Shown here piece by piece: positions 1-64,000 of a stretch of 64,000 bases of DNA (position 1 is its first letter; every line of letters begins with the position of its first letter). The notes under the pieces were generated by a model. That model was not told the origin of the DNA. It was given only the letters and a program-made list of their open reading frames with translations, and did no database searches. A program made the position numbers and the translations under genes. Source of the stretch: Eledone cirrhosa (Eukaryota); the NCBI GenBank assembly GCA_964016885.1, contig OZ024743.1:77562001-77626000 (forward strand), written 5' to 3'.

Positions 1-247
1 CAAAGTATATTGCAAACTACCAGTGTGAGTAAGGCCGTTAGAATGACCCACACATGAACTGGCCACTAGAAAAAGCGGGAAATATTACAGACTCGTTGAA
101 GGCTATTCTGCTAAAAAATAGCAGTAAGCAGCAACGAAATTTTTCTCAACGAGTCTATAATATTTCCAGCTTTTTCTAGTGGCCAGTTCATGTGTGGGTC
201 ATTCTAACGGCCTTACTCACACTAGCTGGTAGTTGGCAATATATTTG
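1..247. repeat. Long inverted repeat (~100-bp arms, ~46-bp spacer), left arm cut by window edge; probable PLE pseudo-LTR inversion
   Basis: 11-99 is the near-perfect reverse complement of 146-238 (e.g. gtgtgagtaaggccgttagaatgacccacacatgaactggccactagaaaaagc / gctttttctagtggccagttcatgtgtgggtcattctaacggccttactcacac); a hammerhead lies 35 nt downstream. Confidence 0.9.
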
Positions 248-282
248 CAGGCTGTGGGACTAGTTCTTACTGTATGGAAATA

Positions 283-362
283 GCTATCTGATGAACTTTA
301 CATTTCCGTTAGAAATTCTCCGGATCTCTAACCTTTTGTAAAGCGAAACCGCCGGTAATAGC
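283..362 (+). ncRNA. Type I hammerhead ribozyme (PLE-associated)
   Basis: Stem I GCUAU(283-287)/AUAGC(358-362); CUGAUGA 288-294; stem II CUUUACA/UGUAAAG extended by GUUAGA/UCUAAC (A.C mismatch at 10.1-11.1); GAAA 345-348; stem III CC-gcc-GG; GUA cleavage triplet 355-357. Confidence 0.8.
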
Positions 363-614
363 ATTATGAACGGGTAAATATTTAAATCATTTTTTAAATT
401 TTTTAAAGGAATTGTTTAATCTTTGTTTGCTCTGCTCTTCTTAATTTTTATAGTTTTGGTATCTCGAATTAGTACCATTGAACACCAATTATATTATAAA
501 TACACTATATATCTCTATGGGTACTTAGTACTCAGAGAGATATTTACCTCATTATATATATATATATATATAGTTATAATAAATGTGAAGACTAAAATTC
601 GTAACGATATATGA

Positions 615-656
615 TAAGGGCGAAAGCAGCGATTCTTTGCTTAAACTTTAACCTGT
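615..656 (+). repeat. Truncated copy (hammerhead 3' half only) of the repeat found inverted at 1637, 22430 etc.
   Basis: taagggcgaaagcagcgattctttgcttaaacttt is the reverse complement of aaagtttaagcaaagaatcgctgctttcaccctta, with one difference. Confidence 0.75.
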
Positions 657-687
657 ACTTGTGATGACACACATATATATATATATC

Positions 688-935
688 ACCTTGATCACCT
701 TGACCGACCAGTCTGTCGGGCGCCAATCGGCGCAGCTGGTTACAGCACGTAGTGCTGTTTTAGCCATAAGATAACGCCATCCCACTTCTGGGCGGGCAGG
801 CCAGTACTCATTTCTACAGCTGAGTAAACTGGAGCAACGTGAAATAAACTGGAAACAACACATCACCCGGTCCGAGAATTGAACCCACAACCTTTCGATT
901 GCAAGCCCAATGCTCTAACCACTAAGCCATGCGCC
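688..935 (-). mobile_element. tRNA-derived SINE
   Basis: Minus strand begins ggcgcatggcttagtggttagagc (A box)...ggttcaattc (B box), followed by a central cagctgtagaaatgagtac domain; 3' boundary approximate. Confidence 0.8.

Positions 936-937
<2 letters not shown>

Positions 938-1001
<64 letters not shown>
938..1001. repeat. (CA)n microsatellite
   Basis: Direct reading. Confidence 0.95.
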
Positions 1002-1010
<9 letters not shown>

Positions 1011-1029
1011 GTATATATATATATGTATA

Positions 1030-1151
1030 TATATAGAAATTACATGAATCAAAGTTCAGTTTAAATCATTTATTTGCTTACAATTGTTTCCTCCAAATTG
1101 TAAGCAAATAAATGATTTAAACTGAACTTTGATTCATGTAATTTCTATATA
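1030..1151. repeat. Perfect palindrome, 56-bp arms, 10-nt loop
   Basis: 1030-1085 is the reverse complement of 1096-1151; loop gtttcctcca. Confidence 0.95.
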
Positions 1152-1309
1152 ACTGCCCTGTAAAACAACTGATGCTATTACATTGAGTTATTTATCTTAC
1201 TGGTAATAAGATAGTAATGAATTACTGTCTTTCACTATTTAGGGTTTAAAATATATATAACTATATAAGGTTTTATTATATACATAACCATAAATAGTAT
1301 CCTTAATAC

Positions 1310-1388
<79 letters not shown>

Positions 1389-1393
<5 letters not shown>

Positions 1394-1504
1394 AACAAGT
1401 AAGACCCCGACGGCTGAGCTCAAGCCGTTTCGACGGCTAATTCTGGACAGAATTAGCCGTCGAAACGGCTTGAGCTCAGCCGTCGGGGTCTTACTTGTTC
1501 CTAT
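1389..1504. repeat. Perfect palindrome, 57-bp arms, 2-nt loop, containing a hammerhead 3' half
   Basis: 1389-1445 is the reverse complement of 1448-1504; the arm carries GAAAC-GGCU...AGCC-GUC but no CUGANGA. Confidence 0.95.
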
Positions 1505-1580
1505 TACCCACTCTACTACCCTAAGTATTGAGTACTTTGGTGCGTTATGGTCCACCTGGTTCCTTACCACATTTCCTTCG

Positions 1581-1616
<36 letters not shown>

Positions 1617-1636
1617 TTATTAAAATAACAGATTAA

Positions 1637-1687
1637 AGTTTAAGCAAAGAATCGCTGCTTTCACCCTTAACGGGATTTTCTGAAACT
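1637..1687 (-). ncRNA. Hammerhead-like fold, degenerate core CAGAAAA (dispersed relative of the array copies)
   Basis: AGUUU-CAGAAAA-UCCC-GUUAA-GGGU-GAAA-GCA-[9 nt]-UGC-UU-AAACU; sits in a ~430-bp repeat (1622-2050) with an internal duplication. Confidence 0.4.
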
Positions 1688-2456
1688 AACAAAGTCAATC
1701 TGCGAACGCAGAAGTGAATATTTCAAAAAACGTTGCAACCGGAGGAAGACAGGAAGACGATACTTTGGTTTGTGGAAACGTTCCCTGGCAAAGAACGGGA
1801 AAAAACGAATATAATACGTCATTATTTGGAACGGTGAAAAACAATTGCACGCAAAGACAAGACCACGTTTATGGCATAAAAGAAGTCGTAGACTAATATT
1901 CTCTTAGGTGATTCATAGAGACGTTCTCTGGCAATGAACGGAAAAAACGAAGATAATACGTCATATGTGGAGAGAGGAGAACAATTGCACGCAAAGACAA
2001 AACCACGTAAATGGTATAGCAGAAGTCGTAGACTAAAATTCTAACTAGGAAACCGAATGATACTCGGCTTCAGAGTTAAGAATAAAGTAAATAAAATACA
2101 GAGGTAATTGAAATTAAATAAATACATACACGCAACCATATACCTACATACACAAGCATACGCGAAAAACTCGCCATAGGTACACAAATACACGCACATA
2201 TAAATATGTGTGTGTATGTGCGCGTGTATACAAATAATTAAATAAACGTATATAAATAGATAAATACGTATATATTTGCTGTACGGTTCTTATATATTTG
2301 ATATATATTTATCCTTATCGAGCCCTCTTTGGATTTTAGTCTTCAAATTTATTATTACTATATATATATATAAGTTTATCCCGGGTTCAATCGGGGGTAA
2401 CCACAGTAAGTAAGGTACTCAATACAAAGCAGAGTATAAATATTTAATATAGAAAG

Positions 2457-2505
2457 ACTTCTACAGGACTAGAACTGTTTCATTCGGGAGAAATCATCAG
2501 GCAAT
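2457..2505 (-). ncRNA. Minimal type I hammerhead (imperfect stem I)
   Basis: Minus strand: AUUGC-CUGAUGA-uUUC-uccc-GAAu-GAAA-CAG-uucuaguc-CUG-UA-GAAGU; abuts a (TA)-centred palindrome at ~2500-2548. Confidence 0.6.
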
Positions 2506-2606
2506 ATTATAACAATATATATATATATATATTGTTATAATATTGCCAGAAATATATATATATATTTCATTTCATACATGCACACATTTCATACATGCAC
2601 ACATTT

Positions 2607-2746
2607 CATACATGCACACAGCCGTACTAAGAGTGAGAAATGAAATTTCGTTTCATTTTTTCCGTTTATATATATATATATATATAAACGGAAAAAATGA
2701 AACGAAATTTCATTTCTCACTCTTAGTACGGCTGTGTGCATGTATG
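2607..2746. repeat. Perfect palindrome centred on (TA)n
   Basis: catacatgcacacagccgtactaagagtgagaaatg...ccgttta(ta)n...aaacgg...ctcttagtacggctgtgtgcatgtatg; the same arm recurs at ~2818 and ~20120. Confidence 0.93.
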
Positions 2747-2986
2747 TATATATATACATACTACTGTACGTCTGTATACATATATGTATGTACGTATACA
2801 TACTTATATTTAAGTAACAGCCGTACTATGAGTGAGAAATGAAATTCCGTTTCATTTTTTCCGTTTATCGTTTTCGGTGCGCCCGGCCGATTAACTCACT
2901 CGATATGCAAATTAGGCTGCTCAGCCGTTAATATGCATAAGGAAAGTATATACTTTTAGACGTTCAACCATCTGGCAGGAAGGTAT

Positions 2987-3029
2987 ACGGTGCTGACGAT
3001 AGCTAATAAGCTTGAAACTAGTACATCGT
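2987..3029 (+). ncRNA. Minimal type I hammerhead with palindromic stem/loop III (dimer-type)
   Basis: ACGGUG(2987-2992)-CUGACGA-u-AGCU-aaua-AGCU-u-GAAA-C-ua-G-UA-CAUCGU(3024-3029); ACUAGU is palindromic. Confidence 0.82.
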
Positions 3030-3234
3030 TCCTTTGTCAGTGTTGAACAAAAGGGCAACGATGGTTGCTAAACACTGTACGGCTTAATTCGGGATGTTTG
3101 TTTACAAACACACTGAGCATTATAATAAATGTTCAGTAAATCCATACGTACATATATATATGTGTGCATGTATGTATATATATACATACTACTGTACGTC
3201 TGTATACATATATGTATGTACGTATACATGCTTA

Positions 3235-3294
<60 letters not shown>

Positions 3295-3617
3295 TATATA
3301 GAGATTACAATAATCAAAGTTCAGTTTTAAATAGTATCCTTAATACTATATATATTAATATGTGTAGAAGTAAACACAGTGAACCCGTGTCTAAAATTAC
3401 ACCACAAATGTTATATATCATTCAACCTGAATCATATGGCATTTTACAAGATTTCTCATATATACCATATTAATAACCATTTCATCTCCTGGACAGACTA
3501 AAGATTTAATCTGTTTCGCCCTGAATGAATCGTGTTTGTAACAAGTGATCCGTAGGCATTTCGTTAATGTTAATTGCAGGGTATCTATATGAGTTATTAA
3601 CTCTCTATATATATACA

Positions 3618-4214
3618 TGGTGGATGTGTGATAGTAATATACGCGAACGGCAAAGCATAAACGAATTGAGAGAGACTGAGCATAATAGGAATCAAATACT
3701 GTATGCAGGAGAGGAGGTTGCGTTGGTATGGACATGTGATGCTTATGAAGGATGACAGCTGCATAAAAAGGTGCAGATCACTAAAGGTCGATGGAAGCCG
3801 TGGAGTGGGGAGACCCAAGAAGACCTGGGATGAGGTGATAAAAGCTGACCTTACACAATTGCACCTCTCAAAGGCGATGACACAGAATCGTGACCTCTGG
3901 CGTCACGCAGTAATACAGAAGACCCCCCCCCCCACGGGTACAATCCGAAGCTGAAGCATATAGACAATATCCCCCCCCCCACTGCAAAGTGGTCGTGGAG
4001 GTGCCACGGCAAAAAGCACCCAGCACTCACTGTAAATGAGGTTGGTGTTAGGAAGGGCATCCAGCTGTAGAAATCAAGCCAAAATCAGTTTCCGTATGAG
4101 CAAGACAAGGTCAGCCGACCACACACTGCCCACAACAGGACAACCCGTGTAACCCATGCTAGCATGGAAGAATGGACGTAAAACGGTGATGATGATGATG
4201 ATGATGATGATGAT
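3618..4214 (+). mobile_element. RTE-clade LINE 3' fragment with (GAT)n tail
   Basis: ORF 3703-3954 contains RRLRWYGHV...GRPKKTWDEVIKADL...QNRDLWR (RTE C-terminus); 3'UTR ends cccatgctagcatggaag...(gat)n. Confidence 0.88.
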
Positions 4215-4410
4215 ATAGGTATTGAAGGTGCAAATTATTTGTGTCCGTAGGCGGTATGCCGAATGAGCACTCGATGCTTTGGGGGAACAGAGTATCAATA
4301 ATATAAGGGAATAAAGAATCAATGTTGCATCATACACATATTTAATTACATAAGAGATAATTAACAATGAAACATATGTAATATCTGATTAAATATGTAT
4401 ATGATGCAAC

Positions 4411-5075
4411 AGGTACCGCGCCATTTTTAACAGGCACAATTAAATTGTCCTACTCCACACAAACCTGGGACAAAATATAGAAACCTTAAACCGTAGTAGA
4501 TTAAAAAACATCCGCGACTCCCGGGGAGTCAGCAACCAGGAGGAGGCGCACAACACAAATACTTCTCCCTCCGATAGTAACACTATGGACCGGGAGCGAC
4601 CACGGCATCATACAGCACGATCCGGTAATCCAGGCAGCAACACTTCTCCGAATTGTAATTGTAGAAGCCCCAGTAACTGCCCCCTGGAAGGCAGTAGCTT
4701 AGTTTATGAATGTAGGGTAATACCAATAACCAAACCTTCGCCTATATCGGAGCTACGGCTAATGCCTTTAATGAACGCTGCTATAACCACTGCCACACCT
4801 TTAGAGGAGTGGATAATAAAAGCAGCACCACCCTCTCCGAACTGGTGTGGCGGTTCAAGCATGACAACATGGGATACAACTTGTCGTTGTCCAAGGTGGC
4901 CTCAGCCCAACCCTACAGGGGAGGTGGACATGACTCATGCAATCTATGTGTCACCGACATTATGGAGATAATCGAGAGGGGAACACAAGTTATCAATAAA
5001 AGGAGTAATCTGTTCAGCACCTGCCACCACAAATCAACTGGAACCTTCCTCAGACTGTATGGATTAACAGCATAG
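4411..5075 (+). pseudogene. Penelope-like element remnant (RT thumb linker plus GIY-YIG endonuclease, Naiad-like)
   Basis: Frameshifted peptides AIFNRH..KLSYS, NCNCRSPSNCPLEG..LVYECRV, AYIGAT..FNER, STTLSELVW, CNLCV, NKRSNL..CHH. Confidence 0.85.
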
Positions 5076-5450
5076 TTGTACTGGTTGAGGTCCAGTACAA
5101 AGCTTGACCATGGGAGCCGGACGTGGCCACACACCGGCCCCAGCATCGGGTAAATCCTGGATAGCTTGTGTGTCCCCGCTCCGAATCACTCTACCACCAT
5201 TCTGTTATGCACGCATGGGATCTTATGAGGGTCTGTGTCTTATATCCCTTTGTTCCTTGTTCCTTGTTCTCCGTATGTATACCTGCTTTTGTATTAATGT
5301 ATAATCATTGTTCCGTTTGTTCCTATGTTCTCCATATATGTACCTGAATTGATATCTATGTTTTTCTGTTCTTATATTCGCTTCCTACAGCTCACTTCCA
5401 CAGTCTAGCAGCCCTTTTTGTCGGAGGTGGTTGTTACCGTTGTTATTATT

Positions 5451-5599
5451 AATTGTTTCTACTTTTGGCACAAGGCCAGCAATACCCAGTGCATTACTGA
5501 TACTTTATTTTATCGACCCAGTAAGGATGAAAGGCAAAGTTGACCTCGACGGGATTTGAACTCAGAATGGCAAGGGTCGTAACTCTATGTGTCAAAGCA
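5451..5599 (-). mobile_element. tRNA-derived SINE, 5'-truncated (same family as 13549-13734)
   Basis: ttttggcacaaggccagcaa...atcgaccc..aaggatgaaaggcaaagttgacctcg..gggatttgaactcag (B box on minus strand). Confidence 0.85.
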
Positions 5600-5604
5600 G
5601 ATAC

Positions 5605-6618
5605 TGGTCTTTGGTGGACCACGACGGGCGCATGCTACTCGATCCCAGGCAAATGTGTGAAGCTTTTCAGCGACACTTCGCTCAGCTGTTCGGTGTCTTC
5701 AGGCGTTCACAGCCCTCGACCAATCGGGCAATGTGATCGGTGGAAACTCCACCTTGGCGTTCTATAGGGGATTAGTGGAGGGGAAGAGCGACGACGTACT
5801 TGGAGAAACTCTAGGCGTCGACGAAAATCAACTAGCCAATCTCTACGGAAGAACTTTCGGGCCGGGGCCTATGGACAATTTCCAGAAATCCCTGGCCTGG
5901 CAGTGCTACCGAGGAGCTTTGCCAGTTCGGGATAAACTCTATAGGCATGGAAGTGCCGTCAGCCGAGCATGTCCGAGATGCGCGCAGGGCGACGAAACCG
6001 TCCTGCACGCACTCGTCCAGTGTCCGAACATTGCTGACTTGTGGGTTTATGTCGAACACCTGCTGTCGCATGTAGAACGGATCCGGCTATCAGCTGAGTC
6101 CATCGTGAGGATTGCCCCACCCTATTCCTTTAGCCGGGAAGGGCAGGCAGTTTTTATCTGTCTGGTGGCCATGGCTGAAGACGAGCACTTACCTCTTCGG
6201 TGATGCCCTGATTAACTTTTTCAAATTTCATTTGAAAAGGAAAATCAGGGTAGAGAGGGAAGTGCTCTCTTCCCAGCATTTTGTTGAAAGATGGGTGAGA
6301 GAAGCAAGTATGGCCCGAATGAATGGGCCTTCTCTGAGTATGTGCCTGTAAATTGAAGGTGGAAAACTGGGAGAGGACATTGCCTTGGTGGTCAGGGTCA
6401 CCGTGGATTTTTTTAATGGGCTTTCTCCACGATGGCCCTCGGAAGTCTCCCCTACTTGGGGAATTTTTCATTGTTCCTTTTTTGTTATACCTCTGTTTTT
6501 TTTTACACGCAGTTATGCCCATTTGTACCGTCCTGTATTGTCCTGTACTGTCCTTAATGTCTACTTTATGTAAACCCTTGTGGTTAATAAAAAAATCATT
6601 ATTATTATTATTATTATT
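5605..6618 (+). mobile_element. Tx1/L1-like LINE, truncated and internally deleted, (TTA)n tail
   Basis: 5605-5693 matches ~7005-7093, then jumps to sequence matching ~8606 onward; CPRC..ETVLHALVQC zinc finger; 3'UTR ends cccttgtggttaataaa...(tta)n. Confidence 0.88.
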
Positions 6619-9557
6619 GAATGCTATGGTTGACGGAGACTCGCAAGGCCTACAGAGACCGGATTAGCGAACTAGTTAAGCGGGAGTTGACGGGGGCTAT
6701 CGTCAACAACAAGTGGTGGTTTGCTCTGAAAAGAGCAATTAGAATAGAGTCCATTAGGTTTAGTAAGGCTTTAGCAATAGAGAAAAATAGAGCAGAGGGA
6801 GAACTAGTTAGAAAATTAGACGAGGCGCTTAGTAAAGACATCGCTACCGAGGTGCTTGCGGCGAAATTGGCCCTTGACCAATTCTTCAATGCAAAGCACG
6901 AAGGCTGCGTTGTCAGAGCTAGGGTGCGTGCTCTCAGACACGAGGGGACGAAGCCGTTCAATCGGCCCGAGTGGCGGAGACGCGTCGTGGAAAGAAAGCC
7001 ACGATCCGGTCTTTGGTGGACCACGACGGGCGCATGCTACTCGATCCCGGGCAAATGTGTGAAGCTTTTCAGCGACACTTCGCTCAGCTGTTCAGGGGCA
7101 GCGGTGGGCCGGGTCGAGGGATGGACTTTAGTGTCTAGCTCGACGGACTGCCGCGGCTCTCGGCCACTGAGGCGGAGTGTTGCGAAAAGCCGATAACAGC
7201 CGCTGAAGTACGGGAGGCAATGACTGGCTGCACAAGGGGTAAATCGCCTGGTTTGGATGGTCTGCCCTATGAACTTTACGTACAGATAACAGACTTGTTC
7301 GGAGGCCTCTTGGCGGACGTCTACTGCAACTGGCAACAGAACGGGAGAATTCCCAGCTCTGTGAGCCGAGGAGCGGTGGCACTGCTGAGAAAGGATCCGA
7401 ACAAGGGGGATAACATAGATAATTTCAGGCCCATAACTCTGCTAAACACAGAGTTCAAGATTTTGACCAAGGTGCTAGCAAAGAGGTTCTTGTCGTTGGT
7501 GGTCTGGTGGGAGAGGCGCAGACATGCGCCATTCCCGACAGATCCATCCACGACAACCTCCACCTCATGCGATACATCGTAGAGAGGGTAGCTAGGGAAC
7601 CTCGCACGGGTGGGTCTTTGATTAATTTAGATCAGTCGAAAGCCTTCGATAGGGTCGACCATCGTTACCTAGCGGCAGTCCTGAGGGCGGCTGGCTTTGG
7701 GCCCGTCTTCAGAGGCTGGATCGCTGCCATGCACAGCGACATCTGCTCTGTGGTGAGAGTGAACGGTCACCTTTCGGAACCGTTCAACATCATGCGTTCG
7801 GTCCGCCAAGGATGTCCCCTTTCGTCCCTCTTGTACGTATTGACTCTCGAGCCATTACTGCACAAACTGGAGACGTTGAGGGGGGGGGGGGGTCCCGCGC
7901 GAACTAGGATGCGGAAGATCCGTGTCAGCATATGCGGACGATGTCACCGTAGTGGTGTCGAACGCCAAACACATCGAGGCGATCGGCACTACACTAAGAG
8001 AATACGAAGCGGTGACAGGAGCAATGATCAACCAGGAAAAGTCAGTGGGCCTGTAGATCGGCACCTGGAGAGGCAGGTCCATGCCGTCCAACAGCGTCGT
8101 CGGGTGCTGGACGGACGGACCGGTTAAATTGCTAGGGATCTGGTTCGGTCCGGACCTCCAGACGGACAAAAACTGGGACGAGGTGACGAGCAGGGTGGTT
8201 TCTCTCACCCAGAAATGGGCCGAGAGGAAGCTATCCCTGAAAGGTCGAGCGGAGGTGGCTAACGCGTACATCGCGTCCGTCATCTACTACCGCCTGACCG
8301 TCGTACCTTGCCCTAAGCCCCGCCTGACTGCGCTTGAGCATTTGCTCTTTCGCTTTTTGTGGAAGGGACGCGCTCCGATGGTCAGGTGGTCCATCTGCTG
8401 TCAACACCCGCTACGTGGAGGGCTGGGCATGCCGTGGCTGATGATGCGCAGACACGCGCTCAGGCTACGACATCTCCACCTCTTCCTCGACGGTGATCAG
8501 GTGTGGTCGCCGTTTGCAAGACACGTTTTTCCCCAGCTCGTCTCCTTGACGGAACTGCAGTCCTGGGTCAAGCGAAGACCGAGAGGGAGCGCTTGGAGAC
8601 TGGAATGTCTTCAGGCGCTCACAGCCCTCGACCAATCGGGCAATGTGATCGGTGGAAACTCCACCTTGGCGTTCTATAGGGGATTAGTGGAGGGGAAGAG
8701 CGACGACGTACTTGGAGAAACTCTAGGCGTCGACGAAAATCAACTAGCCAATCTCTTCGGAAGGACTTTCGGGCCGGGGCCTATGGACAACTTCCAGAAA
8801 TCCCTGGCCTGGCAGTGCTACCGAGGAGCTTTGCCAGTTCGGGATAAACTCTACAGGCATGGAGGTGCCGTCAGCCGGGCATGTCCGAGATGCGCGCAGG
8901 GCGACGAAACCGTCCTGCACGCACTCGTCCAGTGTCCGAGCATTGCTGACTTGTGGGTTTATGTCGAACACCTGCTGTCACGTGTAGGACCTATCCAGCT
9001 ATCAGCTGAGTCCATCGTGAGGATTGCCCCGCCCCCTTCCTTTAGCCTGGAAGGGCAGGCAGTTTTTATCTGTCTGGCGGCCATGGCGAAAGAGATAGTA
9101 TGGTGGACACGTTTGAAAGGGCTGAAGACGAGCACCTACCTCTTCGGTGATGCCCTGATTAACTTTTTCAAATTTCATTTGAAAAGGAAAATCAGGGTAG
9201 AGAGGGAAGTGCTCTCTTCCCAGCATTTTGTTGAAAGATGGGTGAGAGAAGCAAGTATGGCCCGAATGAATGGGCCTTCTCTGAGTATGTGTCTGTAAAT
9301 TAAAGGCGGAAAACTGGGAGAGGGCACTTGCCCTGGTGGTCAGGGCCACTGTGGTCTTTTAATGGGCTTTCTCCACAAATGTCCCTTGGAAGTCTCCCCC
9401 CTATTGGGGAATTTTTCTTTGTTATTTTATTTCAACCTCTGTTTTTTTACACGCAGAAATGCCCATTTGTACCGTCCTGTATTGTCCTGTACTGTCCTTA
9501 ATGTCTACTTTATGTGAACCCTTGTGGTTAATAAAGAAAACATTATTATTATTATTA
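6619..9557 (+). mobile_element. Tx1/L1-like LINE ORF2, 5'-truncated and frameshifted, (TTA)n tail
   Basis: KSPGLDGLP, NFRPITLLN, DQSKAFDRV, VRQGCPLS, YADD (~7931), GGLG, C-terminal CCHC; frameshifts and an in-frame TAG (~8054); a further 3'-end stub follows at 9558-9640. Confidence 0.92.
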
Positions 9558-9595
9558 TGTCTACTTTATGTAAACCCTTGTGGTTAATAAAGAAA

Positions 9596-9639
<44 letters not shown>

Positions 9640-9647
9640 GTTGTTAT

Positions 9648-12071
9648 TCCTTGAATCTCAGTCATTGATGTTGGTTAACTGGAAAGTCCGTTGGATTGAA
9701 TATCAAGCCACTACCTGCAGCCTCAGATATTCAGGACGTATCGGAGGGTTCTTGCTGTTCCAAGCAAGCATGCCTTTTGAAGCGTTCCAAAAAGCGTGAA
9801 GGGGCCGATTTTCTTTAACCATCCCTGGAAACTTTTGGAGATAGTCCCCAGTGCGCCTATGACAATCGGGATCACTTTGACTTCATGGCAGTTCCAAATC
9901 CTTTTCACCTCCCACTTTAGGTCCTGGTATCGGTTAATTTTCTCCCTCTCCTTCTCTTGCACTCTCGTGTCGAACGGGCAGGCCACATCCACAATCAGGC
10001 ACGATCTTTTTTCTTTGTCCACAACCACCAGGTCAGGTCTATTGTGTTCCAGTTTTTTGTCCGTCTGTATCCTAAAATCCCATAGCACCTTCACCTGATT
10101 GTTCTCCATCACCGCCTCTGGCCTATGCTCATACCATTTCTCAGAATGTGGTAAATTGTTTACTTTGCACAGGTGCCAGTGGATCACCCTGCCCATCACA
10201 TCGTGTCTCCAGCCCTTATAGTGGGTCTGGGCTAGGTGTTTACACTCGGACACAATGTGAGCCACAGTCTCCTCTCTCTCTCCACAGATCCTGCACAGTG
10301 GGCTAGCCTCCTCCTTGTAGATATGGTGCTTCAACCACTTCGTTTTGAGGGCCTGCTCCTGCGCAGCCATTAGCATTCCTTCTGTAGCCTTTTTGAGGTC
10401 TCCTCTTCTCAACCAGTTCCATGTCTGTGGATCACTAAATTCAGTTTTCTCAAAGAAGGTACTATGAAGGGATTTTCCCTTAAGGCTGCTCTTCCTCCTT
10501 GATGTTATTTCCTCCTTGGACATCCCCTGGCCTACTGTCCCCTCCTTCAGTACAGTTCTGAGCATTGGCTCCTTACTATAGGTCACGTATTTGTATAGGT
10601 TGTTTTTCTCCATCTGAACACAGTCCTCTATGCTGATAAGACCTCTTCCACCCTCAGATCTCCTTAGGTAGAGTCTATCGACATCACTCCTCTTGTGGAA
10701 CATGTTGTAGATAGTCAATAGCTTCCTAGTCTTCCTATCCATTTCTTTTTGTTCAGCAACATTCCATCTCAGAATTCCCGCACTGTACCTGATAATAGAC
10801 ACAGCTCGGGAATTTACTGCGCTTATGGCATTTCTGCTGTTCAGATGTGACTTCAATACGCTCCTTACTCTCCGAATGTATTCAGTTCTTAACAATTCCT
10901 TCATTTTTTTGTTCTTTATGCCATCAGCCTCCAGAACGCCCAAATACTTGTATCCTTCCTCAGAGTCAATTTCCTTTATCATCTCACCTGTTGGTATCTG
11001 GATCCCGTTACTTCTGCTCAACCTACCCCTCTTCATCACAATGACTCCACATTTACTAATACCAAACTGCATACATATATCACTGCTGAAAATACGGACA
11101 GTGTCAACAAGCACATCCAACTCCTTCTCACTTTTCCCGAAGAGCTTAAGATCGTCCATGAAGAGGAGGTGATTGATGGTAAGCTCTCCCCTTCCCAACT
11201 TGTATCCTGCTCTCACTTTTCGCAGCATAATGGTCAAGGGCATCAGGGCAAGGACAAACAACAGAGGGGACAGGCTATCTCCCTGGAAGATACCTCTCTT
11301 GATCTTCACGCTTCCCAAGGATACTCCAGTTGATGTCAACTCTGTCTCCCAGGACCCCATACTCCTGCCTAGCAACTGTCTGATGTTATCTGCCACCCTG
11401 AAGATCTCCAGGCTTTTGGTGATCCAGGAATGAGGCACCATGTCAAATGCCTTTCTGTAGTCTATCCATCCCATGGCAAGATCAGTGTGTCTCCTCCTGC
11501 AATTCCCCATTACCATCTTATCAATAAGCAACTGGTCCTTTGTACCACGTGACTTCTTTCGGCATCCTTTCTGTTCGTCCGGTAACAAGTTGTTTGTGTG
11601 GAGGTGATGGTAGATTTCCTCAGACACAATGCTCGTCAACAGTTTCCACATTACGGACAGACATGTGATAGGTCTATAGTTGGTAACATCATTACCCTTG
11701 ATTCGGTCTTTCATTATCAGAACTGTGGTACCTTTTGTCAACCACTCTGGCACCTCACCCGACACCAAGCAGTCATTGAACATGGCCGTCAGCTTCGGGT
11801 GGAGGGATGTTAAATGTTTAATCCAATACCCCTGCACACCATCTGGGCCTGGTGATTTCCAGTTGGTTAGTTTTTTGGCCTGCCCCTTAAGAGTTTCAAC
11901 TGTGATACTCAAATCAGTCTGTTGCTGTGCCTGCTCACCGATCTCCCTCTGTACTGTCTCAATCCACCCTGCCTGGGCATTGTGTCTAACATCCTGCTCC
12001 CATATTCCTCTCCAGAATGTTTTAGTTTGTTCCGCCCCAGGGATCAAGTCGTTGCCTCTTTCTTTCCCCTC
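9648..12071 (-). mobile_element. R4/Dong-clade non-LTR retrotransposon, 5'-truncated, flanked on both sides by (TAA)n
   Basis: Uninterrupted RT plus CCHC plus restriction-like endonuclease; short 3'UTR, then (AAT)n. Confidence 0.9.
9723..12047 (-). CDS. Reverse transcriptase + zinc knuckle + RLE endonuclease (R4/Dong), N-terminally truncated, no ATG start
   Basis: KSPGPDG, YRPITCL, DYRKAFDMV, IFQGDSLSP, FMDD, CRICGEREETVAHIVSEC, RHD, RPDLVVVDK..IVDVACPFD..EK..RY, LQKACLLGTA. Confidence 0.9.
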   Translation of the reverse strand: MIPGAEQTKTFWRGIWEQDVRHNAQAGWIETVQREIGEQAQQQTDLSITVETLKGQAKKLTNWKSPGPDGVQGYWIKHLTSLHPKLTAMFNDCLVSGEVPEWLTKGTTVLIMKDRIKGNDVTNYRPITCLSVMWKLLTSIVSEEIYHHLHTNNLLPDEQKGCRKKSRGTKDQLLIDKMVMGNCRRRHTDLAMGWIDYRKAFDMVPHSWITKSLEIFRVADNIRQLLGRSMGSWETELTSTGVSLGSVKIKRGIFQGDSLSPLLFVLALMPLTIMLRKVRAGYKLGRGELTINHLLFMDDLKLFGKSEKELDVLVDTVRIFSSDICMQFGISKCGVIVMKRGRLSRSNGIQIPTGEMIKEIDSEEGYKYLGVLEADGIKNKKMKELLRTEYIRRVRSVLKSHLNSRNAISAVNSRAVSIIRYSAGILRWNVAEQKEMDRKTRKLLTIYNMFHKRSDVDRLYLRRSEGGRGLISIEDCVQMEKNNLYKYVTYSKEPMLRTVLKEGTVGQGMSKEEITSRRKSSLKGKSLHSTFFEKTEFSDPQTWNWLRRGDLKKATEGMLMAAQEQALKTKWLKHHIYKEEASPLCRICGEREETVAHIVSECKHLAQTHYKGWRHDVMGRVIHWHLCKVNNLPHSEKWYEHRPEAVMENNQVKVLWDFRIQTDKKLEHNRPDLVVVDKEKRSCLIVDVACPFDTRVQEKEREKINRYQDLKWEVKRIWNCHEVKVIPIVIGALGTISKSFQGWLKKIGPFTLFGTLQKACLLGTARTLRYVLNI

Positions 12072-12186
<115 letters not shown>

Positions 12187-12620
12187 CTCTTCGGTAATGC
12201 CTTCATTAACTTTTTCAGGTTTCGCCTAAAAAGGAAAATAAGGGTGGAGAGGGAAGTGCTACCTTCCAGCCAGTTTGTTTAAAGGTGAGTAAGCGATGTA
12301 TGAATGGCTCTTGTGAATGGGCCTACCCTGAGCGTGTGCCTGTAGCAGCGTAGGAGGAAAACTGGAATAGGGTACTTGCCCTAGCGGTCAGGGTAACCGT
12401 GGCTTTTTCGTGGGCTTTCTCCACGAGCGACCCTCGGAAGTCTCCCCCCCCTATTGGGGAATTGTTTCCTTGTTTCTTTTTTGTTACATCCTCTGTTTTT
12501 TTTTTACACGCAGAAATGCCCATTTGTACCGCCCTGTATTGTCCTGTGTTATCCTTAATGTTATACTTTGTGTCAACCCTCGTGGTGAATAAAGAAATCA
12601 TTATTATTATTATTATTATT
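12187..12620 (+). mobile_element. Tx1/L1-like LINE 3' stub (diverged), (TTA)n tail
   Basis: LFGNAFINFFRFRLKRKIRVEREVL matches the ORF2 end at ~9140-9220; same 3'UTR layout. Confidence 0.88.
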
Positions 12621-12683
12621 GTCGTTATTGTTGTAATTATGTTTTCTTTTTGTGCAATGGCCATACTCGATAACGAGGGGGCA

Positions 12684-12764
<81 letters not shown>

Positions 12765-12941
12765 ATGTAGGAGGTGAGTTTTATTGTAGTACAATAAAGC
12801 AATGCAGATATCGGATAAGTAGCACTCTACAGTTTGTAGGACTGGAGTATAAATAATATATAAGATCAACATGATATGTTGATTTAAAACTTAGACATGG
12901 CCTGGGTCAATACTGGCCGAAACCTATCAAAGTTATCAAAG

Positions 12942-12985
<44 letters not shown>

Positions 12986-13116
12986 GTGAGGTTTTTTTTA
13001 CAAAATGAAAAATAACCGAGGTGTCATACACGAGTGAAAGTATAAAGAAAAAGAGATGAAATCGAAAATGCAACTGGAGTCTTATTTTTAAAAAAAATAT
13101 ATATATTTATTTGGTT

Positions 13117-13154
13117 CCTTTACCGGTTTCGCAGTTCTTCTGCTTTTCAAAAGG
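13117..13154 (-). ncRNA. Minimal hammerhead-like fold with variant core UUGAAAA
   Basis: CCUU-UUGAAAA-GCAG-aagaa-CUGC-GAAA-CCGG-UA-AAGG; all three stems intact and ACCGGU palindromic; more decayed copy at 49362-49399. Confidence 0.5.
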
Positions 13155-13548
13155 TGAGTTGAGATGTAGGGTCTGTGGTTTTTCTCACATCTAGTTGGTC
13201 TCTGAATGTTACTTGTTTTATATGGAAAAAGTGGCTCGAAATGCCAGGTTTTTCGAGAAGTAATTTGATTGGTTTGTCAATAATTATAATAAATTTCGCG
13301 CCAGTTCGCGTTACAATTGTTCTTCAAATAAGAGGGGGGAGGGGGGTTGTCACAGGTTGTTTTTTCATATATGAGTGTTTGAATTTCTTTTTACTTGAAA
13401 AAAGGAGGCTCACGAAGGCTTTTTTTTGGTTGATTATAAATGAAATTATGGCTGTCACGTGAACAAATTTTCATTAAATTTTTGTGCCCATATTTGGAAA
13501 TCCATTCTGTAGCCTTTTTAGAGAATTTTTTGATAAGTAAAAGATAAT

Positions 13549-13734
13549 TGTTTCTACTTTTGGCACAAGGCCAGCAATTACTCAGTACATTACTGGTACT
13601 TTATTTTATCGACCCCGTAAGGATGAAAGGCAAAGTTAACCTCGGCGGGATTTGAACTCAGAATGGCAAGGGCCGTAACTCTATGCGTCAAAGCATGGCG
13701 TCCAACCCTCTACCGATACTGCCAATTCACCGCC
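13549..13734 (-). mobile_element. Full-length tRNA-derived SINE with 20-bp target-site duplication
   Basis: TSD tttgataagtaaaagataat at 13529-13548 and 13735-13754; 5' ggcggtgaattggcagtatcgg (A box), gagttcaaatcc (B box); empty site in paralogs at ~49797 and ~50157. Confidence 0.93.
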
Positions 13735-13825
13735 TTTGATAAGTAAAAGATAATGGTCAAGAGAAAGGGATGGGAGAATTGTTCTGGTTCAGTGAATATG
13801 GTTAGTTCGCTGGGGTGTCAGAATT

Positions 13826-16800
13826 CACATACCCCCTTCTACAGATTTCAGAGACTGGCACATACCCCCTTCTAAAGATACCAGAGACTGACACATACCC
13901 CCTTCTACAGATACCAGAGACTGACACATACCCCCTTCTACAGATACCAGAGACTGACACATACCCCCTTCTACAGATACCAGAGACTGACACATACCGC
14001 CTTCTACAGATACCAGAGACTGGTACATACCCCCTTCTACAGATACCTGAGACTGACACATACCCTTTTCCACAGATACGAGAGACTGGCACATACCCCA
14101 TTCTAAAGATACCAGAGACTGGCACATACCCCCTTCTAAAGATACCAGAGACTGACACATACCTCCTTCTACAGATACCTGAGACTGACACATACCCCCT
14201 TCCACATATACCAGAGACTGGCACATACCCCCTTCTACAAATACCAGAGACTGACACATACCCCCTTCTACATATACCAGAGACTGGCACATACACCCTT
14301 CTACAGATACCAGAGACTGGCACATAGCCCCTTCTACAGATACCAGGGACTGGCACATACACCATTCTACAGATAACAAAGACTGGCACATACCCCCTTC
14401 TACAGATACCAGAGACTGGCACATAGCCCCTTCTACAGATACCAGGGACTGGCACATAGCACCCCTTCTACAGATAACAAAGACTGGCACATACCCCCTT
14501 CTACAGATATCAGAGACTGGCACATAGCCCCTTCTACAGATACCAGGGACTGGCACATAGCACCCCTTCTACAGATAACAAAGACTGGCACATACCCCCT
14601 TCTACAGATATCAGAGACTGGCACATAGCCCCTTCTACAGATACCAGGGACTGGCACATAGCACCTCTTCTACAGATAACAAAGACTGGCACATACCCCC
14701 TTCTACAGATACCAGAGACTGGCACATAGCCCCTTCTACAGATACCAGGGACTGGCACATAGCACCCCTTCTACAGATAACAAAGACTGGCACATACCCC
14801 CTTCTACAGATACCAGAGACTGGCACATAGCCCCTTCTACAGATACCAGGGACTGGCACATAGCACCCCTTCTACAGATAACAAAGACTGGCACATACCC
14901 CCTTCTACAGATACCAGAGACTAGCACATAGCCCCTTCTACAGATACCAGGGACTGGCACATAGCACCCCTTCTACAGATAACAAAGACTGGCACATACC
15001 CCCTTCTACAGATATCAGAGACTGGCACATACCCCCTTCTACAGCTACCAGAGACTGGCACATACCCCCTTCTACAGATACTACAGACTGGCACATAGCC
15101 CCCCCCCCCCCCTTTTACAGATACCAAAGACTCGCACATACCCCCTTCTAAAGATACCAGAAACTGGCACATACCCCCTTCTAAAGATACCAGAGACTGA
15201 CACATACCCCCTTCTACAGATACCTGAGACTGACACATACCCCCTTCCACAGATACCAGAGACTGGCACATACCCCCTTCTACATATACCAGAGACTGAC
15301 ACATACCCTCTTCTACATATACCAGAGACTGGCACATACCCCCTTCTACAGATACCAGAGACTGGCACATACCCCCTTCTACAGATACCAGGGACTGGCA
15401 CATAGCACCCCTTCTACAGATAACAAAGACTGGCACATACCCCCTTCTACAGATATCAGAGACTGGCACATACCCCTTCTACAGATACTACAGACTGGCA
15501 CATAGCCCCCCCTTCTACAGATACCAAAGACTCGCACATACCCCCCTTCTACAGATACCAGAGACTGACACATACCCCCTTCTACAGATACCAGAGACTG
15601 GTACATATCCCCTTCTACAGATACCTGAGACTGACACATACCCCCTTCCACAGATACCAGAGACTGACACATACCACCTTCTACAGATACCAGAGACTGG
15701 CACATACCCCCTTCTACAGATACCAGAGATTGACACATACCCCCTTCTACAGACACCAGAGACTGACACATACCCCCTTCTACATATACCAGAGACTGGC
15801 ACATACCCCCTTCTACAGATACCAGAGACTGGCACATACCCCCTTCTACAGATACCAGAGACTGCACATACCCCCTTCTACAGACACCAGAGACTGACAC
15901 ATACCCCCTTCTACATATACCAGAGACTGGCACATACCCCCTTCTACATATACCAGAGACTGACACATACCCCCTTCTACATATACCAGAGACTGGCACA
16001 TACCCCCTTCTACAGATACCAGAGACTGGCACATACCCCCTTCTACAGATACCAGGGACTGGCACATAGCACCCCTTCTACAGATAACAAAGACTGGCAC
16101 ATACCCCCTTCTACAGATATCAGAGACTGGCACATACCCCTTCTACAGATACTACAGACTGGCACATAGCCCCCCCCTTCTACAGATACCAAAGACTCGC
16201 ACATACCCCCCTTCTACAGATACCAGAGACTGACACATACCCCCTTCTACAGATACCAGAGACTGGTACATATCCCCTTCTACAGATACCTGAGACTGAC
16301 ACATACCACCTTCTACAGATACCAGAGACTGGCACATACCCCCTTCTACAGATACCAGAGATTGACACATACCCCCTTCTACAGACACCAGAGACTGACA
16401 CATACCCCCTTCTACATATACCAGAGACTGGCACATACCCCCTTCTACAGATACCAGAGACTGGCACATACCCCCTTCTACAGATACCAGAGACTGCACA
16501 TACCCCCTTCTACAGACACCAGAGACTGACACATACCCCCTTCTACATATACCAGAGACTGGCACATACCCCCTTCTACAGATACCAGAGACTGGCACAT
16601 ACCCCCTTCTACAGATACCAGAGACTGCACATACCCCCTTCTACAGACACCAGAGATTGACACATACCCCCTTCTACAGATACCAGAGACTGGCACATAC
16701 CCCCTTCTACAGATACCAGAGACTGACACATACCCCCTTCTACAGACACCAGAGACTGACACATACCCCCTTCTACAGATACCAGAGACTGGCACATACC

Positions 16801-17060
16801 CCCTTCTACAGATACCAGAGACTGACACATACCCCCTTCTACAGATACCAGAGACTGGCACATAACTCCTACAGAAACCAGAGACTGGCACATACCCCCT
16901 TTTACAGATACTACAGACTGGCAGATAACCCCTTCTACAGGTACCAGAGACTGGCACATACCCGCTTCTACAAATACCAGAGACTGGCACATACCCCCTT
17001 CTACAGATACCACATACTGGCACATAGCTCCCCTCTTCTACAGATACCACAGACTGTCAT
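13826..17060. repeat. 33-bp minisatellite (~95 copies) with higher-order blocks
   Basis: Unit cacatacccccttctacagataccagagactgg; 101-bp three-monomer period at ~14400-15000; ~660-bp block duplication (ORF starts 15469 and 16133). Confidence 0.95.
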
Positions 17061-17364
17061 ACTATCAGCACTACCCCATGTATCAGACATGGCCACACAA
17101 TTCTTTTGACCGAACACACACACACACACACATAACTCCATCAAGCCACCACTACACTTAGTGAACATTCTTTTGCGTACTTCAGCTCCCCTCCCTCCTC
17201 TTCCCATTACTGTTAATTTTCATTTTTTTAATTTTGTTTGATATTATTATCTTGAGAGAAGGTACCAGCATACTCTTTTGTTGCTAGTAGCTAGTTCAAA
17301 TTACTTGGCAATGTGTGTCATATTGAATGAATAGAAACACACACACACACATACGTGTACACCA

Positions 17365-18660
17365 GGTCGGAACAGAGAGGAGCCGAACTCCATCTCTCTC
17401 TCTATTATGCGCAAATGGGGTCCCACTGACTGGCCGCCCCACGGTCCCGGCGGACAGAATGAAAAAGGCGTTTCCTCTGAGGATAGTGAGAGAGATGCGC
17501 TGGAAGAGCCATTCCATCTCGTGAGGCTCACACTTGCGGCTAGCCTGCTCAGCGCCTATGGTGGTAAGTAAGGAGGTAGCCCTAGGGCCAAGGACACCAG
17601 ACGTCGCCACTGCTAGGGGTTCAACTGCAAACCTGTCGGAGAGCAACCGGTACTTGGAGAGTTTACCCTCCTCAGCCTCAAGTGCAGCAGAGCTTGAGTT
17701 AGTCGCAGACTGCACCAGGTTGCCGCTGAAGAATGTCTCGCTGCATGTAGCGTCCCAAACGAGGGGTTTACCACCGCGGAACGGGAGGATGGTCATGCCG
17801 TCTGGCCTTTTGCCGTCTCCGCTGTGCAGCCCTACCGGCTCGAGCTGAGAGGGGAAGGTGACCGGCACTGTAGCGACAGGACAGCGGGTGGAGGCCGACA
17901 TGGCGTGGAAGGCGGCCGGCACTTTGGGGACAGGACAGCGGGTGGAGGCCGAAAGAGTCTACGGTGGATCCGCAGCGACATTTGTGTGGCTCGCAGATCC
18001 GGAGGTCAAACCCCAGGGAAACCCCGATGCACAGGCTATCATTGTCCAGCTGCGTGCCTGTGGAGAAGGAGGGTAAGGCATAGAGCCAGGCACCGCTGTA
18101 GGTTGTGAGGCTGAGCGATAACAAGAAAGGCGGTGCTGGTCGTGCTGGGGTGCTAGCCTGTCTGAGGCTAGGTTTCACTGGATGGTATCCCAAATACTCG
18201 GGAGGCGGGGAGGACATGATATCAACACGGGAAGAAGGAGAAGGACAGTCTCATGGGCTGAGTCCAAGCCAGTTTCACGTCTCACAGGTGGCCTCACGAT
18301 CCTCAATCACAGTGGGTTCCATTGTGTTTTGGAGAACCTTGTTGATGAGGACGCGGCATTAGGTTACCGACGACAGAAACGCTGGCAAAGCCAGTGAGAC
18401 CGGAAACCGGAGGCCACCATTTCTAACAGGTAAGGTGGCCTGTTGCCATCCAAGGTCGTCAAACCGGACCCTGTAAATCTCCTCAGCTGCTCTCGGATAC
18501 AAGTGTCGAGGTCAGCAAGGAGAGATGGGTGGTTGTAGCAAGGAGCGCTACGCGGAGTGTAGAGGAACTTCGGCATGGCGAAGCAGTACCTCAACAAGAA
18601 GAAGGCTGGGTGGGCGTCAATCATGCCCAGTCTGCTCGTGAGGGTCTTGAGCTACTGAAG
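17365..18660 (-). mobile_element. CRE-clade-like non-LTR retrotransposon 3' fragment (RLE type), degenerate
   Basis: Frameshifted peptides AFFLLRYC..PKFLY, SGAWLYALP, CRCG..D..G.HPLSC, GKRPDGMTILPF..GKPLVWDATC, AEEGKLSKY, WLFQRISL..LRGNA. Confidence 0.8.
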
Positions 18661-19001
18661 CCTAGATGTGTGTGTGTGTATCTGATAAATATTTACGTGA
18701 AGATGTGTGTGTATGTAACTTACTAAAGCCTAGTGTACGTAACGAACGCGCAAACACACACACACTCATACAAAATGTGACGTCGTGGACATGTTATAAA
18801 ACGTTCGTTTACTTATAGGTGACTATACTAAATTATTTTAGATAAAATGTTATATTGTTTTAATCCAAATGAATATAAAAATTACATGTTGTTAATCCCC
18901 GGGTCTAATACTTATTACCATGCAAAATTTGATTTGATTTGAGCAGTTTGAGAATGCACAAGGAAAAGACAGACAGAGAGACAAAGAATTGTATATATAT
19001 A

Positions 19002-19029
19002 CTAGACCACATGTGACCCGTTGGGTCAC
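19002..19029 (-). mobile_element. Helitron 3' terminus (hairpin + CTAG|T)
   Basis: Minus strand: GTGACCC-aac-GGGTCAC-atgtggt-CTAG-T; directly abuts a Helitron-like 5' end (...acagacagagagac...gtatatatat) at ~18900-19000. Confidence 0.7.
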
Positions 19030-19640
19030 TTTCACTTTAAAATATTATTTTAAAATCATGTTCACTTAAAAATAATTTTTAAATAATTAAAATATACACA
19101 GACATGTAGATATTGTGAAATGAAAGTAGAAGGCCCATATATATATACGTGTGTGTATGTATATATATAAATGTGTGTGTTTGTATATATATATATTGTA
19201 TTATGTATGTCATTAACATACACTACGTATCACCTAATACCACTTCTACTCTTCAATCCTCTATATCTATATTTATAACCAGGTATTCCCCACCAATCGT
19301 GTTATCTATAGTTAATTTGCTACACCTTGATCTGTATTTTATTTCTTCTGTATTTTGATTTCTTCGATATGTTCTTATTTACTTCCATTTTTACTCCCAC
19401 AATTACCACCCTGGGTATGACAGCATTCTAGTCATTTTATTCTCCTTATATACTTATGTTTGTACTCATCTGTTACCTAAAATTAGCACACGAGACTAGA
19501 ATATTCGTTTCTGTACCCTTTATATCTGTTTATCTTTAATTACTCCCCCTACCCACACAGGACTTACACTGCATATAAATTCAAATAACCCGGACTAACT
19601 TGGGATTGAATATAGTCTTTTAGCTGATTTATAGTAATGA

Positions 19641-19980
19641 CTAGCAGAATGGCCGGGCGTTGCTCGGGATTCTAAACATAGATTGGCATGTTTATCCCTC
19701 TTCTCTGAAATAGTACAGGCATGACCTAAAAGCAGGACGAAATACACTAATACTAACAGGTAGAGTAATGAGTAAATTCGTCAGTGATGCATGTGATTTC
19801 CCAACCGTTGACGATGTAATTACTGGCCTTGTGCCAAAAGTAGTGGGACTTTTTGGGTGGCATATCGTCAGGAACAATGACGATAGCCCGCCTGTGCTTT
19901 CGTGAAATAAATACGTTTGTTTATATTTTGTTTTTGTGTATGCAAAAATATCTGTACACGAATATTTATATATATATATA
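19641..19980 (-). mobile_element. Non-autonomous Helitron family H2 (CTAG ends also at 25580, 31548, 35869, 41797, 45403)
   Basis: Minus strand 3' end cccgagc-aac-gcccgg-ccattctg-CTAG-T; other end merges into (TA)n; carries a captured SINE piece (ctacttttggcacaaggccag). Confidence 0.65.
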
Positions 19981-20024
19981 TTTCCGGTCCAGACCCATGC
20001 TAGCGTGGAAGATGGACGTTAAAC

Positions 20025-20096
<72 letters not shown>

Positions 20097-20418
20097 GTGT
20101 ACATATTTATATTTAAGTAACAGCCGTACTAAGAGTGGGAAATGAAATTTCGTTTCATTTTTTCAGTTATATATATATAATATTAAGGATACTATTTATG
20201 GTTATGTATATACTAACACTTTTTATAGTTATGTATATTTTAAACCCTAAACAGTGAAGGTCAGTATTTTATTACTACCTTATTACCAGTAAGATAAATA
20301 GCTCAATGTAATAATATCAGTTGTTCTACAGGGCACTTATATAGAATATAGCCATAATGCAATACCTAGCAACCAGACTTCTACACAACATAATAACCGG
20401 CAGGTTAACATCTAAAAT

Positions 20419-20800
20419 AATTGTAATTGTAGATCTAATAGAACCTGCCCTTTAGATAAAAAACTGCTTAATCAAGGACATCATATACTCATGCACCGTC
20501 ATAACTAGCAACTCTTCTGAAACCTATATAGGCTCTACTTCGAACTGCTTCAAAACCAGATACAATTCACACCTCCATACTTTAAAAAAAAACACAGTTT
20601 AGCCAACTCCACTTCACTATCTAGCTACATACACTATCTAAAAACTAGAAATAGATCTTATACACTTAAATGGGAAGTGATAGATAAGGCGGCATCGTAC
20701 AAATCACCTAATAAATTCTGTAACCTCTGTCTACTAGAGACCCATACTATAATCTTGTCAAATATAACCTCCTTAATAAAAAACCGGCACTCCTTCCAAA
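20419..20800 (+). pseudogene. Second PLE GIY-YIG endonuclease remnant (Naiad-like)
   Basis: Manual translation across frameshifts: NCNCRSNRTCPLD..CL..DIIYSCTV..ETYIGSTSNCFKTRYNSH..STSLSSYIHYLK..YTLKWEVIDKA..Y..FCNLCLLE. Confidence 0.85.
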
Positions 20801-22312
20801 ACTTTAAACCCAATATATAACAATGTCAGACTTGAACCCATCACCACTTCTAACACCACACCCCAAGGGCACACCTTACACCACAACTCCACAGTCTCTG
20901 AGCCACCCTATCTCGACACAAATCATTCCATCTATCTATAACTTTATACCCTAGAAATATCCCCATAAACACCTACTTTTAGTATAATTACTTTCAATTA
21001 CTTAGAATTATATAGTGATACAATACAGTCTATATAAGCTTTAAATACCAGATTCGACAATGAATTATATATGCAATTGTATTTATATGTATGGAGTGAT
21101 AACATTGGATATATATAAGATTAATTTATTAACATAAGAGATCTGTCTAACTTATATGTTGAGTGCAATGAATTATGTATGAATAGTATGTGAGTTATAT
21201 ATGCAAGTATAACTTGATGGATAGATTAATGACATTGTAAATGAGGGATGTATTTGTCTGCCCTAGAGATGTATTTGGCTTTGCCATGCAAACAACCATA
21301 CGCTGCTCCAGAACTTACCAGGGGTTATGTAGACATAATTCTAATAGGTCCCCTGACATGTTCTGAGAGTAAACTACATTTGCAGTGAACTTTGATATAA
21401 AGATATGGCTCTTTGTATGGAGTATTCAGTTATAGCACTGTATGATAGGGAGTAATCATCCTAATATAGATACCTTTAGTACATCATGATAGAGTAGACT
21501 GTATTTAAAATTGGAAACTTGATATAAATATATAACCGTCTATATAAGGGACTCAATTGAGGCGCCTTATAATGTTAGAACAATGAATTTAGTCATGGAA
21601 ATCAGCTAGTTACCTCCCCTTACGCATTAACTCCCCTTAATTACACACATACTTCCGGATAATAAACCGCTGTAAATTCTCGCAGCAGAATCAACCTATT
21701 CTATAAATTTGGATTAAATAACACTGAACCGCAAAAAGCTAAAATAATTTAATTCAATGCATCTAACATCCAATACGGAATGTTCGTTACTTATGTGATG
21801 GATGTAAATACTATTTATTACTTTTCCTGAATGTGAAAATGGTGGTGGATACGAAAACCATAACTTTCTTTTGCTTCTCCTTTTTATTTTTATTTTCCTG
21901 CACACATACTTTTTTTTATTATATACAAAAAATACCTTACCACTACAACCACCATAATACTCTTACTTACCCGATTAAAGTGCTTGTATTACATGTAACA
22001 CCCTGCCACACAATAATCATATATAAATGAGACACACTTGCATGCCCCACGTGTAACTAACGCATACACTAACTACTACATCTGACTAACAAACTATCCT
22101 CTTGCTTTATCTGTGTTAACTGCCGAATGTATTTTAATTTTGTTTTAATTTTGTTTTAATTTTAATTTTGATTTTGATTTTGAATTTGAATTGCTATACA
22201 GAAATAATATAGTATAATATATGTCACTCCACTGTACATCAATATATATATATGTATCTGTATGTCTCTTGCGTTGGAAAGGAGGTCAATTACGTGTACA
22301 AATATTGAAAAA

Positions 22313-22359
22313 TGCTCCGAAGAAACCAAGCCAAGGTTTGGATGAAACAATTGTAAGTG
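22313..22359 (+). ncRNA. Degenerate hammerhead-like fold (CCGAAGA core)
   Basis: UGCU-CCGAAGA-aaCCAAGC-caag-GUUUGGau-GAAA-CAAUUG-UA-AGUG; palindromic stem III, weak stem I. Confidence 0.4.
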
Positions 22360-22429
22360 AATAAATGCTTTGAACATAGCTTTGATTCTTGTGAATTCTA
22401 TATATATATATATATAAATAACAGATTAA

Positions 22430-22480
22430 AGTTTAAGCAAAGAATCGCTGCTTTCACCCTTAACGGGATCTTCTGAAACT
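22430..22480 (-). ncRNA. Hammerhead-like fold with CAGAAGA core (array copy 1)
   Basis: AGUUU-CAGAAGA-UCCC-GUUAA-GGGU-GAAA-GCA-gcgauucuu-UGC-UU-AAACU. Confidence 0.55.
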
Positions 22481-22923
22481 AAAAAAAAAATCAATCTGTG
22501 AATGCAGAAGTAAATATTTCGAAAAACGTTGCAACCGAAGGAAAACAGGAAGACGATACTTTGGTTCGTGAAGACGTTCCCTGGCAATGAACGGAAAATA
22601 GCGAAGATAATACGTCAGCAATGAGAACAATATTTGTCATAATGTTGTAATGCAGACAGCTAGACATACAGACAGATCTTATAAGGGCGCGACGTTATAG
22701 CTATGTATCTATCTAAAAGGACAGACTAAGAAAGACAGAGAGATCGCTAACCGGCGCCTAATGCGGTCCATAGGGCATTGAAAATGTGAAATATATTCTG
22801 CTCAAAATCACTCACACGACCATAAGTATTACATGTGTAAAGTTTGAAAAAAACCGGTTGGGTGGTTCTCGAGTTTTAGGGAGTCAGACAGACAGACATT
22901 CTCTGTTTTAGATATATTTATAA

Positions 22924-23565
22924 CTAGCAGTGGTACCCGGCGTTGCATGGGATAAGGTATTTTGGAATGCGGGCAGCCAACAGACCTAATCGTGGAAAAA
23001 CTGCATGCCTGGACAATATGTAAAGAAAATAAACCGAATACTCTGATGGCTGGATAATCTTTAAGATTTTCCTCTATGAAGCAGGAAAAATGCAGGTTTT
23101 CACCTAGGGGATCAAGAAAATGAATTTTTTTATGTGCATAATATGCCTTGAAAATTTGGGGAAAATCGGTTAGACGTAACGCCTCAAGAAAGACCTAAAA
23201 AGATTTTTAAAATGAAGTTTTTCACCTAATGCGGGCCCTAGGAATCAAAAAGTTGGATTTTCTTTACTCACGGTATGAAGAAGAGACTGACTAATACATA
23301 GTTACAATTTCAAGGAAATCGATCTGACGTAACGCCTCAAAAAAGCCCTAAAAAGCTAAAAAAAATGAAGTTTTTCACCTAATGCGGGCCCTTGGGAATC
23401 AAGAAGTTGGATTTTCTTTACTCACGGTATGAAGAAGAGACTGACTAATACATAGTTACAATTTCAAGGAAATCGATCTGACGTAACGCCTCAAAAAACC
23501 CCTAAAAAGCTGAAAAAACCGCAGTTTTTCACCTAATGCGGGCCCTAGGTATTCAAAAAGTTGAA
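22924..23565 (-). mobile_element. Non-autonomous Helitron H1 (5' end deleted) with ~152-bp internal repeats; CTAG ends also at 33061, 43340, 46200
   Basis: Minus strand 3' end cccatgc-aac-gccggg-taccactg-CTAG-T. Confidence 0.7.
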
Positions 23566-24232
23566 TTAAATATATAGCTATTAAATAATATTATGCCATG
23601 TAATAATAACATCAACGACAATAATAATAATAATGATGTATCTTGTTGTAACAGGGAAGGTATGGTTTGTTATATCAATAAATGTAAGTTGAATTGAGGT
23701 TCGGCTGTAAGTCTCAGGTTCTGTTGTTGCAGTGATAATAACTCTGGAAAGGATCTTTCCATATCACATTTAAAGGCAATGGCTGTGGTAAATAGGATCA
23801 CAAGATTTTACAATGTTTTTACATAATTTATTTACAAACCGATTACAAAGATTGAGCTGGGTTGAGCTGGCATGCCAAAACAAATGAATAAACAAATTAA
23901 GAGTTTAGAAGGTACGGTCAACTGGCTGAAATGCTGGCCAGGCTGCAGTTATGTTGTTGTCGTTACACATTGGCTAGTGGTTGCGGGGCAAAAGAAAAAT
24001 GGTTGTTTACCTTTCCACAGTTGAAGCAACAAGAGATATAATTTATCGAAAGTAGCGAGACAGTCTCAGTTTAGGCGGAAGTTGAAAACACATATCCGTG
24101 CCCGGATCACGATTGGCCTGACTTGGCCTATCAATGCGCCAAAGGAAAGTAGTTTGCTACAGTCTGTTTACTTATTTCATCAGATTTTTCTACTTTTAAA
24201 CTTCACACCACGGGTGTGAATAACTAGTAATC

Positions 24233-24435
24233 GTTTGGTACACGCGATGATCCGATGACTATGACGGCCTTCCCGCCTGCACGCCCAGCGCTTGAGTAGA
24301 TCAACCTTCCTAGAGTGCTTGGAAAAATAAACTTCTCTTTCTTTCTGTTAACGAAAATACTCGGAACGGCTGACACCCTCTTGGGCCCTGGGCGAGCTTG
24401 GAATCCGCCGCGTCCCCTGTTATTGACCGCCAAAC
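24233..24435 (+). ncRNA. Putative rod-like structured RNA, paralog A (copies start at 30201, 34522, 40450, 47864)
   Basis: Nested helices GUUUGGU/GCCAAAC, UUCC/GGAA, CGCCU/GGGCG, GCCCA/UGGGC, CCUUCC/GGAAcGG, GAGUG/UACUC; T5 run ~11 nt downstream. Confidence 0.4.
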
Positions 24436-24589
24436 AGCACTCTTAATTTTTAAGCTTAATCTTTAGTCCTAAATTTAAATTCTACCCTAAAAATGTATCA
24501 TGAATATCAAAAGTATATTTAACTTTTACATAAATGCCTCCTTCTACTAGTCCTTTAAATAAATCCCCCACTAGCGTGAATAACTAGTA

Positions 24590-24797
24590 ATCGTTTGGTA
24601 TACGCGATTATCAGCCGACGGTGACGGACTTCCCGCTAGCACATCCGGCGCTTGAGTCGGCTAACCTTCCTGGAGTGCTTGGAAAAATAAATGTATATTT
24701 CTTTCGGTAGACGAAAATACTCGGAACGGTTGACACGCCATTGGGCCCTTGGTGGGCTGGGAGTCGGTCACGTCACTGTTATTGACCGCCAAACGGT
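24590..24797 (+). ncRNA. Putative rod-like structured RNA, paralog B (core GUUUGGU at 24593; copies at 30561, 34882, 40810, 48224)
   Basis: AUCGUUUGGU/GCCAAACGGU, GUGAC/GUCAC, GACUUCC/GGGAGUC, CGCUA/UGGUG, GGCG/CGCC, UAACCUUCC/GGAAcGGUUG, GAGUG/UACUC; exactly 360 bp from paralog A. Confidence 0.45.
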
Positions 24798-25898
24798 ACT
24801 CTTAAATTTGGGCTTAATCTTACTTTTTTAATCTTAACTTTATATTCTACCCTGAAACCTTATTATGACTATCAATAATACATTTAACCGTTTCATAAAT
24901 GCTTCCTTCTGCAAATTCTTTAACTAAATCTCCCAATTTTTAACCTAAACCTTACTTTAGGCGGTCATTAACCTACACTACGTATCACCTGATATCACTC
25001 CTACTCTTCTATCCCCTATATCTATATTTATAACCGGGTATTCCCCAACCGTTTTATCTATTTTTTTATTTGCTACACCTTGATCTATATTTTATTTCTT
25101 CTGTATTTTGATTTCTTTGTATGTCATTAACATATTGTATTTTATATGTCATTAACATACACTACGTATCACCTCATACCACTTCTACTCTTCAATCTTC
25201 TATATCTATATTTAAAACCAAGTATTCCCCACCAACCGTGTTATCTATAGTTAATTTGCTACACCTTGATCTGTATTTTATTTCTTCTGTATTTTGATTT
25301 CTTCGATATGTTCTTATTTACTTCCATTTTTACTCCCACAATTACCACCCTGGGTATGACAGCATTTTATTCCTTTAATTCTCCTCATATACTTATGCTT
25401 TTACTCATCTGTTACCTAAAATTAGCACACGAGACTAGAATATTCGTTTCTGTACCCTTTATATCTGTTTATCTTTAATTACTCTCCCTACCCACACAGG
25501 ACTTACACTGCATATAAATTCAAATAATCCGGACTAACTTGGGATTGAATATAGTCTTTTAGCTGATTTATAGTAATGACTAGCAGAATGGCCGGGCGTT
25601 GCTCGGGATTCTAAACATAGATTGGCATGTTTATCCCTCTTCTCTGAAATAGTACAGGCATGACCTAAAAGCAGGACGAAATACACTAAGACTAACAGGT
25701 AGAGTAATGAGTAAATTCGTCAGTGATGCATGTGATTTCCGAACCGTTGACTATGTAATTACTGGCCTTGTGCCAAAAGTAGTGGGACTTTTTGGGTGGC
25801 ATATCGTCAGGAACAATGACGATAGGCCGCCTGTGCTTTCGTGAAATAAATACGTTTGTTTATATTTTGTTTTTGTGTATGCAAAAATATCTGTACAC

Positions 25899-25989
<91 letters not shown>

Positions 25990-26048
25990 CCGTTCAGACC
26001 CATGCTAGCGTGGAAGATGAACGTTAAACAATGATGATGATGATGATG

Positions 26049-26125
<77 letters not shown>

Positions 26126-26129
<4 letters not shown>

Positions 26130-28312
26130 CAAAATCACACCTCTTCATCACCTCTGATGCCACTCCATCTTCTCCATGAGCCTTGCCCTCCTTGATCTTC
26201 TTCTTGGCTCTCTGAAGCTCCTCTCTGGTGAAGGGCTCTGTCTCAACATCCAGTTCCTCAAACAGCCGCCTGATCTCCCCAGTGCTCTGGGCTGTGGAGG
26301 GTGGCTCTCCTAGTAGGGTCCTAAAATGGTCTAGCCATTTCATCTTCCTATCCTCGGGCCCCGTTCCCTGGATCTGACTCGAACACCTTTTCTTCCTCCC
26401 TGTGATCTCGTTGATGATCATCCAGCTCTCCTTACATCCAGATCTGTCAACCGCTCTCTCCACACTTCTGATCTTCTCTATCAGTGCCTCCTCTCTGACC
26501 TCAGTGTAAGCGGTACAGAGCTCTTCCCTCATCACCTCCACAGTCTCCATCCTCTCCTCCGTAGGATCAGCATAGAATTAGTCCCTGGCAGCTTTCAGGT
26601 GTTCTCTGGCTGCACACACTTTTGGGTTTGCCGAACTGACGTGCTTCCCTTTGTTCTTTTTCCTCGGCACCAGGGTTTCACTTGCTTTCGCCACTGCATT
26701 GGTGAAGTGCCCGTACCTCCTCGTTACACTCTCCTCAGTCCATCCAATCTCTCTCTCCTCTGACTCTCCACACAGAGCACTAAACCTGTTTCTCACTTCC
26801 ACTGTGAACCTCTCCTGTAGCTTATCATCTTCCTTGAAAGCTCCCCAGTCATAGATTGTTCTCCGGGGCTGAGCCTTGCTCTTTCTTAAGCTCACGCGGA
26901 CCTCACTCATAACAAGCCGGGGTTCTGTAACGGGGCACTGGAGAAAGGAGTTGCCCCGAATCAGTGGAGGATCAGTAACATCGTCCCAGTGCCAAAGAAG
27001 GGAGATCTCTCTAACACCAACAACTACCGGGGGATCTCACTGACGTCACTTGTGGCAAAGACCCTCAACAGGATGATTCTTAACAGGATCCAGCCTGAGA
27101 TGGATAAGAAGCTCAGGGACAACCAGAACGGCTTCAGAGAGGGTAGATCAACGACCAGTCACATCCTGATGCTGAGGAGGATATTAGAGGGAGCTAGAGC
27201 AAAGTGCCTTCCTGCGGTCATGGTTTTCATTGACTTTAGGAAGGCCTTTGATTCTGTGGACCGTTACTGCCTGATGAAGATCTTACAGGCTTATGGAATC
27301 CCCAAGAGGATAGTGGACCTGATATCACTGCTCTACACCAACACCAAAGCTCAAGTCATTACACCTGATGGGATGACAGAGTTCTTTGAGATACTGGCTG
27401 GAATGCTCCAGGGAGATACATTGGCTCCCTACCTTTTTATCATCGTAGTGGACTATTGTATGCGCCTTGCACTGGAGAAACACCAGGACTCTGGCTTTAC
27501 TGTAGCACCGGCTCAGAGCAGGAGAGTTGGGGCGAAAAAGGTATCGGATGCTGAATTTGCCGACGACATAGTTTTGGTGACAAATACAGTGAAGGAGGCA
27601 GAGGATTTGATGCGGGAGGTTGAGACTGTGTCGATGAGTGTGGGGCTGAGAATGAATGCGACTAAAACAAAATATCTGGTAGAGAATGTTGAGAAGCCAG
27701 AGGGGATCACTAATGTAGGCGGGAAGCCGCTGGAATTGGTTGAGGACTTCCTGTATTTGGAAGCAAAGATTGGGACTACGGAGGATGATGTGGTTGAGAG
27801 GAAGAGCAAGGCCTGGGCGGCGTGCCACAGCTTGAGATCGGTGTGGAAGTCGGACCTTCGTAGAGACCTGAAAATCCGCCTCTTCATTGCTGTAGTGGAG
27901 TCTGTGCTGCTGTATGGGTCTGAGACTTGGACACTGACCAAGAAACTCACTCAGATGGTGGATGGGTGCTACACAAGAATGCTGAGGATGGCTCTGAACA
28001 TTAATCAGTATACACTGAGGATGAAAAACTCAGAGCTGTATGGGAGCATCCCAAAAGTCAGCTCAACAGTGACACAGAGGAGACTGAGGTTGGCTGGACA
28101 TGCTCACCGACATCCAGAGTTGACATTGCACTCGGTCCTCCTTTGGGAGACCCTACATGGACACACTAGAAGAGGAAGACCAAGGTTAACATATGTTGAT
28201 GCCCTAAGGACAGACACTGGTCTGTTGGAGATGCAGGATATGGCAGCGATAATGAGGGACAGAGACCGCTGGAGAGAACTCGTCCATGGATCTCGGGAAT
28301 TTTACCCGCCTT

Positions 28313-28314
<2 letters not shown>
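26126..28314 (+). mobile_element. RTE/RTEX-like LINE with 5' inversion (26126-~26920 minus; ~26921-28314 plus), inserted in (TA)n
   Basis: Minus part runs from RLVMSEVRVSL to [17 protein letters not shown]; plus part resumes FCNGALEKG..PKKGD; (TA)n on both sides. Confidence 0.9.
26989..28314 (+). CDS. RTE-type reverse transcriptase (truncated ORF)
   Basis: YRGISL, QNGFR, DFRKAFDSV, LQGDTLAP, FADD, LLYGSETW, RRLRLAGH, RRGRP. Confidence 0.88.
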
Positions 28315-28360
<46 letters not shown>

Positions 28361-28372
28361 ATAACAGATTAA

Positions 28373-28423
28373 AGTTTAAGCAAAGAATCGCTGCTTTCAC
28401 CCTTAACGGGATCTTCTGAAGCT
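28373..28423 (-). ncRNA. Hammerhead-like fold, CAGAAGA core (array copy 2; one stem I mismatch)
   Basis: As 22430 but stem I 5' strand is AGCUU. Confidence 0.5.
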
Positions 28424-28865
28424 AAAAAAAAATCAATCTGTGAATGCAGAAGTAAATATTTCGAAAAACGTTGCAACCGAAGGAAAACAGGAAGACGATA
28501 CTTTGGTTCGTGAAGACGTTCCCTGGCAATGAACGGAAAATAGCGAAGATAATACGTTAGCAATGAGAACAATATTTGTCATAATGTTGTAATGCAGACA
28601 GCTAGACATACAGACAGATCTTATAAGGGCTCGACGTTATAGCTATGTATCTATCTAAAAGGACAGACTAAGAAAGACAGAGAGATCGCTAACCGGCGCC
28701 TAATGCGGTCCATAGGGCATTGAAAATGTGAAATATTTTCTGCTCAAAATCATTCACACGACCATAAGTATTACATGTGTAAAGTTTGAAAAAAACCGGT
28801 TGGGTGGTTCTCGAGTTTTAGGGAGTCAGACAGACAGACATTCTCTGTTTTAGATATATTTATAA

Positions 28866-29467
28866 CTAACAGTGGTACCCGGCGTTGCATGGGATAAGGT
28901 ATTTTGGAACGCGGGCAGCCAACAGACCTAATCGTGGAAAAACTGCATGCCTGGACAATATGTAAAGAAAATAAACCGAATACTCTGATGGCTGGATAAT
29001 CTTTAAGATTTTCCTCTATGAAGCAAGAAAAATGTAGGTTTTCACCTAATGCGGGCCCTAGGGGATCAAAAAGTTGGATTTTCTTTACTCACGGTATGAA
29101 GAAGAGACTGACTAATACATAGTTACAATTTCAAGGAAATCGATCTGACGTAACGCCTCAAAAAACCCCTAAAAAGCTGAAAAAACCATAGTTTTTCACC
29201 TAATGCGGGCCCTAGGTATTCAAAAAGTTGGATTTTCTTTAATCGCGGTATGAAGAAGAGACTGACTAATACATAGTTACAATTTCAAGGAAATCGATCT
29301 GACGTAACGCCTCAAAAAACCTGACTTTTATGTGCATTACACTCCCTGAAACATAAGTAATACACATGTAAAGTTTGAAAAAAATCGGTCGGATACATCT
29401 CGAGTTTTAGGGATTCAAACTCTCTCTCTCTCTCACACACACACATACTCAATTTTATATATACAGA
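28866..29467 (-). mobile_element. Complete ~600-bp non-autonomous Helitron H1 (copy at 39115-39716)
   Basis: Minus strand: A|TCTGTATATATAAAA..(TG)n(GA)n..aactcgag...hairpin...TTAG|T (CTAG in sister copies); A|T insertion site, no TSD. Confidence 0.75.
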
Positions 29468-31704
29468 TAGTAGTTAATATTTGTATTTGTTTTTGTATCA
29501 ACAGAGGTCACCAATATAGCAGGCATTTAATAGCCACCAGTTTAGCTATTAAATAATATTATGCCATGTAATAATAACATCAACGACAATAATAATAATA
29601 ATGATGTATTTTGTTGTAACAGGAAAGGTATGGTTTGTTATATAAATAAATGTAAGTTGAATTGAGGTTCGGCTGTAAGTCTCAGATTCTGTTGCTGCAG
29701 TGATAATAACTCTGGAAAGGATCTTTCCATATCACATTTAAAGGCAATGGCTGTGGTAAATAGGATCACAAGATTTTACAATGTTTTTACATAATTTATT
29801 TACAAACCGATTACAAAGATTGAGCTGGGTTGAGCTGGCATGCCAAAACAAATGAATAAACAAATTAAGAGTTTAGAAGGTACGGTCAACTGGCTGAAAT
29901 GCTGACCAGGCCGCAGTTATGTTGTTGTCGTTACACATTGGCTAGTGGTTGCGGGGCAAAAGAAAAATGGTTGTTTACCTTTCCACAGTTGAAGCAACAA
30001 GAGATATAATTTATCGAAAGTAGCGAGACAGTCTCAGTTTAGGCGGAAGTTGAAAACACATATCCGTGCCCGGATCACGATTGGCCTGACTTGGCCTATC
30101 AATGCGCCAAAGGAAAGTAGTTTGCTACAGTCTGTTTACTTATTTCATCAGATTTTTCTACTTTTAAACTTCACACCACGGGTGTGAATAACTAGTAATC
30201 GTTTGGTACACGCGATGATCCGATGACTATGACGGCCTTCCCGCCTGCACGCCCAGCGCTTGAGTAGATCAACCTTCCTAGAGTGCTTGGAAAAATAAAC
30301 TTCTCTTTCTTTCTGTAAACGAAAATACTTGGAACGGCTGACACCCTCTTGGGCCCTGGGCGAGCTTGGAATCCACCGCGTCACCGGTTATTGACCACCA
30401 AACAGCACTCTTAATTTTTAAGCTTAATCTTTAGTCCTAAATTTAAATTCTACCCTAAAAATGTATCATGAATATCAAAAGTATATTTAACTTTTACATA
30501 AATGCCTCCTTCTACTAGTCCTTTAAATAAATCCCCCACTAGCGTGAATAACTAGTAATCGTTTGGTATACGCGATTATCAGCCGACGGTGACGGACTTC
30601 CCGCTAGCACATCCGGCGCTTGAGTCGGCTAACCTTCCTGGAGTGCTTGGAAAAATAAATGTATATTTCTTTCGGTAGACGAAAATACTCGGAACGGTTG
30701 ACACGCCATTGGGCCCTTGGTGGGCTGGGAGTCGGTCACGTCACTGTTATTGACCGCCAAACGGTACTCTTAAATTTGGGCTTAATCTTACTTTTTTAAT
30801 CTTAACTTTATATTCTACCCTGAAACCTTATTATGACTATCAATAATACATTTAACCGTTTCATAAATGCTTCCTTCTGCAAATTCTTTAACTAAATCTC
30901 CCAATTTTTTACCTAAACCTTACTTTAGGCGGTCATTAACCTACACTACGTATCACCTGATATCACTCCTACTCTTCTATCCCCTATATCTATATTTATA
31001 ACCGGGTATTCCCCAACCGTTTTATCTATTTTTTTATTTGCTACACCTTGATCTATATTTTATTTCTTCTGTATTTTGATTTCTTTGTATGTCATTAACA
31101 TATTGTATTTTATATGTCATCAACATACACTACGTATCACCTCATACCACTTCTACTCTTCAATCTTTTATATCTATATTTAAAACCAAGTATTCCCCAC
31201 CAACCGTGTTATCTATAGCTAATTTGCTACACATTGATCTGTATTTTATTTCTTCTGTATTTTGATTTCTTCGATATGTTCTTATTTACTTCCATTTTTA
31301 CTCCCACAATTACCACCCTGGGTATGACAGCATTTTATTCCTTTAATTCTCCTCATATACTTATGCTTTTACTCATCTGTTACCTAAAATTAGCACACGA
31401 GACTAGAATATTCGTTTCTGTACCCTTTATATCTGTTTATCTTTAATTACTCCCCCTACCCACACAGGACTCACACTGCATATAAATTCAAATAACCCGG
31501 ACTAACTTGGGATTGAATATAGTCTTTTAGCTGATTTATAGTAATGACTAGCAGAATGGCCGGGCGTTGCTCGGGATTCTAAACATAGATTGGCATGTTT
31601 ATCCCTCTTTTCTGAAACAGTACAGGCATGACCTAAAAGCAGGACGAAATACACTAAGACTAACAGGTAGAGTAATGAGTAAATTCGTCAATGATGCATG
31701 TGAT

Positions 31705-32119
31705 TTCCGAACCGTTGACTATGTAATTACTGGCCTTGTGCCAAAAGTAGTGGGACTTTTTGGGTGGCATATCGTCAGGAACAATGACGATAGGCCGCCT
31801 GTGCTTTCGTGAAATAAATACGTTTGTTTATATTTTGTTTTTGTGTATGCAAAAATATCTGTACACGAATATATATATATCTAGGAGCAGTTTAGGTATG
31901 ATACATGTTATTACTAATTATATCTAAATGTTTCTTCTCTCTTCATAATGTATTTTTAACTCTGATACTGGTCCAGTCTGATTCAACCGGATTGGTCTGT
32001 CCCAGTCATTCATTGAGCAACATCGGTAAGGTTGGCACCATTAACTCACGGTTGGGTGTGGATGCATTCATGTATATGTGTGTGTCCGCATGTATCTGTG
32101 TGTTTCTAAATATATTATA

Positions 32120-32166
<47 letters not shown>

Positions 32167-32325
32167 GTGTACAGATATTTTTGCATACACAAAAACAAAA
32201 TATAAACAAACGTATTTATTTCACGAAAGCACAGTCGGCCTATCGTCATTGTTCCTGACGATATGCCACCCAAAAAGTCCCACTACTTTTGGCACAAGGC
32301 CAGTAATTACATAGTCAACGGTTCG

Positions 32326-32328
<3 letters not shown>
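31705..32328. repeat. Inverted duplication (166-bp arms) of H2 sequence; repeated at ~41954-42573
   Basis: 31705-31870 is the reverse complement of 32163-32328, around a ~290-bp spacer ending in (TA)n. Confidence 0.9.
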
Positions 32329-32387
<59 letters not shown>

Positions 32388-32388
32388 G

Positions 32389-32449
<61 letters not shown>

Positions 32450-32500
32450 TATATATTTGCCGTCCAGACCCATGCTAGCGTGGAAGATGAACGTTAAACA

Positions 32501-32535
<35 letters not shown>

Positions 32536-32567
32536 ATATATATATATATAAAAAGATAACAGATTAA

Positions 32568-32618
32568 AGTTTAAGCAAAGAATCGCTGCTTTCACCCTTA
32601 ACGGGATCTTCTGAAACT
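32568..32618 (-). ncRNA. Hammerhead-like fold, CAGAAGA core (array copy 3)
   Basis: Same sequence as 22430-22480. Confidence 0.55.
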
Positions 32619-35600
32619 AAAAAAAAATCAATCTGTGAATTCAGAAGTAAATATTTCGAAAAACGTTGCAACCGAAGGAAAACAGGAAGACGATACTTTG
32701 GTTCGTGAAGACGTTCCCTGGCAATGAACGGAAAATAGCGAAGATAATACGTCAGCAATGAGAACAATATTTGTCATAATGTTGTAATGCAGACAGCTAG
32801 ACATACAGACAGATCTTATAAGGGCGCGACGTTATAGCTATGTATCTATCTAAAAGGACAGACTAAGAAAGACAGAGAGATCGCTAACCGGCGCCCAATG
32901 CGGTCCATAGTGCATTGAAAATTTGAAATATTTTCTGCTCAAAATCACTCACACGACCATAAGTATTACATGTGTAAAGTTTGAAAAAAACCGGTTGGGT
33001 GGTTCTCGAGTTTTAGGGAGTCAGACAGACAGACATTCTCTGTTTTAGATATATTTATAACTAGCAGTGGTACCCGGCGTTGCATGGGATAAGGTATTTT
33101 GGAACGCGGGCAGCCAACAGACCTAATCGTGGAAAAACTGCATGCCCGGACAATATGTAAAGAAAATAAACCGAATACTCTGATGGCTGGATAATCTTTA
33201 AGATTTTCCTCTATGAAGCAGGAAAAATGCAGGTTTTCACCTAGGGGATCAAGAAAATGAATTTGTTTATGTGCATAATATGCCTTGAAAATTTGGGGAA
33301 AATCGGTTAGACGTAACGCCTCAAGAAAGCCCTAAAAAGATTTTTAAAATGAAGTTTTTCACCTAATGCGGGCCCTAGGAATCAAAAAGTTGGATTTTCT
33401 TTACTCACGGTATGAAGAAGAGACTGACTAATACATAGTTACAATTTCAAGGAAATCGATCTGACGTAACGCCTCAAAAAAGCCCTAAAAAGCTAAAAAA
33501 ATGAAGTTTTTCACCTAATGCGGGCCCTAGGGAATCAAAAAGTTGGATTTTCTTTACTCACGGTATGAAGAAGAGACTGACTAATACATAGTTACAATTT
33601 CAAGGAAATCGATCTGACGTAACGCCTCAAAAAAGCCCTAAAAAGCTAAAAAAATGAAGTTTTTCACCTAATGCGGGCCCTTGGGAATCAAAAAGTTGGA
33701 TTTTCTTTACTCACGGTATGAAGAAGAGACTGACTAATACATAGTTACAATTTCAAGGAAATCGATCTGACGTAACGCCTCAAAAAACCCCTAAAAAGCT
33801 GAAAAAACCGCAGTTTTTCACCTAATGCGGGCCCTAGGTATTCAAAAAGTTGAATTAAATATATAGCTATTAAATAATATTATGCCATGTAATAATAACA
33901 TCAACGACAATAATAATAATAATGATGTATCTTGTTGTAACAGGGAAGGTATGGTTTGTTATATCAATAAATGTAAGTTGAATTGAGGTTCGGCTGTAAG
34001 TCTCAGGTTCTGTTGTTGCAGTGATAATAACTCTGGAAAGGATCTTTCCATATCACATTTAAAGGCAATGGCTGTGGTAAATAGGATCACAAGATTTTAC
34101 AATGTTTTTACATAATTTATTTACAAACCGATTACAAAGATTGAGCTGGGTTGAGCTGGCATGCCAAAACAAATGAATAAACAAATTAAGAGTTTAGAAG
34201 GTACGGTCAACTGGCTGAAATGCTGGCCAGGCTGCAGTTATGTTGTTGTCGTTACACATTGGCTAGTGGTTGCGGGGCAAAAGAAAAATGGTTGTTTACC
34301 TTTCCCCAGTTGAAGCAACAAGAGATATAATTTATCGAAAGTAGCGAGACAGTCTCAGTTTAGGCGGAAGTTGAAAACACATATCCGTGCCCGGATCACG
34401 ATTGGCCTGACTTGGCCTATCAATGCGCCAAAGGAAAGTAGTTTGCTACAGTCTGTTTACTTATTTCATCAGATTTTTCTACTTTTAAACTTCACACCAC
34501 GGGTGTGAATAACTAGTAATCGTTTGGTACACGCGATGATCCGATGACTATGACGGCCTTCCCGCCTGCACGCCCAGCGCTTGAGTAGATCAACCTTCCT
34601 AGAGTGCTTGGAAAAATAAACTTCTCTTTCTTTCTGTTAACGAAAATACTCGGAACGGCTGACACCCTCTTGGGCCCTGGGCGAGCTTGGAATCCGCCGC
34701 GTCCCCTGTTATTGACCGCCAAACAGCACTCTTAATTTTTAAGCTTAATCTTTAGTCCTAAATTTAAATTCTACCCTAAAAATGTATCATGAATATCAAA
34801 AGTATATTTAACTTTTACATAAATGCCTCCTTCTACTAGTCCTTTAAATAAATCCCCCACTAGCGTGAATAACTAGTAATCGTTTGGTATACGCGATTAT
34901 CAGCCGACGGTGACGGACTTCCCGCTAGCACATCCGGCGCTTGAGTCGGCTAACCTTCCTGGAGTGCTTGGAAAAATAAATGTATATTTCTTTCGGTAGA
35001 CGAAAATACTCGGAACGGTTGACACGCCATTGGGCCCTTGGTGGGCTGGGAGTCGGTCACGTCACTGTTATTGACCGCCAAACGGTACTCTTAAATTTGG
35101 GCTTAATCTTACTTTTTTAATCTTAACTTTATATTCTACCCTGAAACCTTATTATGACTATCAATAATACATTTAACCGTTTCATAAATGCTTCCTTCTG
35201 CAAATTCTTTAACTAAATCTCCCAATTTTTAACCTAAACCTTACTTTAGGCGGTCATTAACCTACACTACGTATCACCTGATATCACTCCTACTCTTCTA
35301 TCCCCTATATCTATATTTATAACCGGGTATTCCCCAACCGTTTTATCTATTTTTTTATTTGCTACACCTTGATCTATATTTTATTTCTTCTGTATTTTGA
35401 TTTCTTTGTATGTCATTAACATATTGTATTTTATATGTCATTAACATACACTACGTATCACCTCATACCACTTCTACTCTTCAATCTTCTATATCTATAT
35501 TTAAAACCAAGTATTCCCCACCAACCGTGTTATCTATAGTTAATTTGCTACACCTTGATCTGTATTTTATTTCTTCTGTATTTTGATTTCTTCGATATGT

Positions 35601-36187
35601 TCTTATTTACTTCCATTTTTACTCCCACAATTACCACCCTGGGTATGACAGCATTTTATTCCTTTAATTCTCCTCATATACTTATGCTTTTACTCATCTG
35701 TTACCTAAAATTAGCACACGAGACTAGAATATTCGTTTCTGTACCCTTTATATCTGTTTATCTTTAATTACTCTCCCTACCCACACAGGACTTACACTGC
35801 ATATAAATTCAAATAACCCGGACTAACTTGGGATTGAATATAGTCTTTTAGCTGATTTATAGTAATGACTAGCAGAATGGCCGGGCGTTGCTCGAGATTC
35901 TAAACATAGATTGGCATGTTTATCCCTCTTTTCTGAAACAGTACAGGCATGACCTAAAAGCAGGACGAAATACACTAATACTAACAGGTAGAGTAATGAG
36001 TAAATTCGTCAATGATACATGTGATTTCCCAACCGTTGACTATGTAATTACTGGCCTTGTGCCAAAAGTAGTGGGACTTTTTGGGTGGCATATCGTCAGG
36101 AACAATGACGATAGGCCGCCTGTGCTTTCGTGAAATAAATACGTTTGTTTATATTTTGTTTTTGTGTATGCAAAAATATCTGTACAC

Positions 36188-36248
<61 letters not shown>

Positions 36249-36307
36249 CCGTTCAGACCCATGCTAGCGTGGAAGATGAACGTTAAACAATGATGATGAT
36301 GGTGATG

Positions 36308-36350
<43 letters not shown>

Positions 36351-36354
<4 letters not shown>

Positions 36355-38537
36355 CAAAATCACACCTCTTCATCACCTCTGATGCCACTCCATCTTCTCC
36401 ATGAGCCTTGCCCTCCTTGATCTTCTTCTTGGCTCTCTGAAGCTCCTCTCTGGTGAAGGGCTCTGTCTCAACATCCAGTTCCTCAAACAGCCGCCTGATC
36501 TCCCCAGTGCTCTGGGCTGTGGAGGGTGGCTCTCCTAGTAGGGTCCTAAAATGGTCTAGCCATTTCATCTTCCTATCCTCGGGCCCCGTTCCCTGGATCT
36601 GACTCGAACACCTTTTCTTCCTCCCTGTGATCTCGTTGATGATCATCCAGCTCTCCTTACATCCAGATCTGTCAACCGCTCTCTCCACACTTCTGATCTT
36701 CTCTATCAGTGCCTCCTCTCTGACCTCAGTGTAAGCGGTACAGAGCTCTTCCCTCATCACCTCCACAGTCTCCATCCTCTCCTCCGTAGGATCAGCATAG
36801 AATTAGTCCCTGGCAGCTTTCAGGTGTTCTCTGGCTGCACACACTTTTGGGTTTGCCGAACTGACGTGCTTCCCTTTGTTCTTTTTCCTCGGCACCAGGG
36901 TTTCACTTGCTTTCGCCACTGCATTGGTGAAGTGCCCGTACCTCCTCGTTACACTCTCCTCAGTCCATCCAATCTCTCTCTCCTCTGACTCTCCACACAG
37001 AGCACTAAACCTGTTTCTCACTTCCACTGTGAACCTCTCCTGTAGCTTATCATCTTCCTTGAAAGCTCCCCAGTCATAGATTGTTCTCCGGGGCTGAGCC
37101 TTGCTCTTTCTTAAGCTCACGCGGACCTCACTCATAACAAGCCGGGGTTCTGTAACGGGGCACTGGAGAAAGGAGTTGCCCCGAATCAGTGGAGGATCAG
37201 TAACATCGTCCCAGTGCCAAAGAAGGGAGATCTCTCTAACACCAACAACTACCGGGGGATCTCACTGACGTCACTTGTGGCAAAGACCCTCAACAGGATG
37301 ATTCTTAACAGGATCCAGCCTGAGATGGATAAGAAGCTCAGGGACAACCAGAACGGCTTCAGAGAGGGTAGATCAACGACCAGTCACATCCTGATGCTGA
37401 GGAGGATATTAGAGGGAGCTAGAGCAAAGTGCCTTCCTGCGGTCATGGTTTTCATTGACTTTAGGAAGGCCTTTGATTCTGTGGACCGTTACTGCCTGAT
37501 GAAGATCTTACAGGCTTATGGAATCCCCAAGAGGATAGTGGACCTGATATCACTGCTCTACACCAACACCAAAGCTCAAGTCATTACACCTGATGGGATG
37601 ACAGAGTTCTTTGAGATACTGGCTGGAATGCTCCAGGGAGATACATTGGCTCCCTACCTTTTTATCATCGTAGTGGACTATTGTATGCGCCTTGCACTGG
37701 AGAAACACCAGGACTCTGGCTTTACTGTAGCACCGGCTCAGAGCAGGAGAGTTGGGGCGAAAAAGGTATCGGATGCTGAATTTGCCGACGACATAGTTTT
37801 GGTGACAAATACAGTGAAGGAGGCAGAGGATTTGATGCGGGAGGTTGAGACTGTGTCGATGAGTGTGGGGCTGAGAATGAATGCGACTAAAACAAAATAT
37901 CTGGTAGAGAATGTTGAGAAGCCAGAGGGGATCACTAATGTAGGCGGGAAGCCGCTGGAATTGGTTGAGGACTTCCTGTATTTGGAAGCAAAGATTGGGA
38001 ATACGGAGGATGATGTGGTTGAGAGGAAGAGCAAGGCCTGGGCGGCGTGCCACAGCTTGAGATCGGTGTGGAAGTCGGACCTTCGTAGAGACCTGAAAAT
38101 CCGCCTCTTCATTGCTGTAGTGGAGTCTGTGCTGCTGTATGGGTCTGAGACTTGGACACTGACCAAGAAACTCACTCAGATGGTGGATGGGTGCTACACA
38201 AGAATGCTGAGGATGGCTCTGAACATTAATCAGTATACACTGAGGATGAAAAACTCAGAGCTGTATGGGAGCATCCCAAAAGTCAGCTCAACAGTGACAC
38301 AGAGGAGACTGAGGTTGGCTGGACATGCTCACCGACATCCAGAGTTGACATTGCACTCGGTCCTCCTTTGGGAGACCCTACATGGACACACTAGAAGAGG
38401 AAGACCAAGGTTAACATATGTTGATGCCCTAAGGACAGACACTGGTCTGTTGGAGATGCAGGATATGGCAGCGATAATGAGGGACAGAGACCGCTGAAGA
38501 GAACTCGTCCATGGATCTCGGGAATTTTACCCGCCTT

Positions 38538-38539
<2 letters not shown>
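36351..38539 (+). mobile_element. Duplicate of the 5'-inverted RTE LINE
   Basis: Offset 10225 from 26126, same inversion junction; TGG>TGA nonsense change at 38495-38497 shortens the ORF (37214-38497). Confidence 0.9.
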
Positions 38540-38609
<70 letters not shown>

Positions 38610-38621
38610 ATAACAGATTAA

Positions 38622-38672
38622 AGTTTAAGCAAAGAATCGCTGCTTTCACCCTTAACGGGATCTTCTGAAGCT
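38622..38672 (-). ncRNA. Hammerhead-like fold, CAGAAGA core (array copy 4)
   Basis: Same sequence as 28373-28423. Confidence 0.5.
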
Positions 38673-41600
38673 AAAAAAAAATCAATCTGTGAATGCAGAA
38701 GTAAATATTTCGAAAAACGTTGCAACCGAAGGAAAACAGGAAGACGATACTTTGGTTCGTGAAGACGTTCCCTGGCAATGAACGGAAAATAGCGAAGATA
38801 ATACGTTAGCAATGAGAACAATATTTGTCATAATGTTGTAATGCAGACAGCTAGACATACAGACAGATCTTATAAGGGCGCGACGTTATAGCTATGTATC
38901 TATCTAAAAGGACAGACTAAGAAAGACAGAGAGATCGCTAACCGGCGCCTAATGCGGTCCATAGGGCATTGAAAATGTGAAATATTTTCTGCTCAAAATC
39001 ATTCACACGACCATAAGTATTACATGTGTAAAGTTTGAAAAAAACCGGTTGGGTGGTTCTCGAGTTTTAGGGAGTCAGACAGACAGACATTCTCTGTTTT
39101 AGATATATTTATAACTAACAGTGGTACCCGGCGTTGCATGGGATAAGGTATTTTGGAACGCGGGCAGCCAACAGACCTAATCGTGGAAAAACTGCATGCC
39201 TGGACAATATGTAAAGAAAATAAACCGAATACTCTGATGGCTGGATAATCTTTAAGATTTTCCTCTATGAAGCAGGAAAAATGTAGGTTTTCACCTAATG
39301 CGGGCCCTAGGGGATCAAAAAGTTGGATTTTCTTTACTCACGGTATGAAGAAGAGACTGACTAATACATAGTTACAATTTCAAGGAAATCGATCTGACGT
39401 AACGCCTCAAAAAACCCCTAAAAAGCTGAAAAAACCATAGTTTTTCACCTAATGCGGGCCCTAGGTATTCAAAAAGTTGGATTTTCTTTACTCACGGTAT
39501 GAAGAAGAGACTGACTAATACATAGTTACAATTTCAAGGAAATCGATCTGACGTAACGCCTCAAAAAACCTGACTTTTATGTGCATTACACTCCCTGAAA
39601 CATAAGTAATACACATGTAAAGTTTGAAAATAATCGGTCGGATACATCTCGAGTTTTAGGGATTCAAACTCTCTCTCTCTCTCACACACACACATACTCA
39701 ATTTTATATATACAGATAGTAGTTAATATTTGTATTTGTTTTTGTATCAACAGAGGTCACCAATATAGCAGGCATTTAATAGCCACCAGTTTAGCTATTA
39801 AATAATATTATGCCATGTAATAATAACATCAACGACAATAATAATAATAATGATGTATTTTGTTGTAACAGGAAAGGTATGGTTTGTTATATAAATAAAT
39901 GTAAGTTGAATTGAGGTTCGGCTGTAAGTCTCAGATTCTGTTGCTGCAGTGATAATAACTCTGGAAAGGATCTTTCCATATCACATTTAAAGGCAATGGC
40001 TGTGGTAAATAGGATCACAAGATTTTACAATGTTTTTACATAATTTATTTACAAACCGATTACAAAGATTGAGCTGGGTTGAGCTGGCATGCCAAAACAA
40101 ATGAATAAACAAATTAAGAGTTTAGAAGGTACGGTCAACTGGCTGAAATGCTGACCAGGCCGCAGTTATGTTGTTGTCGTTACACATTGGCTAGTGGTTG
40201 CGGGGCAAAAGAAAACTGGTTGTTTACCTTTCCACAGTTGAAGCAACAAGAGATATAATTTATCGAAAGTAGCGAGACAGTCTCAGTTTAGGCGGAAGTT
40301 GAAAACACATATCCGTGCCCGGATCACGATTGGCCTGACTTGGCCTATCAATGCGCCAAAGGAAAGTAGTTTGCTACAGTCTGTTTACTTATTTCATCAG
40401 ATTTTTCTACTTTTAAACTTCACACCACGGGTGTGAATAACTAGTAATCGTTTGGTACACGCGATGATCCGATGACTATGACGGCCTTCCCGCCTGCACG
40501 CCCAGCGCTTGAGTAGATCAACCTTCCTAGAGTGCTTGGAAAAATAAACTTCTCTTTCTTTCTGTAAACGAAAATACTTGGAACGGCTGACACCCTCTTG
40601 GGCCCTGGGCGAGCTTGGAATCCACCGCGTCACCGGTTATTGACCACCATACAGCACTCTTAATTTTTAAGCTTAATCTTTAGTCCTAAATTTAAATTCT
40701 ACCCTAAAAATGTATCATGAATATCAAAAGTATATTTAACTTTTACATAAATGCCTCCTTCTACTAGTCCTTTAAATAAATCCCCCACTAGCGTGAATAA
40801 CTAGTAATCGTTTGGTATACGCGATTATCAGCCGACGGTGACGGACTTCCCGCAAGCACATCCGGCGCTTGAGTCGGCTAACCTTCCTGGAGTGCTTGGA
40901 AAAATAAATGTATATTTCTTTCGGTAGACGAAAATACTCGGAACGGTTGACACGCCATTGGGCCCTTGGTGGGCTGGGAGTCGGTCACGTCACTGTTATT
41001 GACCGCCAAACGGTACTCTTAAATTTGGGCTTAATCTTACTTTTTTAATCTTAACTTTATATTCTACCCTGAAACCTTATTATGACTATCAATAATACAT
41101 TTAACCGTTTCATAAATGCTTCCTTCTGCAAATTCTTTAACTAAATCTCCCAATTTTTTACCTAAACCTTACTTTAGGCGGTCATTAACCTACACTACGT
41201 ATCACCTGATATCACTCCTACTCTTCTATCCCCTATATCTATATTTATAACCGGGTATTCCCCAACCGTTTTATCTATTTTTTTATTTGCTACACCTTGA
41301 TCTATATTTTATTTCTTCTGTATTTTGATTTCTTTGTATGTCATTAACATATTGTATTTTATATGTCATCAACATACACTACGTATCACCTCATACCACT
41401 TCTACTCTTCAATCTTTTATATCTATATTTAAAACCAAGTATTCCCCACCAACCGTGTTATCTATAGCTAATTTGCTACACATTGATCTGTATTTTATTT
41501 CTTCTGTATTTTGATTTCTTCGATATGTTCTTATTTACTTCCATTTTTACTCCCACAATTACCACCCTGGGTATGACAGCATTTTATTCCTTTTATTCTC

Positions 41601-42368
41601 CTCATATACTTATGCTTTTACTCATCTGTTACCTAAAATTAGCACACGAGACTAGAATATTCGTTTCTGTACCCTTTATATCTGTTTATCTTTAATTACT
41701 CCCCCTACCCACACAGGACTCACACTGCATATAAATTCAAATAACCCGGACTAACTTGGGATTGAATATAGTCTTTTAGCTGATTTATAGTAATGACTAG
41801 CAGAATGGCCGGGCGTTACTCGGGATTCTAAACATAGATTGGCATGTTTATCCCTCTTTTCTGAAACAGTACAGGCATGACCTAAAAGCAGGACGAAATA
41901 CACTAAGACTAACAGGTAGAGTAATGAGTAAATTCGTCAATGATGCATGTGATTTCCGAACCGTTGACTATGTAATTACTGGCCTTGTGCCAAAAGTAGT
42001 GGGACTTTTTGGGTGGCATATCGTCAGGAACAATGACGATAGGCCGCCTGTGCTTTCGTGAAATAAATACGTTTGTTTATATTTTGTTTTTGTGTATGCA
42101 AAAATATCTGTACACGAATATATATATATCTAGGAGCAGTTTAGGTATGATACATGTTATTACTAATTATATCTAAATGTTTCTTCTCTCTTCATAATGT
42201 ATTTTTAACTCTGATACTGGTCCAGTCTGATTCAACCGGATTGGTCTGTCCCAGTCATTCATTGAGCAACATCGGTAAGGTTGGCACCATTAACTCACGG
42301 TTGGGTGTGGATGCATTAATGTATATGTGTGTGTCCGCATGTATCTGTGTGTTTCTAAATATATTATA

Positions 42369-42411
<43 letters not shown>

Positions 42412-42572
42412 GTGTACAGATATTTTTGCATACACAAAAACAAAATATAAACAAACGTATTTATTTCACGAAAGCACAGTCGGCCTATCGTCATTGTTCC
42501 TGACGATATGCCACCCAAAAAGTCCCACTACTTTTGGCACAAGGCCAGTAATTACATAGTCAACGGTTCGGA

Positions 42573-42654
<82 letters not shown>

Positions 42655-42655
42655 G

Positions 42656-42728
<73 letters not shown>

Positions 42729-42779
42729 TATATATTTGCCGTCCAGACCCATGCTAGCGTGGAAGATGAACGTTAAACA

Positions 42780-42814
<35 letters not shown>

Positions 42815-42846
42815 ATATATATATATATATAAAGATAACAGATTAA

Positions 42847-42897
42847 AGTTTAAGCAAAGAATCGCTGCTTTCACCCTTAACGGGATCTTCTGAAACT
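42847..42897 (-). ncRNA. Hammerhead-like fold, CAGAAGA core (array copy 5)
   Basis: Same sequence as 22430-22480. Confidence 0.55.
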
Positions 42898-43650
42898 AAA
42901 AAAAAATCAATCTGTGAATTCAGAAGTAAATATTTCGAAAAACGTTGCAACCGAAGGAAAACAGGAAGACGATACTTTGGTTCGTGAAGACGTTCCCTGG
43001 CAATGAACGGAAAATAGCGAAGATAATACGTCAGCAATGAGAACAATATTTGTCATAATGTTGTAATGCAGACAGCTAGACATGCAGACAGATCTTATAA
43101 GGGCGCGACGTTATAGCTATGTATCTATCTAAAAGGACAGACTAAGAAAGACAGAGAGATCGCTAACCGGCGCCTAATGCGGTCCATAGTGCATTGAAAA
43201 TTTGAAATATTTTCTGCTCAAAATCACTCACACGACCATAAGTATTACATGTGTAAAGTTTGAAAAAAACCGGTTGGGTGGTTCTCGAGTTTTAGGGAGT
43301 CAGACAGACAGACATTCTCTGTTTTAGATATATTTATAACTAGCAGTTGTACCCGGCGTTGCATGGGATAAGGTATTTTGGAACGCGGGCAGCCAACAGA
43401 CCTAATCGTGGAAAAACTGCATGCCCGGACAATATGTAAAGAAAATAAACCGAATACTCTGATGGCTGGATAATCTTTAAGATTTTCCTCTATGAAGCAG
43501 GAAAAATGCAGGTTTTCACCTAATGCGGGCCCTAGGGGATCAAGAAAATGAATTTTTTTTATGTGCATAATATGCCTTGAAATTTGGGGAAAATCGGTTA
43601 GACGTAACGTCTCAAAAAAGCCCTAAAAAGTTTTTTAAAATGAAGTTTTT

Positions 43651-44740
43651 CACCTAATGCGGGCCCTAGGAATCAAAAAGTTGGATTTTCTTTACTCACG
43701 GTATGAAGAAGAGACTGACTAATACATAGTTACAATTTCAAGGAAATCGATCTGACGTAACGCCTCAAAAAACCCCTATAAACCTGAAAAAACCATAGTT
43801 TTTCACCTAATGCGGGCCCTAGGAATCAAAAAGTTGGATTTTCTTTACTCACGGTATGAAGAAGAGACTGACTAATACATAGTTACAATTTCAAGGAAAT
43901 CGATCTGACGTAACGCCTCAAAAACCCCTAAAAAGCTAAAAAAATGAAGTTTTTCACCTACTGCGGTCCCTAGGAATCAAAAAGTTGGATTTTCTTTACT
44001 CACGGTATGAAGAAGGGACTGACTAATACATAGTTACAATTTCAAGGAAATCGATCTGACGTAACGCCTCAAAAAAGCCCTAACAAGCTAAAAAAATGAA
44101 GTTTTTCAGCTAATGCGGACCCTAGGAATCAAAAAGTTGGATTTTCTTTACTCACGGTATGAAGAAGAGACTGACTAATACATAGTTACAATTTCAAGGA
44201 AATCGATCTGACGTAACGCCTCAAAAAAGCCCTAAAAAGCTAAAAAAACCATAGTTTTTCACCTAATGCGGGCCCTAGGAATCAAAAAGTTGGATTTTCT
44301 TTACTCACGGTATGAAGAAGGGACTGACTAATACATAGTTACAATTTCAAGGAAATCGATCTGACGTAACGCCTCAAAAAAGCCCTAACAAGCTAAAAAA
44401 ATGAAGTTTTTCACCTAATGCGGGCCCTAGGAATCAAAAAGTTGGATTTTCTTTACTCACGGTATGAAGAAGAGACTGACTAATACATAGTTACAATTTC
44501 AAGGAAATCGATCTGACGTAACGCCTCAAAAAACCCCTATAAACCTGAAAAAACCATAGTTTTTCACCTAATGCGGGCCCTAGGTATTCAAAAAGTTGGA
44601 TTTTCTTTACTCACGGCATGAAGAAGAGACTGACTAATACATAGTTACAATTTCAAGGAAATCGATCTGACGTAACGCCTCAAAAGACCCCTAAAAAGCT
44701 GAAAAAACCATAGTTTTTCACCTAATGCGGGCCCTAGGTA
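43651..44740. repeat. ~152-bp tandem repeat expanded to 7 full copies inside Helitron H1
   Basis: cacctaatgcgggccctagg-type unit starts at 43651, 43804, 43955, 44107, 44260, 44412, 44565, 44719. Confidence 0.95.
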
Positions 44741-45721
44741 TTCAAAAGGTTGACGTTTATGTGCATTACACTCCCTGAAACATAAGTAATACACATGTAA
44801 AGTTTGAAAAAGCTGATATCACTCCTACTCTTCTATCCCCTATATCTATATTTATAACCGGGTATTCCCCAACCGTTTTATCTATTTTTTATTTGCTCCA
44901 CCTTGATCTATATTTTATTTCTTCTGTATTTTGATTTCTTTGTATGTCATTAACATATTGTATTTTATATGTCATTAACATACACTACGTATCACCGCAT
45001 ACTACTTCTACTCTTCAATCCTCTATATCTATATTTATAACCAAGTATTCCCCACCAACCGTGTTATCTATAGTTAATTTGCTACACCTTGATCTGTATT
45101 TTATTTCTTCTGTATTTTGATTTCTTCGATATGTTCTTATTTACTTCCATTTTTACTCCCACAATTACCACCCTGGGTATGACAGCATTCTAGTCATTTT
45201 ATTCTCCTTATATACTTATGTTTGTACTCATCCGTTACCTAAAATTAGCACACGAGACTAGAATATTCGTTTCTGTACCCTTTATATCTGTTTATCTTTA
45301 ATTACTCTCCCTACCCACACAGGACTTACACTGCATATAAATTCAAATAACCCGGACTAACTTGGGATTGAATATAGTCTTTTAGCTGATTTATAGTAAT
45401 GACTAGCAGAATGGCCGGGCGTTGCTCGGGATTCTAAACATAGATTGGCATGTTTATCACTCTTTTCTGAAACAGTACAGGCATGACCTAAAAGCAGGAC
45501 GAAATACACTAAGACTAACAGGTAGAGTAATGAGTAAATTCGTCAGTGATGCATGTGATTTCCGAACCGTTGACTATGTAATTACTGGCCTTGTGCCAAA
45601 AGTAGTGGGACTTTTTGGGTGGCATATCGTCAGGAACAATGACGATAGGCCGCCTGTGCTTTCGTGAAATAAATACGTTTGTTTATATTTTGTTTTTGTG
45701 TATGCAAAAATATCTGTACAC

Positions 45722-45773
<52 letters not shown>

Positions 45774-48700
45774 GTGAATGCAGAAGTAAATATTTCGAAA
45801 AACGTTGCAACCGAAGGAAAACAGGAAGACGATACTTTGGTTCGTGAAGACGTTCCCTGGCAATGAACGGAAAATAGCGAAGATAATACGTCAGCAATGA
45901 GAACAATATTTGTCATAATGTTGTAATGCAGACAGCTAGACATACAGACAGATCTTATAAGGGCGCGACGTTATAGCTATGTATCTATCTAAAAGGACAG
46001 ACTAAGAAAGACAGAGAGATCGCTAACCGGCGCCTAATGCGGTCCATAGTGCATTGAAAATTTGAAATATTTTCTGCTCAAAATCACTCATACGACCATA
46101 AGTATTACAAGTGTAAAGTTTGAAAAAAACCGGTTGGGTGGTTCTCGAGTTTTAGGGAGTCAGACAGACAGACATTCTCTGTTTTAGATATATTTATAAC
46201 TAGCAGTGGTACCCGGCGTTGCATGGGATAAGGTATTTTGGAACGCGGGCAGACAACAGACCTAATCGTGGAAAAACTGCATGCCCGGACAATATGTAAA
46301 GAAAATAAACCGAATACTCTGATGGCTGGATAATCTTTAAGATTTTCCTCTATGAAGCAGGAAAAATGCAGGTTTTCACCTAATGCGGGCCCTAGGGGAT
46401 CAAGAAAATGAATTTTTTTTATGTGCATAATATGCCTTGAAATTTGGGGAAAATCGGTTAGACGTAACGCCTCAAAAAAGCCCTAAAAAGTTTTTTAAAA
46501 TGAAGTTTTTCACCTAATGCGGGCCCTAGGAATCAAAAAGTTGGATTTTCTTTACTCACGGTATGAAGAAGAGACTGACTAATACATAGTTACAATTTCA
46601 AGGAAATCGATCTGACGTAACGCCTCAAAAAACCCCTAAAAAGCTGAAAAAACCATAGTTTTTCACCTAATGCGGGCCCTAGGTATTCAAAAAGTTGGAT
46701 TTTCTTTACTCACGGTATGAAGAAGAGACTGACTAATACATAGTTACAATTTCAAGGAAATCGATCTGACGTAACGCCTCAAAAAACCCCTAAAAAGCTG
46801 AAAAAAGCATAGTTTTTCACCTAATGCGGGCCCTAGGTATTCAAAAGGTTGACTTTTATGTGCATTACACTCCCTGAAACATAAGTAATACACATGTAAA
46901 GTTTGAAAAAGCTGATATCACTCCTACTCTTCTATCCCCTATATCTATATTTATAACCGTGTATTCCCCAACCGTTTTATCTATTTTTTATTTGCTCCAC
47001 CTTGATCTATATTTTATTTCTTCTGTATTTTGATTTCTTTGTATGTCGGATACTTCTCGAGTTTTAGGGATTCAAACTCTCTCTCTCTCACACACACACA
47101 TACACACATACTCAATTTTATATATACAGATAATAGTTAATATTTGTATTTGTTTTTGTATCAACAGAGGTCACCAATATAGCAGGCATTTAATAGCCAC
47201 CAGTTTAGCTATTAAATAATATTATGCCATGTAATAATAACATCAACGACAATAATAATAATAATGATGTATTTTGTTGTAACAGGAAAGGTATGGTTTG
47301 TTATATCAATAAATGTAAGTTGAATTGAGGTTCGGCTGTAAGTCTCAGATTCTGTTGCTGCAGTGATAATAACTCTGGAAAGGATCTTTCCATATCACAT
47401 TTAAAGGCAATGGCTGTGGTAAATAGAATCACAAGATTTTACAATGTTTTTACATAATTTTTTTACAAACCGATTACAAAGATTGAGCTGGCTTGAGCTG
47501 GCATGCCAAAACAAATGAATAAACAAATTAAGAGTTTAGAAGGTACGGTCAACTGGCTGAAATGCTGGCCAGGCTGCAGTTATGTTGTTGTCGTTACACA
47601 TTGGCTAGTGGTTGCGGGGCAAAAGAAAACTGGTTGTTTACCTTTCCACAGTTGAAGCAACAAGAGATATAATTTATCGAAAGTAGCGAGACAGTCTCAG
47701 TTTAGGCGGAAGTTGAAAACACATATTCGTGCCCGGATCACGATTGGCCTGACTTGGCCTATCAATGCGCCAAAGGAAAGTAGTTTGCTACAGTCTGTTT
47801 ACTTATTTCATCAGATTTTTCTACTTTTAAACTTCACACCACGGGTGTGAATAACTAGTAATCGTTTGGTACACGCGATGATCCGATGACTATGACGGCC
47901 TTCCCGCCTGCACGCCCAGCGCTTGAGTAGATCAACCTTCCTTGAGTGCTTGGAAAAATAAACTTCTCTTTCTTTCTGTAAACGAAAATACTTGGAACGG
48001 CTGACACCCTCTTGGGCCCTGGGCGAGCTTGGAATCCGCCGCGTCACCGGTTATTGACCGCCAAACAGCACTCTTAATTTTTAAGCTTAATCTTTAGTCC
48101 TAAATTTAAATTCTACCCTAAAAATGTATCATGAATATCAAAAGTATATTTAACTTTTACATAAATGCCTCCTTCTACTAGTCCTTTAAATAAATCCCCC
48201 ACTAGCGTGAATAACTAGTAATCGTTTGGTATACGCGATTATCAGCCGACGGTGACGGACTTCCCGCTAGCACATCCGGCGCTTGAGTCGGCTAACCTTC
48301 CTGGAGTGCTTGGAAAAATAAATGTATATTTCTTTCGGTAGACGAAAATACTCGGAACGGTTGACACGCCATTGGGCCCTTAGTTGGCTGGGAGTCCGTC
48401 ACGTCACTGTTATTGACCGCCAAACGGTACTCTTAAATTTGGGCTTAATCTTACTTTTTTAATCTTAACTTTATATTCTACCCTGAAACCTTATTATGAC
48501 TATTAATAATACATTTAACCTTTTCATAAATGCTTCCTTCTGCAAATTCTTTTATTATATATATATTTTATTTATTAGTACATTTTAGCACTTCTGACTA
48601 ACTTCTTATATGTAACCTGATCTTACCGCTAGCATCTGTCCATGACGGGGTAGTATTAGTAACATACATTATAAACTTACGGCCCCTTGACCAGACTGAC

Positions 48701-48854
48701 AAGACAAGATTAAGTAGATTCCTCATTTGAAGGCGGCCACCTGGACTAGCAACTGCTAATTTTTGGCCGCCTTCTCGTCCTTGGCATTTTTCTCTGCTTT
48801 TCAGCCTCTTGGATTGTGTCTATTATTATATTCCTTTGTCGGATAAATTTCGGA

Positions 48855-48912
48855 ATACCTGATGATGTCTCCGGATTCATACTCAACCCGGCCATTGAAA
48901 TTTTCATAGTAT
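48855..48912 (+). ncRNA. Minimal type I hammerhead candidate
   Basis: AUAC-CUGAUGA-(imperfect stem II with CCGG/CCGG)-GAAA-U-uuuc-A-UA-GUAU. Confidence 0.55.
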
Positions 48913-48979
48913 AATAAATCTTTAAGGAATTACACCAGCCCAGCCTCCCTCCGTTATTTTATATTAGTGGTACTAATTT

Positions 48980-50477
<1,498 letters not shown>

Positions 50478-50782
50478 CAAATGCTAGGTCACCACCCTTT
50501 TGGTGTAACAGATTGATGCGTTGGCTATCCCCTCAAGGTGGGAGACAGGAAGCGACAGATATATAAAGCCTGTATCATCCCACGTTTATACAGAAAGATC
50601 GGAGTATTACGCTAGCAACTAACTATGTACAGATTCACCGCTACCTTCAGACCCTTGAGGTCTACAGAAACACAGAGACATCGGAGCACTACGATACAGA
50701 CACGCCATGTGAAGGATTCAATGCTACCTTTAGACCCCAGTGGTCTACAGAAAAACAATAAGCTATGTGAAAGATCCATTGC

Positions 50783-51141
50783 TGTAGAAGATCACGTCAC
50801 CTAGCGTCGACTTTGGAGGCAGTCGATTAACTGCCCTTAGTTCTGACGTCACGTTCTGACGTCAGTAGCTGAAACACCACTCTTAGACGGTGGTACGTCG
50901 AAGTGAACAGACGTGTTTCCACGCAGCGACGAAACAGCGACATCACACCATACGGTCGCGGCATAATATGATAATTAACAACTACCCAACTTTGGAGCAC
51001 TGATGTGTTAACCGTATTATAATTTGCTCTAATTAAGATGTTCACGTAACATAATCTTGAGGTATGTTCTTTTTTGTTTGACGATGTGCCAACCTGTATA
51101 TTATATCCAATTAGACGGGATGTCTGACCGTCCCGCCTAAA
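50783..51141 (+). repeat. 5' LTR
   Basis: tgtagaagatc...cccgcctaaa; about 5 differences from the 3' LTR. Confidence 0.93.
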
Positions 51142-51364
51142 GTGGTGACCTCCGACGATAAAATAAGATAACGCAGCCTATTTAATTTTACCATTCGCTT
51201 TAAATTGAAAATTGTTCGTCTAACACACAGAAAAAAAAATAATTTCACAATGCTGACCGGCCCGCCAACATTCCCGCAAATTGTCTTTCTTATACAAAAT
51301 GCAGCCATCTGATTGGATGCGGCGCATCACGTGAAGCCGTCTTTCCCGACCTTGACTAAATAGT

Positions 51365-54320
51365 ATGGTATGCTGTCGCCATATTATTTTTTCTGAGTCA
51401 CCTGAGTCGTCGATTGAATTGCAAGCTGTCAACCAGTCAACAATCAGAACTTTTGGACAGATCTCGCTTCATCTTCAGTTCCGAAATCTTCGTCGGGATT
51501 TCAAATGGGTTTTCACTGTTGCTGATCTGCCGTACCCGATTTTGGGCGCCGACTTCCTGCACCATTTTTCTAGTCGATGATATTACTGGTTTTTCTCTTT
51601 GTGGCCGGACGGCGGAATTTTTTACAGTTAGCCCGACATTCTCCGGAAACTCATATCATGGATTGTTGAAATCGTTCCCGCAACTGACTCATGAAAATTT
51701 TAGAGTCACTGATCCAGACCACGCCACGGAGCATTTTATTACTACTACTGGCGCTACGGTTTTTTCGCGTCCCCGTCGATTGACAGCGGACAAACTGAAA
51801 GCAGCACGGTCCGAGTTCGATCATATGCTGCAGCTCGGAATTATTCGTCCTTCCACGAGCCCGTAAGCATCTCCATTACATATGGTGCCAAAATCTTCTG
51901 GCGATTGGAGACCCACTGGGGATTATAGAAGATTGAAGTCGATGACCGTACCGGATCGGTATCTTATCTTTCATTTGCAGGATTTTGCATCCTCGTTGCA
52001 ATGTTGCAACATTTTTTCGAAACTCGATTTGATACGAGCCTATAACCAAATTCCTGTCAATAGAGACGACATCCCGAAAACGGCTATAACTACGCCATTT
52101 GGATCTTTTGAATTTCTCACCACGCCTTTCGGGTTAAGGAATGCTGCTAGCACCTTCCAGCGATTTATGGATGAGGTCACTCGCGGCCTCGACTTTGTAT
52201 ACACAAATATTGATGACCTTCTTGTTGCGAGCTCTTCTCCAGAGCAACATTTGCGCCATCTGGACCTTCTATTTTGTCGTTTGAAGGATTACAATGTTCG
52301 GATTAATGCATCAAAATGTGTTTTTGGTTCCGAATCTCTGAAATTTTTGGGCACGTCATTGACGCTGACGGTATTCGACCTATTCCTGAGAGAGTTAAAG
52401 CTATAGAAGATTTGCCTCCACCAACCTCACTTCGTCAGTTGCGCCAATTCTTGGGGGCTGGTTAATTTTTATAGGTGGTTTGTGCCGAATTGTGCTAAGC
52501 TACTCTTCTCTTTGACGGAAATTTTGAAAAATTGTCGAAAGAAAAATATAGACATTTCTTTGAATGAAACTCAGCTCGAGGATTTTGAGAGTGCGAAAAT
52601 TGCTCTAGCCAATGCATCTTTGCTGGCTCACCCAGTGTCCAACGCTAAGCTTTCGCTTTGTGTTGATGTGTCGGATACTGCCGTGGGCGCAGTTTTGCAA
52701 CAAAGTAGGAACGATCAACAGCAACCGTTGGAATTTTTCTCTAGGAAGCTGAAACCTGCCGAAACCCACTACAGCACCTTTGGACGGGAGTTGCTAGCTA
52801 TATACTTATCAGTGAAGCATTTTTAGCACATGCTTGAAGGAAGAACGTTCACCATCTTCACGGACCACAAGCCGTTGCCATTCGCCTTGAAAGCAAAGGC
52901 CGACAAATACTCGCCCAGAGAAACAAGACATCTCGAGCTCATCTCTCAATTTACTAATGATATTCAACATATTCCGGGTTCTATGAATACAGCGGCCGAC
53001 GCCCTGTCTCGTTTGCCGATTACTTCGATCTCGTCGTCTGATGACATAGATTTGAATCGCTTGGCAGCCGATCAGCCTACTCTCGAATCGTTGGATGTTA
53101 CATCGCCTGAATTTGTGAATTGCAGGATGAAATACCTACCTTTATCGACCGCAGACAGACGGATCCTCTGCGACGTCTCTTTGGATGCGCCACGCCCTCT
53201 TGTTCCGTTGAACCATCGTCAAACTGTGCTTCTTGTTTTACACGGCATTTCACATCCTGGATCTTCTGCCACAGTAAAACTCATAACGGCTAGATTCTTC
53301 TGGCCAAATATGAGACGTGAAATTACTGTTTGGTGCCGTTCCTGTGTTGTTTGCCAAAAATCAAAAATTCATAGACATGTTAAGACTCCTCTAGGTACTT
53401 TTAGTAACGCAGACGCCCGGTTTCGCCACATTAATGTGGACATCGTGGGACCTTGGCCCATCAGCGGTGGTTACAATTACTTATTGACTGTTATCGATCG
53501 TTTTTCGCGATGGCCTGAAGCCATCCCCTTGAAGGATATCACTGCTGAGACCACAGCGCGTGCCCTTGTGTCTGGATGGATCGCTCGATATGGAGTTCCA
53601 ACGTCAATTACCACGGACCGTGGAAGGCAGTTTGAATCGAATCTCTTCCATGAATTAACGAAGATCATCGGCGCTGAACGCATCCGAACGACTGCATATC
53701 ATCCTGCCTCTAATGGAATGGTGGAGCGCTTCCACCGACAACTGAAAGCCGCTCTACGGACTTCTCCTGACTCTACGCACTGGAGTGAGTACCTCCCTAT
53801 TGTGTTGTTGGGGATTCGGTCAACAATAAAGGAGGACCTTGGGTTCTCTCCGGCCGAATTGTTATATGGTGCTCCTCTAGCGTTACCTGGGCAAATGCTT
53901 GCTCCTGTCGATCTTGCTGCACAAGATCCGCTTTCCTACGTATCCCGTCTGCGTTCTTATTTTCAGGACCTGCCGCCGATGGATACGAGGAAGCAAACTG
54001 TAAAATCTGCAGTCCTGAGGGATATTGCCTCGTGGACCCATGTGTTTGTGAGAAGCGATGCTGTGAAACCACCTCTCACACAACCATACTCTGGACCCTA
54101 CCGTGTATTAGCTCGTTCCGAGAAACATTTCACTGTAGACATTAAGGGTTCCAGAGAGACGGTTTCGATTGATAGACTCAAACGAGCACATTTGAACACA
54201 GATACTGTCGCACCTGAGCCACAAACGACCCCGTCTTTTTCTTTCGCACACACACCTGCTTCTTCGCCCCCCCCATCACCGTTCCGGTCGGAGGGTTCAT
54301 TGGCCCAAAATACTGTGTAG
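51365..54320 (+). pseudogene. Gypsy pol (protease end, RT, RNase H, integrase) with stops and frameshifts; integrase stretch 52830-54320 open
   Basis: PILGADFL; [19 protein letters not shown] (mutated YIDD); RELLAIY, TDHKPL; [26 protein letters not shown]. Confidence 0.92.
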
Positions 54321-54602
54321 CACGGTATATTTTTAAACTGCTATTGTGCGGTGCTTTAATCCTGTATTGACTATTGGAACTTTTAGGAAATTGTATTTAC
54401 ATTTTATTACATTTGTTTTTTCCTTTCACGTTCTTGCATGCTTGTTTCATATGTGCTTTTGAAATTTGTTGTGCCCTTCATGCTCGGATGGGCTGATTGC
54501 TCCTTGGTTTAGGATTTTGGCTAGTTGCTCATTGGTTTTTCTACATACATGATTCGATGAACCGATTTTTATTTCCTTTTCTAAAAATCTGGTGGGAGGC
54601 CA

Positions 54603-54961
54603 TGTAGAAGATCACGCCACCTAGCGTCGACTTTGGAGGCAGTCGATTAACTGCCCTTAGTTCTGACGTCACGTTCTGACGTCAGTAGCTGAAACACCAC
54701 TCTTAGACGGTGGTACGTCGAAGTGAACAGACGTGTTTCCACGCAGCGACGAAACAGCGACATCACACCATGCGGTCGCGGCATAATGTGATAATTGACA
54801 ACTACCCAACCTTGGAGCACTGATGTGTTAACCGTATTATAATTTGCTCTAATTAAGATGTTCACGTAACATAATCTTGAGGTATGTTCTTTTTTGTTTG
54901 ACGATGTGCCAACCTGTATATTATATCCAATTAGACGGGATGTCTGACCGTCCCGCCTAAA
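54603..54961 (+). repeat. 3' LTR
   Basis: Direct repeat of 50783-51141 (offset 3820). Confidence 0.93.
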
Positions 54962-55465
54962 CCGCTATCTGCAGGCCACACTGGTCTACAGTTATCTACA
55001 GACCATTCGGAGGTATACAAACCATTACTCTCTCTCTCACTATGGTCATAGACTCAGGACGAGATCAACTAGAGGGACTGCAACAAACTTTAACCACCAA
55101 CAAATTTTATCTGGTCGTTCGCTGTTTTCACATCAATAACAAAATAACATTGTCAACCTTCGCAACTCTTGGTAACTGTTTTATTGTACTTTTTGATTGA
55201 AGTGAAGTAAACCATATATAAACCAAATCATTTATTCTTCCATTCTAACTATTTACTAAAAATACCCTTCGTTAAATATATATATATATTAAATGAAGAA
55301 GTATACATATCTCTACATACGTATAGATAAAAATATAGATACATACATACAGGGTGTCCAACTTATACTGAGTTTGGTTCAATGAGATAGTTAATAAAAT
55401 TAACAGATTCAGAGCCTAATGATATCATATATGGAAAAAACAAACAAGTTAAGAAAAAAATCTAT

Positions 55466-55500
<35 letters not shown>

Positions 55501-55764
55501 TATTTCTTTTATTTGCCACTAGGGCATCAAAAGTGGGACAAGTACAAAGGGGGGAGTTTACACAAAAAGGCGTCCTCAATAAGGAGGAGGCAATAACAAA
55601 ATATAAAAATAAAATAAGATATAACAAAAAATAAAATTTTTAACAAAATCCTCAATAGAGAGGAGGCGCCTTGGGGGGTCGCACACACCCCCGAAAAAAG
55701 TGTGCAACCCTTCTCCTCAGGAGCACAGAGAAGGGGTGCTCCCTTGGTCTTTCATCTTCCTCAC

Positions 55765-58700
55765 CTATAGTCTGATGTAGAGTGAAGGCCCATTCACACG
55801 GGCCATTCTCGCCACTTTCACCCATCTTTCATAGAAACGGCTGGGGTGCAGCACCTCTCTCTCCATCCTGATCCTTCTTCCGAAATGATATCGGAAGAAA
55901 CGGACCAGTTGTTGGCCAGAGAGAAAGGTGCCCGACCTCAGTCCTTTCAGACGCGTCCACCATACAACCTCTTTCGCCATGGCTATTACGCACAGAAACA
56001 CCGCCTCTGCTTCATCTTTGAAGGGGGGAGGCGGCTTGATCATTACAATAGACTCGGTGGTCAACCGGATCGGTCCCACCCTTGACAGCAGTTGTTCGAC
56101 ATAGCCCCACAGATCGGCTACGCCCGAGCAGTGTACTAATGCGTGTGCAACGGTTTCCTCGTCGCACACGCATCTGGGACAGATCTTTTTGGCGGGGTCC
56201 CTACCCGGGCGCCCGTGTCTGTAGAGCCTTTCTCGAACGGGTAAAGCCCCTCGGTAGCACTGCCAGGCCAGGGACTTCTGGAAGTTGTCCATAGGTCCCG
56301 GGCTGAATGTCCTACCGAAAAGGCTGGCCAGTTCGTCCTCCTCCATGTCTAGGGCTTCTCCGAGGGCGTCGTCGCACCTGCTGCGTACCAGCCCTCTATA
56401 GAATGTTGCGGTGGAGTCTCCACTGATAACCGGATCCGCCTGCCAGAGGGCGGTGAGCGCCTGGGCACACTCAGTGTGCCAGGCGCCCAGTTTTCTCGGT
56501 CTTTGCTTGACCCAGGATTGCAGCTCGGTGAGTGAGACGAGTCTGGGAAAGGTTCGTCTCACAAACGAGGCCCACACCGGTTGTCCGGTGAGGAATACGT
56601 AGAGGTGCCGTAGCCTTAATGCGTGTTTACGCATCATTAGCCACGGCATCCCCAGCCCTCCTTTCGAAGGGTGTTGACAGCAGATGGATCTCCTCACCAT
56701 AGGAGCCCGCCTCTTCCAAAGGAATTGGAAGAGCGCGCGCTCCATCTTGGTGAGGGTTTCCCTTGGGCAGGGCACTACGGTCAGGCGGTAGTAGATGACG
56801 GACGCTATGTAGGTGTTCGCCACCTCCGCCCGACCTTTCAGGGATAGTTTGCAACTGGCCCACTTCTGGGTCAGTGCAAACACTCTGTTCGTAACCTCCG
56901 CCCAGTTTTTCTCCACCTGGAGGTCCGGTCCGAACCAGACCCCGAGCAACTTCACCGGGCCCTCCGTCCAGCGTCCGACGACGCTATCGGAGGGCATCGG
57001 TCTGCCCCTCCACGTGCCGAGTTGCAAACCGATCGACTTGTCCCGGTTCAGCTTAGCCCCTGTGAACTTTTCGTACTCCTCCAGTAAGGTGCCGACCGCC
57101 TCGATTTCGGAGGCCGTCGACACCATTACTGTCACGTCATCGGCGTAGGCCGACACCGCTTTCCGCAATCCCGGTTCCAAAGGGATGCCCTGCAACAACT
57201 CCAACTTCCGCAGTAGTGGCTCGAGAGTCAATACATACAGAAGGGAGGAGAGAGGGCACCCTTGTCGGATGGACCGCGCGATTTTGAACGGCTCCGAGAG
57301 GTAGCCGTTCACCTTGACCCTAGAGCAGATGCGGCTGCTGTGCATAGCAGTGATCCAGCCCCTGAAAACGGGTCCGAAGCCTGCCGCCGCTAGCACCGCA
57401 TCCAGGTAACCATGGTCGACCCTATCGAACGCCTTAGATTGATCCAAGTTGATCAGAGCCCCACCAAAGCCGGGTTCGTTCCCAACCCTCTCTATGATGT
57501 ATCGCATGAGGTGGAGGTTGTCATGGATGGACCTGGACGGGATAGCGCATGTCTGCGCATCTCCCACCAGGTTGCCCACGACAAGCGCCAACCTCTTTGC
57601 TAGCACCTTGGCCAAAATCTGTAACTCTGTATTTAGCAGTGTTATGGGCCTGAAGTTACTTATTTCGTCCCCCTTGTTCTCGTCCTTCCTCACTAGCGTG
57701 ACTACGCCCTTGGTCACAGTACAGGGAATTCTCCCGTTCTGTTGCCAGTTGCAGTAGACCGCCTCGAGGAGATCGGGGAACAAGTCCGGCATAGCTAGAT
57801 ATAATTCGTAAGGAAGACCATCGAGACCCGGGGATTTGCGTTTGCCGCATTGGCTCAGCACGTCCTCTATCTCAGCGGCCGAAATCGGCTCCTCGCAGGA
57901 CTTCGCCTCCCTGTCCGAGAGGCGCGGCAGGCCGTCGAGGTATGGACCGAAGTCCACGTTCCCAACCGGCTCCCCGCCCCTCCCGAACAGTCGGGCAAAG
58001 TGCCTTTGAAAGGCCTCACACATCTGCTTAGGCTCAAGAATCGCCCGTCCATCCAGGTCTCGCAAAGACCGGATGGTGGATTTAGTTCCACTGTTGGCCT
58101 CTGTCACGCGGGCCCAGCTAACAGCTTTGGTCCCCTCGTTCCCTAGAGCACGTATTTTACTTCGGACAACGCAGCCTTCGTGCTTCGCGTCGAAAAACTG
58201 GCTCAAAGCCGTTCTCGACGCTAGCACTCTGGCCACGTCGCCGCTTCTAATTGCCTCTTCTACTCTATCTATTAGCTCCCTTTCCTTCCTATTCCTATCC
58301 GCAGCTAGAACCTTACTAAATTCTATCGAGACTACTCTAATCTCTCTCTTTAGAGATACCCACCACCTGCTGTTGACGATCGCTCCAGTCAACCGTTCCT
58401 TAACTAACGTACTAATCCGATTCCTGTAGGCTCTACTTGCCGGCAAGGACAAGTTGAGCTTCCAGTAACCGGGGCCCTGTCTATGAGTTCTGTCAAGGTT
58501 GACCATGCAGGTCACTAATTTGTGGTCTGAATAGCCAACAATGCGCATTTTTGGACAACTTAAAAATTCCTTATCCTTAATTCTAACTAAGAACCTATCT
58601 AGGTACGACCTAGATGATCCGCTACGATTTGCCCAAGTCCAGGTTGGCGCAGTCGGAAAATCTAGTCGATATCTATCGGCCAGGTCAAATCGACCGATTA

Positions 58701-59202
58701 ACCCTTTGAGGCTATTACACCCCTCTCTATCGGGGCAGGCCCCTACGTAGTCCCAGCGTGCATCTAGGATACCATTCCAGTCCCCCACTAATAGCAAGGA
58801 GCGGGACGTCCCTAGAAAAGTCTCCAGACGATGGAAGAAGTCCGGCCGCATTGACCCGAAAGGGCCGTAGGCGGCTACCAACCTAAACGCTCCGCCTTTA
58901 CCACTGCCAAGGTCCAGAACCACTAGTCGACCCTCCGGGTCCAAATGTACCATCTGTGTTGCGAGACCCAGATGTTTTTGCAGCAGAACGACAACTCCAC
59001 CCCCACCTCCAGGCTGACAGAGAGATGCGTGCATCTCAAAGTCATCAAAGGTGGGGGCCAGCTGTCGCACGTTGCTGATCCGGGCCTCGCAAATAACCAT
59101 CACATCTATACGTTGTGACCTGAGGTCATTTAGAAGCATTGCTTGCTTCCAAGTTGAGCCCAGGCCACGCGCATTTAAACAGCCTACTCTTAGCATAGCC
59201 AT
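55765..59202 (-). CDS. LINE ORF2p: APE endonuclease, reverse transcriptase, CCHC (1145 aa from first ATG)
   Basis: LNARGL, GDWN, YLDRFLV, SDH, YWKLN, KSPGLDG, FRPITLLN, DQSKAFDRV, RQGCPLS, YADD, CPRC..ETVAHALVHC; no stops. Confidence 0.93.
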   Translation of the reverse strand: MAMLRVGCLNARGLGSTWKQAMLLNDLRSQRIDVMVICEARISNVRQLAPTFDDFEMHASLCQPGGGGGVVVLLQKHLGLATQMVHLDPEGRLVVLDLGSGKGGAFRLVAAYGPFGSMRPDFFHRLETFLGTSRSLLLVGDWNGILDARWDYVGACPDREGCNSLKGLIGRFDLADRYRLDFPTAPTWTWANRSGSSRSYLDRFLVRIKDKEFLSCPKMRIVGYSDHKLVTCMVNLDRTHRQGPGYWKLNLSLPASRAYRNRISTLVKERLTGAIVNSRWWVSLKREIRVVSIEFSKVLAADRNRKERELIDRVEEAIRSGDVARVLASRTALSQFFDAKHEGCVVRSKIRALGNEGTKAVSWARVTEANSGTKSTIRSLRDLDGRAILEPKQMCEAFQRHFARLFGRGGEPVGNVDFGPYLDGLPRLSDREAKSCEEPISAAEIEDVLSQCGKRKSPGLDGLPYELYLAMPDLFPDLLEAVYCNWQQNGRIPCTVTKGVVTLVRKDENKGDEISNFRPITLLNTELQILAKVLAKRLALVVGNLVGDAQTCAIPSRSIHDNLHLMRYIIERVGNEPGFGGALINLDQSKAFDRVDHGYLDAVLAAAGFGPVFRGWITAMHSSRICSRVKVNGYLSEPFKIARSIRQGCPLSSLLYVLTLEPLLRKLELLQGIPLEPGLRKAVSAYADDVTVMVSTASEIEAVGTLLEEYEKFTGAKLNRDKSIGLQLGTWRGRPMPSDSVVGRWTEGPVKLLGVWFGPDLQVEKNWAEVTNRVFALTQKWASCKLSLKGRAEVANTYIASVIYYRLTVVPCPRETLTKMERALFQFLWKRRAPMVRRSICCQHPSKGGLGMPWLMMRKHALRLRHLYVFLTGQPVWASFVRRTFPRLVSLTELQSWVKQRPRKLGAWHTECAQALTALWQADPVISGDSTATFYRGLVRSRCDDALGEALDMEEDELASLFGRTFSPGPMDNFQKSLAWQCYRGALPVRERLYRHGRPGRDPAKKICPRCVCDEETVAHALVHCSGVADLWGYVEQLLSRVGPIRLTTESIVMIKPPPPFKDEAEAVFLCVIAMAKEVVWWTRLKGLRSGTFLSGQQLVRFFRYHFGRRIRMEREVLHPSRFYERWVKVARMARVNGPSLYIRL

Positions 59203-59226
59203 GTTGGTGGTGAAGAGAAAAGGCAC

Positions 59227-61008
59227 TTACCTCTCTGCGTCCCGGGTATCGGGCTGCACAATTTCCATTAGGGTGGGGGATGGGTTGTTGGGTGGGGTGG
59301 TGGTTTGTGGAAGTGTGGGGGCATCAGTGTGTTGTGTGGTTGGGGAGCTTGGAGTTGTGAGGGTGTTTGGGGAGGGGGTGGGATAGTTTTTTAGGAGGAC
59401 TCGGTTAATGGGCCCGACGCAGGGGGGACCCACGTCCTCTTTAAAATTGTTTTTTAAAGTTTTATAGGTGTCCTGTGGGGCCTTAATCATTTTGAGGTGG
59501 GGGAAATCCCCTGCCTGGGTGAAGTTAGGCCCTTGTGTTTTTATTAGATTGTTGTTGTACACAATGTTTAACAGTTTTTTGTTTCTTGTATTTATGTATG
59601 TGTATGCATGTTTTTGTTTTTGTGTGGTGTTTTTTGTTTGCTGTTGTGAGCTCTTTTGTGTTGGTGTCAGTGTTATGTTTTGGGGAGGGGTTTTTTTCAT
59701 TTGTGTGTCTGAGGTGTGTTTTCTTTTTTTTCTTTTGATTGTGTGGAAGTGCTCCTCCTCGTCTGACGACGAACTAGGGTCATCTTCCGCGTTGGAGGGG
59801 AGGGGTATATTTTCGGGTTGTGTTTGCGGTACGGGTGTTTTGGAAATTGTTTTTGTTTTTTGAGTGGAGGGGATGGGTTGGACATTGTTTTGTTTTGGTT
59901 TGAGCTGTGGTGGTTGTTTTTGTAGTGGTTGTTGTGGTGATTGTGTTGGTTGTGCAGTTGTTGGTGGTGTAGGCAGGATTGGGGTTTTCTTATTAAGTTG
60001 GGGACAGACAGCCCTCAGGTGACCTCTGGTTCCGCAGAGGTAACACGAGGGCCGTCTACCCTCAACGGTAATGTTGATGAAGGTTAGATCATCCAGTATG
60101 ACGCGTTCAGGGATCTGGGCGATCCTTTCGGGCCTCATTTGAACTACAAGTTCGAGGCTCGTTCCACTGAACGCGTCACCCGATGCCTTTCCCATGGACA
60201 CCAGCATGTCATCCTCCAGGTCCAGAAAACCTGTCAAAACCCACCATATGTCCATAATCGGCAGGATGGTGTGGATTTTTATTTTTTGTGTTCTTCTACC
60301 CATGTACGTAGGGTAGAAGGTGTATGCGGTGGATGTGATTGGTTTGATGGACAGTTTCACTGCTGTGTCCCTGTCCTTCATGAGAATGGATAGACTCCCG
60401 TAGAGTCTATCCTTCTGAATGAAGGTGATGTCCTTCATGACGTCTTTTAAAACCAGCTCTATCTCGCTCTGTGATGGTTGAGCTGGTTTTTTACTTTTGT
60501 TCGAGATTGTCCTAAACATGACCGTGTTTAGGAGTCTCTGGCTTTTTAGTTCCGGGGGGGAATGGATTGTGAATGAACCATTTTCCCCGTACACTATATA
60601 TTTTTTCGCATCCGCCAGTAGCTCCTTCGCTTTTGTTATATCTACTGGCAGATAGTCGAGGGTTTTCCTTGTCGTCTCGGCGAAGGAGAAATTTTGTTTG
60701 TTTGTGTTGTTGTTGTCGTTGGTGGTGTTGTTGTTATCATTGTTGTTGTTGTCACCGTTATTGGTCTTGTTGTTGTTATTGTTATTGTTATTGGTGTTGT
60801 TTTCTACCGTCGCATTGTTGTTGTTGTTGCTGTTGGTTCTTTGGGTTGTTGCCATGGTAACGTCAAGTTGTCGGTTAACAGGTGGAGAGAATTCTTCCTC
60901 TGGCTGACCTATCTTCTTGACCTCTGCTACTGTGACAGTGGCAGGGGGAAGCTGTAAGTTCATCTTCCCCTTTCCTCCTTCGAATTTTGGTGAAGAAGCT
61001 TCGGCCAT
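59227..61008 (-). CDS. LINE ORF1p (593 aa) with CCHC zinc knuckle and low-complexity N/Q/P/T tracts
   Basis: ATG start, CYLCGTRGHLRAVC, poly-Asn tract, basic KRKKRK; stop 24 nt before the ORF2 ATG. Confidence 0.88.
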   Translation of the reverse strand: MAEASSPKFEGGKGKMNLQLPPATVTVAEVKKIGQPEEEFSPPVNRQLDVTMATTQRTNSNNNNNATVENNTNNNNNNNNKTNNGDNNNNDNNNTTNDNNNTNKQNFSFAETTRKTLDYLPVDITKAKELLADAKKYIVYGENGSFTIHSPPELKSQRLLNTVMFRTISNKSKKPAQPSQSEIELVLKDVMKDITFIQKDRLYGSLSILMKDRDTAVKLSIKPITSTAYTFYPTYMGRRTQKIKIHTILPIMDIWWVLTGFLDLEDDMLVSMGKASGDAFSGTSLELVVQMRPERIAQIPERVILDDLTFINITVEGRRPSCYLCGTRGHLRAVCPQLNKKTPILPTPPTTAQPTQSPQQPLQKQPPQLKPKQNNVQPIPSTQKTKTISKTPVPQTQPENIPLPSNAEDDPSSSSDEEEHFHTIKRKKRKHTSDTQMKKTPPQNITLTPTQKSSQQQTKNTTQKQKHAYTYINTRNKKLLNIVYNNNLIKTQGPNFTQAGDFPHLKMIKAPQDTYKTLKNNFKEDVGPPCVGPINRVLLKNYPTPSPNTLTTPSSPTTQHTDAPTLPQTTTPPNNPSPTLMEIVQPDTRDAER

Positions 61009-61238
61009 TTAAAAAAATATTGACTTTTCAACAAGAAAAAACTTTTTTTAACTATTTCGCCTAAAGGCGTAGAATATTTTGAGAGACTGACCAGATCAAA
61101 GTTTGACCTGGCAGTCCCTCTACAAAATGGTACAAAAATTAAAGTTATCAGACAAGAATTTCTATAGAAATTTAAACAGAACTTACTCAGCAAGTTATAC
61201 GCGTGTGTCCATCCCAGATAGATAGATAGATAGATAGG

Positions 61239-61268
<30 letters not shown>

Positions 61269-61269
<1 letters not shown>

Positions 61270-62800
61270 CTTTCTTTTTATTTGCCACCAGGGCATCAAA
61301 AAGTGGGACAAGTACAATGGGGGGAGTTCACATGAAAAGGCGTCCTCAATAAGGAGGAGGCAATAACAAGATATAAAAATAAAATAAAATATAACAAAAA
61401 TAAATTTAATAACAAAATCCTCAATAGGGAGGAGGCGCCTTGGGGGGTCGCACACACCCCCGAAAAAAAGTGTGCAACCCTTCTCCTCAGGAGCACAGAG
61501 AGGGGCTGCTCCCTTGATCTTTCATCTTCCTCACCTATAGTCTGATGTAGAGTGAAGGCCCATTCACACGGGCCATTCTCACCACTTTCACCCATCTTTC
61601 ATAGAAACGGCTGGGGTGCAGCACCTCTCTCTCCATCCTGATCCTTCTTCCGAAATGATATCGGAAGAAACGGACCAGTTGTTGGCCAGAGAGAAAGGTG
61701 TCTGACCTCAGTCCTTTCAGACGCGTCCACCATACAACCTCTTTCGCCATGGCTATTACGCACAGAAACACCGCCTCTCCTTCGTTTTTGAAGAGGGGAG
61801 GCGGCTTGATCGTTACAATAGACTCGGTGGTCAACCGGATCGGTCCCACCCTTGACAGCAGTTGTTCGACATAGCCCCACAGATCGGCAATGCCCGAGCA
61901 GTGTACCAATGGGTGTACAACGGTTTCCTCGTCGCACACGCATCTGGGACAGATCTTTTTCGAGGGGTCCCTACCCGAGCGCTTGTGTCTGTAGAGCCTT
62001 TCTCGAACGTGCAGAGCCCCTTGGTAGCACTGCCAGGCCAGGGACCTCTGGAAGTTATCCATGGGTCCCGGGCTGAATGTCCTACCGAACAGGTTGGCCA
62101 GTTCGTCTTCCTCCATGCCTAGGGCTTCTCCGAGGGCGTCGTCGCACCTGCTAACCACCAGCCCTCTATAGAATGACGAGGTGGATTCTCCACTGACAGC
62201 CGGGTCCGCCTGCCAGAGAGCCGTGAGGGCCTGGGCACACTCGGTGTACCAGGCGCCCAGTTTTCTCGGTCTTTGCTTGACCCAGGATTGCAGCTCGGTG
62301 AGTGAGACGAGTCTGGGAAAGGCTCGCCTCACAAACGGGGCCCACACCGGTTGACCGGTGAGGAGTACCTGGAGGTGCCGTAGCCTTAATGCGTGTTTAC
62401 GTATCATTAGCCACGGCATCCTCAGCCCTCCTTTCGAAGGGTGTTGACAGCAGATGGATCTCCTCACCATAGGAGCCCGCTTCTTCCAAAGGAATTGGAA
62501 GAGTGCGCGCTCCATTTTGGCGAGCGTTTCCCTTGGGCAAGGCACAACAGTCAGGAGGTAGTAGATGACGGACGCTATATAAGTGTTCGCCACCTCCGCC
62601 CAACCTTTCAGGAACAGTTTGCACTCAGCCCACTTCTGGGTCAGTGCAAACATCCTGTTCGTTACCTCACCCCAGTTCTTCTCCACCTGGAGGTCTGGTC
62701 CGAACCAGACCCCGAGCAACATCACCGGGCCCTCCGTCCAGCGCCCGACGACGCCATCGGAGGGCATCGATCTGCCCCTCCACGTGGCGAGTTGCAGACG
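61269..62800 (-). mobile_element. 5'-truncated sister copy of the GATA-tailed Tx1-like LINE
   Basis: ORF 61535-62797 is closely similar to the ORF2 C-terminus; 3'UTR similar; (TATC)n tail. Confidence 0.92.
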
Positions 62801-62804
62801 GATC

Positions 62805-64000
62805 GTTAACTCTTTCATTACCATATTTCTAATGAAAGACAATACCTATGTCATTAACCCTTTCCTTACCATATTTCTAATGAAAGACACTGTCTATGTC
62901 TTTAACCCTTTCATTACCATATTTATAATGTCAGACACTCTATGTCATTAACCCTTTCGTTACCATATTTCTAATGAAAGATGCTGTATATGTCATTAAC
63001 CCTTTTATTACCATATTTCTAATGAAAGAGACTGTCTATGTCATTAACCTTTTCATTACCATATTTCTAATGAAAGACACTGTCTATGTTTTTAACCCTT
63101 TCATTACAATATTTCTAATGTCAGAGACTCTATGTCATTAACCCTTTCGTTTCCATATTTCTAATGAAAGACACTGTCTATGTCATTAAGCTTTTCATTA
63201 CCATATTTCTAATGAAAGACACTGTCTATGTCACCAACCCTTTCATTACCATATTTCTAATGAAAGACACTGTCTATGCCATTAACCCTGTCGTTGCCAT
63301 ATTTCTAATGAAAGACACTGTCTATGTCTATAACCCTTTCATTACCATATTTCTAATGAAAGACACTACCTATGTCATTAACACTTTCATTACCATATAT
63401 CTAACGAAAGACACTGTCTATTTCTTTAACCCTTTCATTAGCATATTTCTAATGAAAGACACTGTCTATTTCTTTAACCCTTTCATAACCATATTTCTAA
63501 TGAAAGACACTGTCTAGGTCATTAACCCTTCCATTACATATTTCTAATGAACGACACTCTAGGTCTTTAATCCTTTCATTACCATATATCTAATGAAAGA
63601 CACTGTCTATGCCTTTAACACTTTCATTACCGTATTCCTAATGAAGACACTGCCTATGTAATTAACCCTTTCATGACCATATTTCTAATGAAAGACACTG
63701 TCTATGTCTTTAACGTTTTCATTACCTTATATCTAATGAAAGACACTGTCTATGTCTGTAAACATTTCCTTACCATATTTCTAATGAAAGACACTGTCTT
63801 TGTCATTAACCCTTTCGTTGCCATATTTTAAATGAAAGACAATACCTATGTCATTTACACTTTCATTACCAAATTTCTAATGAAAGATACTGTCTATGTC
63901 ATTAACCCGTTGATGACCATATTTCTAATGAATGACACTGTCTATGTAATTAATCCTTTCATTACCATATTTCTAATGAAAAACACTGTTTAGGTCATTA
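62805..64000. repeat. 48-bp satellite (~25 copies, runs off the window)
   Basis: Unit ttaaccctttcattaccatatttctaatgaaagacactgtctatgtca; internal 9-bp inverted repeat ctttcatta/taatgaaag. Confidence 0.95.

Follow-up and report, generated by a model that had tools for sequence, protein, structure and literature searches.

The stretch of DNA analysed in this work (the window) comprises 64,000 nucleotides of Eledone cirrhosa contig OZ024743.1 (assembly GCA_964016885.1, positions 77,562,001 to 77,626,000 of the forward strand). A sequence-only reading had drawn attention to two rod-like sequences 360 bp apart, and these indeed lie at 24233-24435 and 24593-24794 as the first of five rod pairs (10 copies) in the window. 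Consensus positions in the following list refer to subfamily S1, one of the subfamilies described below.

19196..48966, plus strand: whole tandem array; one insertion with other repeats inside it and internal amplification
19214..19630, plus strand: 5'-truncated start of the single insertion (consensus 424-836; S1 consensus mapping)
24158..24958, plus strand: element body with rods (consensus 817-1619; S1 consensus mapping)
24208..24935, plus strand: 360-bp tandem duplication (rod plus AT-rich spacer), the origin of A and B
24233..24435, plus strand: rod A of array copy 1, a decayed A paralog with 18 differences from the S1A consensus
24313..24362, plus strand: 50-nt apical core of A, a predicted three-way junction with both hairpins damaged here
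24326-24331, plus strand: AAUAAA loop of the first hairpin of the A core
24593..24794, plus strand: rod B of array copy 1, 15 differences from the S1B consensus
24673..24722, plus strand: apical core of B, in which four private changes disrupt the first hairpin
30201..30762, plus strand: array copy 2 (A 30201-30403, B 30561-30762)
34522..35083, plus strand: array copy 3 (A 34522-34724, B 34882-35083)
40450..41011, plus strand: array copy 4 (A 40450-40652, B 40810-41011)
47864..48425, plus strand: array copy 5 (A 47864-48066, B 48224-48425)
48556..48966, plus strand: element 3' end, a pseudo-LTR (consensus 1739-2151, after an internal deletion)
48729..48774, plus strand: GC hairpin close to where the pseudo-LTR has its 5' edge
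48855..48912, plus strand: type I minimal hammerhead motif with a predicted cut after 48908; helices II and III are mutated in this copy

The window holds one old insertion of a mobile element, the middle of which has been amplified five times. The insertion is broken near consensus 817-836 by other repeats; its start piece (consensus 424-836) recurs at 25153, 31122, 35442, 41371 and 44976, its body (consensus 817-1619) recurs at 30126, 34447, 40375 and 47789, and the pseudo-LTR piece occurs only once within the window, where the element ends at 48966. Contig depth, a rough measure, amounts to 28-42 over the rods, 36-45 over the first piece (19566-19669) and 5-9 over the single 3' end; the ratio between rods and 3' end fits about five copies, and an assembly artefact was rejected as the source of the array. 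The ten copies counted earlier are confirmed, but since they stem from the tandem amplification of one insertion and differ by only 0-7 (A) or 0-4 (B) bases, they count as one event.

Several other repeats share the window. A high-copy repeat with 154-bp internal tandems (22418-23567 and its repeats; 25576-25610), the ends of which look Helitron-like, may have driven the tandem amplification. Two array units carry a LINE fragment with a reverse transcriptase domain (RVT_1; 26127-28314 and 36352-38539, 99.9% identical), both being part of a higher-order duplication of about 10 kb. Downstream of the array follow an LTR retrotransposon (50783-54961) with 359-bp terminal repeats that are 98.6% identical and with broken reverse transcriptase and integrase frames, and a minus-strand LINE (55765-61008) with two long open frames of 593 and 1153 aa, to which fragments at 5661-9298 and 61535-62845 are related. 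A 33-bp minisatellite is present in 97 copies at 13826-17056 and a 48-bp satellite in 25 copies at 62806-64000, continuing past the window edge.

As described earlier, the rods are GC-rich in an AT-rich context (GC 0.51-0.53 versus 0.28), but the spacer belongs to the same 360-bp duplication, as 24208-24570 and 24568-24935 are 79% identical over 369 bp. The continuous helix 48252-48264/48390-48402 is present with 13 of 13 pairs, one of them G-U, and paralog A does pair less well than B on the plus strand (z -1.15 and -2.10, respectively). Folding of the window copies is weak, however, and shows no plus-strand advantage, the minus-strand z-scores being -2.35 (A) and -2.03 (B). The reported ratio of nine G-U to one A-C pair in B shrinks to 5:2 when counted in a strand-neutral manner and stands at 4:7 in window A; the excess becomes clear only in the subfamily consensuses, each of ten having 6-12 G-U against 2-5 A-C pairs. 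A-to-I editing was rejected as the origin of G-U pairs on account of symmetric post-insertion rates (A>G 0.018, T>C 0.020). The compensatory changes that had been quoted involve bases private to the window copy (T48C, G148C, C150T, G161T), the alternative helix in B is broken in subfamilies S2-S5, and the T runs viewed as Pol III terminators are not kept: after A there are four T in S1 and interrupted runs in S2, S4 and S5, and after B the run is deleted in S4 and S5. Both window A and window B copies are without the predicted tip, and neutral simulations produced rods as stable as the window rods in 19/60 and 22/60 cases for A and in 5/60 for B. As far as the window is concerned, the outcome is unremarkable: its copies are decaying passengers of a local tandem amplification.

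Outside the window, matches to rod B are dispersed. A DNA search of the 3.0-Gb genome yielded 1179 candidates, and among the 40 that were scored those outside the window are distributed over many contigs at 76-91% identity. Comparison of flanks delimits a unit of about 2.2-2.3 kb whose terminal direct repeats are spaced by one unit length, that is pseudo-LTRs from partial tandems (L013, L010, L025, L057, L067, L075, L092). At 53 loci studied, best matches end at two fixed 3' points (11/53 and 25/53, 36/53 in total), the 3' ends mostly precede TA runs and the 5' ends vary; 16/53 loci carry an inverted piece, and many opposite-strand motif pairs occur besides. The hammerhead core CUGANGA was found in 49/56 copies and the full motif, from which cleavage is predicted, in 24/56; it has a 4-bp helix I, a long helix II and a palindromic helix III and lies downstream of the rod core in 27/30 position-ordered loci. 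Partial tandems, inversions, tails and microsatellite targets are features of Penelope-like elements (PLEs), and minimal hammerheads of PLEs match those seen here, as far as the accessible parts of the respective papers go (PMC8557442; PMC4209133). The element consensus gave no match to a PLE protein, its longest open reading frames (93-134 aa) are not common to the subfamilies, and a 176-aa frame has no match in Pfam. We are highly confident that the rods are a duplicated internal domain of a non-autonomous, ORF-less Penelope-like element of about 2.2 kb.

This element is present in about a thousand or more genomic copies: two patterns from the core of the rod, the first of them 23 nt long, have 945 and 1015 exact matches in the genome, reversed controls none, and the 3' half of the hammerhead has 7125. 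The core pattern returned 0 matches from metagenome contigs and 0 from viral contigs. Most of the unit is unstructured. Near the pseudo-LTR, 12/30 short copies start within 6 nt at the base of the GC hairpin (48729-48774; L137-L165), which may mark a transcript start or a reverse transcriptase stop; between S1 and S5 one A-U pair of this hairpin has turned into G-C through a double change. The element tail, which is absent from the window copy (e.g. L013, L092), contains, as read by eye, a 76-nt intron-like GT-AG stretch just after the first 3' end; it is present in S1-S5, and its donor-like motif appears altered in F8 and F9.

The window rods have no match in Rfam, and the undescribed RNA family that had been postulated survives in part. 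Consensus z-scores and simulations speak for a structured plus-strand RNA that falls into no catalogued family, but it is not a free-standing Pol III cargo of about 205 nt; it is an internal domain of a dispersed non-autonomous retroelement. The evidence comes from a set of 95 rods (55 sources, 9 partial rods skipped) grouped into S1-S5 with 3-16 copies each, later enlarged to 159 rods, with clusters of fewer than three copies left out of the consensuses. Diverged families with the same pseudo-LTR, F6-F10, were found via the 23-nt core pattern; F7, F10 and L185 rest on 3, 4 and 1 copies, respectively. A and B give ladders that mirror each other, starting from the duplication, and the window's subfamily adjoins this base (support 58-100, lowest around F10), and divergence from the consensus drops roughly along the ladder. 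A search for a single-rod family predating the duplication gave 7 matches, all within places already known as family copies.

All ten S consensuses are predicted to fold on the plus strand as a single rod with a three-way tip. Their z-scores range from -2.6 to -5.2 on this strand and from -0.4 to -2.1 on the other, so that the strand preference claimed before holds for the consensuses and not for the window copies. With DNA folding parameters the strands differ little. RNAalifold, suggested as a check, returned another, weak structure for 33 individual decayed copies and another inner fold for the ten S consensuses. The predicted tip consists of a 5-bp stem, a 5-bp hairpin with an AAUAAA loop and a 5-bp hairpin with a GUAAA loop. 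Of its 15 pairs one has undergone a double change (G-C to G-U to A-U), one a single change, and the others are invariant; as most tip pairs never vary, the fold rests on prediction and invariance, and covariation inside the tip is thin. Elsewhere in the rod, pairs 35-179, 75-141, 27-186 and 29-184 show double changes in S1-S5. When 33 real copies were compared with 500 shuffles, a control that ignores kinship, the double-change cells exceeded all shuffles; the count of pairs so affected did not, being reached in 354/500.

Selection has acted on tip sequence and rod stability while the lineage was transposing, but not once copies had inserted. On the A ladder 7 changes fell on the 50-nt core (450 site-steps) and 130 on the arms (1078), and mutations after insertion strike paired and unpaired sites equally (0.051 and 0.052). 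The three-way junction is part of the minimum free energy (MFE) structure of 12/12 A consensuses and of 0-2/60 simulations. In five of six A comparisons the MFE of the descendant was matched by 0-1/60 composition-matched simulations in which the same substitution types were used, in the sixth by 5/60. Between S1 and F8/F9 the core and the pseudo-LTR can still be aligned (82-86%), in contrast to most of the interior; rod ends vary between families and the arms shift register. The F families, having first been found by the core pattern, are biased toward core conservation. As a control for ascertainment, AAUAAA is kept in 26/30 loci picked via the 3' half of the core, and those copies picked by their hammerhead that are long enough for a rod have the core in 3/3 cases. 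This selection concerns the sense strand, a single one of the two redundant copies, and tip bases whether paired or not. The core of B decays from S5 onward (14 of 250), and in F9 (L171, L174, L188, L193, L207), the youngest family, another A-type rod at a distance of about 505 bp has taken the place of B, so that two intact tips are present again. As a separate observation, changes in the S1-S5 transposing lineage lean toward G+C (T>C 86 and A>G 55 versus C>T 36 and G>A 37), the reverse of decay after insertion.

A tip that stays nearly unchanged while the rest of the rod is rewritten is probably bound by a protein that assists the copying of the element. On balance we favour a model in which the rod domain is a protein-docking site that makes the element RNA likelier to be copied in trans. 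A long RNA would be transcribed from the pseudo-LTR, and the domain would fold on the element's own RNA as a rod with the predicted three-way-junction tip. Either a borrowed PLE enzyme or a host factor for export, stability or ribosome docking could then dock at the tip, and docking would raise the chance of copying in trans by a borrowed Penelope-type reverse transcriptase. Most insertions (27/30) are too short to include the rod, which suggests an action in the template RNA rather than in the inserted DNA. For the Anolis PLE, both protein binding and initiation have been placed immediately after the hammerhead, according to the accessible part of the report (PMC11167929). The corresponding tail of the pseudo-LTR shows strong conservation in this element, S1 and S5 differing at 2-4 positions per 100, and, by analogy, could fill the binding and initiation role alone; since the Anolis binding region lies after the hammerhead and that region is also conserved here, enzyme and host factor are both possible partners of the tip. 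A more far-reaching version, which we regard as rather doubtful, would see in the tip a new class of RNA element that captures the telomerase-type Penelope reverse transcriptase in the manner of the three-way junction of telomerase RNA, on a rod that later built an ENE triple-helix clamp anew and stepwise, the record of which would survive within a single animal genome.

Two ORF-bearing families in this genome were assigned to the PLE type by motifs and a sub-threshold GIY-YIG hit; neither has any sequence in common with the element nor a rod. A young autonomous PLE-type family (L106-L135) has intact 832-aa frames that are 97-98% identical and free of stops in 56/57 cases among the matches listed, followed by a 3' region of about 1.4 kb before a hammerhead-like motif. 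The window itself includes the 3' part of another PLE-type element (20350-22400) with a C-terminal ORF fragment, an extended 3' region and, near 22318-22352, a motif resembling a hammerhead. One locus (L178:1-1600, G000:C1:58.22 Mb) is a chimera: about 85 nt beyond its stop codon, an ORF-bearing PLE-type element passes into the 5' arm of a rod of family F9. It possibly reflects a template switch and is a weak hint at the mobilising family; it looked like the autonomous partner, but 39 other loci among the matches listed stop at the junction and the 14 that were tested are without a rod.

AAUAAA is the canonical poly(A) hexamer, and the tip might accordingly be read as a signal for 3' processing or its control, the loop recruiting or decoying the cleavage and polyadenylation machinery. 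The loop is exactly AAUAAA in 12/12 A consensuses and in the 26/30 independently picked copies mentioned above. This reading leaves the second hairpin and the linkers, which are equally fixed, unexplained; furthermore, a run of at least eight A within 60 nt downstream is found in 0/261 distinct cores, and full units have been copied through both rods. We judge such a signal to be unlikely.

A small three-way junction with invariant unpaired bases and variable arms is also the usual appearance of small ribozymes, and the host retroelement already possesses a hammerhead, which together raise the idea that the tip is an unrecognised self-cleaving ribozyme processing the element RNA. Neither the window rods nor their sister copies match any Rfam ribozyme at E-values up to 5-10, and of the 30 copies selected via the core's 3' half, none starts within the junction. 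The latter is a weak test because cleaved RNA need not be the template, as the part of the Anolis study consulted indicates (PMC11167929). A ribozyme is, in our estimation, quite unlikely.

The GC-rich island has the size of a small RNA. It could have originated as a host small-RNA gene or Pol III unit that was captured and now drives or rides the element, and non-autonomous elements often carry parts derived from small RNAs. Searches of Rfam (5S, SRP, U3, RNase P/MRP, 7SK, telomerase and known ribozymes) gave only sub-threshold chance hits and none to these families, ARAGORN detected no tRNA, and there is no tRNA-like head; in a comparison by hand with consensus features, HDV-like, SECIS, box C/D and tRNA-like readings did not fit either. 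Neither the T-run terminators nor the rod ends are kept among families, and 60 position-ordered core matches are element copies wherever the context is readable, with only 32 nt of element sequence downstream of the core at L332. An origin of this kind appears very unlikely to us.

The A rods of the sister families F6-F10 (e.g. L183, L184, L174) have runs of U facing each other beside G-C pairs, following an 18-nt deletion in the 3' arm. The resulting U-rich loop is present in the MFE structure of 15/22 F6, 13/26 F8 and 11/18 F9 copies (39/66 together), but in 0/6 S5A, 0/14 S5B and 0/13 F6B copies and in no S consensus. It sits 0.7-1.2 kb upstream of the pseudo-LTR, and its 5' run has grown from two to four U in two branches, F7-F9 and F10. 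A U-rich internal loop beside G-C pairs is the definition of an ENE, from which our criteria were taken as given in the accessible parts of two reviews (PMC7583470; PMC13541005), and ENEs promote retrotransposition of a plant element, as far as the part of that work available goes (PMC12501189). We tentatively consider an ENE as an added function of F6-F10 only, a possibility that we hold with less than even confidence. That the rod as a whole should be mainly an ENE-type stability element, with the U-rich loop clamping poly(A) and the tip as its cap, is a highly unlikely extension of these facing U runs in the younger A families F6, F8 and F9: the window's lineage and B do not have the loop, conservation of the tip long predates it, the runs (3-4 by 4-6 U) are short compared with the five triples in PAN, and the closing pairs in F9 are weak.

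There is next to no chance that the rod is a neutral decayed palindrome or DNA hairpin devoid of function, since the neutral evolution of the window copies, which would suit it, is set against core conservation, retained stability, the small strand difference under DNA parameters and a plus-strand excess of G-U over A-C in 10/10 consensuses; the rods are, moreover, internal and not terminal as in a MITE.

The preferred reading of the rod as a docking site has analogies in the way that other RNAs work. In Alu, a duplicated folded domain of a non-autonomous element, the dimer binding SRP9/14, helps to capture the enzyme, and the CR4/5 domain of telomerase RNA is a three-way junction bound by the telomerase-type reverse transcriptase. 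SRP and telomerase RNA have no sequence or Rfam match here, and the sizes of hairpins and the loops differ. Non-autonomous PLEs such as MRC1 of the Chlamys clade share with the element tandem pseudo-LTRs, 5' truncation, inverted 5' copies, microsatellite targets, an optional 3' extension and the lack of an ORF, and the hammerheads of PLE pseudo-LTRs are likewise of minimal type I with a short helix I, a long helix II and a palindromic helix III, in so far as these traits are covered by the accessible parts of the descriptions (PMC8557442; PMC4209133). According to the same parts, the 3' extension is 30-40 nt in published PLEs and about 150-170 nt here, and no counterpart of the duplicated rod with its conserved junction is described for them. 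A literature search, mainly of open-access papers and without Repbase, produced no such PLE domain and no ENEs in PLEs; supplements of PLE papers may list related elements. Animal non-LTR retrozymes are also non-coding, have a type I hammerhead and are likely moved by PLE proteins, but as far as the accessible parts of the reports state they are 170-400 nt long and form multimeric arrays (PMC7229834; 10.64898/2026.07.22.740005), whereas the element studied here is about 2.2 kb long, dispersed and mostly unstructured with truncated copies. Membership among them was rejected on the size of the monomer (2.2-2.3 kb) and the largely unstructured unit.

With ENEs (KSHV PAN, MALAT1, those of plant and fungal transposable elements and Evade) the F6-F10 rods share a U-rich loop in a retroelement RNA, as judged from the accessible parts of the literature (PMC7583470; PMC13541005; PMC12501189); the U runs are shorter here, and the window's subfamily has none. 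Should the loop prove to be an ENE, it would document, with dates, the gradual emergence of a triple-helix stability element. By these comparisons we are dealing with a known kind of element that carries an uncatalogued, selected RNA domain. It bears on the question of which cis-acting RNA signals PLEs use beyond the hammerhead and the initiation region and of how non-coding elements capture a Penelope-type enzyme; a first in vitro PLE system has recently become available, as the part of that report at hand describes (PMC11167929). The family offers a compact candidate of 50 nt with built-in controls in the form of ten subfamilies arranged as a ladder, of a redundant paralog in which the tip is lost, and of decayed copies.
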